The notes under the pieces: model-generated | Database searches by the model: none | The model's input: only the letters and a program-made list of their open reading frames with translations | Told to the model about the DNA's origin: nothing | From: a virus | Lineage: Duplodnaviria > Heunggongvirae > Uroviricota > Caudoviricetes | IMG/VR virus record: IMGVR_UViG_2563366802_000006 | Length of the DNA: 46,505 nt | Strand: one strand, 5' to 3' | Position numbers and translations under genes: made by a program | In this document: positions 1 to 46,505 of the stretch, one piece after another | Position numbering within the stretch: the stretch's first letter is position 1 | Layout: every line of letters begins with the position of its first letter

Positions 1-1019
1 TTACGCCTTCTTTATATCCTCCATAATTCCAGAGTGGGACATATTTGGGACATTATCACCAAAAATGTCGTCTATTTTCCTCGCATGCTCTGTCAAATGA
101 TTAGGCGCAAGGTGAGCATACCTACGAACCATTTCTATGGACTCCCATCCGCCCATTTCCTGAAGCACTGATAATGGGACGCCTGACTGAATCAGCCAGC
201 TTGCCCAGGTGTGTCTGAGGTCATGGAAACGGAAATCTTCAATTCCTGCACGACGACAAGCTGATAGCCATGATGTCTTGCTGTCGATGCGCATCTTCCT
301 GACCGCAGGCGTTGATGTTCCATCTGCTCGCTTAGCCGCCTTGGTATGTACAAACACCCATTTGTGATGCTTGCCTATTTGATCACGCAACACTTTACAG
401 GCGGTATCGTTCAGCGCCACACCAATGGCGCGGTTTGATTTGCTCTCTTCTGGATTCACCCAGGCAACTCGTCGCTGCATGTCGATTTGTTGCCATTCCA
501 GATTTATGATGTTCGACTTTCTCAGACCAGTTGCCAGCGCAAACTTGACGACAGATTTCAGTGGTTCGGGGCACTCATCAATAAGGCGTTTTGCTTCCTC
601 CTTTTCCAGCCATCTGACTCGCTTGTTTCTGACCGCTGGTATCTTGATGACAGGCGCTTTTTCCAGCCACTTCCAGTCGCGTTCTGCAGCACGGAGAATG
701 GCCTTTATCATGGCAAGATGCTTTGCCTTTGTCTGAGTTGATACTGGCTTTGGTTCATAAACAGGCGGTTCTTTACCTTTCCTGATGGCGGCCTGAACTT
801 TCTGTTTCCATATTTCTTTCGTCTTTCTGTTATGCATTCTGCTTACAGCAGAGTAAATCTTTGCCTCCGAGATATCTTTAAGCCTTATACCCTCAAAATG
901 TTCAAGCCAGAACTCAATCCGGCTTTTATCTGAATCGAGAGATTTTTTATCAGCTTTTTCCTCAAGCCATCTTAGGCAGGCCTCTTCAAAAGTGACATCA
1001 GGTAAATCCCCTAGCTTTT

Positions 1020-3600
<2,581 letters not shown>

Positions 3601-3647
3601 TTTTACACCTCAGTTGGACGATGTTGAAATTTGCTGCTTTGAGGCCA

Positions 3648-3866
3648 TCACAGTCCCCATTGTTTGTTCTTAAGTTCGATCTCCTCCTGGCAACTTGCAC
3701 AAGTCCGACAACCCTGAACGACCAGGCGTCTTCGTTCATCTATTGGATCGCCACACTCACAACAATGAGTGGCAGATACAGTCTGGTAGTTCAGACGACG
3801 CATTTTTATTGCTGTGTTGCGCTGTAATTCTTCAATTTCTGATGCTGAATCAATGATGTCTGCCAT
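3648..3866 (-). CDS. TraR/DksA-family C4 zinc-finger protein
   Basis: 72-aa ORF with CxxC...17 aa...CxxC (CCECGDPIDERRRLVVQGCRTCASC), the pattern of phage TraR-like proteins. Confidence 0.7.
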   Translation of the reverse strand: MADIIDSASEIEELQRNTAIKMRRLNYQTVSATHCCECGDPIDERRRLVVQGCRTCASCQEEIELKNKQWGL

Positions 3867-3964
3867 CTTCCATTAATCCCTGAATTGTTGGTTAATACGC
3901 TTGAGGGTGAATGCGAATAATAAAAAAGGAGCCTGTAGCTCCCTGATGATTTTGCTTTTCATGT

Positions 3965-4180
3965 TCATCGTTCCTTAAAGACGCCGTTTAACATGCCGAT
4001 TGCCAGGCTTAAATGAGTCGGTGTGAATCCCATCAGCGTTACCGTTTCGCGGTGCTTCTTCAGTACGCTACGGCAAATGTCATCGACGTTTTTATCCGGA
4101 AACTGCTGTCTGGCTTTTTTGATTTCAGAATTAGCCTGACGGGCAATGCTGCGAAGGGCGTTTTCCTGCTGAGGTGTCAT
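3965..4180 (-). CDS. Small early-region protein (lambda orf61-like)
   Basis: Likely start at MTPQQENALRSIARQ... (ATG at 4180); position and size match the lambda exo-proximal small orfs. Confidence 0.55.
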   Translation of the reverse strand: MTPQQENALRSIARQANSEIKKARQQFPDKNVDDICRSVLKKHRETVTLMGFTPTHLSLAIGMLNGVFKER

Positions 4181-4256
4181 TGAACAAGTCCCATGTCGGC
4201 AAGCATAAGCACACAGAATATGAAGCCCGCTGCCAGAAAAATGCATTCCGTGGTTG

Positions 4257-4448
4257 TCATACCTGGTCTCTCTCATCTGCTTCTGCTTTCGCCACCATCA
4301 TTTCCAGCTTTTGTGAAAGGGATGCGGCTAACGTATGAAATTCTTCGTCTGTTTCTACTGGTATTGGCACAAACCTGACTCCAATTTGAGCGAGGCTATG
4401 TGCCATCTCGATACTCGTTCTTAACTCAACGGGAGATGCTTTGTGCAT
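4257..4448 (-). CDS. Small early-region protein (lambda orf63-like)
   Basis: 63-aa ORF immediately beyond orf60a; synteny with lambda. Confidence 0.55.
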   Translation of the reverse strand: MHKASPVELRTSIEMAHSLAQIGVRFVPIPVETDEEFHTLAASLSQKLEMMVAKAEADERDQV

Positions 4449-4609
4449 ACAGCTCCCCGTTTATTATTTATCTCCTCAGCCAGCCGCTGTGCTTTCAGTG
4501 GATTTCTGATAACAGAAAGGCCGGGAAATACCCAGCCTCGCTTTGTAATGGAGTAGACGAAAGTGATCGCGCCTACCCGGATATTATCGTGAGGATGCGT
4601 CATCGCCAT
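4421..4609 (-). CDS. Lambda orf60a-like protein
   Basis: 62-aa [36 protein letters not shown]... overlapping the exo start, as lambda orf60a does. Confidence 0.7.
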
Positions 4610-5280
4610 TGCTCCCCAAATACAAAACCAATTTCAGCCAGTGCCTCGTCCATTTTTTCGATGAACTCCGGCACCATCTCGTCAAAACTCGCCATGTACT
4701 TTTCATCCCGCTCAACCACGACATAATGCAGTCCTTCACGCTTCATACGCGGGTCATAGTTGGCAAAGTACCAGGCATCTTTTCGTGTCACCCACATGCT
4801 GTACTGCACCTGGGCCATGTAAGCCGACTTTATGGCCTCGAAACCACCGAGCCGGAACTTCATGAAATCCCGGGAGGTAAACGGGCATTTCAGCTCAAGG
4901 CCATTGCCGTCACTGCATAAACCATCGGGAGAGCAGGCGGTGCGCATACTTTCGTCGCGATAGATGATCGGGGATTCAGTAACATTCACGCCGGAAGTGA
5001 ATTCAAACAGAGTTCTGGCGTCGTTCTCGTACTGTTTTCCCCATGCCAGCGCCTTAGCATTAACTTCCGGAGCCACACCGGTGCAAACCTCAGCCAGCAG
5101 GGTGTGGAAGTAGGACATTTTCATGTCAGGCCACTTCTTTCCTGAGCGGGGCTTGGCTATCACGTTGTGAGCTTCTGAAGCGGTGATGACGCCGAGCCGT
5201 AATTTGTGCCATGCATCATCCCCCTGTTCGACAGCTCTTACGTCGATCCCGGTACGCTGCAGTATAATGTCCGGTGTCAT
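4600..5280 (-). CDS. exo: Lambda exonuclease (Red-alpha)
   Basis: 226-aa ORF near-identical to lambda Exo ([36 protein letters not shown]...). Confidence 0.97.
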
Positions 5281-6062
5281 GCTGCCACCTTCTGCTCAGT
5301 GGCTTTCTGTTTCAGGAATCCAAGAGCTTTCACTGCTTCGGCCTGTGTCAGTTCTGACGATGCGCGAATGTCGCGGCGAAATATCTGGGAACAGAGCGGC
5401 AATAAGTCGTCATCCCATGTTTTATCCAGGGCGATCAGCAGAGTGTTAATCTCCTGCATGGTTTCATCGTTAACCGGAGTGATGTCGCGTTCCGGCTGAC
5501 GTTCTGCAGTGTATGCAGTATTTTCGACAATGCGCTCGGCTTCATCCTTGTCATAGATACCAGCAAATCCGAAGGCCAGACGGGCACACTGAATCATGGC
5601 TTTATGCCGTAACATCCGTTTGGGATGCGACTGCCACGGTCCGGTGATTTCTCTGCCTTCGCGGGTTTTGAATGGTTCGCGGCGGCATTCATCCATCCAC
5701 TCGGTAACGCAGATCGGATGATTACGGTCCTTGCGGTAAATCCGGCATGTACATGATTCATTGTCCTGCTCAAAGTCCATGCCATCAAACTGCTGGTTTT
5801 CATTGATGATACGGGACCAGCCATCAACGCCCACCACCGGAACGATGCCGTTCTGCTTGTCAGGGAAGGCGTAAATTTCTTTCGTCCACGGATTAAGGCC
5901 GTACTGGTTGGCGACGATCAACAATGCGATGAACTGCGCATCGCTGGCATCACCTTTAAATGCCGTCTGGCGAAGAGTGGTGATCAGTTCCTGTGGGTCG
6001 ACAGAATCCATGCCGACGCGTTCAGCCAGCTTCCCAGCCAGCGTTGCGAGTGCTGTACTCAT
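5277..6062 (-). CDS. bet: Lambda Bet single-strand annealing protein (Red-beta)
   Basis: 261-aa ORF near-identical to lambda Bet; overlaps exo start. Confidence 0.97.
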
Positions 6063-6067
6063 CCGTT

Positions 6068-6484
6068 TTATACCTCTGAATCAATATCAACCTGGTGGTG
6101 AGCAATGGTTTCAACCATGTACCGGATGTGTTCTGCCATGCGCTCCTGAAACTCAACATCGTCATCAAACGCACGGGTAATGGCTTTTTTGCTGGCCCCG
6201 TGGCGTTGTAAATGATCGATGCAGAGTGATTCAAACAGGTGCTGGGGCAGACCTTTTTCCATGTCGTCTGCCAGTTCTGCCTCTTTCTCTTCACGGGCGA
6301 TCTGCTGGTAGTGACGCGTCCAGCTCTGAGCCTCAAGACGATCCTGAATGTAATAAGCGTTCATGGCTGAACTCCTGAAATAGCTGTGAAAATATCGCCC
6401 GCGAAATGCCGGGCTGATTAGGAAAACAGGAAAGGGGGTTAGTGAATGCTTTTGCTTGATCTCAGTTTCAGTATTAATATCCAT
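6068..6484 (-). CDS. gam: Lambda Gam, RecBCD inhibitor
   Basis: 138-aa ORF matching lambda Gam (long form). Confidence 0.95.
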
Positions 6485-6582
6485 TTTTTATAAGCGTCGA
6501 CGGCCTCACGAAACATCTTTTCATCGCCAATAAAAGTGGCGATAGTGAATTTAGTCTGGATAGCCATAAGTGTTTGATCCAT
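6439..6582 (-). CDS. kil: Kil host-killing protein
   Basis: 47-aa [47 protein letters not shown] matches lambda Kil; the ORF-track N-terminal extension to 6708 is not used. Confidence 0.85.
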
Positions 6583-6715
6583 TTTTTGGGACTCCTGGCT
6601 GATTAAGTATGTCGATAAGGCGTTTCCATCCGTCACGTAATTTACGGGTGATTCGTTCAAGTAAAGATTCGGAAGGGCAGCCAGCAACAGGCCACCCTGC
6701 AATGGCATATTGCAT
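6551..6715 (-). CDS. cIII: cIII protease inhibitor
   Basis: Found by hand on the minus strand (below the 60-aa ORF-track cutoff): [54 protein letters not shown], 54 aa, matches lambda cIII. Confidence 0.85.
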   Translation of the reverse strand: MQYAIAGWPVAGCPSESLLERITRKLRDGWKRLIDILNQPGVPKNGSNTYGYPD

Positions 6716-6787
6716 GGTGTGCTCCTTATTTATACATAACGAAAAACGCCTCGAGTGAAGCGTTATTGGTATGCGGTAACGCCGCGC

Positions 6788-7165
6788 TCAGGCGGCTTTG
6801 ATAGTCATATCATCTGAATCAAATATTCCTGATGTATCGATATCGGTAATTCTTATTCCTTCGCTACCATCCATTGGAGGCCATCCTTCCTGACCATTTC
6901 CATCATTCCAGTCGAACTCACACACAACACCATATGCATTTAAGTCGCTTGAAATTGCTATAAGCAGAGCATGTTGCGCCAGCATGATTAATACAGCATT
7001 TAATACAGAGCCGTGTTTATTGAGTCGGTATTCAGAGTCTGACCAGAAATTATTAATCTGGTGAAGTTTTTCCTCTGTCATTACGTCATGGTCGATTTCA
7101 ATTTCTATTGATGCTTTCCAGTCGTAATCAATGGTAAGCGTAAACTGACCGCCGTATGTAGCCAT
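6788..7165 (-). CDS. ea10: Ea10-like protein
   Basis: 125-aa ORF in the position lambda ea10 occupies (next leftward of cIII); similar size. Confidence 0.7.
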   Translation of the reverse strand: MATYGGQFTLTIDYDWKASIEIEIDHDVMTEEKLHQINNFWSDSEYRLNKHGSVLNAVLIMLAQHALLIAISSDLNAYGVVCEFDWNDGNGQEGWPPMDGSEGIRITDIDTSGIFDSDDMTIKAA

Positions 7166-7218
7166 CAGACGAGAATTGGTAACTTAGACGCCCATCTGAT
7201 ATAGACGGACATCTAAGT

Positions 7219-7644
7219 ATGGAATTACAGGACTGGCGAAAAGAACCTCGTAAAAACTATTCGAATGAATTCAAACTTCGTATGGTGGAACTGGCATCAC
7301 AACCTGGAGCTTGTGTTGCACAGATTGCACGTGAAAATGGCGTCAATGATAATGTTATTTTCAAATGGCTCAGGCTCTGGCAGAACGAAGGGCGTGTTTC
7401 GCGGCGTCTTCCGGTAACGACCTCTTCTGACACTGGCGTTGAATTATTACCTGTAGAAATAACGCCGGATGAGCAGAAAGAACCTGTGGCGGCCATTGCG
7501 CCGTCTTTATCCACTTCCACTCAGACCAGAGTCAGTGCCAGTTCCTGCAAGGTGGAATTCCGTCACGGTAACATGACGCTGGAAAATCCATCGCCAGAGC
7601 TGCTCACAGTGTTGATCCGTGAACTGACCGGGAGGGGAAGATGA
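7219..7644 (+). CDS. IS66-family accessory protein TnpA (orf1)
   Basis: 141-aa ORF with HTH-like N-terminus; stop overlaps the next ORF. Confidence 0.8.
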   Translation: MELQDWRKEPRKNYSNEFKLRMVELASQPGACVAQIARENGVNDNVIFKWLRLWQNEGRVSRRLPVTTSSDTGVELLPVEITPDEQKEPVAAIAPSLSTSTQTRVSASSCKVEFRHGNMTLENPSPELLTVLIRELTGRGR

Positions 7645-7991
7645 TCTCACTCCCATCAGGTACCCGTATCTGGCTCGTTGCCGGCGTTACCGATATGCGT
7701 AAATCCTTCAACGGACTGGGAGAACAGGTACAACATGTGCTGAATGATAATCCCTTCTCCGGTCACCTGTTTATCTTCCGTGGCCGACGGGGTGACACCG
7801 TCAAAATTCTTTGGGCTGATGCTGATGGTCTGTGCCTGTTCACCAAACGCCTGGAGGAAGGCCAGTTTATCTGGCCTGCGGTACGTGACGGCAAGGTATC
7901 CATTACCCGCTCGCAACTGGCAATGCTCCTCGATAAGCTGGACTGGCGTCAGCCAAAAACATCCAGCCTTAACGCACTGACAATGTTGTAA
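7641..7991 (+). CDS. IS66-family TnpB (orf2)
   Basis: 116-aa ORF MISLPSGTRIWLVAGVTDMRKSFNGL... typical of IS66 orf2. Confidence 0.85.
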   Translation: MISLPSGTRIWLVAGVTDMRKSFNGLGEQVQHVLNDNPFSGHLFIFRGRRGDTVKILWADADGLCLFTKRLEEGQFIWPAVRDGKVSITRSQLAMLLDKLDWRQPKTSSLNALTML

Positions 7992-8021
7992 AAAACTCCT
8001 GACCGCATTATAAAAACGGTC

Positions 8022-9635
8022 ATGAGTCAGAAATACCTCATTCGCATCGCAGAGCTGGAAAGGTTGCTCTCTGAGCAGGCTGAAGCCCTCCGTCAGAAAG
8101 ACCAGCAACTGAGTCTGGTTGAAGAGACGGAAGCCTTCCTGCGCTCTGCACTGACACGTGCCGAAGAAAAGATCGAAGAAGATGAACGGGAAATAGAACA
8201 TCTGCGGGCTCAGATAGAAAAACTGCGCCGGATGCTGTTCGGTACCCGTTCTGAAAAACTGCGTCGTGAAGTTGAACTGGCTGAGGCTCTGCTGAAACAA
8301 CGTGAACAGGACAGCGATCGTTACAGTGGGCGGGAAGACGATCCTCAGGTTCCCCGCCAGTTGCGACAGTCGCGCCATCGTCGTCCGTTACCGGCACACC
8401 TTCCCCGTGAAATACACCGCCTGGAGCCAGAAGAAAGCTGTTGCCCGGAGTGTGGCGGTGAGCTGGATTATCTGGGGGAAGTCAGCGCTGAACAGCTGGA
8501 ACTGGTGAGCAGTGCCCTGAAAGTGATCCGCACAGAACGGGTAAAAAAAGCCTGTACAAAATGTGACTGTATTGTTGAAGCACCGGCGCCGTCCCGCCCG
8601 ATAGAGCGTGGTATCGCGGGCCCCGGATTACTTGCCCGCGTGTTAACGGGAAAATACTGCGAACATCTGCCACTGTATCGTCAGAGTGAAATCTTTGCCC
8701 GCCAGGGTGTCGAACTGAGCCGGGCCTTACTCTCCAACTGGGTTGACGCGTGCTGCCAGTTAATGACACCGGTGAATGATGCCCTGTACCGTTATGTAAT
8801 GAACACCCGCAAGATTCACACTGATGACACACCGGTAAAGGTACTGGCACCGGGTCAGAAAAAGGCGAAAACAGGGCGTATCTGGACGTATGTCCGGGAT
8901 GATCGCAATGTGGGTTCGTCATCTCCTCCAGCGGTCTGGTTCGCGTACTCGCCGAACCGGCAGGGGAAACACCCGGAGCAACACCTCCGCCCCTTCCGGG
9001 GTATCCTGCAGGCGGATGCGTTCACAGGTTACGACAGGTTGTTCAGTGCAGAACGTGAAGGTGGTGCACTGACAGAAGTTGCGTGCTGGGCCCATGCCCG
9101 GCGAAAAATCCACGATGTATACATCAGCAGCAAAAGTGCGACGGCAGAAGAAGCACTGAAGCGAATCAGTGAACTGTACGCCATCGAGGATGAAATACGG
9201 GGATTACCGGAGTCAGAGCGTCTTGCCGTCAGGCAGCAGCGAAGCAAAGTGTTACTGACGTCGCTGCATGAATGGATGGTGGAGAAGAATGGTACGCTGT
9301 CGAAAAAATCCAGACTGGGCGAAGCGTTCAGCTATGTACTGAATCAGTGGGATGCCCTCTGTTATTACAGTGATGACGGTCTGGCGGAGGCGGATAATAA
9401 TGCTGCGGAAAGAGCGCTTCGTGCAGTCTGTCTCGGAAAGAAAAACTTTATGTTCTTTGGCAGCGATCACGGCGGCGAGCGTGGAGCACTGTTGTACGGG
9501 CTGATCGGCACCTGCCGTCTGAACGGTATCGATCCGGAAGCGTATCTGCGCCATATCCTGAGCGTACTGCCGGAATGGCCTTCCAACCGAGTTGATGAAC
9601 TCCTGCCATGGAACGTAGTACTCACCAATAAATAA
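8022..9635 (+). CDS. IS66-family transposase TnpC (orf3)
   Basis: 537-aa ORF with N-terminal coiled coil, zinc-finger CPECGGEL...CTKC and a DDE-type core. Confidence 0.88.
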   Translation: MSQKYLIRIAELERLLSEQAEALRQKDQQLSLVEETEAFLRSALTRAEEKIEEDEREIEHLRAQIEKLRRMLFGTRSEKLRREVELAEALLKQREQDSDRYSGREDDPQVPRQLRQSRHRRPLPAHLPREIHRLEPEESCCPECGGELDYLGEVSAEQLELVSSALKVIRTERVKKACTKCDCIVEAPAPSRPIERGIAGPGLLARVLTGKYCEHLPLYRQSEIFARQGVELSRALLSNWVDACCQLMTPVNDALYRYVMNTRKIHTDDTPVKVLAPGQKKAKTGRIWTYVRDDRNVGSSSPPAVWFAYSPNRQGKHPEQHLRPFRGILQADAFTGYDRLFSAEREGGALTEVACWAHARRKIHDVYISSKSATAEEALKRISELYAIEDEIRGLPESERLAVRQQRSKVLLTSLHEWMVEKNGTLSKKSRLGEAFSYVLNQWDALCYYSDDGLAEADNNAAERALRAVCLGKKNFMFFGSDHGGERGALLYGLIGTCRLNGIDPEAYLRHILSVLPEWPSNRVDELLPWNVVLTNK

Positions 9636-9714
9636 GCGTCAATACGGTGCTCCGTTGACGCTTACAATCAATGATGTATTTTTTGATGTTTGACATCTAT
9701 TCATATCCTCACAG

Positions 9715-9742
9715 ATAAAAAATCGCCCTCACATTGGAGGGC
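9715..9742 (-). terminator. Rho-independent terminator candidate on the leftward (pL) transcript
   Basis: Minus-strand hairpin GCCCTCCAATGTGAGGGC followed by TTTTTT. Confidence 0.45.
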
Positions 9743-9956
9743 AAAGAAGATTTCCAATAATCAGAACAAGTCGGCTCCTGTTTAGTTACGAGCGACATTG
9801 CTCAGTGTATTCACTCGTTGGAATGAATACACAGTGCAGTGTTTATTAGTATGCCTGTCTTTTAACCACATCAGGGTCGGTGGTTCTCGTGTACCCCTAC
9901 AGCGAGAAATCGGATAAACTCTATTCACCCCTACAGAGAGCAAAAGAGAAACGCCG

Positions 9957-10538
9957 ATGAACAACTCATGGTGGCAGGAACTAATGCATTTTTTCCTGCA
10001 AGGAATGACACTTAAACAGTTGATTCATATGCTAATCATCCTAATCATATTGATTATTGTTATGCCTATAAGCGTAAAAGAATGGATAAACCTGCATAAT
10101 CCAGAAATCCTTCCTCATTACTGGATGTATTACATCCTGTTGTTTTGCGTTAGCTATGTGCTTAACGGCGTTGTTAATTCCGCTTATCACGCTGTGACTG
10201 AAAGAATTGAGATATTCGCTGCTCAGAAGCGCAAATCTAAAGAAGAGAAATACGTGCAAGATTTGTTTGATTCGTTAACTCTTGGAGAAAGAGCGTATTT
10301 GGCATTCGCTGTAGCCGCTAATAACCAGCTAAAGACAGAAAAGGGAAGCCCTGAAGCAATCTCATTGCTCGAAAAAGGGCTTCTTATTCGGGTACCTTCT
10401 GCTACTGGATATCCTGAAATCGACCGTTTTGTTATCCCGGAACGCTATAGAAATGAGTGCTACATTAGGTTTGCTGGGAAGAAAGACAGTCTTATGGATG
10501 AACTTATCGCTCAGGATAAGCATGGCAAAAACAAGTAA
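9957..10538 (+). CDS. sieB: Superinfection exclusion protein SieB
   Basis: 193-aa ORF with N-terminal transmembrane stretch; matches lambda SieB as I recall it; opposite orientation to N, as in lambda. Confidence 0.8.
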   Translation: MNNSWWQELMHFFLQGMTLKQLIHMLIILIILIIVMPISVKEWINLHNPEILPHYWMYYILLFCVSYVLNGVVNSAYHAVTERIEIFAAQKRKSKEEKYVQDLFDSLTLGERAYLAFAVAANNQLKTEKGSPEAISLLEKGLLIRVPSATGYPEIDRFVIPERYRNECYIRFAGKKDSLMDELIAQDKHGKNK

Positions 10539-10554
10539 TTAGCAAATTAATTTA

Positions 10555-10827
10555 TCATCTCGCCGTCAGTTGTTTTGATTTCCGGTAGCCTGCCGCGTAA
10601 ATGGCTACGTTTGGCAGGCAAATACTTCCACTGCATTCATCTGCCTTCTTGCAGCGAAGGCTTCCGAGTGATGCTGCTTTGTCTGCTCTGACGCAACCAG
10701 AGAGCTTTAGCGCAATTTTTCGCGCCAGTCGCTGTTCTTGCATTGCCTGCTCACGTTGAGCCTGTCTGCGTGCTCTGCGGCGATTTCTGGCGTTATCGTC
10801 AGCCAGATATGTAATGACTACTGCCAT
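10555..10827 (-). CDS. N: N-type transcription antiterminator (P22 gp24 family)
   Basis: 90-aa ORF with arginine-rich N-terminus (NARNRRRARRQAQREQ) and C-terminus ...AAGYRKSKQLTAR resembling P22 gp24; sits between nutL and sieB. Confidence 0.8.
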   Translation of the reverse strand: MAVVITYLADDNARNRRRARRQAQREQAMQEQRLARKIALKLSGCVRADKAASLGSLRCKKADECSGSICLPNVAIYAAGYRKSKQLTAR

Positions 10828-10935
10828 GTTGACCTCCGATGATTGACTTTGGCGGTGACGCGCCGGGTGCTTATCTTCCGGTTGCCGTCGTGCAGCTGCA
10901 CTTCACGTCACCCCAAAGCCAACTACTCTTTGGTT

Positions 10936-10975
10936 CCCGCATTTCGGCGGGACAATCCCATCAATGTTAAAGAGC
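10936..10975 (-). promoter_or_regulatory. nutL (boxA GCTCTTTAAC + boxB hairpin CCCGCCGAAATGCGGG)
   Basis: Minus-strand boxA-like decamer followed about 14 nt later by a stem-loop; the same pair recurs as nutR on the + strand. Confidence 0.65.
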
Positions 10976-11021
10976 CTGCCAATCTGTTCCGTTTGGCTAC
11001 CAGCGTCCTGCCGATGACTTA

Positions 11022-11100
11022 AATTTAAGATTTCTTTAACTATTGGTCAAGAGCGTTTTTGAAGAAAACTTAAATTTTGTTGCGAAGCTTAAGTTTTGCT
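11022..11100 (-). promoter_or_regulatory. pL/oL region: -35 TTGACC, 17-nt spacer, -10 TAAATT (minus strand), with operator-like repeats built on TTAAG/CTTAA half-sites
   Basis: Promoter hexamers read from the sequence; operator repeats (ATTTAAGATTTCTTTAAC, CTTAAATTTTG, CTTAAGTTTTG) resemble P22-type operators. Confidence 0.55.
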
Positions 11101-11116
11101 TTGATTTTTAAAGGAA

Positions 11117-11139
11117 AGAAAAAAAGGGGCGAATGCCCC
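11117..11139 (-). terminator. Rho-independent terminator directly after the repressor gene
   Basis: Minus-strand hairpin GGGGCATTCGCCCC followed by TTTTTTT, abutting the c2 stop. Confidence 0.6.
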
Positions 11140-11790
11140 TTATGGAAGGTTTGCTATTTTTGCATCGACAACTACACCGATGATTTTGCAGTTCCCGTTG
11201 ATCTCAATCATCGGATATTGTGGGTTAAGTGGTTTTAGAAACCTTCTGCCAGCATCAATAACTAACTTCTTGAAAGTTGCCTCGTTTTCTCCTTCGAGCT
11301 TTGCCACTACCAGCTTCCCATTACGAGGTTCTACTTCAGGATCGACTAGTATTATCATCCCTTCCGGGATGCTAAGACCGGCTGGAGCCGTCATCGAATC
11401 ACCCTTTACGTCCAGCCAAAACGAATCTTCTGAACAATCTACGGTTGTATCGTACCAGTTATCTATTGCACGCTTATGATATGGCTCTACAGCTTCCATC
11501 CAACATCCTGCGCTTACCCAACTAATTAGAGGATACGAACCTCTTGGATCATGCCTGCTGTGATAGGCAATGTTTGAAAGACTATCTTCTCCTTTCAACA
11601 AGTAATCAGGGGAGCACTGTAAAGCCTTGGCTAAAGCCAATAGGTTTTCGCCATTGGGCTCAGTTTCAGAACGCTCCCATTGGGAAATAGCAACATTAGA
11701 CACGCCAACCATCTTGCCAAGGGCAGCCTGCCTAATCTTAAGTTCTTTTCTGCGAGCGCGAATACGCTCACCCATCAGTTGTGTATTCAT
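11140..11790 (-). CDS. c2: Prophage repressor, P22 C2 type (HTH + LexA-like S24 domain)
   Basis: 216-aa ORF near-identical to P22 C2 (MNTQLMGERIRARRK.LKIRQAALGKMVGVSNVAISQWERSETEPNGENLLAL...). Confidence 0.95.
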   Translation of the reverse strand: MNTQLMGERIRARRKELKIRQAALGKMVGVSNVAISQWERSETEPNGENLLALAKALQCSPDYLLKGEDSLSNIAYHSRHDPRGSYPLISWVSAGCWMEAVEPYHKRAIDNWYDTTVDCSEDSFWLDVKGDSMTAPAGLSIPEGMIILVDPEVEPRNGKLVVAKLEGENEATFKKLVIDAGRRFLKPLNPQYPMIEINGNCKIIGVVVDAKIANLP

Positions 11791-11860
11791 AGTTAAGACA
11801 TCTTAAATAAACTTGACTTAAGATTCCTTTGATAGATAATTTAAGTGTTCTTTAATTTCG
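11791..11860. promoter_or_regulatory. oR/pR/pRM region: operators AGTTAAGACATCTTAAAT and AATTTAAGTGTTCTTTAAT; pR -35 TTGACT and -10 GATAAT (+ strand)
   Basis: Near-palindromic 18-19-bp sites with TTAAG...CTTAA half-sites between divergent c2 and cro; sigma-70-like hexamers overlap them. Confidence 0.65.
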
Positions 11861-11870
11861 GGGCGAGTCT

Positions 11871-12056
11871 ATGTACAAGAAAGATGTTATCGACCACTTC
11901 GGAACCCAGCGTGCGGTAGCTAAAGCGTTAGGCATTAGCGATGCAGCAGTCTCTCAGTGGAAGGAAGTCATCCCAGAGAAAGACGCCTATCGACTGGAAG
12001 TCGTTACAGCTGGCGCCCTGAAGTATCAAGAAAGTGCTTATCGCAAAGCGGCATAA
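11871..12056 (+). CDS. cro: Cro repressor (P22 type)
   Basis: 61-aa ORF MYKKDVIDHFGTQRAVAKALGISDAAVSQWKEVIPEKDAYRLE... matches P22 Cro. Confidence 0.93.
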   Translation: MYKKDVIDHFGTQRAVAKALGISDAAVSQWKEVIPEKDAYRLEVVTAGALKYQESAYRKAA

Positions 12057-12062
12057 GCAAAT

Positions 12063-12106
12063 TGCTCTTTAACAGTCATGGTCCTTATTCCCGCCGAAAT
12101 GCGGGA
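12063..12106 (+). promoter_or_regulatory. nutR (boxA GCTCTTTAAC + boxB CCCGCCGAAATGCGGG)
   Basis: Same boxA and boxB as nutL, here on the + strand just after cro. Confidence 0.65.
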
Positions 12107-12164
12107 ATACAACGCGCATCAGTTGGTGCGTATAACTTCTTATTTGTTAAGGAAATACTTACAT

Positions 12165-12443
12165 ATGCAACTTACAAGTACTCGCAAGAAAGCGAATGCA
12201 ATCACAAGCAACATCCTGAATCGAATTGCTGTACGTGGTCAGCGAAAGGTTGCTGATGCATTAGGGATTAATGAATCGCAAATTTCGCGATGGAAAGACA
12301 GCTTTATCCCAAAGATGGCCATGCTTCTGGCTGTGCTGGAGTGGGGTGTTGAAGACGAGGAATTAGCAAAGCTAGCAAAGAAAGTAGCCATGGTGCTGAC
12401 AAAAGAAAAGCCTCAAGACTGCTGCAACAGTTTTGAGGCCTGA
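12165..12443 (+). CDS. cII: CII-family lysogeny-establishment activator (P22 c1-like)
   Basis: Start chosen at ATG 12165 (MQLTSTRKK...) after an AGGAAA ribosome-binding site; conserved core SQISRWK...IPK.AMLLAVLEWGV as in lambda CII. The ORF-track extension from 12078 spans nutR and is not used. Confidence 0.85.
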   Translation: MQLTSTRKKANAITSNILNRIAVRGQRKVADALGINESQISRWKDSFIPKMAMLLAVLEWGVEDEELAKLAKKVAMVLTKEKPQDCCNSFEA

Positions 12444-12477
12444 TGTAGAAAGACTGGATCAATCCACAGGAGTCATT

Positions 12478-13377
12478 ATGACAAATACAGCAAAAATACT
12501 CAACTTCGGCAGAGGTAACTTTACCGGACAGGAGCGTAATGTGGCAGATCTCGATGATGGTTACGCCAGACTATCAAATATGCTGCTTGAGGCTTATTCA
12601 GGCGCAGATCTGACCAAGCGACAGTTTAAAGTGCTGCTTGCCATTCTGCGTAAAACCTATGGGTGGAATAAACCAATGGACAGAATCACCGATTCTCAAC
12701 TTAGCGAGATTACAAAGTTACCTGTCAAACGGTGCAATGAAGCCAAGTTAGAACTCGTCAGAATGAATATTATCAAGCAGCAAGGCGGCATGTTTGGACC
12801 AAATAAAAACATCTCAGAATGGTGTATCCCTCAAAACGAGGGAAAATCCCCTAAAACGAGGGATAAAACATCCCTCAAATTGGGGGATTGCTATCCCTCA
12901 AAACAGGGGGACACAAAAGACACTATTACAAAAGAAAAAAGAAAAGATTATTCGTCCGAGAATTCTGGCGAATCCTCTGACCAGCCAGAAAACGATCTTT
13001 CTGTGGTTAAACCGGATGCTGCAATTCAGAGCGGCAGTAAGTGGGGAACAGCAGAAGACCTGACCGCCGCAGAGTGGATGTTTGACATGGTGAAGACCAT
13101 CGCGCCATCAGCCAGAAAACCGAATTTTGCTGGGTGGGCTAACGATATCCGCCTGATGCGTGAACGTGACGGACGTAACCACCGCGATATGTGTGTGCTT
13201 TTCCGCTGGGCCTGCCAGGACAACTTCTGGTCCGGTAACGTGCTGAGTCCGGCCAAACTCCGCGACAAGTGGACCCAGCTCGAAATCAACCGTAACAAGC
13301 AACAGGCTGGCGTGACAGCCGGAAAACCAAAACTCGACCTGACAAACACTGACTGGATTTACGGGGTGGATCTATGA
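12478..13377 (+). CDS. O: Lambda O replication initiator
   Basis: Start at ATG 12478 (MTNTAKILNFGRGNF...); near-identical to lambda O. Confidence 0.95.
   Translation: MTNTAKILNFGRGNFTGQERNVADLDDGYARLSNMLLEAYSGADLTKRQFKVLLAILRKTYGWNKPMDRITDSQLSEITKLPVKRCNEAKLELVRMNIIKQQGGMFGPNKNISEWCIPQNEGKSPKTRDKTSLKLGDCYPSKQGDTKDTITKEKRKDYSSENSGESSDQPENDLSVVKPDAAIQSGSKWGTAEDLTAAEWMFDMVKTIAPSARKPNFAGWANDIRLMRERDGRNHRDMCVLFRWACQDNFWSGNVLSPAKLRDKWTQLEINRNKQQAGVTAGKPKLDLTNTDWIYGVDL
12826..12960. repeat. ori-lambda: four iterons (ATCCCTCAAAACGAGGGA-like) followed by an AT-rich stretch, inside O
   Basis: Four direct repeats (ATCCCTCAAAACGAGGGA, ATCCCCTAAAACGAGGGA, ATCCCTCAAATTGGGGGA, ATCCCTCAAAACAGGGGG) then ACAAAAGACACTATTACAAAAGAAAAAAGAAAAG. 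Confidence 0.9.
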
Positions 13378-14075
13378 AAAACATCGCCGCACAGATGGTT
13401 AACTTTGACCGTGAGCAGATGCGTCGGATCGCCAACAACATGCCGGAACAGTACGACGAAAAGCCACAGGTACAGCAGGTAGCGCAGATCATCAACGGTG
13501 TGTTCAGCCAGTTACTGGCAACTTTCCCGGCGAGTCTGGCTAACCGTGACCAGAACGAACTGAACGAAATCCGCCGCCAGTGGGTTCTGGCTTTCCGGGA
13601 AAACGGGATCACCACAATGGAACAGGTTAACGCAGGAATGCGCGTAGCCCGTCGGCAGAATCGACCATTTCTGCCATCACCCGGGCAGTTTGTTGCATGG
13701 TGCCGGGAAGAAGCATCCGTTATCGCCGGACTGCCAAACGTCAGCGAGCTGGTTGATATGGTTTACGAGTATTGCCGGAAGCGAGGCCTGTATCCGGATG
13801 CGGAGTCTTATCCGTGGAAATCAAACGCGCACTACTGGCTGGTTACCAACCTGTATCAGAACATGCGGGCCAATGCGCTTACTGATGCGGAATTACGGCG
13901 CAAGGCTGCCGATGAACTGACCTGTATGACAGCGCGAATTAACCGTGGTGAGACGATACCTGAACCAGTAAAACAACTTCCTGTTATGGGCGGTAGACCT
14001 CTAAATCGTGCACAGGCTCTGGCGAAGATCGCAGAAATTAAAGCTAAGTTCGGACTGAAAGGAGCAAGTGTATGA
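13374..14075 (+). CDS. P: Lambda P, DnaB helicase loader
   Basis: 233-aa ORF near-identical to lambda P. Confidence 0.95.
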   Translation: MKNIAAQMVNFDREQMRRIANNMPEQYDEKPQVQQVAQIINGVFSQLLATFPASLANRDQNELNEIRRQWVLAFRENGITTMEQVNAGMRVARRQNRPFLPSPGQFVAWCREEASVIAGLPNVSELVDMVYEYCRKRGLYPDAESYPWKSNAHYWLVTNLYQNMRANALTDAELRRKAADELTCMTARINRGETIPEPVKQLPVMGGRPLNRAQALAKIAEIKAKFGLKGASV

Positions 14076-14362
14076 CGGGCAAAGAGGCAATTATTCATTA
14101 CCTGGGGACGCATAATAGCTTCTGTGCGCCGGACGTTGCCGCGCTAACAGGCGCAACAGTAACCAGCATAAATCAGGCCGCGGCTAAAATGGCACGGGCA
14201 GGTCTTCTGGTTATCGAAGGTAAGGTCTGGCGAACGGTGTATTACCGGTTTGCTACCAGGGAAGAACGGGAAGGAAAGATGAGCACGAACCTGATTTTTA
14301 AGGAGTGTCGCCAGAGTGCCGCGATGAAACGGGTATTGGCGGTATATGGAGTTAAAAGATGA
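14072..14362 (+). CDS. ren: Ren (Rex-exclusion resistance)
   Basis: 96-aa ORF matching lambda Ren; overlaps the P stop. Confidence 0.9.
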   Translation: MTGKEAIIHYLGTHNSFCAPDVAALTGATVTSINQAAAKMARAGLLVIEGKVWRTVYYRFATREEREGKMSTNLIFKECRQSAAMKRVLAVYGVKR

Positions 14363-14386
14363 CCATCTACATTACTGAGCTAATAA

Positions 14387-14420
14387 CAGGCCTGCTGGTA
14401 ATCGCAGGCCTTTTTATTTG
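14387..14420 (+). terminator. tR2-like rho-independent terminator
   Basis: Hairpin AGGCCTGCTGGTAATCGCAGGCCT followed by TTTTTATTT between ren and ninB. Confidence 0.75.
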
Positions 14421-14435
14421 GGGGAGAGGGAAGTC

Positions 14436-14876
14436 ATGAAAAAACTAACCTTTGAAATTCGATCTCCAGCACATCAGCAAAACGCTATTCACGCAGTACA
14501 GCAAATCCTTCCAGACCCAACCAAACCAATCGTAGTAACCATTCAGGAACGCAACCGCAGCTTAGACCAGAATCGAAAGCTTTGGGCTTGCCTTGGTGAC
14601 GTCTCTCGTCAGGTTGAATGGCATGGTCGCTGGCTGGATGCAGAAAGCTGGAAGTGTGTGTTTACCGCAGCATTAAAGCAGCAGGATGTTGTTCCTAACC
14701 TTGCCGGGAATGGCTTTGTGGTAATAGGCCAGTCAACCAGCAGGATGCGTGTAAACGAATTTGCGGAGCTATTAGAGCTTATACAGGCATTCGGTACAGA
14801 GCGTGGCGTTAAGTGGTCAGACGAAGCGCGACTGGCTCTCGAATGGAAAGCGCGATGGGGAGATCGGGCTGCATGA
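14436..14876 (+). CDS. ninB: NinB recombination protein
   Basis: Start at ATG 14436 (MKKLTFEIRSPAHQQ...); matches lambda NinB. Confidence 0.92.
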   Translation: MKKLTFEIRSPAHQQNAIHAVQQILPDPTKPIVVTIQERNRSLDQNRKLWACLGDVSRQVEWHGRWLDAESWKCVFTAALKQQDVVPNLAGNGFVVIGQSTSRMRVNEFAELLELIQAFGTERGVKWSDEARLALEWKARWGDRAA

Positions 14877-15400
14877 CTATCAAATCAAATACGCCAGCAC
14901 ACGACAAGGACTGCTGGCAAACGCCGCTTTGGCTTTTTGATGCACTGGATATTGAGTTTGGATTCTGGCTGGATTCGGCAGCGAGCGACAAAAATGCTCT
15001 GTGCGCTCACTGGTTAACTGAGGCCGACGACGCGCTAAATTCTGAGTGGATAAGCCACGGTGCAATCTGGAATAACCCACCGTACAGCAATATCAGGCCG
15101 TGGGTGGAAAAAGCCGCCGAGCAGTGCATACAACAGCGACAGACGGTAGTTATGCTTGTGCCAGAGGATATGTCAGTCGGATGGTTCAGCAAGGCTCTGG
15201 AGAGTGTCGACGAAGTTCGCATTATCACTGATGGACGGATTAATTTTATCGAACCATCGACAGGGCTGGAGAAGAAGGGAAACAGCAAAGGCTCCATGCT
15301 GCTGATTTGGCGACCGTTCATCAGTCCTCGACGGATGTTTACTACCGTATCCAAAGCGGCATTGATGGCGATCGGGCAGGGCGTCAGGAGGGCGGCATGA
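14873..15400 (+). CDS. Phage DNA N6-adenine methyltransferase (Dam-like)
   Basis: Start at ATG 14873 overlapping the ninB stop (ATGA); NPPY-type catalytic motif (IWNNPPYS); about 175 aa. Confidence 0.8.
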
Positions 15401-15573
15401 GGCGACAGCGACGAAGTTTCACCGACATCATCTGCGAAAACTGCAAATACCTTCCAACGAAACGCTCCAGAAATAAACGCAAGCCAATCCCAAAAGAATC
15501 TGACGTAAAAACCTTCAATTACACAGCTCACCTGTGGGATATCCGGTGGCTAAGATATCGTGCGAGGAAATGA
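15397..15573 (+). CDS. ninE: NinE
   Basis: [52 protein letters not shown]...; ATG overlaps the methyltransferase stop. Confidence 0.85.
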
Positions 15574-15917
15574 CAATGGATTATTCACAGTTAAGTGATT
15601 TTGAAATTAACAGAATGGTAGGAGACATAATTTTTAAAGGCCTTTGGGCAAGTAAACCGGAAACATCAGGGAATAACACCAACAAATGGTATTACGGAAA
15701 TGCTGATACAACTTTTGAGCCATTAAATCATTTGCCTGACTACTGCAATGATCCGAGCGCTTCATGGCCGATTATTGAGAAATACAGGATTTCTATCTTA
15801 GACCAGTTAACTGAATGGTGTGTGGATGCAAAAGGCGTAAGCCCAATATTTGATACCAGACCTCTCCGCGCCGCCATGATTGTCTTTCTCCTGATGCAGG
15901 AGGCCAATAATGCTTAG
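15570..15917 (+). CDS. Hypothetical nin-region protein (about 115 aa, AT-rich codon usage)
   Basis: ORF coupled to the ninE stop; no family confidently recognised. Confidence 0.5.
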
Positions 15918-16104
15918 CCCATCTCAATCCCTTCAATACCTGAAAGGAAGCATAGAGCGGGCTTCAATGTGCACAGAGTGGATTCTATCTAGGTTTAGCG
16001 CATACAGAAGATTGCCGGTAAAGGGCATGCCAAGCAAGTCGATGCTGCATATGCAAAAGAATGCGCGCTGGAAGGTATGGCGAGAACACAGGTTATCTGG
16101 CTGA
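15910..16104 (+). CDS. NinF-like small protein with divergent C-terminal half
   Basis: N-terminus [10 protein letters not shown] resembles lambda NinF, but the remainder lacks the cysteine-rich NinF motif; not explained by a simple frameshift. Confidence 0.45.
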
Positions 16105-16123
16105 AAGAGGGGGTTATTAAGGC

Positions 16124-16486
16124 GTGAATACCTACAGCATCACATTACCCTGGCCTCCGAGCAATAATCGCTATTACCGCCATAATCGCGGGCGCACGCA
16201 CGTCAGCGCAGAGGGGCAGGCATACCGCGATAACGTCGCCCGAATCATTAAAAACGCAATGCTGGATATCGGCCTGGCTATGCCTGTGAAAATCCGCATT
16301 GAGTGCCACATGCCGGATCGCCGTCGCCGTGACCTGGATAATCTGCAAAAAGCCGCTTTTGACGCACTCACTAAAGCAGGTTTCTGGCTGGATGATGCTC
16401 AGGTCGTTGATTACCGCGTTGTGAAGATGCCTGTTACCAAAGGTGGGAGGCTGGAACTGACCATCACCGAAATGGGGAATGAATGA
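16124..16486 (+). CDS. rusA: RusA Holliday-junction resolvase
   Basis: 120-aa ORF matching DLP12 RusA ([23 protein letters not shown]...). Confidence 0.95.
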
Positions 16487-16623
16487 TGTTTGAGTTTAAT
16501 ATGGCAGAACTTCTTCGCCACCGCTGGGGGCGTCTGCGCTTATATCGTTTCCCCGGCTCTGTTTTGACCGATTACCGAATACTGAAGAATTACGCCAAAA
16601 CACTGACAGGAGCAGGAGTATGA
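16483..16623 (+). CDS. ylcG: YlcG-like small protein
   Basis: 46-aa ORF found by hand ([46 protein letters not shown]), overlapping the rusA stop; DLP12 synteny. Confidence 0.75.
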
Positions 16624-16708
16624 AGTCAGAGATAACAATCAACTAATACTGTTTTGTTGATTTTTGCTTGTAATTGGCGTTCTGGTCTGAGTTTTGTGGA
16701 GTAAGTTG

Positions 16709-17092
16709 ATGCGTGATATTCAGATGGTTCTTGAGCGTTGGGGAGCGTGGGCGGCTAATAATCATGAAGATGTGACCTGGTCGTCCATTGCCGCCGGTTT
16801 TAAGGGATTAATTCCTTCAAAAGTAAAATCTCGCCCGCAATGTTGTGACGATGACGCGATGATCATTTGCGGGTGCATGGCCCGTCTGAAAAAGAACAAC
16901 AGCGATTTGCACGATTTATTAGTAGATTATTATGTAGTCGGTATGACATTCATGTCACTGGCAGGTAAGCATTGCTGCTCTGATGGTTATATCGGGAAAA
17001 GGTTACAAAAGGCTGAGGGCATAATTGAAGGGATGTTAATGGCATTAGATATCCGGTTAGAGATGGATATCGTTGTTAATAACTCTAATTAA
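16709..17092 (+). CDS. quuD: Late-gene antiterminator Q (phage 21/82-type, QuuD-like)
   Basis: Start at ATG 16709 ([22 protein letters not shown]...); matches DLP12 QuuD as I recall it. Confidence 0.9.
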
Positions 17093-17111
17093 TATGCCAA
17101 TTGTTTACTAA

Positions 17112-17281
17112 AAATTATTAAAAATGGGGCGTTGAGACGCCCCCAAAAATAAAGGGTAATATATAACAGAAGGTTTATATAGTTAGAAGCAAGGTTGTGC
17201 TTCTAAAGGAAGTGGCTTGAGGGAGCCACTTATATGTTGGGGAGGCAACGCCTCCCGCAACATATCTTTTTCGTAATCAGA
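17112..17281 (-). ncRNA. ipeX: Candidate IpeX-like small RNA: multi-hairpin 3' region of the porin gene ending in a terminator
   Basis: Four consecutive minus-strand stem-loops downstream of the nmpC stop, the last (GGGGGCGTCTCAACGCCCC) followed by a T-run; the DLP12 sRNA IpeX is, to my recollection, derived from this nmpC-quuD interval. Confidence 0.4.
17232..17277 (+). terminator. tR'-like rho-independent terminator downstream of Q
   Basis: Long perfect stem ATATGTTGGGGAGGC-AACG-CCTCCCGCAACATAT followed by CTTTTTCG. Confidence 0.75.
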
Positions 17282-18364
17282 TTAGAACTGGTAAACCAGA
17301 CCTACAGCAACGATGTCATCAGTATCAATACCAGCTGTTTTGGTAAACTTACTATCGTCAATTAAGTTGATTTTGTAATCAACAAAAGTGGACATGTTTT
17401 TATTAAAGTAGTAAGTAGCACCGACATCGACATACTTGACTAAGTCTCGGTCACCATGAACACCAAGGTCTTTACCTTTTGACTGAAGGTAAGCAACAGA
17501 TGGGCGCAGACCGAAGTCAAACTGATATTGTGCTACTGCTTCAAAGTTTTGTGCTTTGTTTGCAATATGGTTATTACCAAAAACGGTCATATTCTGAGTT
17601 TCAGAATATGTGGTAGCCAGATAGATATTGTTCGCATCATATTTCAGGCCTGCAGCCCATACTTCCGCATTTTTGCCGGAGGCATTGAATTTGCTCTTAC
17701 CATAGGCGACCTGACCGTCAGTGCGATCTGATTTAGCATAGGTTGCACCCACGCCGAATCCTTCATACTCATAAGTAGTGGAGAAACCGAAACCATCACC
17801 ATTGGCTTCAGTTACGTCAGTGCGGTCATTTTTACCCTGATACTGAGCAGCAAAGTTCAGGCCATCGACCAGACCAAAGAAGTCGTTGTTACGATAAGTT
17901 GCAACACCAGTAGTGCGACCAGTCATGAACACATCTGTTTGGGTCCAGGTATCACCACCGAATTCTGGCAGGACGTCAGTCCACGCACCGATGTCGTATG
18001 CTACACCGTAGTTACGGCCGTAATCGATTGAGCCGTAATCACCAAATTTCAGGCCTGCAAATGCAAGACGGGTTTTGTCTTTGGAAGAACCTTGAGATTC
18101 AGCGCGGTTGCCTTTGAATTCATATTCCCACTGACCGAAACCAGTCAGTTGATCGTTGATTTGGGTTTCACCTTTGAAGCCAAGACGGGCATAAGTAGTA
18201 TCACCATCATCTGCATCATTAGAGGAGAAGTAGTGCTTAGCATTAACTTTCCCGTACAGATCCAGCTTGTTACTGTCTTTATTATAAATTTCAGCTGCCT
18301 GAGCAGACATCGCCATCAGTACTGATGCAGCTACAGCAGAAATTGCCACTGTTAATTTTTTCAT
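17282..18364 (-). CDS. nmpC: Outer-membrane porin, OmpC/OmpF/PhoE family (NmpC-like), apparently intact
   Basis: 360-aa ORF with signal peptide [23 protein letters not shown] and C-terminal ...VAVGLVYQF; located between Q and the holin as in DLP12. Confidence 0.93.
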
Positions 18365-18792
18365 CGTGAGCCCTTTTTTTTGAACTATTATTAAAAAATG
18401 ATGTCACTGCGCGATAAATATTCATCTAATCAATGTGATTATTTCAAGATGTAAGTTTTGGTTTCTCGTTTAATTTGTGAAGTAGATCTCTATTTTTATC
18501 TGAACTTTTTTCTATCGAATCCTATTCATGGCTCTTGGCTGAATAAAAATAAATCTATTAGCCAATTTATATTAATGGCTGTTATTTATAAGTGCTCTAT
18601 AATTTGAAGGTTCAATTTAAATTGGCTAAAAATAACGCTGGAAATTATTTGTTGGTTATTTGTTGAGATTTGCTTATGTATTTGTAGTGGTGTTTTCAAT
18701 ACTCGGTAGCATTCTCGCAAATATCATTTAGTGGTTTACGTACGTAAAAAATTGGTTATGCTGTTAAGAGTGGTTACTTCGTCACACAGCTT

Positions 18793-18826
18793 AAACCCGC
18801 CGTCGAGCGGGTTTTTCCATTTTTTG
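18793..18826 (+). terminator. Rho-independent terminator candidate about 110 bp upstream of the holin gene
   Basis: Hairpin AAACCCGCCGTCGAGCGGGTTT followed by TTCCATTTTTT on the + strand. Confidence 0.5.
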
Positions 18827-18937
18827 AGTCTCGATATTAGCTGATAACCCAATACCTGAGTTATTCACTGACTCCGAGTCTGTTACGTTTCGTAGTATTC
18901 CCTCAATTTACACCCGCTTTGTCTGCGAGGTGGGGTT

Positions 18938-19153
18938 ATGCAATCCATGGATAAGTTAACAACGGGTGTCGCCTATGGCACCTCAGCAGGTAGTGCCGGG
19001 TACTGGTTTTTACAGCTGCTAGATAAAGTCACGCCCTCACAGTGGGCGGCAATTGGAGTGCTGGGTAGCCTGGTATTTGGCCTGCTGACGTACCTGACAA
19101 ACCTTTATTTCAAGATTAAAGAAGACAAGCGTAAGGCTGCACGGGGAGAGTAA
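18938..19153 (+). CDS. essD: Pinholin (phage 21 S21 family) with dual-start motif
   Basis: 71-aa [74 protein letters not shown]; Met1 and Met4 give the antiholin/holin pair. Confidence 0.92.
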
Positions 19154-19157
19154 TTCA

Positions 19158-19502
19158 ATGACTCAAAACTATGAACTGATTGTGAAAGGGATCCGCAATT
19201 TTGAGAATAAAGTTACGGTAACTTTAGCGTTACGGGACAAAAAACGCTTTGACGGTGAAATTTTTGACCTGGACATCTCGCTGGACCGTGTTGAAGGTGC
19301 CGCGCTGGAGTTTTATGAGGCAGCAGCCAGAAGGAGCATCAGACAGGTCTTCCTGGATGTTGCTGCCGGGTTATGTGAAGGGGATGAGCTGTCGCCGGAA
19401 AAGCGCCCCATAATTTTAGAGGCGCAGAATGTGTGGATAACCTACAAAGGAAAGCTACCGGGAAGAATTACTGGTTCTCTGAAGACTCCGCCGAAATGGT
19501 AA
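19158..19502 (+). CDS. Hypothetical protein between holin and endolysin (position of Qin ydfR, DUF1327)
   Basis: 114-aa ORF starting 5 nt after the holin stop; assignment to the YdfR family is by position only. Confidence 0.5.
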   Translation: MTQNYELIVKGIRNFENKVTVTLALRDKKRFDGEIFDLDISLDRVEGAALEFYEAAARRSIRQVFLDVAAGLCEGDELSPEKRPIILEAQNVWITYKGKLPGRITGSLKTPPKW

Positions 19503-19746
19503 TTTCACCAGCATATTTTTCTTCCAGTAATACCGCCAGCCACTTGAAAGAATTTTGTTGTTGCTGGGACCATTTGGGGTTGAGTGATTCAAGCTGGAGC
19601 GATGCCAGTGTTGGTTGCATTTGTTCCTTGGGAATTGAGAATGCCAGATATGAAAATGCGACAGTAAGGGCATTTACATCATCCCGAAGCCTGGAAATGC
19701 AGTCGAGCAACTCCTGTAGAGAAATGGTGCTATTGTCCATAAACAA
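19468..19746 (-). CDS. Hypothetical small protein (92 aa), convergent with the preceding ORF
   Basis: ORF only; fills the gap before the endolysin; no family recognised. Confidence 0.3.
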   Translation of the reverse strand: MFMDNSTISLQELLDCISRLRDDVNALTVAFSYLAFSIPKEQMQPTLASLQLESLNPKWSQQQQNSFKWLAVLLEEKYAGEITISAESSENQ

Positions 19747-19845
19747 TCCTCTCTATTGTATTTAACTATTCCTTGCCTGATTCAACAGGCCGGGACAGAT
19801 AAACATATCCAGGGTTCAGAAACCGATAAATCCTGATAAATATCC

Positions 19846-20379
19846 ATGAACGCAAAAATCAGATACGGCCTGTCGGCTGCCGTTCTGGCACTGATTGCCG
19901 TCGGTGCGCCTGCGCCTGATATTCTCGACCAGTTTCTGGATGAAAAAGAAGGTAACCACACAACGGCATACCGCGATGGTTCCGGCATCTGGACCATCTG
20001 TCGGGGTGCCACGGTGGTGGATGGAAAACCCGTTTTTCCCGGTATGAAACTGTCGAAGGAAAAATGCGACCAGGTTAACGCCATTGAACGGGATAAGGCG
20101 CTGGCATGGGTGGAGCGCAATATTAAAGTGCCACTGACCGAACCACAGAAAGCGGGTATCGCGTCATTTTGTCCCTATAACATTGGCCCCGGTAAGTGTT
20201 TCCCGTCGACGTTTTATAAGCGGCTGAATGCCGGTGATCGTAAAGGTGCATGCGAGGCGATTCGCTGGTGGATAAAAGATGGTGGGCGCGATTGCCGCAT
20301 ACGTTCAAATAACTGCTATGGACAGGTTATTCGTCGTGACCAGGAAAGCGCATTAGCCTGTTGGGGGATAGATCAGTGA
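19846..20379 (+). CDS. SAR endolysin (T4-lysozyme fold, GH24)
   Basis: N-terminal Gly/Ala-rich signal-anchor-release segment ([17 protein letters not shown]) and catalytic E-8-D-5-T triad ([16 protein letters not shown]); the expected partner of a pinholin. Confidence 0.9.
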
Positions 20380-20834
20380 GCAGAGTCGCCGCGATTATTT
20401 ATGCTCTGGTTATCTGCATCATCGTCTGCCTGTCATGGGCTGTTAATCATTACCGTGATAACGCAATCGCCTACAAAGAGCAGCGCGATAACAAGGCCAG
20501 TGAACTGGAGAAGGCGAACGCCACCATCGCTGACATGCGGAAGCGTCAACGTGATGTAGCAGAACTCGACGCAAGATACACAAAGGAGCTTGCTGATGCT
20601 AACGCGACTATCGAAAGTCTCCGTGCTGATGTTTCTGCTGGGCGTAAGCGCCTGCAAGTCGCCGCCACCTGTGCAAAGTCAACGACCGGAGCCAGCGGCA
20701 TGGGCGATGGAGAAAGCCCAAGACTTACAGCAGATGCTGAACTCAATTATTACCGTCTCCGAAGTGGAATCGACAAGATAACCGCGCAGGTTAACTACCT
20801 GCAGGAATACATCAGGACGCAATGCCTGAAATAA
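20376..20834 (+). CDS. Rz: Rz i-spanin
   Basis: GTG start overlapping the endolysin stop ([29 protein letters not shown]...), matching DLP12 RzpD; N-terminal transmembrane segment and coiled coil. Confidence 0.88.
20590..20781 (+). CDS. Rz1: Rz1 o-spanin lipoprotein, embedded in the +1 frame of Rz
   Basis: Signal peptide with lipobox (LLGVSAC) followed by a proline-rich segment ([13 protein letters not shown]); wholly inside Rz. Exact start uncertain. Confidence 0.7.
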
Positions 20835-20864
20835 TTTTTTTGCAAATCACAAAGTCCATTTAAT

Positions 20865-20891
20865 GAGCCTCGCGATGCGGGGCTTTTTTTA
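20865..20891 (+). terminator. Rho-independent terminator candidate after Rz
   Basis: Hairpin AGCCTCGCGATGCGGGGCT followed by TTTTTTT. Confidence 0.55.
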
Positions 20892-21039
20892 CATCTGAAT
20901 TTCACAGCGCATCTCACGCGCATATTACATCACCCGAGCCTTTCAGAAAGTTGAGCCTGAGAACTGCCGTATATGGTGGCGACCATCTCGGGGCGGCTTT
21001 TCTGTGAGACAGGCTCACTTTCTAAAAGGTAAAGACGCT

Positions 21040-21528
21040 ATGAACCAATTAGAAGAAAAGCTTCAAAGAATGATTTCCTTATACAAGGAAGATAACTGCC
21101 AAAAAGTTCCTGAAAACATCGCAGAGTTAATGGAATTGGCAAGTGAATTTTCTGGCATGCTTAAGTCGTCAGGTGTTCGGTCAGCGTTCTTTGTTGAAAT
21201 GCTGATGCACGGCGGACTTATGGCAACAATGAGACGTGTAATGGAAGACCAGAGAAAAGAACCTCCTCAGGTATACGTTTTGTCATCGAAGAAAACTGGG
21301 CTAACCAAAATTGGGTATTCATCCAACATTCCACAACGCATCAAATCGCTTGGCAACTCTGGACCAGACTGCTTGAAGCTTGAGTGCCTGATCCCTGGTG
21401 GAAGAGAAACTGAAAACATGCTTCATCGCAAATTTGCCGCAAAGAGAAAGCACGGTGAATGGTTCGCCCTGTCCAAGGATGACATTGAGGGATTGAAATC
21501 TGTAGCGATTACTTCTGATGGCTATTAA
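21040..21528 (+). CDS. T5orf172 / GIY-YIG-like domain protein (moron)
   Basis: Start chosen at ATG 21040 (MNQLEEKL...); C-terminal half has the T5orf172-type pattern VYVLSSKKTGLTKIGYSSNIPQRIKSL...HGEWFALS. Confidence 0.6.
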   Translation: MNQLEEKLQRMISLYKEDNCQKVPENIAELMELASEFSGMLKSSGVRSAFFVEMLMHGGLMATMRRVMEDQRKEPPQVYVLSSKKTGLTKIGYSSNIPQRIKSLGNSGPDCLKLECLIPGGRETENMLHRKFAAKRKHGEWFALSKDDIEGLKSVAITSDGY

Positions 21529-22206
21529 TGCTTGTTTAGAGCAATTTTCATAACAACTCTTCATTACAAAGCCCATCTACTGGTGGGCTTGATAATGAAA
21601 CCGTGATTTACATCCCCACAATCCGGGTATGTAAAAGATAGTTCAGGCGAGAACGGATTTAACTAAATCTGTGCGCCACCAGTTAACGGCAGTACCACGA
21701 AACAACCCAAGCCAGTAAGTGGGGAAATAACACCGGCAGCCACTGAAAGATGAACCTCCTGCCTTATGGCAAAAAAGATTCTTTGTGGTGGTGGACTGAT
21801 GGAAAGACATCCTAATTTCAGCCAAACATTGAAGGAGTTGTTATGTCAGCAGAAGGTTTCAATAACCCATCAAAATTCCGGGATGAGTGGGATAGCAGCG
21901 TAAAGAGTAAGTGATGCCATCACAAAAGCCATTCCCTACAGAGTGGCTTTGATAATGGCTTATACCCTACACGGGATAACTTAACTGATATCCCTTTTAA
22001 AGGATAAAGGTATTCAAGCCTGACACATCATGCGCTGTATCGTCGCCGTGTTCCCGTATTAACAGAGACCGTAGCCCGACGGGGAACTCCTTCTGCGCGA
22101 GTGTGCGGGAATAATCAAAAACGATGCACACCGGGGTTACCGGGTACACATATTTCATCATGCCAGCGAGTCCGGTTCTGGCACGGAAGAAACCGGACGT
22201 TATGAT

Positions 22207-22617
22207 TTAGTGCGGAAATATTTGTGTAGTGTTCTGAATGTTCTCAGTAAAGAGTAATGAATTATCAAAGGTATAGTAATACCTTTTGTTTTCGTGGATA
22301 TTTGTAATCCATCTGAAAACCCCTGCTGTAGCAAGATTTTTCCTGTATTCGTAAAATGATAACTCTCCTGATTTGAATCCTTTTAAGGTGGCTTCTATAA
22401 GGCATTTATTTTTTGAAAATCTTACATTTACAACCTTACCCTGTCCTTTTATTAAAACCGTATTATCGTTTTCAAGAACAAGATGAATATTCTCTGTGGC
22501 TAAATAGTAAATGTAATGTGAGACATTGTGACGTTTTAGTTCAGAATAAAACCAGTGATAGTTTAAATTATTTCGCACTTTATCGAATATTTGTTTAAAA
22601 ATGGCAACCTGAGCCAT
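22207..22617 (-). CDS. ybcV: YbcV-like protein (DUF1398), low-GC moron
   Basis: Start at [45 protein letters not shown]...; resembles DLP12 YbcV as I recall it. Confidence 0.7.
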
Positions 22618-22674
22618 TGTAGTACCTTCCATGTGATATGAGGGGGCGTAGTCTGCACGATTATCTAGATTGCT

Positions 22675-22908
22675 TCAATCTGGTCTAACCTGTTTTCTGA
22701 GCAATTCAGTAATGTCACTCTTTTCTTTGTTTGCTTCAGGCGAAACTCTTTTTTCTGAGCACAGTCTCCGGCGGCAGGCTTCAATGACCCAGGCTGAGAA
22801 ATTCCCGGACCCTTTTTGAACAAGAGCGATGTTAATTTGTTCAATCATTTGGTTAGGAAAGCGGATGTTGCGGGTTGTTGTTCTGCGGGTTCTGTTCTTC
22901 GTTGACAT
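22675..22908 (-). CDS. ylcI: YlcI-like protein (DUF3950)
   Basis: 77-aa MSTKNRTRRTTTRNIRFPNQMIEQINIALVQKGSGNFSAWVIEACRRRL...; the ORF-track extension to 23181 runs across cos and is not used. Confidence 0.7.
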   Translation of the reverse strand: MSTKNRTRRTTTRNIRFPNQMIEQINIALVQKGSGNFSAWVIEACRRRLCSEKRVSPEANKEKSDITELLRKQVRPD

Positions 22909-23039
22909 GAGGTTGTCCCGTATTCTGTGTTGCTGATTTGTATTGTCTGAAGTTTTTTTTACGTTAAGTTGATGCAGATCAATTAATACGATACCTGCGT
23001 CATAATTGATTATTTGACGTGGTTTGATGGCGTAGATGC

Positions 23040-23290
23040 ACGTTGTGACATGTAGATGATAATTATTATCATTTTGCGGGTCCTTTCCGGCGATCCGACA
23101 GGTTACGGGGCGGCGACCTCGCGGGTTTTCGCTATTTATGAAAATTTTCCGGTTTAAGGCGTTTCCGTTCTTCTTCGTCATAACTTAATGTTTTTATTTA
23201 AAATACCCTCTGAAAAGAAAGGAAACGACAGGTGCTGAAAGCGAGCTTTTTGGCCTCTGTCGTTTCCTTTCTCTGTTTTTGTCCGTGGAA
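23040..23290. promoter_or_regulatory. cos packaging site (cosQ-cosN-cosB); cosN 12-nt cohesive end GGGCGGCGACCT at 23108-23119
   Basis: Sequence from 23108 onward (GGGCGGCGACCTCGCGGGTTTTCGCTATTTATGAAAATTTTCCGG...) matches the left end of the lambda genome as I recall it. Confidence 0.92.
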
Positions 23291-23296
23291 TGAACA

Positions 23297-23816
23297 ATGG
23301 AAGTCAACAAAAAGCAGCTGGCTGACATTTTCGGCGCGAGTATCCGTACCATTCAGAACTGGCAGGAGCAGGGAATGCCCGTTCTGCGGGGTGGTGGGAA
23401 GGGTAATGAGGTGCTTTATGATTCTGCCGCCGTCATAAAATGGTATGCCGAAAGGGATGCTGAAATTGAGAACGAAAAGCTGCGCCGGGAAGTTGAAGAA
23501 CTGCGGCAGGCCAGCGAGACAGATCTCCAGCCAGGGACTATTGAGTACGAACGCCATCGACTTACGCGTGCGCAGGCCGACGCACAGGAGCTGAAAAATG
23601 CCAGAGACTCCGCTGAAGTGGTGGAAACCGCATTCTGTACTTTCGTGCTGTCGCGGATCGCAGGTGAAATTGCCAGTATTCTCGACGGGATCCCCCTGTC
23701 GGTGCAGCGGCGTTTTCCGGAACTGGAAAACCGACATGTTGATTTCCTGAAACGGGATATCATCAAAGCCATGAACAAAGCAGCCGCGCTGGATGAACTG
23801 ATACCGGGGTTGCTGA

Positions 23817-23842
<26 letters not shown>
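23297..23842 (+). CDS. nu1: Terminase small subunit Nu1
   Basis: 181-aa ORF near-identical to lambda Nu1. Confidence 0.97.
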
Positions 23843-27523
<3,681 letters not shown>

Positions 27524-27543
<20 letters not shown>

Positions 27544-28842
27544 TCTCCCGCATATTGCCAGTATGGCCTTTAATGAGCCGCTGATGCTTGAACCCGCCTA
27601 TGCGCGGGTTTTCTTTTGTGCGCTTGCAGGCCAGCTTGGGATCAGCCGCCTGACGGATGCGGTGTCCGGCGACAGCCTGACTGCCGGAGAGGCACCCGCG
27701 GCGCTGGCGTTATCCGTTGATGATGACGGACCACGACAGGCCCGCAGTTATCAGGTCATGAACGGCATCGCCGTGCTGCCGGTGTCCGGCACGCTGGTCA
27801 GCCGGACGCGGGCGCTGCAGCCGTATTCGGGGATGACCGGTTACAACGGCATTATCGCCGTCTGCAACAGGCTGCCAGCGATCCGATGGTGGACGGCATT
27901 CTGCTGGATATGGACACACCGGGCGGGATGGTGGCGGGAGCATTTGACTGTGCTGACATCATCGCCCGTGTGCGAGACATAAAACCGGTATGGGCGCTGG
28001 CCAACGACATGAACTGCAGTGCAGGTCAGCTGCTTGCCAGCGCCGCCTCCCGGCGTCTGGTCACGCAGACCGCCCGGACAGGCTCCATCGGCGTCATGAT
28101 GGCTCACAGTAATTACGGTGCTGCGCTGGAGAAACAGGGCGTGGAAATCACGCTGATTTACAGCGGCAGCCATAAGGTGGATGGCAACCCCTACAGCCAT
28201 CTACCGGATGATGTCCGGGAAACACTGCAGTCCCGGATGGATGCAACCCGCCGGATGTTTGCACAGAAGGTGTCGGCATATACCGGCCTGTCCGTGCAGG
28301 CTGTGCTGGATACCGAGGCTGCAGTGTACAGCGGTCAGGAGGCCATTGATGCCGGACTGGCTGATGAACTTGTGAACAGTACCGATGCGATCACCGTCAT
28401 GCGTGATGCACTGGATGCACGTAAATCCCGTCTCTCAGGAGGGCGAATGACCAAAGAGACTCAATCAACAACTGTTTCAGCCACTGCTTCGCAGGCTGAC
28501 GTTACTGGCGTGGTGCAAGCGACGGAGGGCGAGAACGCCAGCGCTGCGCAGCCGGACGTGAACGCGCAGATCACCGCAGCGGTTGCGGCAGAAAACAGTC
28601 GCATTATGGGGATCCTCAACTGTGAGGAGGCTCACGGACGCGAAGAACAGGCATGCGTGCTGGCCGAAACCCCCGGTATGACCGTGGAAACGGCCCGCCG
28701 TATTCTGGCCGCAGCACCACAGAGTGCACAGGCGCGCAGTGACACTGCGCTGGATCGTCTGATGCAGGGGGCACCGGCACCGCTGGCTGCAGGTAACCCG
28801 GCATCTGATGCCGTTAACGATTTGCTGAACACACCAGTGTAA
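27524..28842 (+). pseudogene. C: Head protease/scaffold C, disrupted by a 1-bp deletion in a C-run near 27857-27860
   Basis: N-terminal part reads in one frame to a stop at 27982 and the C-terminal part continues in another frame from 27886; lambda has ATCGCCCGTCTG where this sequence has ATCGCCGTCTG. Confidence 0.75.
28255..28842 (+). CDS. nu3: Scaffolding protein Nu3 (nested in the C-terminal frame of C); start approximate
   Basis: C-terminal frame of C is intact; the internal start was not determined precisely. Confidence 0.4.
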   Translation: MFAQKVSAYTGLSVQAVLDTEAAVYSGQEAIDAGLADELVNSTDAITVMRDALDARKSRLSGGRMTKETQSTTVSATASQADVTGVVQATEGENASAAQPDVNAQITAAVAAENSRIMGILNCEEAHGREEQACVLAETPGMTVETARRILAAAPQSAQARSDTALDRLMQGAPAPLAAGNPASDAVNDLLNTPV

Positions 28843-28851
28843 GGGATGTTT

Positions 28852-29184
28852 ATGACGAGCAAAGAAACCTTTACCCATTACCAGCCGCTGGGCAACAGTG
28901 ACCCGGCTCATACCGCAACCGCGCCCGGCGGGTTGAGTGCGAAAGCGCCTGCAATGACCCCGCTGATGCTGGACACCTCCACCCGTAAGCTGGTTGCGTG
29001 GGATGGCACCACCGACGGTGCTGCCGTTGGCATTCTTGCAGTTGCTGCTGACCAGACCAGCACCACACTGACGTTCTACAAGTCCGGCACGTTCCGTTAT
29101 GAGGATGTGCTCTGGCCGGAGGCTGCCAGCGACGAGACGAAAAAACGGACCGCGTTTGCCGGAACGGCAATCAGCATCGTTTAA
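28852..29184 (+). CDS. D: Capsid decoration protein D
   Basis: [27 protein letters not shown]... matches lambda gpD. Confidence 0.96.
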
Positions 29185-29204
29185 CCTGACCCTTCATCAC
29201 TAAA

Positions 29205-29227
29205 GGCCGCCTGTGCGGCTTTTTTTA
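29205..29227 (+). terminator. Stem-loop with T-run between D and E
   Basis: GCCGCCTGTGCGGC followed by TTTTTTT. Confidence 0.5.
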
Positions 29228-29239
29228 CGGGATTTTTTT

Positions 29240-30265
29240 ATGTCGATGTACACAACCGCCCAGCTGCTGGCGGCAAATGAGCAGAAATTTAAGTTTGATC
29301 CGCTGTTTCTGCGTCTCTTTTTCCGTGAGAGCTATCCCTTCACCACGGAGAAAGTCTATCTCTCACAAATTCCTGGACTGGTAAACATGGCGCTGTACGT
29401 TTCGCCAATTGTTTCCGGTGAGGTTATCCGTTCCCGTGGCGGCTCCACCTCTGAATTTACGCCGGGATATGTCAAGCCGAAGCATGAAGTGAATCCGCAG
29501 ATGACCCTGCGTCGCCTGCCGGATGAAGATCCGCAGAATCTGGCTGACCCGGCTTACCGCCGCCGTCGCATCATCATGCAGAACATGCGTGACGAAGAGC
29601 TGGCCATTGCTCAGGTCGAAGAGATGCAGGCCGTTTCTGCCGTGCTCAAGGGCAAATACACCATGACCGGTGAAGCCTTCGATCCGGTTGAAGTGGATAT
29701 GGGCCGCAGTGCGGCGAACAACATCACACAGTCCGGCGGCACGGAGTGGAGCAAGCGTGACAAGTCCACGTATGACCCGACCGACGATATCGAAGCCTAC
29801 GCGCTGAACGCCAGCGGTGTGGTGAATATCATCGTGTTCGATCCGAAAGGCTGGGCGCTGTTCCGTTCCTTCAAAGCCGTCAAGGAGAAGCTGGATACCC
29901 GTCGTGGCTCTCATTCCGAGCTGGAGACAGCGGTGAAAGACCTGGGTAAAGCGGTGTCCTATAAGGGGATGTATGGCGATGTGGCCATCGTCGTGTATTC
30001 CGGACAGTACGTGGAAAACGGCGTCAAAAAGAACTTCCTGCCGGACAACACGATGGTGCTGGGGAACACTCAGGCACGCGGTCTGCGCACCTATGGCTGC
30101 ATTCAGGATGCGGACGCACAGCGCGAAGGCATTAACGCCTCTGCCCGTTACCCGAAAAACTGGGTGACCACCGGCGATCCGGCGCGAGAGTTCACCATGA
30201 TTCAGTCAGCACCGCTGATGCTGCTGGCTGATCCTGATGAGTTCGTGTCCGTTCAACTGGCGTAA
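29240..30265 (+). CDS. E: Major capsid protein E
   Basis: Start at ATG 29240 (MSMYTTAQLLAANEQKF...); matches lambda gpE. Confidence 0.97.
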   Translation: MSMYTTAQLLAANEQKFKFDPLFLRLFFRESYPFTTEKVYLSQIPGLVNMALYVSPIVSGEVIRSRGGSTSEFTPGYVKPKHEVNPQMTLRRLPDEDPQNLADPAYRRRRIIMQNMRDEELAIAQVEEMQAVSAVLKGKYTMTGEAFDPVEVDMGRSAANNITQSGGTEWSKRDKSTYDPTDDIEAYALNASGVVNIIVFDPKGWALFRSFKAVKEKLDTRRGSHSELETAVKDLGKAVSYKGMYGDVAIVVYSGQYVENGVKKNFLPDNTMVLGNTQARGLRTYGCIQDADAQREGINASARYPKNWVTTGDPAREFTMIQSAPLMLLADPDEFVSVQLA

Positions 30266-30306
30266 TCATGGCCCTTCGGGGCCATTGTCTCTCTGAGGAG
30301 GAGTCC

Positions 30307-30702
30307 ATGACGAAAGATGAACTGATTGCCCGTCTCCGGTCGCTGGGTGAGCAACTGAACCGTGATGTCAGCCTGACGGGGACGAAAGAAGAACTGGCGC
30401 TCCGTGTGGCAGAGCTGGAAGAGGAGCTTGATGACACGGATGACGCAGCCGGTCAGGACACGTCTGTCAGCCCGGAAAATGCGCTGACCGGACATGAAAA
30501 TGAGGTGGTATCAGCACAGACGGATACCGTGACTGATACGGCTGCTCTGGTCACGGTTGTGGCACTGGTGATGCTGCATACCGATGCACTTCACGCCACG
30601 CGGGATAAACCTGTGGCATTTGTGCTGCCGGGAACGGCGTTTCGTGTCTCTGCCGGTGTGGCAGCCGAAATGACAGAGCGCGGCCTGGCCAGAATGCAAT
30701 AA
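30307..30702 (+). CDS. FI: DNA-packaging protein FI
   Basis: MTKDELIARLRSLGEQLNRDVSLTGTKEELALRVAEL...; matches lambda FI. Confidence 0.93.
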   Translation: MTKDELIARLRSLGEQLNRDVSLTGTKEELALRVAELEEELDDTDDAAGQDTSVSPENALTGHENEVVSAQTDTVTDTAALVTVVALVMLHTDALHATRDKPVAFVLPGTAFRVSAGVAAEMTERGLARMQ

Positions 30703-30713
30703 CGGGAGGCGCT

Positions 30714-31067
30714 GTGGCTGATTTCGATAACCTGTTCGATGCTGCCATTGCCCGCGCCGATGAAACGATACGCGGGTACATGGGAACGTCAGCCACCATG
30801 ACATCCGGTGAGCAGTCCGGTGCTGTGATACGTGGTGTTTTTGATGACCCTGAAAATATCAGCTATGCCGGACAGGGCGTGCGCGTTGAAGGCTCCAGCC
30901 CGTCCCTGTTTGTCCGGACTGATGATGTGCGGCAACTGCGGCGTGGAGACACGCTGACCATCGGTGAGGAAAACTTCTGGATAGATCGTGTTTCGCCGGA
31001 TGATGGCGGAAGCTGTCATCTCTGGCTTGGGCGGGGCGTACCGCCTGCCGTTAACCGTCGCCGCTGA
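30714..31067 (+). CDS. FII: Head completion protein FII
   Basis: 117-aa ORF matching lambda FII. Confidence 0.95.
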   Translation: MADFDNLFDAAIARADETIRGYMGTSATMTSGEQSGAVIRGVFDDPENISYAGQGVRVEGSSPSLFVRTDDVRQLRRGDTLTIGEENFWIDRVSPDDGGSCHLWLGRGVPPAVNRRR

Positions 31068-31078
31068 AAGGGGGATGT

Positions 31079-31657
31079 ATGGCCATAAAAGGTCTTGAGC
31101 AGGCCGTTGAAAACCTCAGCCGTATCAGCAGAACGGCGGTGCCCGGTGCCGCCGCAATGGCCATTAACCGCGTTGCTTCATCCGCGATATCGCAGTCGGT
31201 GGCACAGGTTGCCCGTGAGACAAAGGTACGCCGGAAACTGGTAAAGGAAAGGGCCAGGCTGAAAAGGGCCACGGTCAAAAATCCGCAGGCCAGAATCAGG
31301 GTTAACCGGGGGGATTTGCCCGTAATCAGGCTGGGTAACGCGCGGGTTGTCCTTTCCCGCCGCAGACGTCGTAAAAAGGGGCAGCGTTCAGCCCTGAAAG
31401 GTGGCGGCAGCGTGCTTGTGGTGGGAAACCGTCGTATTCCCGGCGCGTTTATTCAGCAACTGAAAAATGGCCGGTGGCATGTCATGCAGCGTGTGGCCGG
31501 GAAAAACCGTTACCCCATTGATGTGGTGAAAATCCCGATGGCGGTGCCGCTTACCACGGCGTTTAAACAGAATATTGAACGGATACGGCGTGAACGCCTT
31601 CCGAAAGAGCTGGGCTATGCGCTGCAGCATCAACTGAGAATGGTAATAAAGCGATGA
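31079..31657 (+). CDS. Z: Tail completion protein Z
   Basis: 192-aa ORF matching lambda gpZ. Confidence 0.95.
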   Translation: MAIKGLEQAVENLSRISRTAVPGAAAMAINRVASSAISQSVAQVARETKVRRKLVKERARLKRATVKNPQARIRVNRGDLPVIRLGNARVVLSRRRRRKKGQRSALKGGGSVLVVGNRRIPGAFIQQLKNGRWHVMQRVAGKNRYPIDVVKIPMAVPLTTAFKQNIERIRRERLPKELGYALQHQLRMVIKR

Positions 31658-32049
31658 AACATACTGAACTCCGTGCAGCCGTACTGGATGCACTGGAGAA
31701 GCATGACACCGGGGCGACGCTTTTTGATGGTCGCCCCGCTGTTTTTGATGAGGCGGATTTTCCGGCAATTGCCGTTTATCTCACCGGCGTTGAATACACG
31801 GGCGAAGAGCTGGACAGTGATACCTGGCAGGCGGAGCTGCATATTGAAGTTTTCCTGCCTGCTCAGGTGCCGGATTCAGAGCTGGATTCGTGGATGGAGT
31901 CCCGGATTTATCCGGTGATGAGCGATGTCCCGGCACTGTCAGATTTGATCACCAGTATGGTGGCCAGTGGCTATGACTACCGGCGCGACGATGATGCGGG
32001 TCTGTGGAGTTCAGCCGATCTGACTTATGTCATTACCTATGAAATGTGA
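31654..32049 (+). CDS. U: Tail terminator protein U
   Basis: 131-aa ORF matching lambda gpU. Confidence 0.95.
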
Positions 32050-32056
32050 GGACGAT

Positions 32057-32797
32057 ATGCCTGTACCAAATCCAGTAATGCCGGTGAAAGGGGCCGGGAC
32101 CACACTGTGGGTTTATAAGGGGAACGGTGACCCTTATGCGAACCCGCTTTCAGACGTTGACTGGTCGCGTCTGGCTAAAGTTAAAGACCTGACGCCCGGC
32201 GAACTGACCGCTGAGTCCTATGACGACAGCTATCTCGATGATGAAGATGCGGACTGGACTGCGACCGGGCAGGGGCAGAAATCTGCCGGAGATACCAGCT
32301 TCACGCTGGCGTGGATGCCCGGAGAGCAGGGGCAGCAGGCGCTGCTGGCGTGGTTTAATGAAGGGGATACCCGAGCCTATAAAATCCGCTTCCCGAATGG
32401 CACGGTCGATGTGTTCCGCGGCTGGGTCAGCAGTATCGGTAAGGCGGTGACGGCGAAGGAAGTGATCACCCGCACGGTGAAAGTCACCAACGTGGGACGT
32501 CCGTCGATGGCAGAAGATCGCAGCACGGTAACAGCGGCAACCGGCATGACTGTGACGCCTGCCAGCACCTCGGTGGTGAAAGGGCAGAGCACCACGCTGA
32601 CCGTGGCATTCCAGCCGGAAGGCGCAACCGACAAGAGCTTCCGTGCGGTGTCTGCGGATAAAACAAAAGCCACCGTGTCGGTCAGTGGTATGACCATCAC
32701 CGTGAAAGGTGTTGCTGCAGGCAAGGTCAACATTCCGGTCGTATCCGGTAATGGTGAACTTGCTGCGGTTGCAGAAATCACCGTCACCGCCAGTTAA
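32057..32797 (+). CDS. V: Major tail tube protein V (with C-terminal Ig-like domain)
   Basis: Start at ATG 32057 ([22 protein letters not shown]...); matches lambda gpV. Confidence 0.96.
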
Positions 32798-32812
32798 TCC
32801 GGGGAGTCAGAG

Positions 32813-33235
32813 ATGTTCCTGAAAACCGAATCATTTGAACATAACGGTGTGACCGTCACGCTTTCTGAACTGTCAGCCCTGCAGCGTATTGAGCATCTCG
32901 CCCTGATGAAACGGCAGGCAGAACAGGCGGAGTCAGACAGCAACCGGAAGTTTACTGTGGAAGACGCCATCAGAACCGGCGCGTTTCTGGTGGCGATGTC
33001 CCTGTGGCATAACCATCCGAAGAAGACAAAGCTGCCTTCCATGAATGAAGCCGTTAAACAGATTGAGCAGGAAGTGCTTACCACCTGGCCCACGGAGGCA
33101 ATTTCTCATGCTGAAAACGTGGTGTACCGGCTGTCCGGTATGTATGAGTTTGTTGTGAATGATGCCCCTGAACAGGCAGATGACGCCGGGCCAGCAGAGC
33201 CTGTTTCTGCGGGAAAGTGTTCGACGGTGAGCTGA
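32813..33235 (+). CDS. G: Tail assembly chaperone G
   Basis: 140-aa ORF matching lambda gpG. Confidence 0.95.
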   Translation: MFLKTESFEHNGVTVTLSELSALQRIEHLALMKRQAEQAESDSNRKFTVEDAIRTGAFLVAMSLWHNHPKKTKLPSMNEAVKQIEQEVLTTWPTEAISHAENVVYRLSGMYEFVVNDAPEQADDAGPAEPVSAGKCSTVS

Positions 33236-33651
33236 GTTTTGCCCTGAAACTGGCGCGTGAGATGGGGCGACCCGACTGGCGCGCCATGCTTGCCGGGATG
33301 TCATCCACGGAGTATGCCGACTGGCACCGCTTTTACAGTACCCATTATTTTCATGATGTTCTGCTGGATATGCACTTTTCCGGGCTGACGTACACCGTAC
33401 TCAGCCTGTTTTTCAGCGATCCGGATATGCATCCGCTGGATTTCAGTCTGCTGAACCGGCGCGAGGCTGACGAAGAGCCTGAAGATGATGTGCTGATGCA
33501 GAAAGCGGCAGGGCTTGCCGGAGGCGTCCGCTTTGGCCCGGACGGGAATGAAGTTATCCCCGCTTCCCCGGATGTGGCGGACATGACGGAGGATGACGTA
33601 ATGCTGATGACAGTATCAGAAGGGATCGCAGGAGGAGTCCGGTATGGCTGA
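33217..33651 (+). CDS. T: T portion of the G-T tail assembly chaperone, made by programmed -1 frameshift at G_GGA_AAG (33211-33217)
   Basis: Slippery heptamer GGGAAAG in the G frame near its 3' end; the -1 frame continues as GKVFDGELSFALKLAREMGRPDW... matching lambda gpT. Confidence 0.9.
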   Translation: MFDGELSFALKLAREMGRPDWRAMLAGMSSTEYADWHRFYSTHYFHDVLLDMHFSGLTYTVLSLFFSDPDMHPLDFSLLNRREADEEPEDDVLMQKAAGLAGGVRFGPDGNEVIPASPDVADMTEDDVMLMTVSEGIAGGVRYG

Positions 33652-36223
33652 ACCGGTAGGCGATCTGGTCGTTGATTTGAGTCTGGATGCGGCCAGATTT
33701 GACGAGCAGATGGCCAGAGTCAGGCGTCATTTTTCCGGTACGGAAAGTGATGCGAAAAAAACAGCGGCAGTCGTTGAACAGTCGATGAACCGGCAGGCGC
33801 TGGCTGCACAGAAAGCGGGAATTTCCGTCGGGCAGTATAAAGCCGCCATGCGTATGCTGCCTGCGCAGTTCACTGACGTGGCCACGCAGCTTGCAGGCGG
33901 GCAAAGTCCGTGGCTGATCCTGCTGCAACAGGGGGGTCAGGTGAAGGACTCCTTCGGCGGGATGATCCCCATGTTCCGGGGGCTTGCCGGTGCGATCACC
34001 CTGCCGATGGTGGGGGCCACCTCGCTGGCGGTGGCGACCGGAGCGCTGGCGTATGCCTGGTATCAGGGCAACTCAACCCTGTCCGATTTCAACAAAACGC
34101 TGGTCCTTTCCGGCAATCAGGCGGGACTGACGGCAGATCGTATGCTGGTCCTGTCCAGAGCCGGGCAGGCGGCAGGGCTGACGTTTAACCAGACCAGCGA
34201 GTCACTGACGGCGCTGGTGAATGCCGGTGTGCGTGGTGGTGAGCAGTTTGAGGCGATCAGCCAGAGTGTGGCGCGTTTCTCCTCTGCATCCGGCGTGGAG
34301 GTGGACAAGGTCGCTGAAGCCTTCGGGAAGCTGACCACAGACCCGACGTCGGGACTGACAGCGATGGCACGTCAGTTCCATAACGTGACGGCGGAGCAGA
34401 TTGCGTATGTTGCTCAGTTGCAGCGTTCCGGAGATGAAGCCGGGGCATTGCAGGCGGCGAACGAGGCCGCAACGAAAGGGTTTGATGACCAAACCCGCCG
34501 CCTGAAAGAGAACATGGGCACGCTGGAGACCTGGGCAGACAGGACAGCACGGGCATTCAAATCCATGTGGGATTCGGTGCTGGATATTGGTCGCCCGGAC
34601 ACTGCCCAGGGAATGCTGGAGAAAGCAGAAAAGGCTTTTGATGAGGCGGACAAAAAATGGCAGTGGTATCAGAGCCGGAGCCACCGGCGCGGTAAAACCT
34701 CAGCATTTCTTGCCAATCTCCGGGGAGCATGGGAGGACAGAGCGAATGCGCAACTTGGGCTTTCAGCCGCCACGTTGCAGGCCGATCTTGAAAAGGCCAG
34801 AGAGATGGCAGCAAAGGACTGGGCCGAGTCTGAGGCATCACGGCTGAAATATACCGAAGAGGCGCAGAAGGCTTACGAACGGCTGCAGACGCCGCTGGAG
34901 AAATATACCGCCCGTCAGGAAGAACTGAACAAGGCACTGAAAGACGGGAAAATCCTGCAGGCGGATTACAACACGCTGATGGCGGCGGCGAAAAAGGATT
35001 ATGAAGCGACGCTGAAAAAGCCGAAACAGTCCGGCGTGAAGGTGTCTGCGGGCGATCGTCAGGAAGACAGTGCTCATGCTGCCCTGCTGACGCTTCAGGC
35101 TGAACTCCGGACGCTGGAGAAGCATGCCGGAGCAAATGAGAAAATCAGCCAGCAGCGCCGGGATTTGTGGAAGGCGGAGAGCCAGTTCGCGGTACTGGAG
35201 GAGGCGGCGCATCGTCGCCAGCTGTCTGCACAGGAGAAATCCCTGCTGGCGCATAAAGATGAGACGCTGGAATACAAACGCCAGCTGGCTGCACTTGGCG
35301 ACAAGGTTACGTATCAGGAGCGCCTGAACGCGCTGGCGCAGCAGGCGGATAAATTCGCACAGCAGCAACGGGCAAAACGGGCCGCCATTGATGCGAAAAG
35401 CCGGGGGCTGACTGACCGGCAGGCAGAACGGGAAGCCACGGAACAGCGCCTGAAGGAACAGTATGGCGATAATCCGCTGGCGCTGAATAACATCATGTCA
35501 GAGCAGAAAAAGACCTGGGCGGCTGAAGACCAGCTTCGCGGGAACTGGATGGCAGGCCTGAAGTCCGGCTGGAGTGAGTGGGAAGAGAGCGCCACGGACA
35601 GTATGTCGCAGGTAAAAAGTGCAGCCACGCAGACCTTTGACGGTATTGCACAGAATATGGCGGCGATGCTGACCGGCAGTGAGCAGAACTGGCGCAGCTT
35701 CACCCGTTCCGTGCTGTCCATGATGACAGAAATTCTGCTTAAGCAGGCAATGGTGGGGATTGTCGGGAGTATCGGCAGCGCCATTGGCGGGGCTGTTGGT
35801 GGCGGCGCATCCGCGTCAGGCGGTACAGCCATTCAGGCCGCTGCGGCGAAATTCCATTTTGCAACCGGAGGATTTACGGGAACCGGCGGCAAATATGAGC
35901 CAGCGGGGATTGTTCACCGTGGTGAGTTTGTCTTCACGAAGGAGGCAACCAGCCGGATTGGCGTGGGGAATCTTTACCGGCTGATGCGCGGCTATGCCAC
36001 CGGCGGTTATGTCGGTACACCGGGCAGCATGGCAGACAGCCGGTCGCAGGCGTCCGGGACGTTTGAGCAGAATAACCATGTGGTGATTAACAACGACGGC
36101 ACGAACGGGCAGATAGGTCCGGCTGCTCTGAAGGCGGTGTATGACATGGCCCGCAAGGGTGCCCGTGATGAAATTCAGACACAGATGCGTGATGGTGGCC
36201 TGTTCTCCGGAGGTGGACGATGA
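33644..36223 (+). CDS. H: Tape measure protein H
   Basis: 859-aa ORF matching lambda gpH. Confidence 0.96.
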   Translation: MAEPVGDLVVDLSLDAARFDEQMARVRRHFSGTESDAKKTAAVVEQSMNRQALAAQKAGISVGQYKAAMRMLPAQFTDVATQLAGGQSPWLILLQQGGQVKDSFGGMIPMFRGLAGAITLPMVGATSLAVATGALAYAWYQGNSTLSDFNKTLVLSGNQAGLTADRMLVLSRAGQAAGLTFNQTSESLTALVNAGVRGGEQFEAISQSVARFSSASGVEVDKVAEAFGKLTTDPTSGLTAMARQFHNVTAEQIAYVAQLQRSGDEAGALQAANEAATKGFDDQTRRLKENMGTLETWADRTARAFKSMWDSVLDIGRPDTAQGMLEKAEKAFDEADKKWQWYQSRSHRRGKTSAFLANLRGAWEDRANAQLGLSAATLQADLEKAREMAAKDWAESEASRLKYTEEAQKAYERLQTPLEKYTARQEELNKALKDGKILQADYNTLMAAAKKDYEATLKKPKQSGVKVSAGDRQEDSAHAALLTLQAELRTLEKHAGANEKISQQRRDLWKAESQFAVLEEAAHRRQLSAQEKSLLAHKDETLEYKRQLAALGDKVTYQERLNALAQQADKFAQQQRAKRAAIDAKSRGLTDRQAEREATEQRLKEQYGDNPLALNNIMSEQKKTWAAEDQLRGNWMAGLKSGWSEWEESATDSMSQVKSAATQTFDGIAQNMAAMLTGSEQNWRSFTRSVLSMMTEILLKQAMVGIVGSIGSAIGGAVGGGASASGGTAIQAAAAKFHFATGGFTGTGGKYEPAGIVHRGEFVFTKEATSRIGVGNLYRLMRGYATGGYVGTPGSMADSRSQASGTFEQNNHVVINNDGTNGQIGPAALKAVYDMARKGARDEIQTQMRDGGLFSGGGR

Positions 36224-36549
36224 AGACCTTCCGCTGGAAAGTGAAACCCGGTATGGATGTGGCTTCGGTCCCTTCTGTAAGAAAGGTGCGCTTTGGTGAT
36301 GGCTATTCTCAGCGAGCGCCTGCCGGGCTGAATGCCAACCTGAAAACGTACAGCGTGACGCTTTCTGTCCCCCGTGAGGAGGCCACGGTACTGGAGTCGT
36401 TTCTGGAAGAGCACGGGGGCTGGAAATCCTTTCTGTGGACGCCGCCTTATGAGTGGCGGCAGATAAAGGTGACCTGCGCAAAATGGTCGTCGCGGGTCAG
36501 TATGTTGCGTGTTGAGTTCAGCGCAGAGTTTGAACAGGTGGTGAACTGA
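36220..36549 (+). CDS. M: Tail tip protein M
   Basis: 109-aa ORF matching lambda gpM. Confidence 0.95.
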   Translation: MKTFRWKVKPGMDVASVPSVRKVRFGDGYSQRAPAGLNANLKTYSVTLSVPREEATVLESFLEEHGGWKSFLWTPPYEWRQIKVTCAKWSSRVSMLRVEFSAEFEQVVN

Positions 36550-37247
36550 TGCAGGATATCCGGCAGGAAACGCTGAATGAATGCACCCGTGCGGAGCAGT
36601 CGGCCAGCGTGGTGCTCTGGGAAATCGACCTGACAGAGGTCGGTGGAGAACGTTATTTTTTCTGTAATGAGCAGAACGAAAAAGGTGAGCCGGTCACCTG
36701 GCAGGGGCGACAGTATCAGCCGTATCCCATTCAGGGGAGCGGTTTTGAACTGAATGGCAAAGGCACCAGTACGCGCCCCACGCTGACGGTTTCTAACCTG
36801 TACGGTATGGTCACCGGGATGGCGGAAGATATGCAGAGTCTGGTCGGCGGAACGGTGGTCCGGCGTAAGGTTTACGCCCGTTTTCTGGATGCGGTGAACT
36901 TCGTCAACGGAAACAGTTACGCCGATCCGGAGCAGGAGGTGATCAGCCGCTGGCGCATTGAGCAGTGCAGCGAACTGAGCGCGGTGAGTGCCTCCTTTGT
37001 ACTGTCCACGCCGACGGAAACGGATGGCGCTGTTTTTCCGGGACGTATCATGCTGGCCAACACCTGCACCTGGACCTATCGCGGTGACGAGTGCGGTTAT
37101 AGCGGTCCGGCTGTCGCGGATGAATATGACCAGCCAACGTCCGATATCACGAAGGATAAATGCAGCAAATGCCTGAGCGGTTGTAAGTTCCGCAATAACG
37201 TCGGCAACTTTGGCGGCTTCCTTTCCATTAACAAACTTTCGCAGTAA
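36549..37247 (+). CDS. L: Tail tip protein L
   Basis: 232-aa ORF matching lambda gpL. Confidence 0.95.
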   Translation: MQDIRQETLNECTRAEQSASVVLWEIDLTEVGGERYFFCNEQNEKGEPVTWQGRQYQPYPIQGSGFELNGKGTSTRPTLTVSNLYGMVTGMAEDMQSLVGGTVVRRKVYARFLDAVNFVNGNSYADPEQEVISRWRIEQCSELSAVSASFVLSTPTETDGAVFPGRIMLANTCTWTYRGDECGYSGPAVADEYDQPTSDITKDKCSKCLSGCKFRNNVGNFGGFLSINKLSQ

Positions 37248-37252
37248 ATCCC

Positions 37253-37996
37253 ATGACACAGACAGAATCAGCGATTCTGGCGCACGCCCGGCGATGTGCG
37301 CCAGCGGAGTCGTGCGGCTTCGTGGTAAGCACGCCGGAGGGGGAAAGATATTTTCCCTGCGTGAATATCTCCGGTGAGCCGGAGGCGTATTTCCGTATGT
37401 CGCCGGAAGACTGGCTGCAGGCAGAAATGCAGGGTGAGATTGTGGCGCTGGTCCACAGCCACCCCGGTGGTCTGCCCTGGCTGAGTGAGGCCGACCGGCG
37501 GCTGCAGGTGCAGAGTGATTTGCCGTGGTGGCTGGTCTGCCGGGGGACGATTCATAAGTTCCGCTGTGTGCCGCATCTCACCGGGCGGCGCTTTGAGCAC
37601 GGTGTGACGGACTGTTACACACTGTTCCGGGATGCTTATCATCTGGCGGGGATTGAGATGCCGGACTTTTATCGTGAGGATGACTGGTGGCGTAACGGCC
37701 AGAATCTCTATCTGGATAATCTGGAGGCGACGGGGCTGTATCAGGTGCCGTTGTCAGCGGCACAGCCGGGCGATGTGCTGCTGTGCTGTTTTGGTTCATC
37801 AGTGCCGAATCACGCCGCAATTTACTGCGGCGACGGCGAGCTGCTGCACCATATTCCTGAACAACTGAGCAAACGAGAGAGGTACACCGACAAATGGCAG
37901 CGACGCACACACTCCCTCTGGCGTCACCGGGCATGGCGCGCATCTGCCTTTACGGGGATTTACAACGATTTGGTCGCCGCATCGACCTTCGTGTGA
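37253..37996 (+). CDS. K: Tail tip assembly protein K
   Basis: 247-aa ORF matching lambda gpK. Confidence 0.95.
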   Translation: MTQTESAILAHARRCAPAESCGFVVSTPEGERYFPCVNISGEPEAYFRMSPEDWLQAEMQGEIVALVHSHPGGLPWLSEADRRLQVQSDLPWWLVCRGTIHKFRCVPHLTGRRFEHGVTDCYTLFRDAYHLAGIEMPDFYREDDWWRNGQNLYLDNLEATGLYQVPLSAAQPGDVLLCCFGSSVPNHAAIYCGDGELLHHIPEQLSKRERYTDKWQRRTHSLWRHRAWRASAFTGIYNDLVAASTFV

Positions 37997-38565
37997 AAAC
38001 GGGGGCTGAAGCCATCCGGGTACTGGCCACACAGCTCCCGGCGTTTCGTCAGAAACTGAGCGACGGCTGGTATCAGGTACGGATTGCCGGGCGGGACGTC
38101 AGCACGTCCGGGTTAACGGCGCAGTTACATGAGACTCTGCCTGATGGCGCTGTGATTCATATTGTTCCCAGAGTCGCCGGGGCCAAGTCAGGTGGCGTAT
38201 TCCAGATTGTCCTGGGGGCTGCCGCCATTGCCGGATCATTCTTTACCGCCGGAGCCACCCTTGCAGCATGGGGGGCAGCCATTGGGGCCGGTGGTATGAC
38301 CGGCATCCTGTTTTCTCTCGGTGCCAGTATGGTACTTGGTGGTGTGGCGCAGATGCTGGCACCGAAAGCCAGAACTCCCCGTACACAGACAACGGATAAC
38401 GGTAAGCAGAACACCTATTTCTCCTCACTGGATAACATGGTTGCCCAGGGCAATGTTCTGCCTGTTCTGTACGGGGAAATGCGCGTGGGGTCTCGCGTGG
38501 TTTCTCAGGAGATCAGCACGGCAGACGAAGGGGACGGTGGTCAGGTTGTGGTGATTGGTCGCTGA
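37894..38565 (+). CDS. I: Tail tip assembly protein I
   Basis: 223-aa ORF matching lambda gpI; overlaps the K 3' end in another frame, as in lambda. Confidence 0.95.
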   Translation: MAATHTLPLASPGMARICLYGDLQRFGRRIDLRVKTGAEAIRVLATQLPAFRQKLSDGWYQVRIAGRDVSTSGLTAQLHETLPDGAVIHIVPRVAGAKSGGVFQIVLGAAAIAGSFFTAGATLAAWGAAIGAGGMTGILFSLGASMVLGGVAQMLAPKARTPRTQTTDNGKQNTYFSSLDNMVAQGNVLPVLYGEMRVGSRVVSQEISTADEGDGGQVVVIGR

Positions 38566-38625
38566 TGCAAAATGTTTTATGTGAAACCGCCTGCGGGCGG
38601 TTTTGTCGTTTATGGAGCGTGACGA

Positions 38626-41600
38626 ATGGGTAAAGGCAGCAGTAAGGGGCATACCCCGCGCGAAGCGAAGGACAACCTGAAGTCCACGCAGCTGCTGAGT
38701 GTGATCGATGCCATCAGCGAAGGGCCGATTGAAGGTCCGGTGGATGGATTAAAAAGCGTGCTGCTGAACAGTACACCGGTGCTGGACAGTGAGGGGAATA
38801 CCAACATCTCCGGTGTCACGGTGGTGTTCCGGGCAGGTGAGCAAGAACAGACACCGCCAGAGGGATTTGAATCATCAGGTTCTGAGACGGTACTGGGTAC
38901 GGAAGTGAAATACGACACGCCGATCACCCGGACTATCACGTCTGCAAACATCGACCGTCTGCGCTTTACCTTCGGTGTGCAGGCACTGGTGGAAACCACC
39001 TCAAAGGGTGACAGGAATCCGTCGGAGGTCCGACTGCTGGTTCAGATACAGCGTAACGGTGGCTGGGTGACAGAAAAAGACATCACCATTAAGGGCAAAA
39101 CCACGTCGCAGTATCTGGCCTCGGTGGTGGTGGATAACCTGCCGCCGCGCCCGTTCAATATCCGGATGCGCAGGATGACGCCGGACAGCACCACAGACCA
39201 GCTGCAGAACAAAACGCTCTGGTCGTCATACACCGAAATTATCGATGTGAAACAGTGCTACCCGAACACGGCACTGGTCGGCGTGCAGGTGGACTCGGAG
39301 CAGTTCGGCAGCCAGCAGGTGAGCCGTAATTATCATCTGCGCGGGCGTATTCTGCAGGTGCCGTCGAATTATAACCCGCAGACGCGGCAATACAGCGGTA
39401 TCTGGGACGGAACGTTTAAACCGGCATACAGCAACAACATGGCCTGGTGTCTGTGGGATATGCTGACCCACCCGCGCTACGGCATGGGGAAACGTCTTGG
39501 TGCGGCGGATGTGGATAAATGGGCGCTGTATGTCATCGGCCAGTACTGCGACCAGTCAGTGCCGGACGGCTTTGGCGGCACGGAGCCGCGCATCACCTGT
39601 AATGCGTACCTGACCACACAGCGCAAGGCGTGGGATGTGCTCAGTGATTTCTGCTCGGCGATGCGCTGTATGCCGGTATGGAACGGGCAGACGCTGACGT
39701 TCGTGCAGGACCGACCGTCGGATAAGGTGTGGACCTATAACCGCAGTAATGTGGTGATGCCGGATGATGGCGCGCCGTTCCGCTACAGTTTCAGCGCCCT
39801 GAAGGACCGCCATAATGCCGTTGAGGTGAACTGGATTGACCCGAATAACGGCTGGGAAACGGCAACAGAGCTTGTGGAGGACACGCAGGCCATTGCCCGT
39901 TACGGTCGTAACGTCACGAAAATGGATGCCTTTGGCTGTACCAGCCGGGGGCAGGCGCACCGCGCCGGGCTGTGGCTGATTAAAACGGAACTGCTGGAAA
40001 CGCAGACCGTGGACTTCAGCGTGGGTGCAGAAGGGCTGCGCCATGTACCGGGTGATGTTATTGAAATCTGCGATGATGACTATGCGGGGATCAGCATTGG
40101 CGGGCGCGTGCTGGCGGTGAACAGCCAGACCCGGACGCTGACGCTCGACCGTGAAATCACGCTGCCATCCTCCGGCACCACGCTGATAAGCCTGGTTGAC
40201 GGGCAGGGTAATCCGGTGAGCGTGGAGGTCCAGTCCGTCACCGACGGCGTGAAGGTAAAAGTGAGCCGTGTTCCTGACGGCGTTGCCGAATACAGCGTGT
40301 GGGGGCTGAAGCTGCCGATGCTGCGTCAGCGCCTGTTCCGCTGTGTGAGTATCCGTGAGAACGACGACGGCACGTATGCCATCACCGCCGTGCAGCATGT
40401 GCCGGAAAAAGAGGCCATCGTGGATAACGGGGCGCACTTTGACGGCGACCAGAGTGGCACGGTGAATGGTGTCACGCCGCCAGCGGTGCAGCACCTGACT
40501 GCCGAAGTCACCGCAGACAGCGGGGAATATCAGGTACTGGCGCGCTGGGACACGCCGAAGGTGGTGAAGGGCGTGAGCTTTATGCTTCGCCTGACCGTGG
40601 CAGCGGATGACGGCAGTGAGCGGCTGGTCAGCACGGCCCGGACGACGGAAACCACATACCGCTTCACGCAACTGGCGTTGGGAAACTACAGGCTGACAGT
40701 CCGGGCGGCAAATGCCTGGGGGCAGCAGGGCGATCCGGCGTCGGTATCGTTCCGGATTGCCGCACCGGCAGCACCGTCGCGGATTGAGCTGACACCGGGG
40801 TATTTTCAGATAACCGCCACGCCGCATCTTGCCGTTTATGACCCGACGGTACAGTTTGAATTCTGGTTCTCGGAAAAGCGGATTGCGGATATCAGACAGG
40901 TTGAAACCACAGCGCGCTATCTTGGCACGGCGCTGTACTGGATAGCTGCCAGTATCAATATCAGGCCGGGCCATGATTATTATTTTTACATCCGCAGTGT
41001 GAACACCGTTGGCAAATCGGCATTTGTGGAGGCTGTTGGCCAGCCGAGTGATGATGCATCCGGCTATCTGGATTTTTTCAAAGGAGAGATAGGGAAAACC
41101 CATCTGGCTCAGGAGTTGTGGACGCAGATTGATAACGGTCAGCTTGCGCCTGACCTGGCTGAAATCAGGATGTCCATTACGGATGTCAGCAATGAAATCA
41201 CGCAGACCGTCAATAAGAAACTGGAAGACCAGAGTGCAGCAATTCAGCAGATACAGAAGGTTCAGGTTGATACAAATAATAACCTGAACAGCATGTGGGC
41301 TGTGAAGCTGCAGCAGATGCAGGACGGACGCCTTTATATCGCGGGTATTGGTGCCGGTATTGAGAATACCCCTGACGGTATGCAGAGTCAGGTGCTGCTG
41401 GCGGCGGACAGGATTGCGATGATTAATCCTGCGAATGGCAACACAAAGCCGATGTTTGTTGGTCAGGGCGATCAGATATTCATGAACGAAGTGTTCCTGA
41501 AATACCTGACGGCTCCCACCATTACCAGCGGCGGTAATCCTCCGGCATTTTCCCTGACACCGGACGGGCGGCTGACGGCGAAAAATGCAGATATCAGCGG

Positions 41601-42105
41601 TAACGTGAATGCGAACTCCGGGACGCTCAACAATGTCACGATTAATCAGAACTGCCGGATTCTGGGAAAACTGTCAGCCAACCAGATTGAAGGCGATATT
41701 GTTAAAACGGTGGGCAAAGCTTTCCCCCGGGACTCCCGTGCACCGGAGCGGTGGCCATCAGGAACCATTACCGTCAGGGTTTATGACGATCAGCCGTTTG
41801 ACCGGCAAATTGTTATCCCGGCGGTGGCATTCAGTGGCGCTAAACATGAGCAAGATCATACTGATATCTACTCCTCATGCCGTCTGATAGTACGAAAAAA
41901 CGGTGCTGAAATTTATAACCGAACGGCTCTGGATAATACGCTGATATATACGGGTGTTATTGATATGCCTGCAGGCAGTGGTGTCATGACACTGGAATTT
42001 TCTGTATCGGCATGGCTGGTAAATGGCTGGTATCCCACAGCAAGTATCAGCGATTTGCTGGTTGTGGTGATGAAGAAAGCCACCGCAGGCATCAGTATCA
42101 GCTGA
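38626..42105 (+). CDS. J: Central tail fibre / host-specificity protein J
   Basis: 1159-aa ORF; N-terminal roughly 900 aa match lambda gpJ closely. Confidence 0.96.
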
Positions 42106-42124
42106 ATTTTATAACCCCAATACG

Positions 42125-42150
42125 GGCGTCAGAAATGACGCCTTTTTTAT
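42125..42150 (+). terminator. Rho-independent terminator after J
   Basis: Hairpin GGCGTCAGAAATGACGCC followed by TTTTTTATT. Confidence 0.7.
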
Positions 42151-42172
42151 TGCAGAAAAGCGAGAGGTAATT

Positions 42173-42772
42173 ATGCGTAAATTATGTGCTGTTATTCTGT
42201 CCGCAGTAGTCTGGCTGGTTGCCGCTGGTACGCCAGCGAGCGCAGCAGAGCATCAGTCCACACTAAGCGCCGGGTATCTTCAGACCCATACTGATATGCC
42301 AGGCAGTGATGACCTGAAGGGCATTAACGTGAAATACCGTTATGAATTTACGGACACGCTGGGGCTGGTGACGTCATTCAGTTATGCCAATGCCAAAGAT
42401 GAGCAAAAAACGCATTACAGCGATACCCGCTGGCATGAAGATTCAGTGCGTAACCGCTGGTTCAGCATGATGGCGGGGCCATCTGTACGCGTGAATGAAT
42501 GGTTCAGTGCTTATGCGATGGCAGGTGTGGCTTACAGCCGTGTTTCGACGTTCTCCGGGGATTATCTCCGCGTAACTGACAACAAGGGGAAAACGCACGA
42601 TGTGCTGACCGGAAGTGATGACGATCGCCACAGCAACACGTCTCTGGCGTGGGGAGCTAGCGTGCAGTTTAACCCGACCGAATCCGTGGCCATTGATATT
42701 GCTTATGAAGGCTCCGGCAGTGGCGACTGGCGCACTGACGGTTTCATCGTGGGTGTCGGTTATAAATTCTGA
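42173..42772 (+). CDS. lom: Lom outer-membrane protein (Ail/Lom/PagC family)
   Basis: 199-aa ORF with signal peptide and beta-barrel signature ending ...GFIVGVGYKF; matches lambda Lom. Confidence 0.93.
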   Translation: MRKLCAVILSAVVWLVAAGTPASAAEHQSTLSAGYLQTHTDMPGSDDLKGINVKYRYEFTDTLGLVTSFSYANAKDEQKTHYSDTRWHEDSVRNRWFSMMAGPSVRVNEWFSAYAMAGVAYSRVSTFSGDYLRVTDNKGKTHDVLTGSDDDRHSNTSLAWGASVQFNPTESVAIDIAYEGSGSGDWRTDGFIVGVGYKF

Positions 42773-42798
42773 TTAGCCAGGTAACACAGTGTTATGAC

Positions 42799-42826
42799 AG
42801 CCCGCCGGTTCAGGCGGGCTTTTTTG
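42799..42826 (+). terminator. Rho-independent terminator after lom
   Basis: Hairpin AGCCCGCCGGTTCAGGCGGGCT followed by TTTTTT. Confidence 0.7.
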
Positions 42827-42830
42827 TGGA

Positions 42831-45209
42831 GTGGATATGGCAGCAGTAAAAATCTCAGGTGTGCTGAAAGATGGTGCGGGAAAACCAATACAGAACTGCA
42901 CTATTCAACTGAAGGCAAAGCGTAACAGCACCACGGTACTGGTGAACACGGTGGCCTCTGAAAATCCGGATGAAGCCGGGCGTTACAGCATGGATGTTGA
43001 GTATGGCCAGTACAGCGTCATCCTGCTGGTTGAAGGTTTTCCGCCTTCACATGCCGGGACCATTACCGTCTATGAAGGTTCCAGACCAGGTACGCTGAAT
43101 GATTTTCTTGGTGCCATGACGGAGGATGATGCCCGTCCGGAGGCACTGCGCCGTTTTGAACTGATGGTGGAAGAAGCAGCACGCAACGCTGAAGCCGCCT
43201 CTCAGAGCGCAGCGGCGGCAAAGAAATCCGAAACTGCAGCGGCATCATCGAAGAACGCGGCGAAAACCTCAGAAACGAATGCAGCTAATAGTGCACAGGC
43301 GGCAGCGACCTCACAGACTGCATCAGCAAACTCCGCGACAGCAGCCAAAAAATCAGAAACCAACGCGAAAAACAGCGAGACAGCCGCAAAGACGAGCGAA
43401 ACCAACGCAAAGTCCAGCCAGACGGCAGCGAAAACCAGCGAAACGAATGCCAAAGCCAGTGAAACTGCGGCAAAAAACAGCCAGGTTGCAGCAGCCCAAA
43501 GCGAGAGCGCGGCAGCCGGTTCTGCGACTTCAGCAGCTGGATCAGCAACTGCTGCGGCTAACAGCCAGAAAGCTGCGAAGACGAGTGAAACTAACGCAAA
43601 GTCCAGCCAGACGGCAGCGAAGACCAGCGAAACGAATGCCAAAGCCAGCGAAACTGCGGCGAAAAACAGCCAGGATGCAGCAGCCCAAAGCGAGAGTGCC
43701 GCAGCTGGTTCTGCAAGTGCGGCGGCTTCTTCTGCCACTGCATCAGCCAACAGTCAAAAAGCAGCAAAAACCAGTGAAACCAACACAAAGGCGAGCGAGA
43801 CTGCGGCGACTAACTCGGCGAAAGCATCCGCTGCAAGCCAGATGGCTGCAAAAGCAAGTGAAGACGCAGCCAGAGAGTATGCAAGCCAGGCAGCAGAGCC
43901 GTATAAATATGTCTTACAGCCACTGCCTGATGTGTGGATACCGTTTAATGACTCGATGGATATGATTACAGGATTTGGCCCGGGATATAAAAAAATAACA
44001 GTGCGCGATGATGTGGTCACTATACCATCCGACAAAATTGTCCCGTTTTCCCGCGCGAGTTCCGCGACCTATATCAATAAGTCCGGCGCTCTTACCATTG
44101 CAGAAATTAATGAGCCACGTTTTGAAAAAGAAGGGCTGTTAATTGAAGGGCAGAGAACAAATTACTTCACAAACTCAAACGCTCCGGAATTGTGGAATAA
44201 AAATCCAGGCCTGAAGATAAGCGAGACAAAAACCGATTCCAGGGGTTTTAAATATGCAACGTTTACCCCAGAAAAATATTTAGATAGTTCTGGCTCATAT
44301 GGAATTATATCAGGGGCAGCAGCAAATAAGATAGCGGTAGTCAAAAATGATGCAGTTACAATATCCTTTAGAGCAAAAGGGGATAATGTAAGATTTGCGG
44401 CTAGATTTGATAAAGGGGATTCGCCAGTTGCTGTAGCTGCCATTTTTATTGATAGCGCCACACTAGATACATTCACGTCTGGAGCAGATGCGTCTAATAT
44501 TGCTGTGAAAAATGTTGTTCGTGACGGTGAGTGGGTTGCTGTAGAGGCTGTTTATAAAGTAACAGACGACTCTACATATATTAACGGCGCCATTCTGATG
44601 TCAAACAAACTGGGTGCTAATTTTGATAAGACTAGTTTTATGGATGTAACCACCCCTCAAATAGAGCTAGGTTCTTGCTTATCATCATTTATTGTCACAC
44701 CAGGTGTTCCTGCGACAAGGGCGAGTGATATGGTTATTTTTTCAACCAGAAATAACATAAGTTCTGTCCCTTTAAGCTGTCTTGTTGAAATACATAAAAA
44801 TTGGGACTCTACGCCAAATCAGGCCCCACGAATTTTAACCACTATTGGCGTGGCGACTAATGATGAACAACTGGTATTGGCTTTCAGGACGCCTACAAGT
44901 CCGGATGTAGAACCTTTACCTTATGTTCAGTTTGGAGTGAGATCTGCATATCTTAGTCCATCTGTGAAGGCCGGGCGCAAAATGATTGCTGGTTTTGTCT
45001 GTAATAGCTCGACTGAATTTCGTTGCTGTTGTAATGGTTACCTGTCACCTGTTCAGACTTCGTCATGGAAGAATACCGGAGCTGCACATGAAATACGTAT
45101 TGGGGGAACTTCTGCTGGAGGAGAACGTCACTTGTTTGGTCACGTTCGTAACCTGAGAATATGGCATAAAGAATTAACTGATGCGCAAATGGGGGAGAGT
45201 ATTAAATGA
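42831..45209 (+). CDS. stf: Side tail fibre: lambda Stf-like N-terminus, Ala/Ser/Thr-rich repeat shaft, divergent low-GC C-terminal module
   Basis: N-terminus (AVKISGVLKDGAGKPIQNCTIQLKAKRNSTTVLVNTV...) matches lambda Stf; the C-terminal roughly 430 aa are AT-rich, unlike lambda Stf, and end in a ConA/LamG-like pattern. Confidence 0.85.
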   Translation: MDMAAVKISGVLKDGAGKPIQNCTIQLKAKRNSTTVLVNTVASENPDEAGRYSMDVEYGQYSVILLVEGFPPSHAGTITVYEGSRPGTLNDFLGAMTEDDARPEALRRFELMVEEAARNAEAASQSAAAAKKSETAAASSKNAAKTSETNAANSAQAAATSQTASANSATAAKKSETNAKNSETAAKTSETNAKSSQTAAKTSETNAKASETAAKNSQVAAAQSESAAAGSATSAAGSATAAANSQKAAKTSETNAKSSQTAAKTSETNAKASETAAKNSQDAAAQSESAAAGSASAAASSATASANSQKAAKTSETNTKASETAATNSAKASAASQMAAKASEDAAREYASQAAEPYKYVLQPLPDVWIPFNDSMDMITGFGPGYKKITVRDDVVTIPSDKIVPFSRASSATYINKSGALTIAEINEPRFEKEGLLIEGQRTNYFTNSNAPELWNKNPGLKISETKTDSRGFKYATFTPEKYLDSSGSYGIISGAAANKIAVVKNDAVTISFRAKGDNVRFAARFDKGDSPVAVAAIFIDSATLDTFTSGADASNIAVKNVVRDGEWVAVEAVYKVTDDSTYINGAILMSNKLGANFDKTSFMDVTTPQIELGSCLSSFIVTPGVPATRASDMVIFSTRNNISSVPLSCLVEIHKNWDSTPNQAPRILTTIGVATNDEQLVLAFRTPTSPDVEPLPYVQFGVRSAYLSPSVKAGRKMIAGFVCNSSTEFRCCCNGYLSPVQTSSWKNTGAAHEIRIGGTSAGGERHLFGHVRNLRIWHKELTDAQMGESIK
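43380..43755. repeat. Tandem direct repeat inside stf, unit 189 bp (63 codons), two near-identical copies
   Basis: GACGAGCGAAACCAACGCAAAGTCCAGCCAGACGGCAGCGAAAACCAGCGAAACGAATGCCAAAGCCAG... at 43391 recurs at 43580 with a few substitutions; encoded AAKTSETNAKSSQTAAKTSETNAKASETAAKNSQ repeats. Confidence 0.85.
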
Positions 45210-45487
45210 AAGATTTAACACTCAAATTTGCAGACAGGGCCGACTTTTCGGCCTTTATGGAGAGCATTGGCTATTATGATGACGAGTTGATGCAGGATGA
45301 TATTCTTATTGACGTGATAGGTAACGTGTACAAAGAAACCGGAGAACTGACTGAAGATGGCGAACCGGTATGTGTTAAGGAAGACGGATATTTTGTAAAC
45401 GTGCGCATCATTAATGATGCAAAAAAATCGTCAATATTCGATGAATACGCGGTTGTTGTTGAACATCAACTTCGTGGCTGGATGTGA
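45206..45487 (+). CDS. Hypothetical small acidic protein (93 aa), coupled to the stf stop
   Basis: ATG overlaps the stf stop (ATGA); low GC; no similarity to lambda Tfa. Confidence 0.5.
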   Translation: MKDLTLKFADRADFSAFMESIGYYDDELMQDDILIDVIGNVYKETGELTEDGEPVCVKEDGYFVNVRIINDAKKSSIFDEYAVVVEHQLRGWM

Positions 45488-45496
45488 GGGAGACAA

Positions 45497-46201
45497 ATGG
45501 CTACATCGACAGTAATTCCGGGAGACATCACCACGCTGAAGGGAGATGTCAGTAAAGCGAAGGAAGATATTTCCTCAATTAACAGTAAAGTATCAACGCT
45601 TCAGACTGATATGACCAGTGCAAAGCAGGATATCAGCTCCAGATACACAAAAACTGAAGTTGATAATAAGCTGAAAAACAAAGTGGAAGTGAACGATCTG
45701 GAAAGTGGTCGTTATGGCGGAGATTTTTATCCACTGACAGGTCGTGAAGCGTTTTATTTATGGAATTTGGCCACGACTACAGCGGCGGCAAACCTTTATC
45801 TTAATCCTGACCCTGCAATTTCGTCTGTACTGCGGTCAACATCGTCTATCCGCTATAAGCATTCAGTAGAGACGATAGATTCAGAGCACGCCGATCTCAT
45901 TTTCAGGATGCGCCCTGTATGGTACAGGTCACAATGCGAAAATGACAGGCGTGACTGGGGATTCTACGGATTGATTGCCGAGGAAGTAGGAGAAATTGCC
46001 CCTCAGTTTGTACACTGGCGATCAGCTAACGAAGATGATGCACGGGAAGCTATTTCCAGCAATGGCCTTGTTGCCGAAGGTGTAATGTACGAACGTCTGG
46101 TTGTTCCACTGATTCACCATATCCAGAAACTGACCGAAAGAGTTGATGAACTTGAGTCAGAATTGAAGTTGTTATCAACTTCCCGAAGCGATATCGGATA
46201 A
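45497..46201 (+). CDS. Hypothetical protein with C-terminal Peptidase_S74-like intramolecular chaperone domain and N-terminal coiled coil
   Basis: C-terminal pattern SSIRYKHSVETI...WGFYGLIAEEVGEIAPQFV...YERLVVPLIHHIQKLTERVDELESEL fits the endosialidase/tail-fibre chaperone domain consensus; N-terminal heptad-like region. Confidence 0.55.
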   Translation: MATSTVIPGDITTLKGDVSKAKEDISSINSKVSTLQTDMTSAKQDISSRYTKTEVDNKLKNKVEVNDLESGRYGGDFYPLTGREAFYLWNLATTTAAANLYLNPDPAISSVLRSTSSIRYKHSVETIDSEHADLIFRMRPVWYRSQCENDRRDWGFYGLIAEEVGEIAPQFVHWRSANEDDAREAISSNGLVAEGVMYERLVVPLIHHIQKLTERVDELESELKLLSTSRSDIG

Positions 46202-46211
46202 AGGAGGAGTA

Positions 46212-46505
46212 ATGGATATAACACCTTTTCTTCATGCGCTTTGTGCTGTGGCTGCGCAGGTACTGATTGGTCTTTTTACCGGAAACTGGGTTTACGGGGC
46301 GATAGCCGGTTGTACGTTCTTCATTGCGCGTGAACACACCCAGGCAGAATATCGCTGGATTGAAATGTTCGGGCATGGCAAGCGAATGAATATGCCGTGG
46401 TGGGGCGGTTTTGATCCGCGCGCATGGGATGTGGCAAGCCTGATGGATTTTGCTGTGCCGGTGGTGGCGTGTCTGCTGGTCTGGCTGTTGGTTAATCGTG
46501 GGTGA
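46212..46505 (+). CDS. Hypothetical small membrane protein (97 aa, 2-3 predicted transmembrane segments)
   Basis: Hydrophobic stretches LHALCAVAAQVLIGLFTGNWVYGAIAGCTFFIA and LMDFAVPVVACLLVWLLV; ribosome-binding site AGGAGG upstream; stop at 46503-46505. Confidence 0.5.
   Translation: MDITPFLHALCAVAAQVLIGLFTGNWVYGAIAGCTFFIAREHTQAEYRWIEMFGHGKRMNMPWWGGFDPRAWDVASLMDFAVPVVACLLVWLLVNRG

What the first reader, a model, noticed from the sequence alone, without database searches (positions are those of the whole stretch)
7179..9956. IS66-family element inserted in the pL operon where ral would lie
The lambda-like leftward operon runs N, (ral), ea10, cIII, kil, gam, bet, exo, but between sieB and ea10 there is a roughly 2.5-kb IS66-type element and no recognisable ral. 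The insertion is co-directional with nothing in the operon (its genes are on the + strand) and may be polar on cIII, kil and the red genes, although N antitermination could read through.
Basis: partly seen in the sequence, partly recalled or inferred. Interest (0 to 1): 0.42.

Follow-up and report, generated by a model that had tools for sequence, protein, structure and literature searches.

The report
ISEc23 insertion inside prophage gene ea10
A common, already named E. coli jumping gene (ISEc23) has landed inside the non-essential gene ea10 of a decaying lambda-like prophage; it did not displace the ral gene, which this prophage lineage never had, so the finding is ordinary.

Summary
An IS66-family element is really there, but the coordinates and the ral reading are wrong. 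It is a complete copy of ISEc23. It spans 7134-9665 (2532 bp), not 7179-9956. It has imperfect terminal inverted repeats starting GTAAGCG, a perfect 8-bp target duplication AATCAATG (7126-7133 and 9666-9673), and intact tnpA, tnpB and tnpC on the + strand. It matches many E. coli copies at 99.9% identity end to end.

It lies inside ea10, at codons 8-11, not between sieB and ea10. Removing the IS and one duplication copy restores the 122-aa Ea10. The 125-aa ORF at 6788-7165 is a chimera whose first 11 codons come from the IS left end.

The absence of ral has nothing to do with the IS. An almost identical prophage (99.96-99.99%) at the same tRNA-Arg site in E. coli strain 3359 has no IS in ea10, and there ea10 sits next to sieB with no ral. 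The same ral-less arrangement occurs in free phages such as Lambda_2E9. Ral-containing relatives differ by a clean 336-bp module about 180 bp to the right of the IS.

The prophage also has IS100 in xis and a frameshifted head-protease gene. The insertion is best read as one more step in prophage decay. Interest is low.

The parts
7134..9665 (+). Complete ISEc23 (IS66 family), 2532 bp
   Evidence: 99.9% identity over query positions 1-2532 to copies annotated 'IS66-like element ISEc23 family transposase' in unrelated chromosomal and plasmid contexts; 2489 genomes hold a place covering >=80% of the query. G+C is 0.52-0.565 inside the element and 0.40-0.44 in the flanks. It is the only copy in the window.
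7134..7157 (+). Left terminal inverted repeat (IRL), begins GTAAGCGT
   Evidence: Inverted-repeat pair I1. The first 24 bases of the two ends match at 20 of 24 positions.
9642..9665 (+). Right terminal inverted repeat (IRR), ends ACGCTTAC; contains TTGACG at 9655-9660
   Evidence: The promoter scan reports a -35-like TTGACG that could pair with TATTTT at 9677-9682 in the flank, but the number of promoter-like hits is no higher than in shuffled sequence.
7126..7133 (.). Target-site duplication, left copy, AATCAATG
   Evidence: IS-free relatives carry a single copy.
9666..9673 (.). Target-site duplication, right copy, AATCAATG
   Evidence: It corresponds to lambda 33874-33881, inside lambda ea10 (33536-33904).
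7219..7644 (+). tnpA, IS66 accessory protein, 141 aa
   Evidence: Pfam HTH_Tnp_1 E=5e-12. NCBIfam IS66 TnpA models E=2e-25 and 2e-23. Identical to WP_000422741.1.
7641..7991 (+). tnpB, IS66 Orf2-type accessory protein, 116 aa; its start overlaps the tnpA stop as ATGA
   Evidence: Pfam TnpB_IS66 E=1e-36. NCBIfam IS66_TnpB E=1.6e-35. ATGA overlap read directly from the sequence.
8022..9635 (+). tnpC, IS66-family DDE transposase, 537 aa, intact
   Evidence: Pfam DDE_Tnp_IS66 E=5e-98, plus zf-IS66, LZ_Tnp_IS66 and the IS66 C-terminal element. NCBIfam transpos_IS66 E=1.6e-135. One amino-acid difference from WP_000080195.1.
6788..7165 (-). Chimeric ORF: 11 codons from the IS left end (MATYGGQFTLT) fused in frame to Ea10 residues 9-122; no Shine-Dalgarno sequence upstream
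   Evidence: ORF list. Pfam DUF2528 covers the whole profile (1-104 of 104), E=1.5e-47. Junction read from the sequence. This exact protein is on record in 34 index blocks; the 24 blocks read gave 23 contigs that carry it.
9622..9696 (-). Severed 5' end of ea10: native start and Shine-Dalgarno, 10 native codons, then 14 IS-encoded codons and a stop (MSNIKKYIIDCKRQRSTVLTLIYW)
   Evidence: Joining 6788-7133 to 9674-9696 gives the 122-aa Ea10, MSNIKKYIIDYDWK....
9713..9800 (-). Homologue of lambda terminator tL2a and the LPR1 sRNA region; intact, with its U-tail ending about 47 bp upstream (in the pL sense) of the IS
   Evidence: Terminator-like hairpin at 9744-9723 followed by a T-run. Window 9666-9847 differs from lambda 33874-34055 at only 3 positions. 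The RNA fold is -28.9 kcal/mol, z = -3.4. LPR1 and tL2a are placed between ea10 and ral in bioRxiv 10.1101/2024.10.31.621285. The 5' limit is approximate, taken from the paper's ~88-nt size.
9957..10538 (+). sieB (superinfection exclusion), same strand as the IS genes
   Evidence: Pfam SieB E=4.7e-25.
10555..10827 (-). N antiterminator
   Evidence: Pfam N_peptide E=2e-15.
10935..10976 (-). nutL-like site: boxA-like GCTCTTTAACA and a boxB-like hairpin UCCCGC-CGAAAU-GCGGGA, lying between a pL-like promoter (11050-11022) and N
   Evidence: Sequence read, unique match, hairpin in the predicted fold, promoter-like hit. The assignment rests on position and resemblance only.
6551..6715 (-). cIII, first intact gene downstream of the insertion, with its thermoregulator RNA at 6670-6728
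   Evidence: ORF. Pfam Lambda_CIII on the same gene in L125. Rfam Lambda_thermo 88.5 bits, E=2.6e-21.

Best explanation
This is an ordinary simple insertion of the known element ISEc23 (IS66 family) into the 5' end of ea10. ea10 is a non-essential gene of the N-dependent leftward operon of a lambda-like prophage that sits at the tRNA-Arg/fimZ site.

Shown: the element is complete, with both inverted repeats and intact tnpA, tnpB and tnpC. It is flanked by a perfect 8-bp duplication, which is the footprint of IS66-family transposition. It splits ea10 into two pieces. One is a 24-codon stub that keeps the native ribosome-binding site. The other is an in-frame chimera that starts at an ATG in the IS left end and has no Shine-Dalgarno sequence.

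Also shown: ral was absent before the insertion. The insertion happened after IS100 had disrupted xis and after a 1-bp frameshift in the head-protease gene, because a sister prophage shares both of those lesions but has ea10 intact.

Inferred: in the lysogen pL is repressed, so the insertion is silent. After induction, polymerase modified by N at the nutL-like site reads through sieB antisense and tL2a into the IS in antisense. No convincing intrinsic terminator is predicted on that strand. The roughly 2.5 kb of untranslated, C-rich RNA would normally invite Rho termination, but N-modified complexes resist it. So cIII, kil, gam, bet and exo are probably still expressed, perhaps at a lower level, while Ea10 is largely lost. 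The event is probably neutral and is one step in IS-driven decay of a prophage that can no longer excise.
For: Identity and ends of the IS.

Gene content.

Target inside ea10, with restoration of the 122-aa Ea10.

Empty site at 99.7-100% identity, contiguous: phages, complete E. coli genomes, at least 120 IMG/VR contigs.

Sister prophage in strain 3359: 99.96-99.99% identical and collinear over the whole window, ea10 intact, no ral, with the same IS100 in xis and the same gpC frameshift.

Same junction elsewhere: 34 index blocks list the chimeric protein, and 23 contigs were read, including GCA_000408605.1, which is 100% identical to window 788-13165, and ENA metagenome contigs.

Terminators: only one weak terminator-like hit on the minus strand inside the IS, with no T-run.

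Composition: + strand GC skew of +0.18 to +0.22 over 9000-9600 makes the antisense RNA C-rich there.

Antitermination parts: N and a nutL-like site are present.

Literature: N releases polarity (Adhya et al. 1974, as cited in PMC2147009). In lambda every pL gene other than N scored non-essential even under polar CRISPRi roadblocks (PMC10695390). IS66 makes 8-bp duplications (PMC6778807).
Against: No expression data exist, so the degree of polarity is inferred and not measured. The nutL assignment rests on resemblance and position; the fold of that stretch is not better than shuffled sequence (z = -0.4). The chimeric ea10 ORF keeps the whole DUF2528 domain, so some Ea10 function could survive. 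The allele occurs in many assemblies, which could mean clonal inheritance, as assumed here, or selection.
Confidence: 0.9

Rival explanations
1. One reading: the IS occupies the intergenic slot where ral normally lies and has replaced or removed ral.
For: Lambda has ral between ea10 and sieB, and the window has none.
Against: The IS has a perfect 8-bp duplication inside ea10, and its removal restores ea10 with nothing missing. IS-free relatives at 99.7-100% identity have the same 260-bp ea10-sieB gap without ral. The ral module's position is about 180 bp to the right of the IS, and the ral-less allele is a clean replacement of the ~340-bp module by about 4 bp, shared with Lambda_2E9.
Confidence: 0.02
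2. The insertion is strongly polar. It cuts off cIII, kil, gam, bet, exo and everything further down the pL operon, so it acts as a knock-out of the whole distal operon. That might be selected because it spares the host from Kil and Gam toxicity when a prophage that cannot excise is derepressed.
For: About 2.5 kb of untranslated antisense RNA with a C-rich stretch is a good Rho substrate. The allele is found in many assemblies. The prophage cannot excise or build heads, so silencing its toxic early genes could benefit the host.
Against: N and a nutL-like site lie upstream, and N-modified polymerase overrides both Rho-dependent and intrinsic terminators, including IS-induced polarity (Adhya et al. 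1974, cited; established knowledge). No convincing intrinsic terminator is predicted on that strand of the IS. The sister prophage decayed at other sites, which suggests random hits rather than selection on this operon.
Confidence: 0.15
3. The insertion is adaptive through new expression signals. One route is a hybrid promoter (-35 TTGACG in the right inverted repeat, -10 TATTTT in the flank), or read-through from tnpC, that raises sieB expression in the lysogen. Another is that the ATG in the IS left end yields a working chimeric Ea10.
For: The promoter-like site at 9655-9682 points toward sieB, 275 bp away. No + strand terminator is predicted between tnpC and sieB. The chimera keeps the full DUF2528 domain.
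Against: Promoter-like hits are no more frequent than in shuffled sequence (6 found, 5.7 expected). The chimera has no Shine-Dalgarno sequence (read). Two other IS66-family insertions in the same region of related prophages lie at different sites, with no sign of convergence on a sieB-proximal position.
Confidence: 0.05
4. An assembly artefact: a repeat was placed wrongly in the contig.
For: IS copies are a classic source of misassembly. Two assemblies that carry the junction (L126, L127) break inside the IS at the same point, and one has a run of N there.
Against: Both junctions carry a matching 8-bp duplication. The same left junction occurs in independent genome and metagenome assemblies, and the full insertion occurs in a 2.88-Mb scaffold.
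Confidence: 0.01

Closest known systems
ISEc23 (IS66 family; the name used by ISfinder and NCBI PGAP)
   Same: Same length (2532 bp), same ends and same three genes. Identity is 99.9% over the whole element. The name appears in 25 held papers, mostly on E. coli and plasmid genomics.
   Different: Nothing structural. This copy differs by a few bases: 4 nt from the copy in L001 and 5 nt from the copy inside the strain 3359 prophage. Only the insertion site is particular.
IS66 / IS679 / ISEc8 (founding and characterised members of the IS66 family)
   Same: Three-gene layout tnpA-tnpB-tnpC, a DDE transposase TnpC, inverted repeats that begin GTAAGCG, and an 8-bp target duplication (PMC6778807; Han et al. 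2001 from my own knowledge).
   Different: They are different elements at the sequence level. A roughly 96%-identical relative of ISEc23 sits between ral and sieB in strains 2013C-3342 and 2015C-4498.
Other ISEc23 insertions in lambda-like phages and prophages
   Same: ISEc23 lies in the tail-fibre region of phages Lambda_4C10, 4A7, 1W and 3W, with a 97.3%-identical copy in D2. It lies upstream of N in strain Z1323PEC0008, and between the porin and holin genes of the sister prophage in strain 3359.
   Different: The target sites differ. None of the 5,426 complete E. coli genomes or the 50,697 phage records searched has the ea10 insertion.
Classical polar IS insertions in lambda and in operons read from pL, relieved by N
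   Same: An IS placed in an N-antiterminated transcription unit. N-modified polymerase is expected to read through (Adhya, Gottesman and de Crombrugghe 1974, cited).
   Different: Those cases were tested by experiment. Here read-through is only inferred.
DLP12, the defective lambdoid prophage at argU in E. coli K-12
   Same: Same chromosomal site: the PGAP annotation of the sister prophage shows tRNA-Arg next to fimZ, with intD, quuD, essD and nohD gene names. Both show decay by IS insertion. The DLP12 comparison itself is from my own knowledge.
   Different: The window is a nearly full-length prophage with a few lesions, whereas DLP12 is a short remnant.

Membership tests
IS66 family insertion sequence | Three consecutive genes tnpA, tnpB and tnpC on one strand, with the tnpB start overlapping the tnpA stop | tested here: met
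   ORFs at 7219-7644, 7641-7991 and 8022-9635, all on +. ATGA overlap confirmed. Family assignments from Pfam and NCBIfam.
IS66 family insertion sequence | TnpC is an IS66-type DDE transposase | tested here: met
   PF03050 E=5e-98 over profile positions 1-283 of 284, with PF13005, PF13007 and PF13817. NF033517 at 452 bits against a cut-off of 180.
IS66 family insertion sequence | Imperfect terminal inverted repeats beginning 5'-GTAAGCG | tested here: met
   The ends are GTAAGCGTAAACTGACCGCCGTAT and the reverse complement of ATACGGTGCTCCGTTGACGCTTAC, matching at 20 of 24 positions. That this motif is typical of the family comes from my own knowledge of ISfinder.
IS66 family insertion sequence | 8-bp target-site duplication | tested here: met
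   AATCAATG on both sides. IS-free relatives carry a single copy. The 8-bp figure for IS66 is reported in PMC6778807.
ISEc23 (the specific element) | Near-identity over the full length to the reference element | tested here: met
   99.9% over 2532 of 2532 bases to copies that PGAP names ISEc23. The ISfinder reference sequence itself was not available to me.
ISEc23 (the specific element) | Ability to transpose | not testable with these tools
   All ORFs and both ends are intact and the duplication is perfect, which fits a recent event by an active element. Activity was not measured.
Lambda-type pL (N-dependent early leftward) operon | Gene order N, ea10, cIII, kil, gam, bet, exo on one strand, downstream of a repressor gene, with sieB on the opposite strand | tested here: met
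   Pfam hits and the precomputed families on L125, which is 100% identical to the window. Lambda layout for comparison.
Lambda-type pL (N-dependent early leftward) operon | A nutL site (boxA and boxB) between pL and N | tested here: inconclusive
   A boxA-like GCTCTTTAACA and a 6-bp hairpin with a 6-nt loop lie at 10935-10976. The assignment is by resemblance only, and the fold is not better than shuffled sequence.
Lambda-type pL (N-dependent early leftward) operon | ral between ea10 and sieB (present in lambda, not universal) | tested here: not met
   No Ral-like sequence in the window. The gene is a variable module: in IMG/VR contigs with this sieB type, 13 have it and 5 lack it.
Ea10 / DUF2528 | A full-length DUF2528 protein with its native start | tested here: not met
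   The domain is intact (PF10800, profile 1-104 of 104). The native start and first 8 codons are separated from it by 2.5 kb.

The most novel reading that the evidence does not exclude
The insertion is not neutral and has been kept for its effect on expression. The -35-like hexamer in the ISEc23 right end, or read-through from tnpC, would raise sieB expression in the lysogen. Alternatively, the ATG in the IS left end would give a working chimeric Ea10. Either way a locked-in prophage would be co-opted for superinfection exclusion. This would also raise the question of whether IS66-family elements preferentially land in the N-to-ea10 stretch of lambdoid prophages, where three independent insertions, all in the same orientation, were seen.
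Probability: 0.04. Interest if true: 0.3.

Novelty: already known. Interest (0 to 1): 0.07.

Why it matters
It matters little for biology. A known IS has disrupted a non-essential gene of unknown function in a prophage that is already defective.

It has three modest practical uses.

First, the 125-aa 'DUF2528 family protein' at 6788-7165 is an IS-phage chimera. The same sequence is on record in public collections as if it were a normal protein.

Second, together with the IS100 insertion in xis and the gpC frameshift, the insertion gives an ordered series of markers for tracing the decay of the argU lambdoid prophage in this E. coli lineage.

Third, it shows that ral is a presence/absence module in lambda-like phages. 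Its absence should not be blamed on a nearby IS.

Tried and rejected
1. Ral remnants. tblastn of Ral and sensitive blastn of the lambda ral/orf28 module against the whole window gave only chance-level hits. Alignment with a ral-containing relative shows a clean module difference and no remnant.

2. The exact insertion in complete genomes and phages. Neither junction is in the 5,426 complete E. coli genomes or the 50,697 phage records. The left junction was also scanned in IMG/VR and in GTDB species representatives, with no match. It was found only through an exact look-up of the chimeric protein.

3. Truncated derivatives. I first read L126 and L127 as truncated derivatives that would show IS-mediated deletion. 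I rejected this. L126 has a run of N at the break, and both assemblies break at the same point inside the IS, which is what scaffolded short-read assemblies do.

4. Terminators and promoters. The scan for intrinsic terminators on the pL strand inside the IS and for outward promoters found nothing above the shuffled expectation.

5. Rfam. The scan of 6000-11600 found only the known cIII thermoregulator.

6. Literature. Han et al. 2001 (PMC95320) is not held, so the family features are cited from PMC6778807 and from my own knowledge.

7. Shared orientation. The same orientation of three IS66-family insertions in the N-to-ea10 region has a chance probability of about 1 in 4, so I did not treat it as a signal.
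Full report
**What is in the sequence**

Three ORFs lie head to tail on the + strand between 7219 and 9635.
- 7219-7644 (141 aa) matches the HTH transposase domain and the IS66 TnpA models.
- 7641-7991 (116 aa) matches TnpB_IS66, with E=1e-36 in Pfam and E=1.6e-35 in NCBIfam.
- 8022-9635 (537 aa) matches the IS66 DDE transposase at E=5e-98, together with the zinc-finger, leucine-zipper and C-terminal IS66 modules.

The tnpB start overlaps the tnpA stop as ATGA. G+C rises from 0.40-0.44 in the flanks to 0.52-0.565 inside the element. The observation of an IS66-type element is therefore real.

**Exact ends**

The repeat search found one long-range inverted pair, 7131-7157 against 9642-9668. Read base by base, the element starts GTAAGCGTAAACTG at 7134 and ends CGTTGACGCTTAC at 9665. 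The first 24 bases of the two ends match at 20 positions. The eight bases on either side are the same, AATCAATG, at 7126-7133 and 9666-9673.

A megablast of 7134-9665 against complete E. coli genomes gave 99.9% matches. They begin and end exactly at query positions 1 and 2532, in unrelated chromosomal and plasmid contexts such as trbC and pcoS, and PGAP annotates them as 'IS66-like element ISEc23 family transposase'. In all, 2489 genomes hold a place covering at least 80% of the query. The element is therefore a complete ISEc23 of 2532 bp. ISEc23 is a named element that appears in 25 held papers. An 8-bp duplication is the reported footprint of IS66 (PMC6778807).

**What it hit**

The 125-aa ORF at 6788-7165 on the minus strand matches DUF2528, the Ea10 family, over the whole profile. 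Its first 11 codons (MATYGGQFTLT) lie inside the IS left end. Joining 6788-7133 to 9674-9696 gives a 122-aa ORF, MSNIKKYIIDYDWKASIEIE..., which is Ea10 with its native start.

The duplicated octamer covers codons 8-11, so the IS is inside ea10 and not between ea10 and sieB. The severed 5' piece keeps the native ribosome-binding site. It reads ten native codons, then 14 IS-encoded codons and a stop. The 3' piece is an in-frame chimera with no Shine-Dalgarno sequence upstream of its ATG (sequence).

Window 9666-9847 differs from lambda 33874-34055 at only three positions. This places the target at lambda 33874-33881, inside lambda ea10 at 33536-33904.

**The ral question**

The reconstructed empty site is 1261 nt: window 6500-7133 joined to 9674-10300.
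- It matches in one contiguous piece at 99.7% in phages Lambda_2E9, 4B5, 1H12 and others, and at 99.2% in VT1-Sakai. There Ea10 is annotated directly next to SieB.
- It matches at 99.8-100% in complete E. coli genomes. A total of 529 genomes cover at least 80% of the query, and the 25 best listed all match in one contiguous piece of 1261 nt.
- Other relatives (ev207, ev017, PhiR63_2, 2G7b) match in two pieces and carry an annotated Ral between them.

Among IMG/VR contigs that hold the unoccupied ea10 target and this type of sieB, 13 have Ral with a 596-bp gap between the ea10 and sieB starts. Five lack Ral and have a 260-bp gap, exactly the window's gap once the IS is removed. An alignment of the window, Lambda_2E9 and a ral-containing prophage shows identical flanks. 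The ~340-bp ral module of the latter is replaced by about four bases in the ral-less form, at the equivalent of window ~9848. That point is about 180 bp to the right of the IS, beyond the tL2a terminator. No Ral-like sequence exists anywhere in the window.

**The closest comparator**

E. coli strain 3359 (NZ_CP103739.1) has a prophage beside tRNA-Arg and fimZ. It is collinear with the whole window at 99.96-99.99% identity.
- It shares the IS100 insertion described below and a 1-bp frameshift in the head-protease gene.
- Its ea10 is intact (369 nt) and is followed directly by sieB, with no ral.
- The alignment breaks at window 7133 and 9666 with an 8-bp overlap, which is the single copy of the target.
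- It has its own ISEc23 between the porin and holin genes and an IS1B in the porin gene. The window lacks both.

It also orders the events. IS100 in xis and the frameshift came first. The two lineages then picked up ISEc23 independently at different sites.

**How widespread the allele is**

Neither junction occurs in the 5,426 complete E. coli genomes or in the phage collection. The left junction, which was also scanned in IMG/VR and in GTDB species representatives, is absent from both.

An exact look-up of the chimeric 125-aa protein found it in 34 index blocks. The 24 blocks read gave 23 contigs that carry it. One is a 2.88-Mb scaffold of GCA_000408605.1 that is 100% identical to window 788-13165. 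Several others are ENA metagenome contigs that contain the left junction. The insertion is therefore real and is inherited in a circulating lineage.

Two scaffolded assemblies (L126, L127) break inside the IS at the same base. One has a run of N there, so I treat those breaks as assembly limits and not as deletions.

**Likely consequences (inferred)**

The leftward unit reads as follows:
- a pL-like promoter at 11050-11022;
- a nutL-like boxA and boxB at 10976-10935;
- N at 10827-10555;
- sieB in antisense;
- the tL2a terminator hairpin at 9744-9723, with the conserved region that in lambda gives the Hfq-bound sRNA LPR1;
- the ea10 start at 9696;
- ISEc23 in antisense;
- the rest of ea10;
- the cIII thermoregulator and cIII (Rfam hit of 88.5 bits);
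- kil, gam, bet and exo.

The LPR1 region is intact, and its U-tail ends about 47 bp before the IS. Inside the IS, the pL strand has only one weak terminator-like hairpin, with no T-run. The antisense RNA is untranslated and C-rich over 9000-9600, so unmodified polymerase would probably be stopped by Rho. Unmodified polymerase would normally already stop at the terminators upstream. N-modified polymerase overrides both kinds of terminator, and it was shown classically to relieve polarity (Adhya et al. 1974, cited in PMC2147009).

I therefore expect loss of normal Ea10 and at most a partial reduction of the distal genes. In lambda, every pL gene other than N scores as non-essential even under polar CRISPRi roadblocks (PMC10695390). 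None of this was measured here.

**Context**

A second IS, IS100 (IS21 family), lies at 1303-3256 (1954 bp) with a 5-bp duplication GTAGG. It is 100% identical to copies that PGAP names IS100. It interrupts an excisionase-like gene just upstream of int, and removing it restores the ORF. The homologue of the lambda head protease gene C carries a 1-bp deletion near 27858. The prophage can probably neither excise nor build heads, and the ea10 insertion is best seen as one more neutral hit.

ISEc23 is also found in the tail-fibre region of sequenced lambda-like phages. It lies upstream of N in another prophage, and a 96%-identical relative lies between ral and sieB in two further strains. Insertions of this family in this kind of phage are therefore not unusual. 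The shared orientation of the three pL-region insertions would occur by chance about one time in four.

**Rivals**

- That the IS displaced ral is refuted, as shown above.
- Strong polarity, possibly selected to silence toxic early genes of a locked-in prophage, cannot be excluded without transcript data. It runs against what is known of N.
- A promoter-like pair, TTGACG in the right inverted repeat and TATTTT in the flank (9655-9682), points toward sieB. Such hits are no more frequent than in shuffled sequence.
- Misassembly is excluded by the matching duplication and by the independent assemblies.

**Verdict**

This is a known IS at a trivial target in a decaying prophage. Novelty: already known. 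Interest: about 0.07.

Noticed in passing
window 1303-3256 (duplications at 1298-1302 and 3257-3261): A second IS in the same leftward operon. It is IS100 (IS21 family; istA 1389-2411, istB 2408-3190), 1954 bp, with a 5-bp duplication GTAGG. It lies inside an excisionase-like gene just upstream of int (1-1164, minus strand). Removing it restores [40 protein letters not shown]... The prophage is probably unable to excise. The same insertion is present in E. coli strain 3359.
   Followed up: yes
window ~27858 (gene spanning 27524-28842, + strand): A 1-bp deletion in a C-run (CCC to CC) frameshifts the homologue of the lambda head protease/scaffold gene C, which is 439 aa in Lambda_2E9. Strain 3359 shares the deletion, and PGAP flags the gene there as frameshifted.
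   Followed up: yes
window 9713-9800, minus strand: The region matching lambda tL2a and the recently described Hfq-dependent sRNA LPR1 is conserved here even though ral is absent. It differs from lambda at 3 positions over the 182 aligned bases of window 9666-9847. In this ral-less lineage, LPR1 would lie directly downstream (in the pL sense) of the antisense sieB region.
   Followed up: partly
L133 (NZ_CP103739.1) locus 15947-16713 and 17817-20348, against window 17649-18751: The sister prophage in strain 3359 has IS1B inside the porin gene and its own ISEc23 between the porin and holin genes. The window has neither, and its 360-aa porin ORF (17282-18364, minus strand) is intact. The two lineages are accumulating different IS hits in the same prophage.
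   Followed up: partly
L001 5471-8002 and L002 4125-6635: Two further independent IS66-family insertions lie in the N-to-ea10 stretch of related prophages. One is ISEc23 upstream of N, with duplication GTTGCATC. The other is a 96%-identical relative between ral and sieB, with duplication CCTTAAAT. Both have the same orientation as in the window. Three of three in one orientation is not significant.
   Followed up: partly
phage records LR595861, LR595864/NC_049946, OM475428, OM475430, OM475427: Sequenced lambda-like phage genomes of about 49 kb carry a full ISEc23 next to the tail-fibre genes (the copy in OM475427, phage D2, is 97.3% identical). If these records come from packaged particles, as I assume but did not check, this IS can travel inside them.
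   Followed up: no
window 1 and L133 737-813: The window starts exactly at the 3' end of int. In strain 3359 the same int lies 15 bp from a tRNA-Arg gene next to fimZ, which is the DLP12 attachment site of E. coli K-12. The window therefore looks like a nearly full-length relative of the DLP12 remnant (the DLP12 comparison is from my own knowledge).
   Followed up: partly
window 9795-9842: A 22-bp imperfect inverted repeat (82% complementary, 4-nt loop) lies between tL2a and the point where the ral module is present or absent. It is conserved in lambda. I did not examine its role.
   Followed up: no

Follow-up and report, generated by a model that had tools for sequence, protein, structure and literature searches.

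The closest described systems to the dam gene analysed here are M.EcoVT2Dam of the Stx phage VT2-Sa and M.HinHP1Dam of the Haemophilus phage HP1. M.EcoVT2Dam is listed in PMC6602927 as an orphan methyltransferase with GATC as its known target, and the primary citation for the enzyme, as given in PMC7556043, is Radlinska & Bujnicki 2001 (PMID 11720311). That characterisation probably relied on overexpression, which can yield off-target methylation according to a caution in PMC10810198. The dam gene of HP1 was cloned (Piekarowicz & Bujnicki 1999, as cited in PMC7556043) and its product is grouped with the phage Dam-like proteins in the same article, which calls the contribution of phage Dam enzymes to the life cycle of their phages poorly understood. 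A further type of orphan "Dam homologue", likewise prophage-borne in E. coli lambdoid phages and annotated as GATC-specific, is represented by M.EcoGV and M.EcoPA8orf6770P. Unlike the enzyme described below these belong to the MT-A70 family, carry a DPPW motif, resemble METTL3/14 and are encoded in the early-left region of Stx phages near int. The M.EcoGV-type enzyme needs a partner, PNB-2, and prefers 16S rRNA (PMC10810198). As this other homologue is of the MT-A70 type, the name M.EcoVT2Dam fits the nin-region gene.

The window, by which we mean the whole stretch of 46,505 nucleotides that was analysed, holds a lambda-like prophage at the argU/DLP12 site, starting at intD. Its Dam protein was identical to orf32 of VT2-Sakai (NP_050531.1) at 174 of 175 residues, with I60V as the sole change, and that phage has no annotated methyltransferase other than orf32. 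M.EcoVT2Dam is also 175 residues long, occupies the same slot between ninB and ninE and has the same ATGA junctions. In fact, nothing of substance differs between the two, the element in the window being a lambda-like prophage that lacks stx and carries insertion elements. The protein of phage Nil2 was 100% identical to that of the window, and near-identical proteins were found in HK97, 933W-type Stx phages, 24B, Nil2, Sf101 and mEp332. Identity to HP1 orf13 (NP_043482.1), the only methyltransferase annotated in HP1, was 38% over 150 residues (E 1e-32). M.HinHP1Dam, at 173 residues, shares the Pfam and NCBIfam family, the NPPY motif and the invariant residues with the window protein but differs in context. 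HP1 is a P2-like phage in which dam closes the early-right operon; a MazG-like gene precedes it, and neither ninB nor ninE forms part of this context.

Gene boundaries, coupling and operon position

The dam open reading frame as read from the window spans 528 nt and encodes 175 residues (Table 1). RefSeq/PGAP sets the same boundaries in E. coli ET210 and 3359, whose DNA is identical here, and other strains likewise carry 100% identical DNA. A GTG start at 14813, which gives the longer reading frame in a mechanical list, was rejected because PGAP and homologues from many genera begin at ATG 14873. The antisense reading frames at 15007-15531 (-) and 14809-14991 (-) had no credible Pfam match, and an Rfam search of 11000-19000 found no RNA family.

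Table 1. Coordinates of dam, its sequence elements and the neighbouring features in the window.
Feature	Position	Strand	Description and basis
dam	14873..15400	+	175-aa phage N6-adenine DNA methyltransferase of the PF05869/TIGR01712 family, orthologue of M.EcoVT2Dam; ORF and HMM matches, PGAP boundaries
FWLDSAAS codons (residues 31-38)	14963..14986	+	Strand beta-1 ending in invariant D34, then small-residue loop; F31 and L33 nearly invariant
NPPY codons (residues 68-71)	15074..15085	+	Catalytic motif IV; sequence, invariant in 37-sequence alignment
ATGA, dam start over ninB stop	14873..14876	+	Sequence; kept in 6 of 6 alleles compared
ATGA, ninE start over dam stop	15397..15400	+	Sequence; kept in 6 of 6 alleles compared
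GGGGAG	14857..14862	+	Shine-Dalgarno-like, putative function; inside ninB 3' end, 10 nt before dam ATG
AGGAGG	15386-15391	+	Inside dam 3' end, upstream of ninE
ninB	14436..14876	+	Orf-family recombination mediator, upstream coupled gene; PF05772, 1e-54; PGAP
ninE	15397..15573	+	Downstream coupled gene; PF05322, 3e-42
cI	11140-11790	-	pR-like promoter sits between cI and cro
pR-like promoter, TTGACT-16-GATAAT	11813..11840	+	Upstream of cro; 10/12 consensus; presumed source of the dam transcript, putative function
tR2-like intrinsic terminator	14388..14421	+	Strong terminator between ren and ninB; 8-bp stem (14388-14411) with 6 GC pairs, then T-run

An earlier note on this DNA had described an N6-adenine methyltransferase of roughly 175 residues with an NPPY motif, joined to ninB and ninE by ATGA overlaps at both ends. 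The length, the motif and the enzyme class agree with the reading frame, the position of NPPY at residues 68-71 and the family HMM matches, and the overlaps were read directly from the sequence between neighbours that match PF05772 and PF05322. The interval 14840-14880 contains GGGGAGATCGGGCTGCATGACT, in which the dam ATG (14873-14875) shares bases with the TGA of ninB (14874-14876). At the other end 15386-15400 reads AGGAGGGCGGCATGA, in which the TGA of dam (15398-15400) shares bases with the ATG of ninE (15397-15399). A single GATC was observed at 14862-14865, between GGGGAG and the dam start codon.

The gene order was cI (-), the pR-like promoter, cro, cII, O, P, ren, the terminator, ninB, dam, ninE, ninX, rusA, ylcG and Q. 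By its position, the terminator would be the equivalent of lambda tR2. The dam gene thus lies where lambdoid nin-region genes lie, between the replication genes and Q, 3' of a tR2-like terminator and within a run joined by ATGA. The translational coupling within the nin region that the earlier note had proposed is upheld by the junctions on both sides of dam. Five such junctions were found in the operon (O/P, P/ren, ninB/dam, dam/ninE and rusA/ylcG), and PMC8022706 describes ATGA coupling as a trait that all lambdoid phages share in their nin regions; the coupling is therefore typical of the region and not special to dam. The location behind a tR2-like terminator in the pR operon points to dam as a delayed-early lytic gene. 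The dam gene of phage 24B, which is 100% identical to that of VT2-Sakai, was reported to change significantly in expression on prophage induction (PMC3342100). A remnant of a DUF1364-family gene, partial in related strains as well, was noted at 16038-16127 (+) just 5' of rusA, the trace of an earlier deletion or of a mosaic junction within the nin region.

Family membership, predicted fold and target

The protein matched the Pfam family PF05869 "Dam" with 218 bits against a cut-off of 28.1 (8e-65, profile positions 1-167 of 169) and the NCBIfam equivalog TIGR01712 "phage N-6-adenine-methyltransferase" with 264.2 bits against a cut-off of 97.05 (3e-79, positions 1-165 of 165). The match to PHROG 111 "DNA methyltransferase" had an E value of 9e-88. 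Judged by these profile scores, assignment to a methyltransferase family is far beyond chance. A family alignment of 37 members with identities down to 29% was used to evaluate individual residues. All 14 invariant columns (T17, P18, D34, L55, N68, P69, P70, Y71, S72, D99, S101, W104, R122 and F125) were present in the window protein, as were the 17 near-invariant positions. The possibility that catalytic residues had been mutated, raised beforehand as a reason to doubt activity, was checked in this way and none was found altered. The FWLDSAAS segment is a predicted AdoMet-binding element similar to motif I. Six dam alleles from independent phages and prophages differed by 0-12 nt, nearly all of the differences being synonymous (pN/pS 0.03-0.11), which marks strong purifying selection on dam.

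In a full HMMER scan of 1.84 billion representatives at 50% identity, 8734 matched the family with E <= 1e-3, and for 2358 the match had E <= 1e-10. Some PF05869 representatives, in proteins of 500-690 residues, were fused C-terminally to C5-cytosine DNA methylase domains, and these fusions support DNA as the substrate of the family. A chimera of replication protein O and Dam (370 residues, 98% identity) was also seen in an E. coli prophage and is probably a deletion product; none of the fusion and chimera proteins (P0168, P0169, P0270 and P0150) is encoded in the window. A tblastn search with the Dam protein gave matches in 1901 phage records, and in 244 of these the identity was at least 95%. 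Of 5426 complete E. coli genomes, 1566 (29%) carried the 528-nt gene at an identity of at least 95%, in up to five copies each. The E. coli copies are annotated "phage N-6-adenine-methyltransferase" and lie between NinB and NinE, and across the E. coli genomes and the approximately 244 phage records the order was nearly always ninB-dam-ninE. The gene of the window is thus an intact copy of a common lambdoid-phage gene that is already known. As a discovery it carries little weight, being annotated by a standard pipeline, covered by a curated equivalog model, cloned as well as characterised in 2001 and carried by roughly 29% of the complete E. coli genomes.

The fold was predicted with AlphaFold on the family alignment. 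The resulting model, a confident one, was a single alpha/beta domain with a mean pLDDT of 90.1 and a pTM of 0.87, in which a strand at 31-34 ends in D34 and a strand at 64-67 runs into NPPY, followed by helix-strand units; a loop at approximately 121-140 was of lower confidence. A search of the PDB by sequence gave chance matches only (E > 0.1). The nearest solved folds to the model were N6-adenine methyltransferases, the best of them, PCIF1/CAPAM, being an RNA enzyme with a structural match figure of 11.3. Lower figures were obtained for M.BseCI and M.TaqI (9.6), MmeI (9.4), CamA (9.1), Type I HsdM subunits (8-8.8) and E. coli Dam (8.3, over about 107 residues). On this model Dam is predicted to be a small single-domain class I AdoMet methyltransferase fold that lacks a separate target-recognition domain. 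The target sequence would probably be recognised, and the DNA contacted, through conserved loops that follow strands 5 and 6, around D99/S101/W104, R122/F125 and N137/K139.

Canonical Dam enzymes have a DPPY motif, approximately 260-280 residues and a dedicated DNA-recognition domain. The window protein differs on all three counts, having NPPY, 175 residues and no recognition domain, and falls outside PF02086. No sequence homology to the canonical alpha-class enzymes of PF02086 (E. coli Dam, T4 Dam and DpnM) was detected in the Pfam search. The GATC specificity that phage Dam and canonical Dam have in common is treated as convergent in PMC5537653. We also considered whether the window protein could be the "prophage DNA adenine methyltransferase" of Stx phages that was shown to be an rRNA methyltransferase (PMC10810198). 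This was rejected, as that is a different gene of the MT-A70 family with a DPPW motif in the early-left region, while the window protein had no Pfam match to MT-A70 and carries NPPY, not DPPW. Foldseek matches of the model to METTL3-14 had a probability of 0.12-0.13 and a TM of 0.25. From its near-identity to M.EcoVT2Dam, together with the statements in the literature, the protein is expected to methylate the adenine of GATC.

Proposed role and rival readings

The explanation that we favour, at a probability of roughly 85%, is that dam encodes a functional AdoMet-dependent orphan N6-adenine DNA methyltransferase of the HP1 Dam/M.EcoVT2Dam family which acts in the lytic phase and would top up GATC methylation. 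Once repression by CI is lifted, transcription would start from pR, and N would allow the polymerase to pass the tR2-like terminator so that dam is transcribed. Translation would then proceed in a coupled chain from ninB to dam to ninE by way of the ATGA overlaps, and Dam would be made alongside replication and recombination functions. The single Rossmann-type domain of 175 residues with its NPPY active site would methylate the adenine of GATC, which would keep fast-replicating and recombining phage DNA fully methylated at GATC where host Dam lags or in hosts poor in Dam. The progeny DNA, once methylated, would be resistant to endonucleases specific for unmethylated GATC and would escape nicking by MutH. 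Virion DNA of lambda and P22 is reported to be under-methylated by host Dam, possibly as replication outruns the enzyme (PMC8022706), and both phages are without such a dam gene. Methylation top-up, which would make good this shortfall, and protection would be the most likely role of dam. The window has 123 GATC sites, where base composition predicts 180 and a Markov estimate 219. This under-representation is not what full self-protection would predict and it does not discriminate between the hypotheses.

Three other readings concern what the enzyme does or what it works with. Altered host gene regulation was the second role offered by the earlier note. In the form considered here, dam would be an epigenetic regulator of lysogenic conversion, expressed in the lysogen, and would either alter host expression or stabilise lysogeny. 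An antibody-based screen did in fact pick up the dam product of 24B in cultures of lysogens, and its authors suggested a function supplementary to host Dam (PMC3342100); such cultures, however, include spontaneously induced cells. Here dam sits past a terminator in a pR operon that CI represses. With 99.9% of GATC sites already methylated by host Dam (PMC6602927), a second enzyme of this specificity contributes little. On the account of operon position and host methylation this is the less likely of the two roles, reprogramming of the lysogen by dam is unlikely, and we hold the reading as a whole to be highly improbable. It is similarly improbable that duplex GATC is not the real substrate and that a partner, possibly the coupled NinB or NinE, directs Dam to single-stranded DNA, recombination or replication intermediates or RNA, with GATC methylation as a side activity of overexpression. 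The lack of a recognition domain, the RNA enzyme as best structural match and the co-translation with NinB, which as an Orf protein binds single-stranded DNA, are all consistent with such a view, and the other "GATC Dam homologue" of Stx phages, an MT-A70 enzyme that is mainly a 16S rRNA methyltransferase with a bound partner (PMC10810198), provides a precedent. That precedent stems from a different family, though, as seen from the motif, the missing Pfam match and the poor METTL3/14 matches. A fixed partner is also difficult to reconcile with the variable neighbours within the Dam family, in which the HP1 gene follows a MazG-like gene and all neighbours in mEp013 are hypothetical, with no NinB or NinE annotation. 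The fusions of PF05869 to C5 DNA methylases, the GATC specificity reported for M.EcoVT2Dam in PMC6602927 and the placing of the HP1 enzyme among phage Dam-like proteins (PMC7556043) likewise argue for DNA. Least credible of all is an unrecognised restriction-modification pair in which dam would supply the methylase. On either side of dam lie ninB and ninE, not the adjacent cognate endonuclease of a type II system. PGAP lists no restriction endonuclease in the near-identical 3359 prophage, and none is annotated beside dam in VT2-Sakai, HP1 or mEp332. The best PADLOC models for Dam were "oMTase" (orphan methyltransferase) at 5e-19 and 5e-17. The absence of a cognate endonuclease, as claimed before, is thereby confirmed at the level of annotation in the near-identical prophage and of PADLOC class. 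The one feature in favour of a pair is a GIY-YIG-superfamily reading frame (MUG113/T5orf172) in the same prophage, which was tried as nuclease partner and rejected on distance and lack of conserved linkage: it lies 5.6 kb from dam in another transcription unit and is adjacent to dam in no related phage examined. An enzyme that cuts GATC would moreover be pointless where the host GATC is already methylated.

A lytic GATC methyltransferase thus remains the preferred reading, and the last alternative bears on whether it is put to use. The gene may be an unused passenger on a defective prophage, intact since decay has not yet arrived. The early-left region is interrupted by IS100 at 1389-3190 and ISEc23 at 7134-9665, the head protease gene is frameshifted near 27886-27982 and an xis-like gene is truncated. 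Set against this, the reading frame and the catalytic residues are undamaged, as is the ATGA junction at each end, other strains carry DNA that is 100% identical, and purifying selection across the dam alleles is strong. Furthermore, as cI, N, pR, O and P all seem to be intact, dam could still be expressed on induction. We regard the passenger reading as tentative, though clearly more plausible than the three above. As it concerns use in this strain and not the identity of the gene it is compatible with the favoured explanation; dam may see little or no use in this host.

Condition of the prophage

The prophages of strains 3359 and ET210 were nearly identical to the window except for the positions of insertion elements, that of 3359 covering 1-45383. 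In the window IS100 (istA/istB) adjoins intD, and the truncated xis-like gene, which encodes an HTH protein, lies beside it. ISEc23, of the IS66 family (tnpA, tnpB and transposase), lies in the pL operon between an ea10-like gene and sieB; in related strains it was found at other positions or was absent. The head protease/scaffold gene (S49 peptidase, similar to lambda C) at approximately 27526-28844 (+) was split into two overlapping reading frames at 27389-27982 and 27886-28842 and is annotated as frameshifted in 3359 also. The prophage is probably defective for head assembly.

The GIY-YIG-superfamily reading frame at 21004-21528 (+) follows the lysis genes. It matched MUG113 at 7e-15 and T5orf172 at 3e-10, and weakly the PADLOC model PDC-S57 (8e-6); it could be a moron encoding a defence or homing-type nuclease. 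Between Q and the lysis cassette, as in DLP12, an OmpC/NmpC-like porin gene is intact at 17282-18364 (-) (Porin_1, 2e-151), and the same gene is split by IS1 in strain 3359.

Follow-up and report, generated by a model that had tools for sequence, protein, structure and literature searches.

The closest described systems to the locus presented here are the small RNA IpeX of the Escherichia coli K-12 prophage DLP12 and of phage PA-2, the porin regulators MicC and MicF, and the RNAs StxS of the Stx phages and 6S of lambda, which have the neighbourhood after the antiterminator gene Q in common with it. IpeX of DLP12 is 167 nt long, is made within a porin transcript and is then processed (PMC12197685), and it represses both ompC and ompF (PMC5069750, PMC3333887, PMC7177473). 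It has been called Hfq-independent (PMC8313858), and Hfq was needed for some of its targets (PMC5069750). The supplementary table of PMC8313858 places ipeX of MG1655 at 574365-574531 on the reverse strand, with a length of 167 nt. StxS has a length of 258 nt, extends from PR' to tR' and has a site for RNase E at +173, within the motif GU/AUU (PMC7547250).

The window, by which we mean the whole stretch of 46,505 nucleotides that was analysed (IMG/VR record IMGVR_UViG_2563366802_000006), is a lambdoid prophage. Its sole Rfam match at gathering level is Lambda_thermo, the cIII thermoregulator, at 6670-6728 on the minus strand (88.5 bits, full length). The region around Q contains the following features:

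16124-16486, rusA
16709-17092, plus strand, Q antiterminator gene of the QuuD type, Q21/933W family, 127 aa (Pfam PF06530, E 8.5e-54)
17093-17281, spacer between Q and the porin gene, 189 bp
17118-17284, minus strand, ipeX, 167-nt small RNA that is the 3´ UTR of the porin gene (100% identity to K-12 DLP12 and mapped MG1655 coordinates)
17282-18364, minus strand, intact Lc/NmpC-type porin gene, 360 aa (Pfam Porin_1, E 1.9e-151; annotated lc in PA-2)
from 18938, holin and endolysin genes, after a 573-bp spacer beyond the porin gene

The porin gene is convergent to Q. The Q protein is approximately 79-82% identical to Q of Stx phages (144 aa) and shows a distant match to the Q21 structures 6jnx and 6p18.

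The preliminary description had suggested an IpeX-like RNA on one strand of the spacer, and alignment to ipeX of DLP12 bore this out with 100% identity. The segment 17080-17300 (221 nt) recurs without a single difference in many E. coli genomes and in the phages PA-2 and 434B. In K-12 strains it spans the interval from quuD to nmpC of DLP12, in PA-2 (J02580) it follows the porin gene lc, and in 434B it is part of the segment derived from DLP12. With the ends of quuD at 574339 and of nmpC at 574529 in NC_000913.3, K-12 coordinates are converted to those of the window by an offset of 557247; thus, the published ipeX coordinates correspond to 17284→17118 on the minus strand, which is the porin strand. 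As annotated, IpeX starts with the U of the porin stop codon, and its 3´ end lies in the U-run after the last hairpin. Sequence, position 3´ of the stop codon of an nmpC/lc-type porin gene, strand, terminator and the length of 167 nt are all the same as in K-12 DLP12 and PA-2. The porin gene is intact here as it is in PA-2, whereas K-12 nmpC is interrupted by IS5 58 nt before its stop (L001 2592-3786); there is no other difference. With identical sequences, the spacer can hardly encode anything but the already described IpeX of a DLP12/PA-2-type lambdoid prophage, an element that is already known. A search against Rfam 15 yielded no ipeX match at the gathering or E<=10 thresholds and returned chance matches only (for example RsaOG, 19 bits). 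Rfam appears to contain no IpeX family, thus this result says nothing against the assignment.

The search for secondary structure confirmed that the multi-hairpin interval is real. The minus strand from 17284 to 17093 folds with -65.1 kcal/mol, compared to -34.5 +/- 3.8 kcal/mol for 200 dinucleotide shuffles (z -8.0; none of the 200 was as good). The plus strand of the spacer also folds well (-65.5 kcal/mol versus -41.9 for shuffled sequences, z -5.5), because the hairpins are palindromes. On the minus strand, four stable hairpins and a weak one (H4) were found together with an intrinsic terminator; all are predicted folds:

17232-17265, minus strand, hairpin H1, 15 bp with one bulge, -22.2 kcal/mol
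17210-17231, minus strand, hairpin H2, -10.4 kcal/mol, kept in the divergent copies L170, L105 and L171
17183-17206, minus strand, hairpin H3, -9.6 kcal/mol, stem kept and loop variable in L105 and L170
17160-17181, minus strand, hairpin H4, weak, all-A·U, -2.1 kcal/mol, absent in common variants
17126-17143, minus strand, hairpin H5, 7 bp, -12.5 kcal/mol, followed by AUUUUUAAUAAUUUUU
17118-17143, minus strand, intrinsic terminator of IpeX and the porin gene (H5 and U-tail), called by the terminator scan

The earlier claim of four consecutive minus-strand stem-loops ending in a hairpin plus T-run was accurate, with H1, H2, H3 and H5 as the stable ones. IpeX consists of three stable 5´ hairpins, a weakly structured A/U-rich stretch of about 40 nt and a terminator hairpin. 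The terminator scan called the latter as a Rho-independent terminator at the IpeX 3´ end on the minus strand, composed of GGGGCGTCTCAACGCCCC and ATTTTTAATA; this terminator (17143-17126 plus U-run) is reached 164 nt beyond the porin stop codon. Every divergent copy, down to 88% identity, is predicted to form H1, H2, H3 and H5, and H4 is missing from the commonest alternative allele. Substitutions in the stems of 32 distinct variants were classified by the G·U/A·C asymmetry as minus-only (six), plus-only (five), neither (seven) or compensatory (one). These counts do not single out one strand as the target of structural selection; because the family is this shallow (at least 88% identity), it yields no usable covariation signal.

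The porin gene is probably transcribed from its own promoter, and its 3´ UTR would run to the H5 terminator and yield the 167-nt IpeX. No promoter-like site was found on the minus strand from the porin stop to 17600, which fits co-transcription of IpeX with the porin gene.

Of 5426 complete E. coli genomes, 2510 contain the ipeX interval. The RefSeq records among the matches listed, including the copy of NC_000913.3 analysed, show no annotated RNA gene at this place. All 80 IMG/VR loci that were anchored on Q contain the spacer, 94-100% identical and in 29 distinct variants, as well as the porin gene. Since Q, spacer and porin gene are near-identical in them, these loci could not show the sequence after Q without a porin gene, and Q relatives of that kind were obtained from a protein search of a phage database. 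A scan anchored on porin genes, with one genome per species, yielded two species with an ipeX homologue, E. coli (L087) and E. albertii (L105, 88%); in this sample none was present after the chromosomal OmpD/NmpC-like porin genes of Salmonella, Citrobacter, Enterobacter, Klebsiella, Serratia and others. Among the copies from E. coli, the most divergent one (90%) is that of strain VTB97074v (L170 1-1682), in which the porin gene and ipeX adjoin ybcM with no Q or nin between them. In strain JB2 the ipeX spacer is divided by ISKpn26 behind its position 64 (L172 1501-1564); taken together with the IS5 in K-12 nmpC, IS5-family elements have struck the small porin/ipeX region at least twice.

A block homologous to the late promoter PR' of Stx phages was found on the far side of the porin gene:

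18735-18828, plus strand, PR' homologue, identified by aligning it to the sequence that directly follows Q in Stx2/Stx1 phages; located between the porin start and the holin gene
18735-18740, plus strand, -35 element TTTACG
18757-18762, plus strand, -10 element TATGCT
near 18769, plus strand, predicted transcription start
18793-18814, plus strand, hairpin followed by T-runs, called as a terminator by the scan

The block comprises TTTACG, CGTAAAAA, a -10 element, TAAGAGTGGTTAC and the hairpin AACCCGCCG…CGGGTTTTT, and it is present at the equivalent place in K-12 DLP12 and in PA-2. The PR' start of the Stx phages was back-calculated from the 258-nt StxS and its RNase E site at +173. In the Stx2 II phage (L084) the GUAUU at 2628-2632 and the terminator end near 2714 both put +1 at about 2457, directly after Q, with TTTACG as -35 and TATCAT as -10 element. 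The 3´ end of Q in Stx phages overlaps the -35 element of PR' (L084 2378-2435). Homology of our window to the Stx phages ends at Q codon ~126 and resumes at 18730. Since the Stx PR' block is found at 18735-18828, a porin/ipeX cassette (~17087-18727, about 1.64 kb) has been inserted between Q and PR'. Judged by this alignment, the predicted tR'-type leader of the prophage is located at ~18769-18828, about 1.5 kb further on, and not in the Q–porin spacer. IpeX shares the neighbourhood after Q with StxS and lambda 6S RNA and the Q family with the Stx phages that encode StxS; it differs from these RNAs in being located on the opposite strand and having no PR', and the homologue of the StxS 5´ region is found here at 18735-18828.

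The strong hairpin of this block, with U7, recurs in the Stx phages, in which it occupies approximately +27 to +56 of the PR' transcript (L084 2423-2510), yet the StxS precursor is 258 nt long. In phage Lambda_ev087 (L085 2879-3035), with a Q that is 89% identical, a different reversed cargo gene follows Q, the lipocalin gene blc; between the two lie TGtTAGAAT, which is similar to an extended -10 element, and a terminator that resembles tR' of Stx phages (GCCAGCCTCCCCAAAGGCTGG plus T8). Behind Q genes of this family there seems to be a hot spot at which morons insert. A PR' of the phage 82 type, in which an extended -10-like pause element is followed by GCC (PMC5001585), was also considered, with chance-level matches only and none near Q; the phage 82 pattern is the wrong model, since Q belongs here to the Q21/933W Pfam family and not to the 82 type.

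According to published work, IpeX lowers the synthesis of OmpC and OmpF post-transcriptionally, and we compared it with the K-12 leaders of ompC, ompF and ompA. Whole-length RNAduplex calculations against 150-nt leaders produced meaningless end-to-end duplexes and were replaced by windowed duplexes, evaluated against a genomic background of 36,112 windows of 60 nt from 78 Enterobacteriaceae loci paired with IpeX nt 100-140. The pairing segment proposed from this is the following:

17146-17180, minus strand, A/U-rich stretch, IpeX nt 105-139, proposed seed; weakly structured, overlapping H4, antisense to ompC -32 to -2 and partly to the ompF Shine-Dalgarno sequence

The duplex of IpeX with ompC has 27 bp and -26.7 kcal/mol, and none of the 36,112 background windows was as good. 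It is composed of 15 bp with one G·U between IpeX nt 110-124 (AACCUUCUGUUAUAU) and ompC AUAUAACAGAGGGUU (-21 to -7), covering the Shine-Dalgarno sequence GAGGG, a 9-bp helix between IpeX nt 130-138 (CCUUUAUUU) and ompC AAAUAAAGG just upstream, and a further 3-bp helix downstream. With ompF, IpeX forms 10 + 5 bp over the Shine-Dalgarno sequence (-18.6 kcal/mol), which is in the top 0.7% of the background and not above mononucleotide shuffles of IpeX (13/60 as good). The duplex with ompA, which is reportedly unaffected by IpeX, reaches -9.6 kcal/mol, the 36th percentile of the background. The computed order ompC >> ompF >> ompA is the same as that of the reported effects on OmpC, OmpF and OmpA. 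The leader of the phage porin gene itself paired with IpeX no better than shuffles did.

The pairing segment lies in the only part of IpeX that is predicted to be substantially unpaired, with high unpaired probability at nt 111-118 and 126-135, and part of the seed lies inside the weak hairpin H4 in the allele of our window. An accessible IpeX region listed in PMC8313858 (128-142) overlaps it. The core of the seed shows no change in any of the 83 Q-anchored loci, nor in the E. coli copies L087, L170 and L171 or in that of E. albertii (L105), whereas the hairpin loops drift; IpeX nt 112-120 read CCUUCUGUU. A locus set collected later was anchored on this core and is therefore biased by construction, and it was left out as evidence for invariance. 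The ompC leader is at least 99% identical in 5338 of 5371 E. coli genomes. On the plus strand, 17146-17176 (AAATAAAGGGTAATATATAACAGAAGGTT) is a near-copy of the ompC leader AAATAAAGGC-ATATAACAGAGGGTT (-31 to -7) with a 4-nt insertion. This resemblance suggests that the IpeX seed may have arisen from an inverted fragment of a porin leader.

Tentatively, we favour a reading of these computed duplexes as those of a classical antisense RNA that would pair through nt 105-139 over the Shine-Dalgarno sequence of ompC and, more weakly, of ompF. IpeX would then occlude ribosome binding on ompC, and less extensively on ompF, in the manner of MicC and MicF, and would leave the unmatched leader of the phage porin gene alone. 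With MicC and MicF it would share imperfect antisense pairing over the Shine-Dalgarno sequence of porin mRNAs, and IpeX and these RNAs are all linked to a porin gene. In contrast to them, IpeX is unrelated in sequence, is the 3´ UTR of a phage porin gene and not a free-standing gene, and the segment predicted to pair lies within the RNA, shortly before the terminator, and not at the 5´ end. The abstract of the 2006 IpeX report is said to describe an Hfq-independent effect on ompC and an Hfq-dependent effect on ompF; such a difference would agree with a predicted duplex that is long for ompC and short for ompF.

It might also be possible, and was the proposal of the original authors, that the action of IpeX involves no base pairing and that IpeX titrates Hfq or some other factor, for instance, or works indirectly by way of envelope stress. 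Castillo-Keller et al. reportedly found no complementarity in 2006, and the ompC effect was reportedly independent of Hfq. A review states that complementarity alone does not explain the effect (PMC12197685), and the ompF duplex is no better than those of IpeX shuffles. However, we consider this explanation unlikely: a 27-bp duplex that is extreme compared to the background covers the ompC Shine-Dalgarno sequence, the IpeX segment and the ompC leader are both invariant, and the non-target ompA shows nothing of the kind. Still less probable is that the spacer merely represents the back-to-back terminators of the convergent genes Q and porin, that it has no natural role in trans and that the phenotype is a multicopy effect. 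ipeX was reportedly found by Castillo-Keller et al. in 2006 as a multicopy suppressor, each strand has a terminator-like hairpin at its far end of the spacer, and qPCR in clinical isolates showed no major role of ipeX in OmpC levels (PMC7177473). However, two terminators need about 60 nt and not 189 nt with three additional conserved hairpins, nothing varies between H3 and the terminator while the loops drift, and the match of this segment to the ompC leader beats every background window. [quoted passage not shown]

The plus strand of the spacer had been described beforehand as containing a terminator like lambda tR'. The hairpin exists: the palindrome of H1 at 17232-17265 (-20.8 kcal/mol) is followed by CTTTTTC (to 17272), and it resembles an intrinsic terminator after Q. 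Its role as a tR' leader is not supported. As in lambda, a PR' located just after Q would have to produce a short plus-strand RNA that stops at 17232-17277 unless Q modifies the RNA polymerase, and a stable hairpin with a T-run 140-180 nt past the Q stop, as well as the location of PR' directly after Q in lambda and the Stx phages, would agree with this. However, the scan of 17093-17281 found no sigma-70-like promoter on the plus strand, and the PR'-homologous block of the Stx phages, with -35, -10, start, initially transcribed region and hairpin plus T-run, lies past the porin gene at 18735-18828. For the lysis operon of DLP12, the regulatory region under the control of Q, RpoE and Hha has likewise been placed upstream of essD (PMC7918800). 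The T-run, T5 here, has only four T in 34 of 83 related loci; the terminator scan skipped the hairpin because its stem contains a one-base bulge. A tR' in the spacer is thus highly improbable. The plus-strand hairpin with its short T-run is a mirror of H1 and would at most end unmodified transcription leaving Q and thereby shield the porin gene from antisense read-through. What the comparison clarifies is the arrangement in this phage family, with Q on one side of the porin cassette and PR' on the other.

Recognising ipeX in this prophage adds nothing new to the biology, since it is an ordinary known element. It does show that automated annotation misses a phage-borne regulator of two major host porins, and OmpC and OmpF affect antibiotic permeability and serve as phage receptors. 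The pairing with ompC was either overlooked or has already been noted; we found no statement of it in a literature search that did not cover the original 2006 paper or the 2006 reviews. If unpublished, the computed duplex is a modest lead that bears on a 20-year-old mechanistic question and, if true, antisense pairing would overturn the "pairing-independent mechanism" attached to IpeX since 2006. In PA-2 lysogens Lc takes the place of the host porins OmpC and OmpF, and OmpC is the reported receptor of PA-2; in that case, superinfection exclusion would be a process to which IpeX contributes.

Follow-up and report, generated by a model that had tools for sequence, protein, structure and literature searches.

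An intact Lc/NmpC porin gene, probably a self-contained reverse-strand cassette, between Q and the putative late promoter of a lambdoid prophage

A porin gene that lies between the antiterminator gene Q and the holin gene of a lambdoid prophage, on the strand opposite to both, raises the question of whether late transcription of the phage has to run antisense through it. Such a gene is present in a 46,505-nucleotide stretch of viral DNA (IMGVR_UViG_2563366802_000006; the window). The original prediction described it as an intact OmpC-family porin of 360 residues with a complete signal peptide and a C-terminal barrel motif, placed the late promoter and terminator beside Q, and concluded that the Q-antiterminated late transcript reads about 1.6 kb antisense through the porin.

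The gene content of the window is that of a lambdoid prophage, with an integrase, recombination genes, a lambda-type cIII thermoregulator, SieB, N (PF25694), a CI-type repressor, replication genes, a nin region, RusA, Q, lysis genes, and head and tail genes (J, Lom and a side tail fibre), and from its sequence the prophage looks complete. Q was identified at 16709..17092 (+) as the QuuD/Q933W type (PF06530, E 1e-53); the mechanical ORF starts at a TTG at 16694, and the ATG at 16709 gives a protein of 127 residues. This protein is 99% identical to K-12 QuuD and 79% identical to Q of 933W, and has a distant match to the Q21 structures 6P18 and 6JNX. The first late gene encodes a class II (S21/EssD-type, P21-type) holin at 18938..19153 (+; PF04971, E 2e-35), named essD in RefSeq; the order to the right of the porin is S21/EssD-type holin, DUF1327 ORF, lysozyme and Rz spanin. 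These profile matches bear out the predicted arrangement, a minus-strand porin with a plus-strand Q on its left and a plus-strand holin on its right.

The porin ORF was found exactly at 17282..18364 (-), with 360 codons, an ATG start and no internal stops in the window sequence. Residues 29-360 aligned with positions 1-337 of the 337-position Pfam profile Porin_1 (PF00267, E 1.9e-151), and residues 24-360 aligned end to end with residues 1-343 of crystallised OmpC (2XE2, E 6e-137); OmpC crystal structures as a group matched the whole mature porin with E values of 1e-134 to 6e-137. Residues 1-23 end in AQA and residue 24 corresponds to residue 1 of mature OmpC. Because the alignment with OmpC begins at an identical mature N-terminus, AEIYNKD, residues 1-23 are identified as the signal peptide (codons 1-23, 18296-18364), leaving a mature porin encoded by 17285-18295 and a stop codon at 17282-17284, all on the minus strand. 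The C-terminus, VAVGLVYQF, is OmpC-like, with a beta-signal and an aromatic end, and the loop-3 constriction motif PEFGG occupies residues 133-137. The uninterrupted ORF, the end-to-end Porin_1 match, the AQA/AEIYNKD junction and the VYQF end together uphold the predicted intact porin, its signal peptide and its barrel motif. By homology to the solved structures of OmpC, OmpK36 and OmpF, the protein is predicted to be a trimeric 16-strand beta-barrel diffusion channel.

The name attached to this protein needs care. In strain ET210, whose locus is 100% identical, RefSeq annotates an intact CDS as 'porin OmpC' (WP_000737271.1), and the window porin scored 521 bits against a cut-off of 484 with the NCBIfam 'porin OmpC' model NF007841, which is a model of the 'subfamily' kind and not an equivalog. 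The NCBIfam equivalog cut-offs for PhoE and OmpF were not reached. Compared with OmpC, the window porin has full-length homology, the same mature N-terminus, PEFGG and the C-terminal YQF, but lacks the long OmpC loop insertions. Since NF007841 works at the subfamily level and the gene sits within a prophage, away from the ompC locus, the protein appears to be an OmpC-subfamily paralogue and not an ompC orthologue; the RefSeq name derives from that subfamily model.

The locus is an ordinary intact copy of the long-known Lc/NmpC porin gene of lambda-like E. coli prophages and is, as such, already known; its assignment to the Lc/NmpC type rests on the profile matches and on an identity of 91% with Lc of PA-2 (GenBank J02580) and, over codons 1-346, likewise 91% with NmpC of K-12. 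The 2.6-kb Q-porin-holin segment was matched at a coverage of at least 80% in 2,390 E. coli records and 36 phage records, the latter including many viable isolated phages and PA-2 J02580. Of 5,426 complete genomes of E. coli, 2,503 contained the porin gene at a coverage of at least 80%; in 1,187 records its identity was at least 99%. nmpC has also been described as the E. coli counterpart of Salmonella ompD (PMC3333887).

Two relatives are especially close. The lc gene of PA-2 (J02580; Blasband et al. 1986) has the same site and orientation between Q and the lysis genes; its 3′ UTR is identical to that of the window, its upstream region is about 98% identical, annotated CRP site included, and its late-promoter-type 13-mer likewise lies upstream of the lysis genes. 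PA-2 Lc has 365 residues, whereas the window allele has 360, and the differences are packed into residues ~181-235, 263-267, 303-306 and 335-346. The nmpC-ipeX region of K-12 DLP12 (qsr′) shares the neighbours rusA, ylcG, quuD, nmpC and essD; its Q is 99% identical, and its IpeX region and late-promoter block are identical to those of the window. The window has extra ORFs between holin and endolysin that DLP12 lacks, and DLP12 is cryptic, unlike the window prophage, which looks complete in having integrase, N and CI genes besides those for replication, lysis, head and tail. In agreement with the original prediction, MG1655 nmpC (b0553) is a pseudogene split by IS5B, which cuts it after codon 346, whereas the window copy is whole. 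Phage 434B carries the same disrupted copy as K-12, annotated 'IS5 insertion after codon 346', and IS insertions in the gene recur, with IS5 in K-12 and both IS1 and IS5 in other strains.

Among the phages compared, two porin alleles were distinguished, a 360-residue type in the window and phage Perceval and a 365-residue Lc/NmpC type in five other phages. Nucleotide identity between the two types is 95-97% over codons 1-180 and 75% over codons 181-360, and the amino-acid differences form short patches at indel-rich, loop-like segments of the OmpC alignment. Such a pattern is typical of diversifying selection or recombination acting on surface loops.

The 189-bp spacer between the Q stop codon and the porin stop codon is occupied by the 3′ UTR and terminator of the porin gene. 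The 3′ UTR (17117..17281, -) is about 165 nt long, comprises four or five predicted stem-loops and coincides with the published IpeX region. Folded as minus-strand RNA it gave a minimum free energy of -63.4 kcal/mol (z = -9.2 against shuffles), with a G+C hairpin and a long U-run at its end. The terminator scan and this fold both place an intrinsic terminator at 17110..17143 (-), formed by a hairpin read from 17143 to 17126 (GGGGCGTCTCAACGCCCC) and then AUUUUUAAUAAUUUUU, 18-34 nt from the Q stop codon. On the plus strand the same hairpin is followed by CAAAAATAAA, and therefore it is not a plus-strand terminator. A sigma-70 consensus scan of 17093-17281 found no promoter-like site on either strand.

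Conservation of the spacer is high. The 3′ UTR is 100% identical over 206 aligned columns among the window, K-12 DLP12, PA-2 and 434B, and its mean identity in seven phages is 96.5%, whereas the half of the ORF next to it is 75% identical from one porin allele to the other. Position 17202, in a stem of the UTR, is T in two sequences and C in five; the minus-strand RNA still pairs there as G-U, whereas the plus-strand RNA would have a C-A mismatch, a small hint that the minus-strand RNA may be the selected one. Rfam has no family for the IpeX region. Three reports (PMC12197685, PMC5069750, PMC3333887) describe IpeX as a 167-nt RNA of DLP12 that belongs to the porin transcript, is made from the promoter of the phage porin and represses OmpC and OmpF. 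By sequence the window 3′ UTR corresponds to IpeX, with the function of a repressor taken from that literature.

Upstream of the gene, the porin promoter region PnmpC was assigned by homology to 18365..18563 (-), a stretch that shares about 98% identity with its counterparts in K-12 and PA-2; at its thresholds, the sigma-70 consensus scan returned no site there. In K-12 the PnmpC start site was determined by 5′-RACE in glycerol medium, deletion of -199 to -1 abolished the effect of the promoter, and the promoter is listed as activated by CRP and repressed by OmpR, IHF and MprA (PMC11677980). A CRP-like site at 18476..18491 (TGTGAAGTAGATCTCT, listed without strand) has two mismatches to the consensus and equals the first CRP site annotated in PA-2 J02580. 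A CRP consensus search of the window gave 17 matches against a chance expectation of 22; taken by itself, the motif is therefore no evidence for a site.

The same spacer between porin and holin contains a SigmaE-like promoter candidate that diverges from the porin (TGAACTA-N16-TCACT, 18381..18408, +; read from the sequence), with a predicted start near 18414. Promoter-reporter fusions of the K-12 porin-holin spacer have been published (PMC7918800). For the DLP12 lysis-promoter fragment published as '-121 to +650', the forward primer Pdlp12Fw matches the window at 18292-18311, and therefore the active fragment contains only the porin-holin spacer; the +1 of this fragment would fall at ~18413 in window coordinates. 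The published DLP12 lysis-promoter reporter agrees with a late start beyond the porin. The prophage sRNA svsR (PMC12247714) was considered as a related element and set aside, as it lies at the 3′ end of cI and is unrelated.

A probable position for the late promoter was obtained by comparison with Stx phages. When used as query, the porin-holin spacer matched hundreds of them over window positions ~18734-18816, and the matched Stx segment is annotated 'promoter | terminator' right after Q (933W, VT1-Sakai, Phi24B). The 933W annotation gives pR′ at 20666-20693 (TTTACG-N16-TATCAT), a putative qut at 20707-20714 and a first terminator at 20726-20748, and that of VT1-Sakai is the same. Base-level alignment with 933W revealed a conserved -35, 16-nt spacer and -10, an identical 13-mer spanning the start, the hairpin stem and the T-run. 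By this homology pR′ was assigned to 18735..18762 (+), with a -35 of TTTACG at 18735-18740, the 16-nt spacer, a -10 of TATGCT at 18757-18762 and a predicted start at ~18769/18770. It is followed by an initially transcribed, qut-type region at 18765..18783 (+), which begins with the invariant 13-mer TAAGAGTGGTTAC (18765-18777); ACTTCGTC at 18776-18783 aligns with the 'putative qut' of 933W, ACATTGCC, five of the eight positions being identical. A putative tR′-type terminator at 18793..18828 (+), supported by the terminator scan and the 933W alignment, consists of the hairpin AAACCCGC-CGTCGA-GCGGGTTT and then TTCCATTTTTT, and is the only plus-strand terminator-like site from pR′ to the holin. 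The whole block is thus located beyond the porin, with ~110-120 nt left to the start of the holin gene. An Rfam match to Trp_leader at 18698-18820 (E 0.4; 20.8 bits against a gathering score of 41 bits) was rejected as merely the terminator hairpin.

The 13-mer TAAGAGTGGTTAC occurs once in the window and once each in the K-12, PA-2, 434B, 933W, VT1-Sakai and SfII loci; in 933W and the other Stx phages it stands 18 nt after Q, and in K-12, PA-2 and 434B beyond the porin and before the holin. Among the window and six divergent phages, 18735-18828 has a mean pairwise identity of 98.9%, with 91 of 94 columns invariant, and is the most conserved non-coding stretch, compared with about 90% for the spacer to its left and the leader to its right. 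Given the 79% identity between the Q proteins of the window and 933W, their recognition sites would be expected to be related. On homology and conservation, then, 18735-18762 is most likely pR′, and its dependence on Q is putative.

In the Stx phages 933W, VT1-Sakai and Sp5, which have the same Q family, the -35, -10, initial block and first hairpin are ~78% identical to those of the window over 82 nt, but there the end of Q is overlapped by the promoter, and the tRNAs and stx that make up the cargo follow pR′ on the same strand and are expressed late. In the window, by contrast, the cargo precedes pR′, is encoded on the other strand and is served by a promoter of its own, and the window is without the 258-nt StxS-forming leader and the second terminator of the Stx phages. 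By dRNA-seq of the Sakai Stx phages, close relatives of 933W, PR′ starts 258 nt before tR′ and is 'closely associated with Q' (PMC7547250), which gives the 933W annotation experimental support; if 933W is collinear with Sp5 there, this mapped start is ~7 nt after the annotated 933W -10. With a mapped PR′ RNA of 258 nt, polymerase in Stx phages evidently passes the first hairpin at least some of the time, so that termination at the homologous hairpin of the window may be incomplete. The -10-like pause element after the start is TACTTC in the window, weaker than the TACATT of 933W.

Several other candidates for this region were discarded. At 18598-18603 there is a perfect TATAAT, whose distance of ~195-215 nt to the hairpin resembles the lambda 6S RNA; as pR′ it was dropped in favour of the 933W-homologous promoter at 18735-18762. 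The phage lambda_ev087 had been taken as a comparator that lacks the porin; it has only the N-terminal ~95% of Q in common, is without the 13-mer and has an apparently different promoter and terminator right after Q, and is invalid for this Q specificity. A relic of the 3′ end of Q, sought at 18703-18733 against the end of Q933W, was too weak, with about half of the positions matching by eye.

Taken together, we regard it as highly probable that 17093-18734 is a self-contained Lc/NmpC lysogenic-conversion cassette of ~1.64 kb, placed on the reverse strand between Q and pR′. Its own promoter, PnmpC, would lie within ~200 bp upstream of the ATG and be activated by CRP, as reported in K-12. The 360-residue precursor would lose its 23-residue signal peptide and yield an OmpC-like trimeric 16-strand porin; the structured 3′ UTR of ~165 nt (IpeX) would lower host OmpC/OmpF synthesis, as reported; and the intrinsic terminator would stop transcription before it reaches Q, 18-34 nt from the Q stop codon. 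In a lysogen the repressor would keep pR off, so that the cassette would be transcribed unopposed, and the surface would shift from host porins to the phage porin, altering both permeability and the receptors on show. Once the prophage is induced, the Q protein translated from the early transcript would act in trans on polymerase starting at pR′ (~18769), 1.67 kb to the right of Q, and the Q-modified polymerase would pass the hairpin at 18793-18828 into the holin gene. Because Q would act on polymerase that starts at ~18769, Q-dependent late transcripts would begin beyond the porin and never cross it, and only N-antiterminated read-through from pR could cross the porin antisense.

The suggestion that a prophage porin changes the outer membrane and the availability of receptors fits the known biology of Lc, NmpC and IpeX, and for this lysogen we infer both porin expression and effects on receptors from that biology. 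In PA-2 lysogens, Lc is a major outer-membrane protein and OmpC is reduced; PA-2 itself adsorbs to OmpC. If the same holds here, the cassette would be a superinfection-exclusion device. An open-access literature search on PA-2/Lc exclusion biology retrieved nothing relevant. The J tip of the window prophage is 100% identical to that of PhiR46_1, and in a spread sample of its matches there was no phage of known receptor.

The alternative proposed originally, that pR′ and tR′ adjoin Q as in lambda and 933W and that Q-modified polymerase runs ~1.6 kb antisense through the porin to the holin, with convergent interference affecting porin expression and lysis timing, appears extremely improbable. 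The layout has precedents, since pR′ adjoins Q in lambda and abuts it in 933W and VT1-Sakai according to their annotations, and a GTTTAC hexamer is present just after Q at 17103-17108. This hexamer, however, has no correctly spaced -10, and 17093-17281 contains neither a plus-strand promoter-like site nor a qut-type block, being filled by the UTR and terminator that are 100% identical in four sources. The hairpins of the Q-porin spacer are without a plus-strand U-run. The sole conserved pR′/qut-type block is the one at 18735-18828, past the porin, and neither a pR′/tR′ beside Q nor an antisense late transcript is supported. A different kind of antisense transcription, from the early operon, would be compatible with the cassette. 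The terminator scan found no plus-strand terminator with a U-run between Q and pR′ and N is present, so that N-modified polymerase from pR should traverse the cassette after induction; in lambda, N-modified polymerase ignores terminators. From this one could argue that antisense from the early operon matters, in that N-antiterminated pR transcripts shut off porin and IpeX on induction, while leaky porin transcripts antisense to Q, similar to lambda paQ, stabilise lysogeny. The porin terminator, merely 18-34 nt from the Q stop codon, would favour such leakage, but its strong G+C hairpin and long U-run should keep leakage into Q small. Any benefit of porin shut-off at induction would be conjectural, and we consider it decidedly unlikely that early antisense plays these roles.

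A cassette of this structure could also be silent. It may be that the porin, although intact, is quiescent, silenced for example by H-NS on an AT-rich promoter region, with little of it in the outer membrane, and that it persists mainly by hitch-hiking with Q and the lysis module. The region upstream of the porin has a G+C content of 31-33%, and the recurrent IS insertions suggest that loss is tolerated. Prilipov et al. (1998) refer in their title to nmpC of E. coli B as 'quiescent', and expression may therefore be low under many conditions. Against this, 5′-RACE detects a PnmpC transcript in K-12 grown in glycerol medium, and a phenotype results when PnmpC is deleted (PMC11677980). The ORF is kept intact at an identity of at least 99% in more than 1,100 records, and strong conservation of the N-terminal half, UTR and promoter, with variation in loop-like segments, is the pattern of a selected, expressed surface protein. 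The abundance of Lc in the outer membrane of PA-2 lysogens also argues against quiescence, which we judge unlikely. The reading as an expressed, self-contained cassette is preferred over these alternatives.

The layout has a further parallel in Shigella phage SfII, where a Q that belongs to the Pfam family of the window Q, at 43% identity, is followed by two reverse-strand genes, a ~90%-identical pR′ block and a holin. The two SfII genes have no significant Pfam match, whereas the cargo of the window is a porin. Since the gap between Q and pR′ of SfII holds other reverse-strand genes, the gap accepts different reverse-strand cargo. One might go on to conjecture, at what we consider a low probability, that the gap is a recurrent insulated 'cargo slot' in lambdoid phages of the QuuD/Q933W type, shielded from the late transcript and head-on to early pR. 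A link could then exist between the lysis-lysogeny decision and transcription of the cargo, which is under CRP control here, either through leak-through antisense to Q (paQ-like) or through shut-off by N-antiterminated read-through. The contents of the slot so proposed are porin and IpeX in the window and in PA-2/DLP12, and two reverse-strand genes in SfII.

The Lc/NmpC porin has been known since the 1980s as a lysogenic-conversion gene of prophages, and it is present in about half of complete E. coli genomes. Its annotation as 'porin OmpC' can mislead inference from porins about antibiotic permeability or phage receptors, as strains may contain an intact second OmpC-like porin together with an RNA for which repression of host porins has been reported. 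In this common type of prophage the late promoter would lie ~1.6 kb from Q, just before the holin, and models of late-gene or moron expression based on the lambda layout would be wrong for it.

On the basis of sequence identity, the Lc/NmpC-type porin gene is a mosaic (17282-17824 vs 17825-18364). The codons for residues 1-180 (17825-18364) were 95-97% identical to the Lc/NmpC-type allele, whereas identity was only 75% over those for residues 181-360 (17282-17824). Phage Perceval has the window porin allele (99% identity). The porin is not the only outer-membrane-protein moron of the window; a second is the Ail/Lom family gene at 42173-42772 (PF06316, E 1.5e-126), which has J on one side and the side tail fibre on the other, as in lambda. 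The early-left region carries an IS66-family element (7219-9635) flanked by an Ea10-like ORF (6788-7165, minus strand) and sieB (9957-10538, plus strand). Its three plus-strand ORFs encode 141, 116 and 537 amino acids, the last with DDE_Tnp_IS66, zf-IS66 and LZ_Tnp_IS66 domains.

The slot occupied by the porin, between Q and the probable pR' late promoter, is filled differently in another phage. In Shigella phage SfII (L008, NC_021857.1), two reverse-strand genes of 194 and 340 amino acids (3082-4696) fill the same slot, from a PF06530 Q to an approximately 90%-identical pR' block. In Lambda_ev087 (L004, 3488-3620), the Q DNA was 90% identical until the last ~25 nt, after which the C-terminal end differs; a promoter and terminator, apparently of another type, follow directly after Q, and a reverse-strand lipocalin (Blc) gene lies beyond them. 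This comparison of sequences points to joint exchange of the Q C-terminus and the late-promoter type.

Extra ORFs were found in the lysis region. Holin and endolysin are adjacent in K-12 DLP12, whereas in the window ~690 bp are inserted between them (19158-19765), containing a DUF1327/YdfR-family ORF (19158-19502, plus strand) and a 92-aa ORF (19468-19746, minus strand). The latter had no Pfam match, and part of it corresponds to a RefSeq-annotated hypothetical protein in strain ET210. Directly after the Rz spanin is a 174-aa ORF with MUG113/T5orf172 (GIY-YIG-like) domains (21004-21528), in place of which K-12 DLP12 has bor, and beyond it lie minus-strand DUF1398 (22207-22632) and DUF3950 (22675-23181) ORFs.

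In the 1986 record of phage PA-2, a second 'CRP site' is marked (L002, 1730-1750); it corresponds to window 18769-18789, where it overlaps the 13-mer and the start of the pR' transcript. It may be a misassigned late-promoter element and not a porin operator. Elsewhere in the porin-holin spacer, a perfect TATAAT (18598-18603, within TCTATAATT) forms part of a 9-mer (18596-18604) that was unchanged in all seven aligned phages, the neighbouring bases being highly variable. This hexamer, which had no recognisable -35, lies upstream of both the porin ATG (by 234-239 nt) and the pR' start (by ~165 nt). A plus-strand σE-like promoter candidate (TGAACTA-N16-TCACT, 18381-18408) is divergent from the porin start. 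Transcription from it is predicted to begin near 18414, which matches the '+1' that follows from the -121/+650 numbering used in the literature for the DLP12 lysis-promoter fragment. Transcripts from this candidate would reach the holin only after passing the pR' hairpin. G+C content was 31-33% across the spacer (18200-18800) compared with ~50% in the flanks. Base composition of this kind is typical of H-NS-bound DNA, and the low G+C of this region may bear on the silencing of both divergent promoter sets.

Follow-up and report, generated by a model that had tools for sequence, protein, structure and literature searches.

A rare Lys2-to-Gln allele in the S21/EssD-type pinholin gene of a lambdoid prophage

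The S gene of the lambdoid prophage analysed here encodes a protein with the sequence features of an S21/EssD-type class II holin (pinholin), in which the lysine at position 2 is replaced by glutamine. This replacement (K2Q) is a real, rare natural point allele that occurs on two S-gene haplotypes. The gene retains its dual-start apparatus, the sole alteration being a residue between the starts. We therefore expect that both the 71-aa and the 68-aa product are still made, and we lean slightly towards the view that the 71-aa product would be a weakened antiholin, with lysis triggering somewhat earlier.

The S gene and its lysis cassette

The window, i.e. the whole stretch of 46,505 nucleotides that was analysed, is a lambdoid prophage whose left end carries an integrase ORF. 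The lysis cassette and its neighbours comprise the following features.

17282-18364, minus strand: OmpC/NmpC-like porin gene, lysis-cassette neighbour of S
18938-19153, plus strand: long form of S (71 aa, MQSM...), which occupies the place of the S21, EssD and phage 434 antiholin but has no Lys2
18947-19153, plus strand: short form of S (68 aa, MDKLTT...), the predicted active pinholin; its Met4 is invariant in the family alignment
19158-19502, plus strand: DUF1327/YdfR-family gene between holin and endolysin (Pfam PF07041, E=4e-42)
19468-19746, minus strand: antisense ORF of 90-92 aa between S and R (phrog_2411, E=2e-59)
19846-20379, plus strand: SAR-type endolysin, a 177-aa lysozyme (Pfam PF00959)
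20376-20834, plus strand: Rz i-spanin, with a GTG start overlapping the R stop codon (Pfam PF03245, E=1e-40)
20590-20781, plus strand: Rz1 o-spanin lipoprotein, embedded in Rz (Pfam PF06085, E=2e-20)
21004-21528: GIY-YIG/T5orf172 (MUG113) protein right after Rz/Rz1 (phrog_4284)

In a Pfam profile search the 71-aa S protein matched PF04971 ('Bacteriophage P21 holin S') with E=2e-35 and 121 bits at a cut-off of 26 bits, which bears out the original prediction of an S21-type pinholin. It also matched the PHROG holin families phrog_9876 and phrog_20; an NCBIfam search returned no family for S, the DUF1327 protein or the antisense ORF. For membership in the pinholins we looked for a first transmembrane domain (TMD1) near the N-terminus that is rich in Gly, Ala and Ser and weakly hydrophobic, and TMD1 of S indeed reaches Kyte-Doolittle values of only about 0-0.6 over residues 8-28. 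TMD2 is strongly hydrophobic (up to 2.1 over residues 36-57) and harbours the motif G40xxxS44xxxG48, and the C-terminal tail is basic with a charge of +3. The family profile, the two TMDs and the cassette shared with SAR endolysin and spanin genes all identify 18938-19153, on sequence grounds, as an S21/EssD-type class II holin gene. The endolysin has a hydrophobic, SAR-like N-terminal segment at residues ~8-24 and the catalytic motif E35-x8-D-x5-T, and a SAR endolysin is the partner expected for a pinholin. The start of Rz was chosen according to the 152-aa annotation in sibling prophages.

Several of the neighbouring genes merit a brief description. The porin moron (17282-18364) is located between Q and S in antisense orientation, which means that late transcription has to pass across it. 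The DUF1327/YdfR gene additionally matches phrog_406 and phrog_2091, to which no function is assigned, and its 3' end is overlapped by the antisense ORF, for which the annotation of sibling prophages gives a hypothetical protein. The GIY-YIG/T5orf172 protein is likewise kept in the siblings.

The window S protein agrees with EssD of the K-12 prophage DLP12 and S of phage 434 (OL657227) in 70 of 71 residues. Both of these systems share the order Q, porin and S with the window, as well as an identical leader with two Shine-Dalgarno (SD) boxes and an SD hairpin. They have Lys2, however, where the window S has Gln2. A further difference is located downstream: in DLP12 and phage 434, R follows S directly and encodes a 165-aa RrrD-type endolysin, whereas in the window S is followed by the DUF1327 gene, the antisense ORF and the gene for the 177-aa RrrQ/Stx-type endolysin. 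With S21 of phage 21, the experimental prototype, the window S shares PF04971, two TMDs, Met1 and Met4, the G40xxxS44xxxG48 motif and the association with a SAR endolysin and Rz/Rz1; S21-like representatives are 86-89% identical to it. S21 carries the Lys2 that the literature credits with its antiholin behaviour, and the window S does not.

Dual start and the Lys2-to-Gln change

The allele and the elements of the leader that govern initiation are as follows.

18793-18824, plus strand: putative hairpin resembling a terminator, with a T-run, in the leader of the late operon, from a consensus scan
18913-18934, plus strand: predicted SD-sequestering mRNA hairpin in which CCCGCUUUG pairs with CGAGGUGGG (ViennaRNA)
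18927-18931, plus strand: SD box GAGGT for Met1 (71-aa product), annotated in phage 434 (OL657227) as the RBS for the S71 antiholin
18932-18936, plus strand: SD box GGGGT for Met4 (68-aa product), annotated in phage 434 as the RBS for S68
18941, plus strand: A-to-C change that defines the allele and turns AAA (Lys) into CAA (Gln); codon 2 spans 18941-18943

The putative terminator-like hairpin lies ~120 nt upstream of S and has an 8-pair stem, AAACCCGCCGTCGAGCGGGTTT, with TTCCATTTTT after it.

The S leader in the window is identical to that of phage 434, for which the RBS and CDS annotation of the Center for Phage Technology (CPT, Young lab) lists the S71 antiholin and the S68 'holin class II' as separate CDSs. 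As in canonical dual-start holins, two in-frame ATG codons (18938 and 18947) are placed a few codons apart, and each has its own ribosome-binding site with a predicted hairpin over the SD region. What is missing is the basic residue between the starts that is found in lambda S and S21, as the extension reads Met-Gln-Ser. The MQSM start that had been noticed initially is thus confirmed, with Gln where S21, EssD and phage 434 S have Lys. An alignment with K-12 EssD (P0121), as had been proposed, gave 70 of 71 equal residues, and K2Q is the single one that differs. Over 18895-18999, the A-to-C change at 18941 is the only mismatch to K-12 essD, phage 434 and the isolated phage Chlobot. Its consequence for the protein can be expressed as the side-chain charge ahead of TMD1, which is +1 for MKSMDKLTT and 0 for both MQSMDKLTT and MDKLTT. 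In line with the claim that the two products would differ in length only, they have equal side-chain charge in this region.

We also considered an effect of the change through mRNA structure. With matched boundaries, ViennaRNA gave the same SD unpaired probability (0.03-0.15) for the A and C alleles and a gap in minimum free energy of at most 0.3 kcal/mol. As SD accessibility and overall fold are unchanged, this route was rejected. Both Met codons, both SD boxes and the hairpin are retained, and the 71-aa and 68-aa products are therefore still to be expected.

Distribution of the allele

The Gln2 protein is already public under WP_016245255.1 ('phage lysis protein EssD'), which is an exact match. 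It is represented in 255 contigs and in 397 collection blocks, compared with 71,366 blocks for the K-12 sequence (~0.5%). A 61-mer centred on the change finds a match in 3,055 of 5,426 complete E. coli genomes; two of these ~3,055 genomes carry the C allele exactly, and ~2,900 are one base off. Many assemblies of independent origin, two complete genomes among them, contain the exact protein and the 61-mer. An error of sequencing or assembly in the window therefore has practically no chance of being the explanation and was rejected.

Among viral sequences the C allele was absent from all 45 isolated phage records that carry the sequence and from at least 120 copies in IMG/VR viral contigs, every one of which has AAA. 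Counting Chlobot together with IMG/VR, the position is A in each of 121 copies. A scan of JGI metagenome contigs, which targeted non-A alleles and left the copies themselves uncounted, gave no contig with any non-A allele. In IMG/VR no position of codon 2 varies, not even towards the synonymous AAG, and because even AAG is absent this result reflects the low diversity of the 24-mer and not a constraint on Lys. Chlobot is a mosaic relative of the window with ~97% identity. The idea that K2Q is the lone difference from this phage, as in a laboratory or evolved mutant, was rejected on account of that mosaic divergence.

The bulk of the MQSM loci falls into a single prophage lineage with at least 99.9% identity to the window. 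Its members are often damaged. In strain 3359, the late leader is interrupted by an ISEc23 element that separates the porin gene from S. ET210 has lost everything past the DUF1327 gene through an IS3 element and a deletion, next to appY/ompT. In two other window-type carriers (L126 and L129) the cassette is uninterrupted. The window itself has a complete ISEc23 (IS66 family: tnpA, tnpB and a 537-aa transposase) at 7134-9665 in the early-left (pL) region, at a point that corresponds to Chlobot 12205-12212. In strain 3359 and a further sibling (L130) the element occupies another site, the one between the porin gene and S. The presence of ISEc23 at differing sites suggests that the prophage lineage is decaying.

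A second set of CAA sequences, L128 and six similar places, has a different haplotype. Upstream of S it shows a 16-bp insertion and private SNPs; downstream there are private as well as K-12-like SNPs and an RrrD-type cassette. The S-R-Rz-terminase region of the L128 prophage is apparently complete. A further 34 fetched loci share this haplotype yet have AAA. As the other members of both haplotypes have AAA, K2Q either arose twice or was moved in a conversion tract of less than 106 bp.

EssD-like E. coli prophage sequence was also encountered in records labelled Nanosynbacter, Bacillota, Veillonella and Segatella, and under the labels Xanthomonas pisi, Geobacteraceae and Alkalicoccobacillus (L136, L140, L144, L147, L152, L161, L187 and L196). 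These copies in non-E. coli records are almost certainly due to contamination or misbinning.

Inter-start charge in the family and predicted effect on lysis

In an alignment of diverse family representatives, M1 and M4 are invariant and the two residues between them vary. Lys or Arg is found between the starts in ~55 of 64 one-per-species loci, even at sequence divergence down to ~65% identity. Across 120 cluster representatives and these 64 loci, the extension mostly takes the forms MKSM, MYRM, MLRM, MHRM, MIRM, MMKM and M[KR]M. The statement that the longer form usually has a basic residue thus holds, the exception being the Stx-type clade. The most divergent members (L183, L185, L186, L189, L190 and L191), with sources such as Raoultella, Trabulsiella, Dryocola and Shimwellia, begin M-R-M-N-N if the reading starts from an ATG that precedes the tblastn match by two codons (about positions 1492-1510 of the loci); they have a two-residue dual start with Arg.

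The S genes of Stx phages have no basic residue between the starts: the extension is MYQM in 933W, MDQM in a cluster of 985 members, and MFQM. They nevertheless keep M1 and M4 and two SD-like boxes. Loci of this type are L135 (933W S at 1492-1707), L161-L163, L166 and L192; in one copy from E. albertii (L166) ATG1 is replaced by ATA. The 933W-type S belongs to the same family as the window S (~79% identity) and is accompanied by the same 177-aa endolysin type. Its uncharged pair Tyr-Gln is fixed across a large clade, whereas the pair Gln-Ser of the window is a rare allele. A literature search for a dual-start test in 933W or Stx-phage S yielded nothing relevant. Either the charge is dispensable for the role of the dual start in this clade or an antiholin is missing there too.

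In the published model of the reference system, the sequence of events is as follows. TMD1 of the 68-aa pinholin exits the membrane and TMD2 assembles small pores, whereupon the membrane depolarises, the SAR endolysin is freed and Rz/Rz1 complete lysis. The 71-aa form is a transient antiholin whose extra Lys slows the exit of TMD1. According to PMC13056207 and PMC9636201, pinholes formed from TMD2 of S21 68 require TMD1 to leave the bilayer, and the extra basic Lys of S21 71 restricts this exit. Secondary literature attributes the inhibition by S21 71 specifically to the extra basic residue and describes a dose effect of charges. The S105/S107 pair of phage lambda follows the same two-start logic, although lambda S is an unrelated class I holin with three TMDs, micron-scale holes and a cytoplasmic endolysin. 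As described in PMC6116005, the longer product S107 is an antiholin owing to two extra N-terminal positive charges, contributed by Lys2 and by Met1 in its deformylated state; lysis comes 5-10 min earlier in a mutant making S105 only.

Gln2 brings the side-chain charge ahead of TMD1 down to 0, the value of the 68-aa form, and a weakened antiholin is predicted for this reason. The 71-aa form would then have weak or no antiholin activity and act largely as extra holin; lysis might occur some minutes earlier, possibly with looser timing, and the phenotype would be modest. We consider this outcome somewhat better than an even bet. Several points speak against it: the Stx-phage clade maintains M1, M4 and two SD-like boxes in spite of lacking a basic residue; the allele is absent from the isolated phages and the IMG/VR viral contigs; most carriers are IS-disrupted or truncated, so there is perhaps no selectable phenotype; the extra charge of lambda S107 stems in part from the deformylated N-terminus (PMC6116005); and a polar three-residue extension might itself slow TMD1 exit somewhat. 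Overall, the original interpretation of altered timing control is only partly supported. It carries less weight because a charge-free extension is not unique, the Stx-phage clade already being without the basic residue, and because most carriers are damaged and timing may not be under selection in them. Among reference pinholins, none was found that combines an MQSM start with demonstrated normal antiholin function.

The strongest competitor, which we regard as possible but doubtful, is that K2Q is a neutral or near-neutral polymorphism drifting in cryptic, often defective prophages at the DLP12 site. Since such prophages are vertically inherited and rarely, if ever, go through a full lytic cycle, lysis timing would not be under selection. 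The disruptions described above (ISEc23 in the late leader of 3359 and L130, IS3 plus deletion in ET210, ISEc23 within the window) fit this scenario, as do the absence of the allele from the isolated phages and IMG/VR and the abundance of point variants, with 1,584 distinct sequences in the 90% cluster of the 71-aa protein. On the other hand, K2Q is also present on the well-diverged L128 haplotype, where the region from S to terminase is apparently complete, and the cassettes of L126 and L129 are uninterrupted. Moreover, neutrality in the prophage does not cancel a biochemical effect on the protein.

Rather unlikely, in our estimation, is a retained antiholin function, in which the three-residue extension or the free N-terminal amine would delay TMD1 exit even without Lys2 and timing would be essentially normal. 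The invariance of M1 and M4 despite variable inter-start residues is in line with this proposal, as is the Stx-type clade with both starts and both boxes but no basic residue, and deformylated Met1, not Lys2, is credited with one of the two additional charges in lambda S107 (PMC6116005). However, secondary literature ties S21 71 inhibition to the basic residue itself, with its dose effect, and the persistence of Lys/Arg in most per-species loci despite divergence down to ~65% identity argues that the charge itself is selected.

An effect at the level of translation is less probable still, but it would be compatible with the other explanations. In E. coli, initiation is favoured by second codons rich in A, and by AAA in particular. 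The change to CAA could thus lower initiation at Met1 and shift the S71:S68 ratio. In two of the three windows folded, ATG1 is predicted to be slightly less accessible with C than with A (0.53 vs 0.66 and 0.48 vs 0.54). Yet SD accessibility and fold are the same for both alleles within the small energy gap given above, and the predicted differences are small.

Finally, we would give a low probability to a broader scenario in which loss of the antiholin charge is recurrent in S21-type pinholins, tolerated or even selected, and the dual start has another role. It is based on K2Q on two EssD haplotypes and on an R3-to-Q exchange fixed in the Stx-phage clade, with starts and SD boxes kept. If it were true, the conserved dual start might set the holin dose via two initiation sites, and natural fast-lysis alleles would segregate in E. 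coli prophages.

Taken together, the K2Q S gene is a minor natural variant of a well-studied system, one conservative exchange away from a thoroughly characterised protein, and a functional consequence is plausible but probably small. Already in RefSeq and mostly residing in damaged prophages, the allele is of value as a small, cheap test case rather than as a discovery. If the prediction of a weakened antiholin holds, the K2Q allele and the S genes of Stx phages would be natural experiments on the share of the antiholin in lysis timing and fitness; in Stx phages, lysis timing bears also on toxin release.

Follow-up and report, generated by a model that had tools for sequence, protein, structure and literature searches.

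We examined the interval between the holin and endolysin genes in a 46,505-nucleotide stretch of DNA from a Caudoviricetes virus (IMG/VR record IMGVR_UViG_2563366802_000006), which we refer to as the window. In the list of open reading frames (ORFs), an S21-type holin gene (18938-19153, +) is followed by two ORFs, named ORF1 and ORF2 here, and by an endolysin gene from position 19846, leaving a holin-to-endolysin interval of 692 nt. ORF1 (19158-19502, +) starts about 4-5 nt past the holin stop codon on the same strand as the lysis genes, and a minus-strand frame (19468-19746) overlaps its 3' end by 35 nt; an earlier reading of the same letters without database searches (hereafter the original prediction) had placed ORF1, the minus-strand frame and the overlap at these positions. 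The order of a phage-21-type cassette is present, and the pinholin, the lysozyme-family endolysin and the Rz-family spanin all scored above the Pfam cut-offs (PF04971, PF00959 and PF03245, respectively). The pinholin matched its family at 2e-35 with 121 bits (cut-off 26) and also matched PHROG holin families. PGAP names this gene essD and the endolysin gene rrrQ/lysozyme. The endolysin N-terminus appears SAR-like from its composition, the ORF embedded in the Rz gene is probably Rz1, and the hairpin upstream of the holin gene may be a late-leader (tR'-type) terminator. The features of the region are collected in Table 1.

Table 1. Features of the lysis region of the window, with the evidence for each.
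Feature	Position	Strand	Evidence
Candidate terminator-like hairpin with T-run, upstream of holin	18793..18814	+	Pattern scan
S21-type pinholin gene, 71 aa, Met1/Met4 dual-start motif (MQSMDK...)	18938..19153	+	Pfam PF04971 Phage_holin_2_1
ORF1, ydfR-family gene, 114 aa	19158..19502	+	Pfam DUF1327, PHROG, PGAP
YdfR N-terminal domain, about residues 1-71, beta-beta-beta-alpha unit	19158..19370	+	AF2; comparison with K-12 YdfR
YdfR C-terminal module, about residues 72-114 (...ILEAQNVWITYKGKLPGRITGSLKTPPKW)	19371..19499	+	K-12 comparison, hhalign, Smith-Waterman, HMM
Convergent 3' overlap of ydfR and ORF2, 35 nt	19468..19502	.	pN/pS by frame; AF2 tail pLDDT
ORF2, 90 aa (coordinates include stop)	19468..19740	-	phrog_2411, WP_000370550.1, dN/dS, AF2
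Indel, 287 bp, boundaries +/- about 5 nt	19498..19784	.	Pairwise alignment
Shine-Dalgarno GAGAGG, 7 nt 5' of ORF2 ATG	19748..19753	-	Read from sequence
Candidate sigma-70-like promoter for ORF2: TTGAAT (19785-19780), 19-nt spacer, TACAAT (19760-19755)	19755..19785	-	Relaxed scan
Endolysin gene, 177 aa, N-terminus Gly/Ala-rich, weakly hydrophobic (SAR-like)	19846..20379	+	Pfam Phage_lysozyme 1.4e-24
Rz-type spanin gene	20361..20834	+	Pfam Phage_lysis 1.1e-40
Rz1-like lipoprotein ORF embedded in Rz gene, lipobox LLGVSAC	20590-20781	+	ORF list

ORF1 is a member of the YdfR family. It matched Pfam DUF1327 (PF07041) over residues 1-112 (E value 4.1e-42, 142.8 bits against a gathering cut-off of 25) as well as phrog_406 and phrog_2091 (1.5e-67), PGAP labels it "YdfR family protein", and the database holds 322 relatives. 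The original prediction had noted that ORF1 occupies the position of ydfR in the Qin prophage and had proposed the DUF1327 search as a check; the family and the position both proved right. In K-12 MG1655 the order is essQ-ydfR-rrrQ, and the ydfR gene of the window is placed in the same way between an S21-type holin gene and a lysozyme gene. Since many phage records, like K-12 Qin, have this holin-ydfR-lysozyme order, the premise from which the prediction had started, that cassettes of this type run from holin to endolysin and Rz/Rz1 without gaps, is too strong. ydfR is a common accessory gene of S21-type (phage-21-type) lysis cassettes.

Sequence comparison and modelling indicate that the YdfR family is modular, with an N-terminal domain joined to a swappable C-terminus. 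The window protein and K-12 Qin YdfR (b1555) share about 85% identity over residues 1-66 and diverge completely thereafter. They have in common the DUF1327 family, the position between holin (essQ) and lysozyme (rrrQ) and the N-terminal region reported to bind RNase E in K-12. The K-12 protein, at 103 aa, ends in an unrelated C-terminus and lacks the C-terminal module of the window protein, which is 114 aa long and carries the ...GKLPGRITGSLKTPPKW module. In the AF2 model, residues 1-70 have a pLDDT of 62-86 per 10-residue block, and the C-terminal module falls below 50. Database members fall into length classes of 103/104 aa; 114 aa, ending in ...KTPPKW, which is the class overlapped by ORF2; 116 aa, ending in ...KTPPESQP and without ORF2; and 176/183 aa, with a coiled-coil extension past KTPP. 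The surroundings differ as well: the stop codon of K-12 ydfR lies across the start of rrrQ, and ydfR has no convergent neighbor there, whereas the ydfR gene of the window is overlapped by ORF2.

In K-12, residues 1-72 of YdfR bind the N-terminal catalytic half of RNase E, as found by two-hybrid and co-purification; a DNase-resistant nucleic acid, reported as RNA, co-purifies with the protein, and few transcripts are altered by its overexpression (PMC13232886, RNA Biol 2026). Apart from this RNase E interaction study (PMC13232886), our literature search on DUF1327 returned nothing relevant. The N-terminal domain of the window protein matches the part of K-12 YdfR reported to bind RNase E and to co-purify RNA. 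The likeliest role of the window protein would be in RNA metabolism, as a late protein of the cytoplasm and not as one attacking the envelope. Going by position and strand, ydfR would be co-transcribed with the holin, endolysin and spanin genes from the late promoter. The basis for the YdfR role is a single two-hybrid and pull-down study, made with an allele that has another C-terminus (PMC13232886).

On comparative sequence evidence, ORF2 is a genuine gene and starts at ATG 19740 rather than at TTG 19746. The original prediction had the frame and its overlap with ORF1 right, and only its 92-aa product, read from the TTG, has to be shortened to 90 aa. Every ORF2 homologue starts with MDN..., the TTG at 19746 is TTA in divergent alleles, and the AGGA core of the Shine-Dalgarno sequence is kept in all E. 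coli alleles. The PGAP/RefSeq coding sequence is identical (90 aa, WP_000370550.1, "hypothetical protein"). A search of the 92-aa ORF against phrog_2411 aligned residues 3-92 with profile positions 1-90 of 90 (E value 1.7e-59), making ORF2 a full-length member of a family (phrog_2411, WP_000370550.1) without annotated function. The UniRef name "Ybl58" belongs to a near-identical BL21-lineage allele in the same 90% cluster, and the literature searched held no mention of phrog_2411, WP_000370550.1 or Ybl58. ORF2 proteins formed 64 clusters, from Escherichia, Shigella and E. albertii; most of the full-length clusters keep a length of exactly 90 aa at identities as low as 70%, and frameshifted or truncated variants make up a minority.

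The pattern of substitutions indicates that ORF2 is under purifying selection. Across 21 distinct alleles, pN/pS was 0.42 overall and 0.27 for codons 1-47. Over codons 1-80, pairs drawn from the six most divergent alleles had dN/dS values of 0.14-0.57, and neutrality was rejected (p < 0.01) in 11 of the 15 allele pairs. The ORF2 frame stays open for 90 aa in every divergent allele, while the antisense frame gains stops. A profile search of 1.8 billion representative proteins returned only 18 hits, among them relatives at 28-57% identity and 81-97 aa in length that share the core ELLD-I--LR--VN-L--AFSYLAFS...TI-AL-FES. A non-conserved chance frame, which the original prediction had named as one outcome that would overturn it, is excluded by the phrog_2411 match, the purifying selection and the relatives reaching down to 28% identity.

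With a pI of 4.3, the ORF2 protein is acidic; having no hydrophobic span, it is predicted to be soluble, and we found no membrane or signal segment in it. Its AF2 model contains four helices (residues 8-17, 22-35, 38-52 and 59-77; pLDDT 72) and a disordered tail (residues 81-90; pLDDT 42). Neither ORF2 nor its relatives matched Pfam, NCBIfam, PADLOC or PDB sequences, and fold searches with the model returned generic helical matches only. The PADLOC toxin-antitoxin and defence models likewise gave no match for YdfR, ORF2 or three of the ORF2 relatives. We also considered ORF2 as an inverted copy of the roughly 65-aa C-terminal extension of the 176/183-aa YdfR proteins and rejected this origin (hhalign probability 0.2%; BLASTP null).

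ORF2 lies on a sharply bounded insertion. When we aligned the window with PhiR40_1, which has holin, ydfR and lysozyme genes without ORF2, homology was unbroken to about position 19497 and returned at about 19785, with about 18 nt in PhiR40_1 in place of the 287-bp segment of the window; many phage records align in two pieces that skip the ORF2 segment in this way. At 42.5%, the GC content of the segment is below that of the flanking genes (47.5-52.4%), a modest gap for a short segment. It holds ORF2 codons 1-80, the ribosome-binding site and 44 nt upstream. The stop codon is absent from it, and because the segment has neither its own stop codon nor a terminator, the ORF2 frame carries on for 30 nt within the ydfR 3' end. 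Within codons 81-90, pN/pS was 1.6 when read in the frame of ORF2 and 0.22 when read in that of ydfR (13 variable sites), such that selection in the overlap looks to follow the ydfR frame and the last 10 codons of ORF2 look unconstrained. As these substitutions follow ydfR and the tail is disordered in the model, the overlap looks like a by-product of where the ORF2 frame ends.

A standard scan found no promoter for ORF2, and a relaxed scan found a single candidate, which is weak, with an overlong 19-nt spacer and a leader of about 10 nt, and which ends 15 nt before the ATG. Its -10 element, TACAAT, is kept in all E. coli ORF2 alleles but one (L086). The standard scan detected no minus-strand terminator-like site downstream of 19468.

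We next describe how ORF2 is distributed in E. coli. Over the 1-kb region around it, the window matches E. coli strain 3359 at 100% identity and Escherichia phage Chlobot at 99.9%. The insert was present in 1139 of 5426 complete E. coli genomes (21%) and in 3 of 50,697 phage records, an excess of genomes over phage records that is inflated by clonal lineages. Carriers include ST131 and the Rac prophage of the BL21(DE3) lineage (in BL21(DE3), CP083274.1 2232848-2233120, ORF2 allele WP_000370546.1). More than half of the E. coli records (618/1140) have an identity of 80-90%, and the 16 records sampled from the low end of this band share one 87.2% allele. In E. coli, ORF2 was always found joined to the 3' end of ydfR, a linkage that is partly forced because the ORF2 stop codon sits there; most ydfR genes have no ORF2. 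The ydfR-ORF2-endolysin geometry was identical in all 80 IMG/VR loci examined. Around it, holin identity ranged from 80 to 99% and Rz identity from 51 to 100%, which, on these sequence comparisons, is typical mosaicism. At three loci (L084-L086) ydfR is a pseudogene, with its N-terminal part deleted and an in-frame TAG, and ORF2 is intact. At two others (L091 and L092), holin, ydfR and ORF2 are followed by holin_8, holin_3_7 and an M15 peptidase in place of the SAR endolysin. A single ORF2 allele occurs beside ydfR alleles 73% and 96% identical to that of the window; the two genes thus do not co-vary.

The distant relatives of ORF2 sit elsewhere. They are reverse-oriented between tail genes M and L (P0069 and P0072), after tail gene I (P0071 and a prophage copy in Yersinia massiliensis) and near the terminase genes (P0067). 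Three others are stand-alone chromosomal genes, one adjoining an autotransporter gene (P0065), one convergent with a P-type ATPase gene (P0073) and one between dinI and bssS (P0076). Reverse orientation at several late-operon sites and the existence of non-phage copies mark moron-type cargo, not a lysis component. Scans for further distant loci added one Yersinia locus from genomes and none from metagenomes, and a viral scan with a profile of the convergent partners described below returned only contigs already found.

At several of these distant loci, a late-strand ORF of 60-85 aa runs up to or into the 3' end of the ORF2 relative. Relatives of 36-55% identity from unrelated phages have such partners, among them those at L099/L108/L109 (between tail genes M and L), at L104, L107 and L110/L111 (after tail gene I, 47-nt overlap) and at L102; no convergent partner was present at L097, L098 or L105. 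Three partners that differ in position and lineage are similar to one another (Smith-Waterman shuffle p 0.0005-0.01), each with a coiled coil followed by the C-terminal motif (S/T)I(K/Q)G..(Y/F)..(K/Q)I-x-G(D/S)L. A short form of this motif, IKG-x7/8-I-x-G-D/S-L, recurs in the YdfR of the window (KGKLPGRITGSLKTPP), whose C-terminal module (ITYKGKLPGRITGSLKTPPKW) resembles the partner motif weakly. An hhalign comparison of the YdfR C-terminal module with the partners (A5 vs A8) gave an E value of 2.6e-4 at a probability of 42%, and the module aligned with partner L099_71 at a Smith-Waterman shuffle p of 0.0025. With an HMM of the YdfR C-terminus, the partners ranked second to seventh of 940 ORF fragments, and with the partner HMM the ydfR frame ranked first of 723 window fragments, both at non-significant E values of 0.2-0.9. 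The partner ORFs had no DUF1327 match in Pfam or PHROG. Taken as sequence comparisons, these results suggest that members of the ORF2 family may often move together with a convergent partner, and that such a module may have been gained at the C-terminus of the 114/116-aa YdfR proteins.

The reading we favor, at a probability of about 60%, is that ydfR is a late-expressed accessory gene and ORF2 a reverse-oriented, moron-type cargo gene. Morons are independently transcribed extra genes in lambdoid late operons, such as lambda bor and lom and HK97 gene 15, and the classic ones have their own promoter and terminator. The window also carries an NmpC/Lc-type porin gene, which we take to be an example. 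Like morons, ORF2 is present or absent in otherwise collinear genomes with sharp boundaries and differs in composition from its neighbors; it shares with them patchy presence, lower GC, a late-operon site and abundance in prophages, and with bor the reverse orientation. Unlike them, it has no clear promoter or terminator that we could find, its ORF ends inside ydfR so that its 3' end overlaps a late gene, and its predicted product is acidic and cytoplasmic where theirs is an envelope protein. The original prediction had offered a cargo module or a lysis regulator as possible roles for the convergent pair, and for ORF2 the cargo half stands: it lies on a lower-GC, reverse-oriented presence/absence indel, and it has relatives at other late-operon sites and at non-phage chromosomal sites.

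Under the accessory-and-cargo reading, a lower-GC reverse insertion with its own ribosome-binding site would supply a 90-aa acidic, four-helix cytoplasmic protein. Because the gene faces the Q-antiterminated late transcript, its orientation suggests that ORF2 is probably expressed while the late operon is silent, in the lysogen or in early infection; during lytic growth, convergent transcription and antisense pairing would silence it. The product lacks a DNA-binding, membrane or enzymatic signature and for this reason probably acts by binding another protein.

That ORF2 regulates lysis timing in the pinholin/SAR-endolysin pathway, in the manner of an antiholin or an endolysin inhibitor, is very unlikely. 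The sole point in its favor is the site in the lysis cassette beside holin and endolysin genes. ORF2 lies on the strand opposite the late operon and opposes its transcription, and its acidic, soluble product carries no transmembrane or signal segment for targeting to the membrane or periplasm. Many cassettes of this type do without ORF2, among them cassettes from isolated phages, yet it survives beside a dead ydfR and beside another lysis system without a SAR endolysin, and its relatives reside in tail clusters and at chromosomal sites. This part of the original prediction therefore found no support. More improbable still is that the minus-strand ORF is a by-product and that the functional element is a plus-strand 89-aa ORF (ATG 19496) or a non-coding or antisense element. 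In the window, no stop interrupts the plus-strand frame (19433-19765), its pN/pS of 0.27 is below the 0.42 of ORF2, and its ATG overlaps the ydfR stop (ATGGTAA) in a layout like that of translational coupling. The low pN/pS is, however, an expected artefact, because the third codon positions of the antisense frame coincide with those of ORF2, and each of the three most divergent alleles has 1-2 stops in this frame where ORF2 is open; for these two reasons we rejected the plus-strand ORF as a real gene. Its ATG is also lost where YdfR ends in ...PPEF, distant relatives were detected in the ORF2 frame only, the plus-strand product would be Cys/Ser-rich, and an Rfam scan of the whole window found nothing in the ydfR/ORF2 region.

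The constant link to the ydfR 3' end and the frequent convergent partners could mean functional coupling, which speaks against the cargo reading. The main alternative, possible but less likely, is that ydfR, or its C-terminal module, and ORF2 form a conserved, mobile, convergent two-gene module that is functionally coupled and hops between late operons, its partners either antagonizing each other through convergent transcription or 3'-overlap antisense, or related such that the ORF2 protein neutralizes its partner like an antitoxin or immunity protein. The small convergent ORFs at the 3' end of distant ORF2 relatives in unrelated phages, the likeness of three of them to each other with a C-terminal motif that recurs in YdfR, the hhalign E value and reciprocal best or near-best ranks, and the occurrence of E. 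coli ORF2 only beside the ydfR 3' end all favor such a module. However, the similarity is weak, judging by the hhalign probability, the HMM E values and the partners' failure to match DUF1327; most ydfR genes lack ORF2 and three distant loci lack a partner; ydfR and ORF2 do not co-vary, and ORF2 is intact beside dead ydfR; and no toxin-antitoxin or defence model matched. The pairs txpA/RatA and bsrG/SR4 are prophage type I toxin-antitoxin systems whose convergent genes overlap at their 3' ends and are controlled by antisense RNA or transcriptional interference. The window pair is like them in its convergent units, 3' overlap and prophage setting, but both of its partners are protein-coding, neither is a toxin-like hydrophobic peptide, and there is no toxin-antitoxin or defence match. 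An extended version, which we regard as rather improbable, holds that the ORF2 family and a late-strand partner, fused in the window as the YdfR C-terminal module, would be an undescribed mobile convergent module of enterobacterial siphovirus late operons (in the lysis cassette, at the M/L junction and past tail gene I); its genes would be on in opposite states, lysogenic and late lytic, and the RNase E-binding domain of YdfR would tie this switch to RNA decay or lysis timing.

Both genes were already annotated ("YdfR family protein" and "hypothetical protein"), and both are widespread. Our analysis adds the coding evidence for ORF2, its corrected start, the boundaries of the indel and the unconstrained overlap, along with the modularity of YdfR, the moron-like behavior of the ORF2 family and, tentatively, a recurrent convergent partner. 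Both genes are very common and occur in well-used strains, with ORF2 carried by roughly one in five complete E. coli genomes. As a selected reverse gene on a defined indel, ORF2, together with the modular YdfR, offers clean targets for deletion and expression. If the convergent pairing is functional, it would represent a new small module of temperate phages with a regulatory or cargo role; if it is not, ORF2 would be another uncharacterized moron.

Two independent lineages carry an insertion sequence (IS) just upstream of the start of ORF2, the minus-strand gene between the holin and endolysin genes. In these loci, L094 (ST131) and L090 (an Stx prophage), the element separates ORF2 from the lysis genes downstream, and neither insertion disturbs the conserved TACAAT hexamer of the candidate promoter or the ORF2 ribosome-binding site. 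Either one would interrupt the late operon ahead of the endolysin gene.

Features of the window and of related loci
Feature	Location	Strand	Evidence or context
OmpC/NmpC-type porin gene, 360 aa	window 17282-18364	-	upstream of holin
IS3-like ISEc52	L094 5345-6514		upstream of ORF2; ST131
IS66-family element	L090 339-2927		upstream of ORF2; Stx prophage
GIY-YIG/T5orf172-type protein	window 21004-21528	+	Pfam MUG113 7e-15, T5orf172 3e-10
Lambda cIII thermoregulator element	window 6670-6728	-	Rfam, 88.5 bits, E 2e-20

A minority of ORF2 alleles (P0047, P0050, P0051, P0058-P0060 and P0064) are frameshifted to 94-aa products, entering the frame of a 72-aa ORF (window 19455-19673, minus strand). Together with premature stops in 3 of the 88 IMG/VR copies, these alleles indicate that some decay of ORF2 is ongoing.

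Common variants of the overlapping gene product, YdfR (P0099 and P0084, 176 and 183 aa), run past ...KTPP into a coiled-coil-like extension of about 65 aa, TALRSEKDDIES...EEGKSLQ, which marks the point after KTPP as a recombination junction. At least three alternative downstream modules follow this junction. We considered the extension as possible kin of ORF2 and found the two to be unrelated.

The porin gene is a second reverse-oriented cargo gene of the late region that holds ORF2. In Escherichia phage Chlobot, it has the Q antiterminator gene on one side and the holin gene on the other. In E. coli strain 3359, the homologous porin gene is truncated and adjoins an IS1-like element, with an IS66-family element between it and the holin gene. 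Directly downstream of Rz in the window is the GIY-YIG/T5orf172-type gene, whose product weakly matches a candidate defence family in PADLOC (PDC-S57, 8e-06). The cIII thermoregulator match fits a lambdoid temperate phage.

In Stx prophages (L090 and L092 4069-5820), the Shiga toxin A and B subunit genes and a PmrD-like gene are followed immediately by the holin-ydfR-ORF2 block. In L084, from a lineage with a ydfR pseudogene, a ParE-like toxin/ParD-like antitoxin pair (1589-2123) lies immediately downstream of the endolysin gene, at the expected place of Rz. P0076 (92 aa; L105, 1-4279), the most remote of the ORF2 relatives found, is encoded by a chromosomal gene flanked by dinI and bssS; rne, which encodes RNase E, lies two genes upstream of it. 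This nearness to rne is probably a coincidence, yet it is noteworthy in view of the reported interaction between YdfR and RNase E.

What the first reader, a model, noticed from the sequence alone, without database searches (positions are those of the whole stretch)
21040..21528. T5orf172/GIY-YIG-like moron at the Rz-to-cos position
Between Rz and cos, where lambda and DLP12 carry bor, this prophage encodes a roughly 160-aa protein whose C-terminal half has the T5orf172-type nuclease-like motif pattern. Standalone nuclease-like morons here may act in superinfection exclusion or host modulation.
Basis: partly seen in the sequence, partly recalled or inferred. Interest (0 to 1): 0.52.

Follow-up and report, generated by a model that had tools for sequence, protein, structure and literature searches.

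The report
Nuclease gene cassette after phage lysis genes
The prophage really does carry a small, already-annotated nuclease-type gene where lambda carries bor, but its function is untested, and the more unusual feature is an unannotated, conserved RNA hairpin just upstream that probably keeps this gene, and the other genes that can occupy this position, weakly translated.

Summary
Bases 21040-21528 (+) encode a 162-aa protein. Residues 78-151 match Pfam MUG113 (E 6e-15) and T5orf172 (E 2.8e-10). The gene sits between Rz and the terminase genes, where DLP12 has borD.

It is not new as an object. RefSeq calls the identical protein "GIY-YIG nuclease family protein". Phages HK106 (gp64) and Chlobot carry it, and epsilon34 gp68 is a 33%-identical relative in the same position. 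No functional study was found.

The putative catalytic residues (Y79, K90, R100, E125, H129, E140) are invariant down to 20% identity. Both domains are under purifying selection. The N-terminal domain is an acidic three-helix bundle with no known family and no recognisable DNA-binding domain.

The "prophage-expressed moron" reading is not supported. The gene points with the late operon, follows an intrinsic terminator, and has no sigma-70 promoter match. A 145-nt leader, better conserved than the gene, folds into a covariation-supported hairpin that buries the ribosome-binding site.

The same leader heads Rha, ANT/KilAC, KilA-N-like, HNH and membrane-protein genes in other phages. It also travels with this nuclease gene into a tail-gene site.

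Best reading: a mobile, tightly throttled, late-expressed nuclease cassette. Whether it homes, competes or defends is undecided.

The parts
20865..20892 (+). Intrinsic terminator just after the Rz stop codon (stem-loop 20865-20885 followed by a T-run). It forms the 5' edge of the cassette header.
   Evidence: Found by the terminator scan (9-pair stem, 6 GC pairs, T-run). The same element is annotated as a rho-independent terminator in HK106 and epsilon34. An equivalent terminator also precedes the cassette in the tail-gene slot of L011.
20898..21046 (+). Conserved structured leader (the whole covariance-model match). It is non-coding and unannotated in RefSeq.
   Evidence: Model R1 scores 147 bits on the + strand and 33 bits on the - strand. 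The leader is near-identical upstream of genes whose proteins are only 33% identical. It is present in 906 of 5426 E. coli genomes with no annotated feature under most of the listed matches. No Rfam family matches.
20907..20921 (+). Leader hairpin P1 (GCGC-N7-GCGC).
   Evidence: Seen in the MFE fold and the RNAalifold consensus. Three of its four pairs show changes on both sides in the 66 distinct sequences.
20938..21030 (+). Leader long branched hairpin P2. Its 3' arm (ACUUUCUAAAAGG) contains the Shine-Dalgarno sequence AAGG at 21026-21029.
   Evidence: MFE is -50.5 kcal/mol with z = -3.4 against shuffles. Of the 33 predicted pairs, 98.7% of cells are paired and 22 pairs show double changes, against 4.9 +/- 1.3 in shuffles (0/500) and 3-9 in slid controls. 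Diverged leaders (Klebsiella, P0014) keep this helix through compensatory changes; the P0016 leader, which the covariance model does not recognise, also folds into a long helix over its ribosome-binding site, and the tail-slot P0013 leader keeps a long helix that ends just 5' of it.
21040..21528 (+). ORF of 162 aa (stop codon included): a T5orf172/MUG113-domain protein identical to RefSeq WP_016245257.1, named 'GIY-YIG nuclease family protein'.
21040..21264 (+). N-terminal domain, residues 1-75: three long helices, acidic (pI 5.4), with no known family.
21271..21492 (+). C-terminal T5orf172/MUG113 domain, residues 78-151: basic (pI 9.4), with the putative active site Y79, K90, R100, E125, H129 and E140.
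   Evidence: Pfam matches. These residues are invariant in 17 sequences down to 20% identity and in 39 sequences. The AF2 C-domain model has pLDDT 89 with b-b-a-b-a-b-a topology.
21560..21599 (+). Imperfect 16-bp-arm palindrome just after the stop codon. It looks like a terminator but has no T-run, and is probably the 3' boundary of the cassette.
   Evidence: Inverted repeat I2 and direct repeats D2/D9. A second copy lies at 21916-21959 (I1).

Best explanation
This is a mobile accessory-gene cassette in the late operon of a defective lambdoid prophage. It consists of an intrinsic terminator, a roughly 145-nt structured leader, an ORF and a trailing hairpin.

The ORF encodes a probably active T5orf172-type endonuclease, a branch of the GIY-YIG superfamily. 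Its basic catalytic domain is joined to a family-specific acidic three-helix N-terminal domain in place of a recognisable DNA-binding domain.

Shown: the domain identity; the invariance of the putative catalytic residues; purifying selection on both domains; the co-orientation with late genes; the upstream terminator; the conserved, covarying leader helix that contains the Shine-Dalgarno sequence; the sharing of that leader by alternative cassettes; and the occurrence of the same terminator-leader-nuclease unit at another late-operon site.

Inferred: the gene is silent in the lysogen. It is transcribed only when Q-modified RNA polymerase reads through the Rz terminator. It is then translated at a low level because the leader must first be opened or processed, for example by RNase III acting on the roughly 20-bp helix. 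The nuclease then acts on DNA in the lytically growing cell, most likely on competing related phage or satellite genomes. Breaks next to the shared leader and downstream homology would favour copying of the cassette, as in homing. The N-terminal domain would provide dimerisation or target and partner recognition.
For: Identity: Pfam MUG113 and T5orf172 score above their cutoffs, and the identical protein is annotated in RefSeq, HK106 and Chlobot.

Active site kept: Y79, K90, I91, G92, R100, E125, H129, E140, W141 and F142 are invariant down to 20% identity. T5orf172 nucleases depend on the equivalent glutamate in Odn (PMC10448857, citing PMC8263062). The GIY-YIG nuclease domain of SNIPE likewise depends on a predicted catalytic glutamate (E414A abolishes defence; PMC13190303).

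Functional protein: dN is 0.17 and dS above 1.5 against the Klebsiella gene. dN is 0.12 and dS about 2 between P0014 and P0013. The same holds in both domains.

Late, throttled expression: terminator at 20865-20885 and no promoter match. Curated phage annotations agree. The leader fold has z = -3.4 and pairs the Shine-Dalgarno sequence. Covariation gives 22 of 33 pairs with double changes and 0/500 shuffles reaching that value. Many U-G pairs fit only the sense strand. The Rha gene, the commonest occupant behind this leader, is described as a late-operon gene that harms phage growth when de-regulated (PMC4936722).

Mobility: 82 of 5426 E. coli genomes carry the gene, all at 99% identity or more, and two copies are truncated. 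Other phages carry Rha, ANT/KilAC, KilA-N-like, HNH_3 or membrane-protein genes behind the same leader. An 80%-class relative, together with terminator and leader, is inserted between the tail tube and tail chaperone genes, where a related Providencia phage has a 67-bp gap.

The cassette combines with at least four terminase types. Its GC content is 0.43 against 0.52 in the flanks. These traits match the genomic signatures that Barth et al. use for T5orf172 homing endonuclease genes: variable presence, truncated alleles, and position next to essential genes (PMC10448857).
Against: No DNA-binding domain was found. In Barth et al., 87% of T5orf172 homing endonucleases have zinc-finger DNA-binding domains (PMC10448857). 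Here the N-domain is acidic, has no Pfam match, and resembles only generic helical bundles.

Strong purifying selection and few decayed alleles are not typical of a purely selfish homing gene.

The leader is mostly attached to non-nuclease genes: Rha follows it in 97 of 121 cases. Cassette exchange therefore does not need this nuclease.

The structural link to GIY-YIG is only suggestive. The best Foldseek hits are GIY-YIG proteins, but with E 0.3-3 and TM 0.43-0.47.

Absence of a consensus promoter does not prove absence of prophage expression. Nuclease activity, target, timing and any RNase III involvement were not measured.

Distant homologues lie beside Bro-N or KilA-N genes, one of them between the P2-type replication gene A and the ogr/portal genes; I equate that region with the P2 tin/old defence hotspot from memory, and if so this fits defence as well.
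Confidence: 0.42

Rival explanations
1. It is a prophage-encoded anti-phage defence or abortive-infection nuclease. In this reading the protein is kept silent or inactive by the terminator, the leader and the N-terminal domain. It is unleashed when another phage infects, or when the cell is doomed, and then degrades invading or cellular DNA.
For: There is a weak domain-level match to the PADLOC candidate PDC-S57 (E 7e-6). A 26%-identical Vibrio homologue, paired with a Bro-N gene, lies between gene A and ogr/portal of a P2-like prophage; I identify that region as the P2 tin/old defence hotspot from my own knowledge. Related GIY-YIG-type nuclease domains do act in defence, as in SNIPE (PMC13190303). 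The ORF is intact and identical in this IS-riddled, defective prophage and in 80 other genomes. Tight silencing is what one expects for a toxic effector.
Against: No promoter was found for expression in the lysogen. The gene is oriented with the late operon and lies behind a terminator. It has none of the SNIPE features: no transmembrane segment and no DUF4041. PDC-S57 is only a candidate and the match covers the shared domain alone. The 99% or greater identity among E. coli copies is too recent to show selection for retention in the host.
Confidence: 0.27
2. It is a regulator or partner of the Bro-N/KilA-N/Rha class rather than a DNA-cutting enzyme. In this reading the T5orf172 domain binds DNA or a protein, and the gene is functionally interchangeable with the Rha or antirepressor genes that occupy the same slot.
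For: Rha, ANT/KilAC and KilA-N-like genes sit behind the same leader in other phages. Distant homologues lie directly beside KilA-N or Bro-N genes. T5orf172 was first described as a domain shuffled with Bro-N and KilA-N in viral regulators (Iyer, Koonin and Aravind 2002, from my own knowledge). The representative of one Salmonella cluster (P0002) has G at the catalytic E140 position.
Against: All six putative catalytic residues are invariant across the family down to 20% identity. That is hard to explain without catalysis. Characterised T5orf172 proteins are nucleases (PMC8263062 and PMC10448857). An HNH_3 endonuclease also occupies the slot, so the slot is not restricted to regulators.
Confidence: 0.13
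3. It is a helper of DNA packaging or concatemer processing, comparable to the HK97 gp74 HNH protein that sits next to cos and stimulates terminase, or to a branch-resolving nuclease.
For: The gene lies just upstream of cos and the terminase genes and is probably expressed late. In HK106 it is immediately followed by the gp74-like HNH gene.
Against: The same gene combines with at least four unrelated terminase types, including lambda Nu1/A, which needs no such helper. It is absent from most relatives of each phage. Close relatives sit between tail genes instead.
Confidence: 0.06

Closest known systems
HK106 gp64 (YP_007151734.1), the phage Chlobot homologue, and epsilon34 gp68 (YP_002533529.1)
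   Same: HK106 gp64 (99.4% identical) and the Chlobot protein (100% identical) are orthologues. Epsilon34 gp68 is a 33%-identical family member. HK106 gp64 and epsilon34 gp68 sit in the same place, after Rz and its terminator, with the same leader and orientation; the Chlobot record starts at the gene, so its upstream side cannot be seen.
   Different: Nothing differs for the orthologues. None has been studied experimentally: the epsilon34 genome paper does not discuss the gene (PMC2629481). HK106 pairs it with an HK97-type HNH/terminase module, whereas this prophage has lambda-type nohD and gpA.
T5orf172 homing endonuclease genes of ICP1, T5-like and other phages (Barth, Dunham and Seed 2023, PMC10448857)
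   Same: They share the nuclease domain family. They are also free-standing genes with variable presence among close relatives, occasional truncated alleles, and positions next to essential late genes.
   Different: Those proteins carry CapR, DUF723 or DUF4397 zinc-finger domains, or RepA_N DNA-binding domains, and 87% have zinc fingers. This protein has an acidic three-helix domain with no detectable DNA-binding fold. Homing has not been shown for either group.
ICP1 Odn, an origin-directed nuclease (PMC8263062)
   Same: It is a phage-encoded T5orf172 nuclease whose activity depends on the conserved glutamate, and it is used against a competing mobile element.
   Different: Odn obtains its specificity from a RepA_N domain copied from its target. 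No such domain or target homology is present here.
SNIPE (DUF4041 plus a GIY-YIG-type nuclease; PMC13190303)
   Same: It has a GIY-YIG-type nuclease domain, a catalytic glutamate is essential (E414A), and it is toxic when mislocalised.
   Different: SNIPE is a membrane-anchored host defence protein with a transmembrane helix and DUF4041. This protein is small and soluble, has neither feature, and is encoded in a phage late operon.
Rha (Phage_pRha) genes of phi80, P22 and many lambdoid phages
   Same: Rha genes occupy the same slot behind the same leader, and they are by far the commonest occupant (97 of 121). They are late-operon genes whose over-expression harms the phage (PMC4936722).
   Different: The protein family is unrelated (Bro-N-like DNA-binding domain, no nuclease).
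lambda bor and DLP12 borD
   Same: They are accessory genes in the Rz-to-cos slot.
   Different: bor lies on the opposite strand. It is a lipoprotein expressed from the prophage (my own knowledge). There is no sequence or functional relation.
Regulated free-standing endonuclease genes of T-even phages (I-TevI, seg and mob genes)
   Same: From my own knowledge (work of the Belfort and Edgell laboratories): these are GIY-YIG or HNH genes whose ribosome-binding sites are sequestered in hairpins, and which carry their own transcriptional signals, so that expression is late and low.
   Different: The phages, leader sequences and nuclease subfamilies differ. Those proteins have defined DNA-binding domains.

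Membership tests
Pfam T5orf172 (PF10544) / MUG113 (PF13455) | The profile HMM match must exceed the curated gathering score. | tested here: met
   MUG113 scores 56 bits (cutoff 22.3, E 6e-15). T5orf172 scores 41 bits (cutoff 20, E 2.8e-10).
GIY-YIG nuclease superfamily | A sequence match to the canonical GIY-YIG catalytic-domain model (PF01541). | tested here: not met
   E is 0.19 at 12.5 bits, against a cutoff of 22.6, and only residues 77-104 align. A family profile search against PDB finds only the UvrC N-terminal domain 1yd3 at E 1.5. Membership therefore rests on the T5orf172/MUG113 families being placed in that superfamily (PMC10448857).
GIY-YIG nuclease superfamily | Catalytic motif residues: Tyr in strand 1 (GIY), a second motif (YIG), Arg in helix 1 and a metal-binding Glu. 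| tested here: met
   Y79 (VYVL), K90-I91-G92 (KIG, where Lys replaces the second Tyr as is usual in T5orf172), R100 and E140 (GEWF), together with E125 and H129, are invariant in 17 and in 39 diverse sequences. The correspondence to I-TevI residues is by motif order, not by a significant alignment.
GIY-YIG nuclease superfamily | The alpha/beta fold: a three-stranded sheet flanked by helices. | tested here: inconclusive
   The AF2 C-domain model has pLDDT 89 and b-b-a-b-a-b-a topology. The best Foldseek PDB hits are GIY-YIG proteins: 1zg2, Slx1 7cq4 and I-TevI 1ln0. Their scores are not significant, with E 0.3-3.2 and TM 0.43-0.47.
Homing endonuclease gene (free-standing) | A nuclease domain joined to a sequence-specific DNA-binding domain. 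| tested here: not met
   The nuclease domain is present. The other domain has no Pfam match, is acidic, and resembles only generic helical bundles.
Homing endonuclease gene (free-standing) | Sporadic presence among close relatives, a position next to conserved essential genes, and decayed alleles. | tested here: met
   The gene is in 82 of 5426 E. coli genomes, and other cassettes occupy the same slot elsewhere. It sits next to the terminase genes or between the tail tube and chaperone genes. An empty site exists in a Providencia phage. Truncated alleles P0012 and P0015 and two truncated genomic copies were found. However, omega is below 0.1.
Homing endonuclease gene (free-standing) | Cleavage of the cassette-less allele near the insertion site, and super-Mendelian inheritance in mixed infection. 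| not testable with these tools
   This needs biochemistry and phage crosses.
Moron (Juhala et al. 2000 sense) | An extra gene between genes that are adjacent in relatives, with atypical base composition. | tested here: met
   GC content is 0.43 against about 0.52.
Moron (Juhala et al. 2000 sense) | Its own promoter and terminator, giving expression from the repressed prophage. | tested here: inconclusive
   No sigma-70-like site scoring 9/12 or better lies between 20893 and 21039. The annotators of HK106 and epsilon34 marked none. The terminator is upstream rather than downstream, and the downstream hairpin lacks a T-run. Expression itself was not measured.
Known anti-phage defence systems (PADLOC-DB v2; SNIPE) | A match to a validated system's protein models and its domain architecture. 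| tested here: not met
   The only match is to the candidate PDC-S57, at E 7e-6 over the shared domain. There is no transmembrane segment or DUF4041 as in SNIPE.
Rfam RNA families (for the leader) | A covariance-model match at the family's gathering score. | tested here: not met
   No family reaches even half of its gathering score in 20830-21070 or in 18000-24000.

The most novel reading that the evidence does not exclude
The 145-nt leader (20898-21046) may belong to an undescribed family of cis-acting structured RNAs that head exchangeable accessory-gene cassettes in lambdoid phage late operons. Each unit would comprise a terminator, a short hairpin and a long branched hairpin that buries the ribosome-binding site. 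This header would have two roles. It would hold toxic cargo (Rha, antirepressor-like proteins, T5orf172 and HNH nucleases) silent in lysogens and weakly translated in lytic growth. It would also provide the conserved homology at which cassettes are swapped precisely at the start codon, and it moves with the cargo to new sites. The nuclease cargo may in turn drive that swapping.
Probability: 0.4. Interest if true: 0.62.

Novelty: new member of a known kind. Interest (0 to 1): 0.4.

Why it matters
The gene alone matters little. It is an annotated but unstudied member of a very large nuclease superfamily. Knowing that it is probably late-expressed and throttled mainly corrects the expectation that it is a lysogenic-conversion or exclusion factor.

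The context is more useful. About one in six complete E. coli genomes carries the unannotated leader. It heads at least six kinds of cargo, and it shows good covariation support. If it is a translational or processing switch, it would explain how lambdoid phages carry toxic accessory genes inside the late operon. It would also explain how these genes are exchanged so cleanly.

The leader also gives a simple handle for experiments, through leader-reporter fusions and mixed infections of HK106 with and without the gene. These could test whether T5orf172 genes in temperate phages behave as homing elements.

Tried and rejected
1. Sequence search of the full protein, and of a family profile, against PDB found no real relative; the best was the UvrC N-terminal domain at E 1.5.

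3. NCBIfam gave no match. PADLOC matched only a candidate family weakly.

4. Pfam gave nothing for the N-domain alone.

5. Rfam gave nothing at permissive thresholds on the region or on the leader.

6. Literature searches found no experimental work on this subfamily, on HK106 gp64 or on epsilon34 gp68. Brenes and Laub 2025 on E. coli prophage defence genes and Henthorn and Friedman 1995 on rha are not held in the library. Whether either mentions this gene or the leader is therefore unknown.

7. A MAFFT alignment of the leaders put half the sequences out of register and gave misleading pair counts. It was replaced by a covariance-model alignment.

8. The packaging-helper idea was rejected because the cassette pairs with at least four terminase types.

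9. The 224-aa and 174-aa versions of the protein in databases (P0001, P0003) were rejected as over-extended start calls. Their extensions run through the leader, which carries 1-2-nt indels between variants.

10. A leader promoter (TTCACA-16-TATTAC) was considered. It lacks the conserved final T of the -10 element, its -35 is not conserved in HK106 or epsilon34, and hairpin P1, which would lie upstream of its start site, covaries.
Full report
**1. What is there**

The + strand ORF runs from ATG 21040 to stop 21526-21528 and encodes 162 aa. Pfam places residues 78-151 in MUG113 (E 6e-15) and T5orf172 (E 2.8e-10). Both score well above their curated cutoffs. The generic GIY-YIG model misses its cutoff at E 0.19. 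PHROG 4284, of unknown function, matches end to end. NCBIfam has nothing. PADLOC gives only a weak domain-level match to the candidate PDC-S57.

The window is a lambdoid prophage whose gene coordinates coincide with E. coli 3359, NZ_CP103739.1, positions 1418105-1464609. The local gene order is:
- essD, ydfR, lysozyme and Rz
- this gene
- DUF1398 (-) and YlcI/YnfO (-)
- nohD, the large terminase subunit, and the head and tail genes

In K-12 DLP12 the same slot between rzpD and ybcV holds borD on the other strand.

**2. It is already in the databases**

RefSeq annotates the identical protein (WP_016245257.1) as "GIY-YIG nuclease family protein". The gene is present in 82 of 5426 complete E. coli genomes, always at 99% identity or more and in single copy; two copies are truncated. 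Phage HK106 gp64 (99.4% identical) and phage Chlobot (100%) carry it, HK106 in the same place after Rz. Salmonella phage epsilon34 gp68 is a 33%-identical relative in the same position. I found no experimental work on any of them.

**3. The protein**

AlphaFold gives a confident two-domain model with pLDDT 87.
- Residues 1-75 form three long helices. This domain is acidic, with pI 5.4.
- Residues 76-162 form a b-b-a-b-a-b-a domain. This domain is basic, with pI 9.4.

An exhaustive HMMER search of 1.84 billion representatives finds 38,349 proteins sharing the C-terminal domain. Only about 15 representatives also share the N-terminal domain, and nearly all are 160-190 aa long.

In an alignment of 17 such proteins, down to 20% identity, the invariant positions are Y79, K90, I91, G92, R100, E125, L128, H129, E140, W141 and F142. 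The same set is invariant in 39 broader sequences. By motif order these correspond to the GIY / (K)IG / Arg / Glu active site of GIY-YIG enzymes. The equivalent glutamate is essential in the T5orf172 nuclease Odn (PMC10448857, citing PMC8263062), and a predicted catalytic glutamate is essential in the GIY-YIG nuclease domain of SNIPE (PMC13190303).

Pairwise dN/dS is far below 1 in both domains. The window gene against the Klebsiella gene gives dN 0.17 and dS above 1.5. P0014 against P0013 gives dN 0.12 and dS about 2.

The structural test of GIY-YIG membership is only suggestive. With a C-domain-only model (pLDDT 89), the best PDB matches are GIY-YIG proteins (1zg2, Slx1 and I-TevI). Their scores are not significant, at E 0.3-3 and TM 0.43-0.47.

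The N-domain has no Pfam family and resembles only generic helical bundles. I see no DNA-binding fold. This separates the protein from the T5orf172 homing endonucleases surveyed by Barth et al., 87% of which have zinc-finger domains (PMC10448857).

**4. Where relatives sit**

The positions are as follows (percentages are identity to the window protein).
- Between the lysis genes and the terminase genes: HK106 and epsilon34, as well as a Klebsiella variicola prophage (76%; here the gene is followed by an overlapping Endonuclease_NS gene) and the P0014 group (49%).
- Between the tail tube gene and the tail chaperone genes: P0013 (51% to the window protein, but about 80% to P0014). A related Providencia phage has only a 67-bp gap at this point.
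- Between other tail genes: P0016.
- In Vibrio P2-like prophages and in metagenomic phages, distant members (20-27%) lie directly next to KilA-N or Bro-N genes. One lies between replication gene A and the ogr/portal genes. From my own knowledge, I take that region to correspond to the P2 tin/old hotspot.

The E. coli cassette is found with at least four unrelated terminase systems. That rules out a dedicated packaging role.

**5. The upstream region is the surprise**

Between the Rz terminator (stem 20865-20885 plus T-run) and the ATG there is no sigma-70-like promoter. The curated HK106 and epsilon34 records also mark only a terminator there.

These roughly 150 nt are better conserved than the gene. 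The epsilon34 leader is close to identical although its protein is only 33% identical. The Klebsiella and P0014 leaders are also recognisable.

A pattern taken from the leader hits more than 120 IMG/VR contigs. The ORF that starts right after it falls into these groups:
- Rha (Phage_pRha): 97 of 121
- this nuclease family: 14
- ANT/KilAC: 4
- a membrane protein: 2
- an HNH_3 endonuclease: 1
- KilA-N-like and other proteins

The first two codons (Met-Asn) tend to be shared, so cassettes are swapped essentially at the start codon. By megablast the leader is in 906 of 5426 E. coli genomes, with up to four copies per genome, and no annotated feature lies under most of the listed matches.

**6. The leader is a structured RNA**

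The sense strand folds with z = -3.4 into two elements:
- a short hairpin at 20907-20921
- a long branched hairpin at 20938-21030, whose 3' arm contains the Shine-Dalgarno sequence (AAGG, 21026-21029)

RNAalifold on 13 diverse leaders predicts the same 33 pairs. A covariance model built from them finds the element upstream of every enterobacterial member of the nuclease family examined except P0016 (L010). That includes the copies in the tail-gene slot (35 bits, E 6e-6). It also finds second, diverged copies in tandem in some contigs.

On the model-based alignment of 66 distinct sequences:
- 98.7% of cells are paired.
- 22 of 33 pairs show changes on both sides, against 4.9 +/- 1.3 in column shuffles (0/500) and 3-9 when the partners are slid.
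- Frequent U-G pairs fit only the sense strand.

There is a caveat: the alignment was fitted to the structure, and the search pattern fixed the inner seven pairs. However, independently folded diverged leaders (Klebsiella and P0014) keep the long helix over the ribosome-binding site with many compensatory changes. The P0016 leader, which the covariance model does not detect, also folds into such a helix, and the P0013 leader keeps a long helix that ends just 5' of the site. No Rfam family matches.

**7. How it most likely works**

Shown: a terminator, a structured leader and the ORF form a unit that occurs at more than one late-operon site. The ORF points with the late genes. The ribosome-binding site is inside a conserved helix. 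The nuclease active-site residues and both domains are under selection.

Inferred:
- The gene is off in the lysogen, because the terminator stops unmodified polymerase and the leader blocks ribosomes.
- It is transcribed by Q-modified polymerase after induction.
- It is translated at a low level, perhaps after RNase III cleavage of the roughly 20-bp helix or after some other opening event.

This fits a toxic product. It also fits what is reported for the commonest cargo, Rha, a late-operon gene that blocks phage growth when mis-regulated (PMC4936722).

For the nuclease itself I favour action on competing phage or satellite DNA during lytic growth, with homing-like copying of the cassette through the shared flanks (confidence about 0.4). 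The genomic signatures match those used for T5orf172 homing genes (PMC10448857). An HNH_3 endonuclease occupying the same slot points the same way.

The main rival is a silent defence or abortive-infection effector (about 0.27). A non-catalytic Rha-like regulatory role (about 0.13) and a packaging role (about 0.06) are less likely. The missing DNA-binding domain and the strong purifying selection are the chief arguments against simple homing.

**8. Verdict**

Its domain call is right. Its "moron for superinfection exclusion or host modulation" idea is at best partly supported.

The gene is an ordinary, already-annotated member of a known nuclease family whose function remains untested. The unannotated leader that heads this and other cassettes is the part worth following up.

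Noticed in passing
window 20898-21046 (+); also L002, L006, L011, L013, L021 and L022-L141: An unannotated structured leader of about 145 nt is shared by many different cargo genes in lambdoid phages: Rha, ANT/KilAC, KilA-N-like, HNH_3, a membrane protein and this nuclease. It is in 906 of 5426 E. coli genomes and has no Rfam family. Some viral contigs carry two diverged copies in tandem, each heading its own ORF (L022, L042, L066, L076, L102).
   Followed up: yes
window 20846-20860, 21563-21577 and 21919-21933, with hairpins at 21560-21599 and 21916-21959: A motif A-T-(C/T)-ACAAAG, followed by a hairpin, recurs three times, each time at a module boundary: after Rz, after the nuclease ORF, and about 360 nt further on. 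The second and third hairpins have 16-19-nt arms and end in GATAATG instead of a T-run. They may be degenerate terminators or recombination boundaries.
   Followed up: partly
window 21812-21940 and 21611-21671: Relative to HK106 and Chlobot, the window has an extra segment of about 129 bp. Relative to Chlobot alone it has a further 61-bp segment. Both lie in the non-coding stretch downstream of the nuclease gene, and the right-hand junction falls at the start of the right arm of the 21916-21959 hairpin.
   Followed up: no
window 21529-22206, e.g. the minus-strand ORF at 21997-22161: There are 680 bp without an annotated gene between the nuclease gene and DUF1398. A 54-aa minus-strand ORF in this stretch lies in sequence that is about 98% identical in Chlobot, where it coincides with one of two short minus-strand CDS annotated as hypothetical proteins, and partly conserved in DLP12. 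It is not annotated in RefSeq.
   Followed up: no
window 612-2413, 14357-15054, 16242-18658, 45525-46505 and 27524-28842: The prophage is defective. IS100, IS1 (inside a porin gene), ISEc23 and IS5 are inserted, the first three between the integrase and the lysis genes and IS5 beyond the tail-fibre genes at the far end of the window. The S49 head protease gene is frameshifted. The ISEc23 and IS1 insertions separate Q and its late promoter from the lysis genes and from this cassette.
   Followed up: partly
window 6640-7221 and 42173-42772: The prophage carries other accessory genes with known or suspected prophage-expressed roles: a sieB-like superinfection exclusion gene and an Ail/Lom-family outer-membrane protein gene.
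   Followed up: no
protein P0002 (Salmonella cluster representative, 98% identical): This protein has glycine at the putative catalytic glutamate (E140G, KHGGWF). It could be an inactivated allele or a sequencing variant.
   Followed up: no
L013 6001-7187 (Klebsiella variicola prophage): The 76%-identical homologue is followed by a 232-aa Endonuclease_NS (non-specific DNA/RNA nuclease) gene that overlaps it by 4 bp. This suggests a two-nuclease operon in that phage.
   Followed up: no
L014 6229-7492, L016 7001-8154 and L018 7001-8679: Distant family members (20-27% identical) in Vibrio P2-like prophages and in metagenomic phages are immediately adjacent to KilA-N or Bro-N domain genes. These are the domain families found fused to T5orf172 in other viral proteins.
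   Followed up: partly
proteins P0001 (224 aa) and P0003/P0004 (174 aa): Database versions of this protein with N-terminal extensions come from start codons called inside the terminator or leader. The leader has 1-2-nt indels between variants, so these extensions are annotation artefacts.
   Followed up: partly
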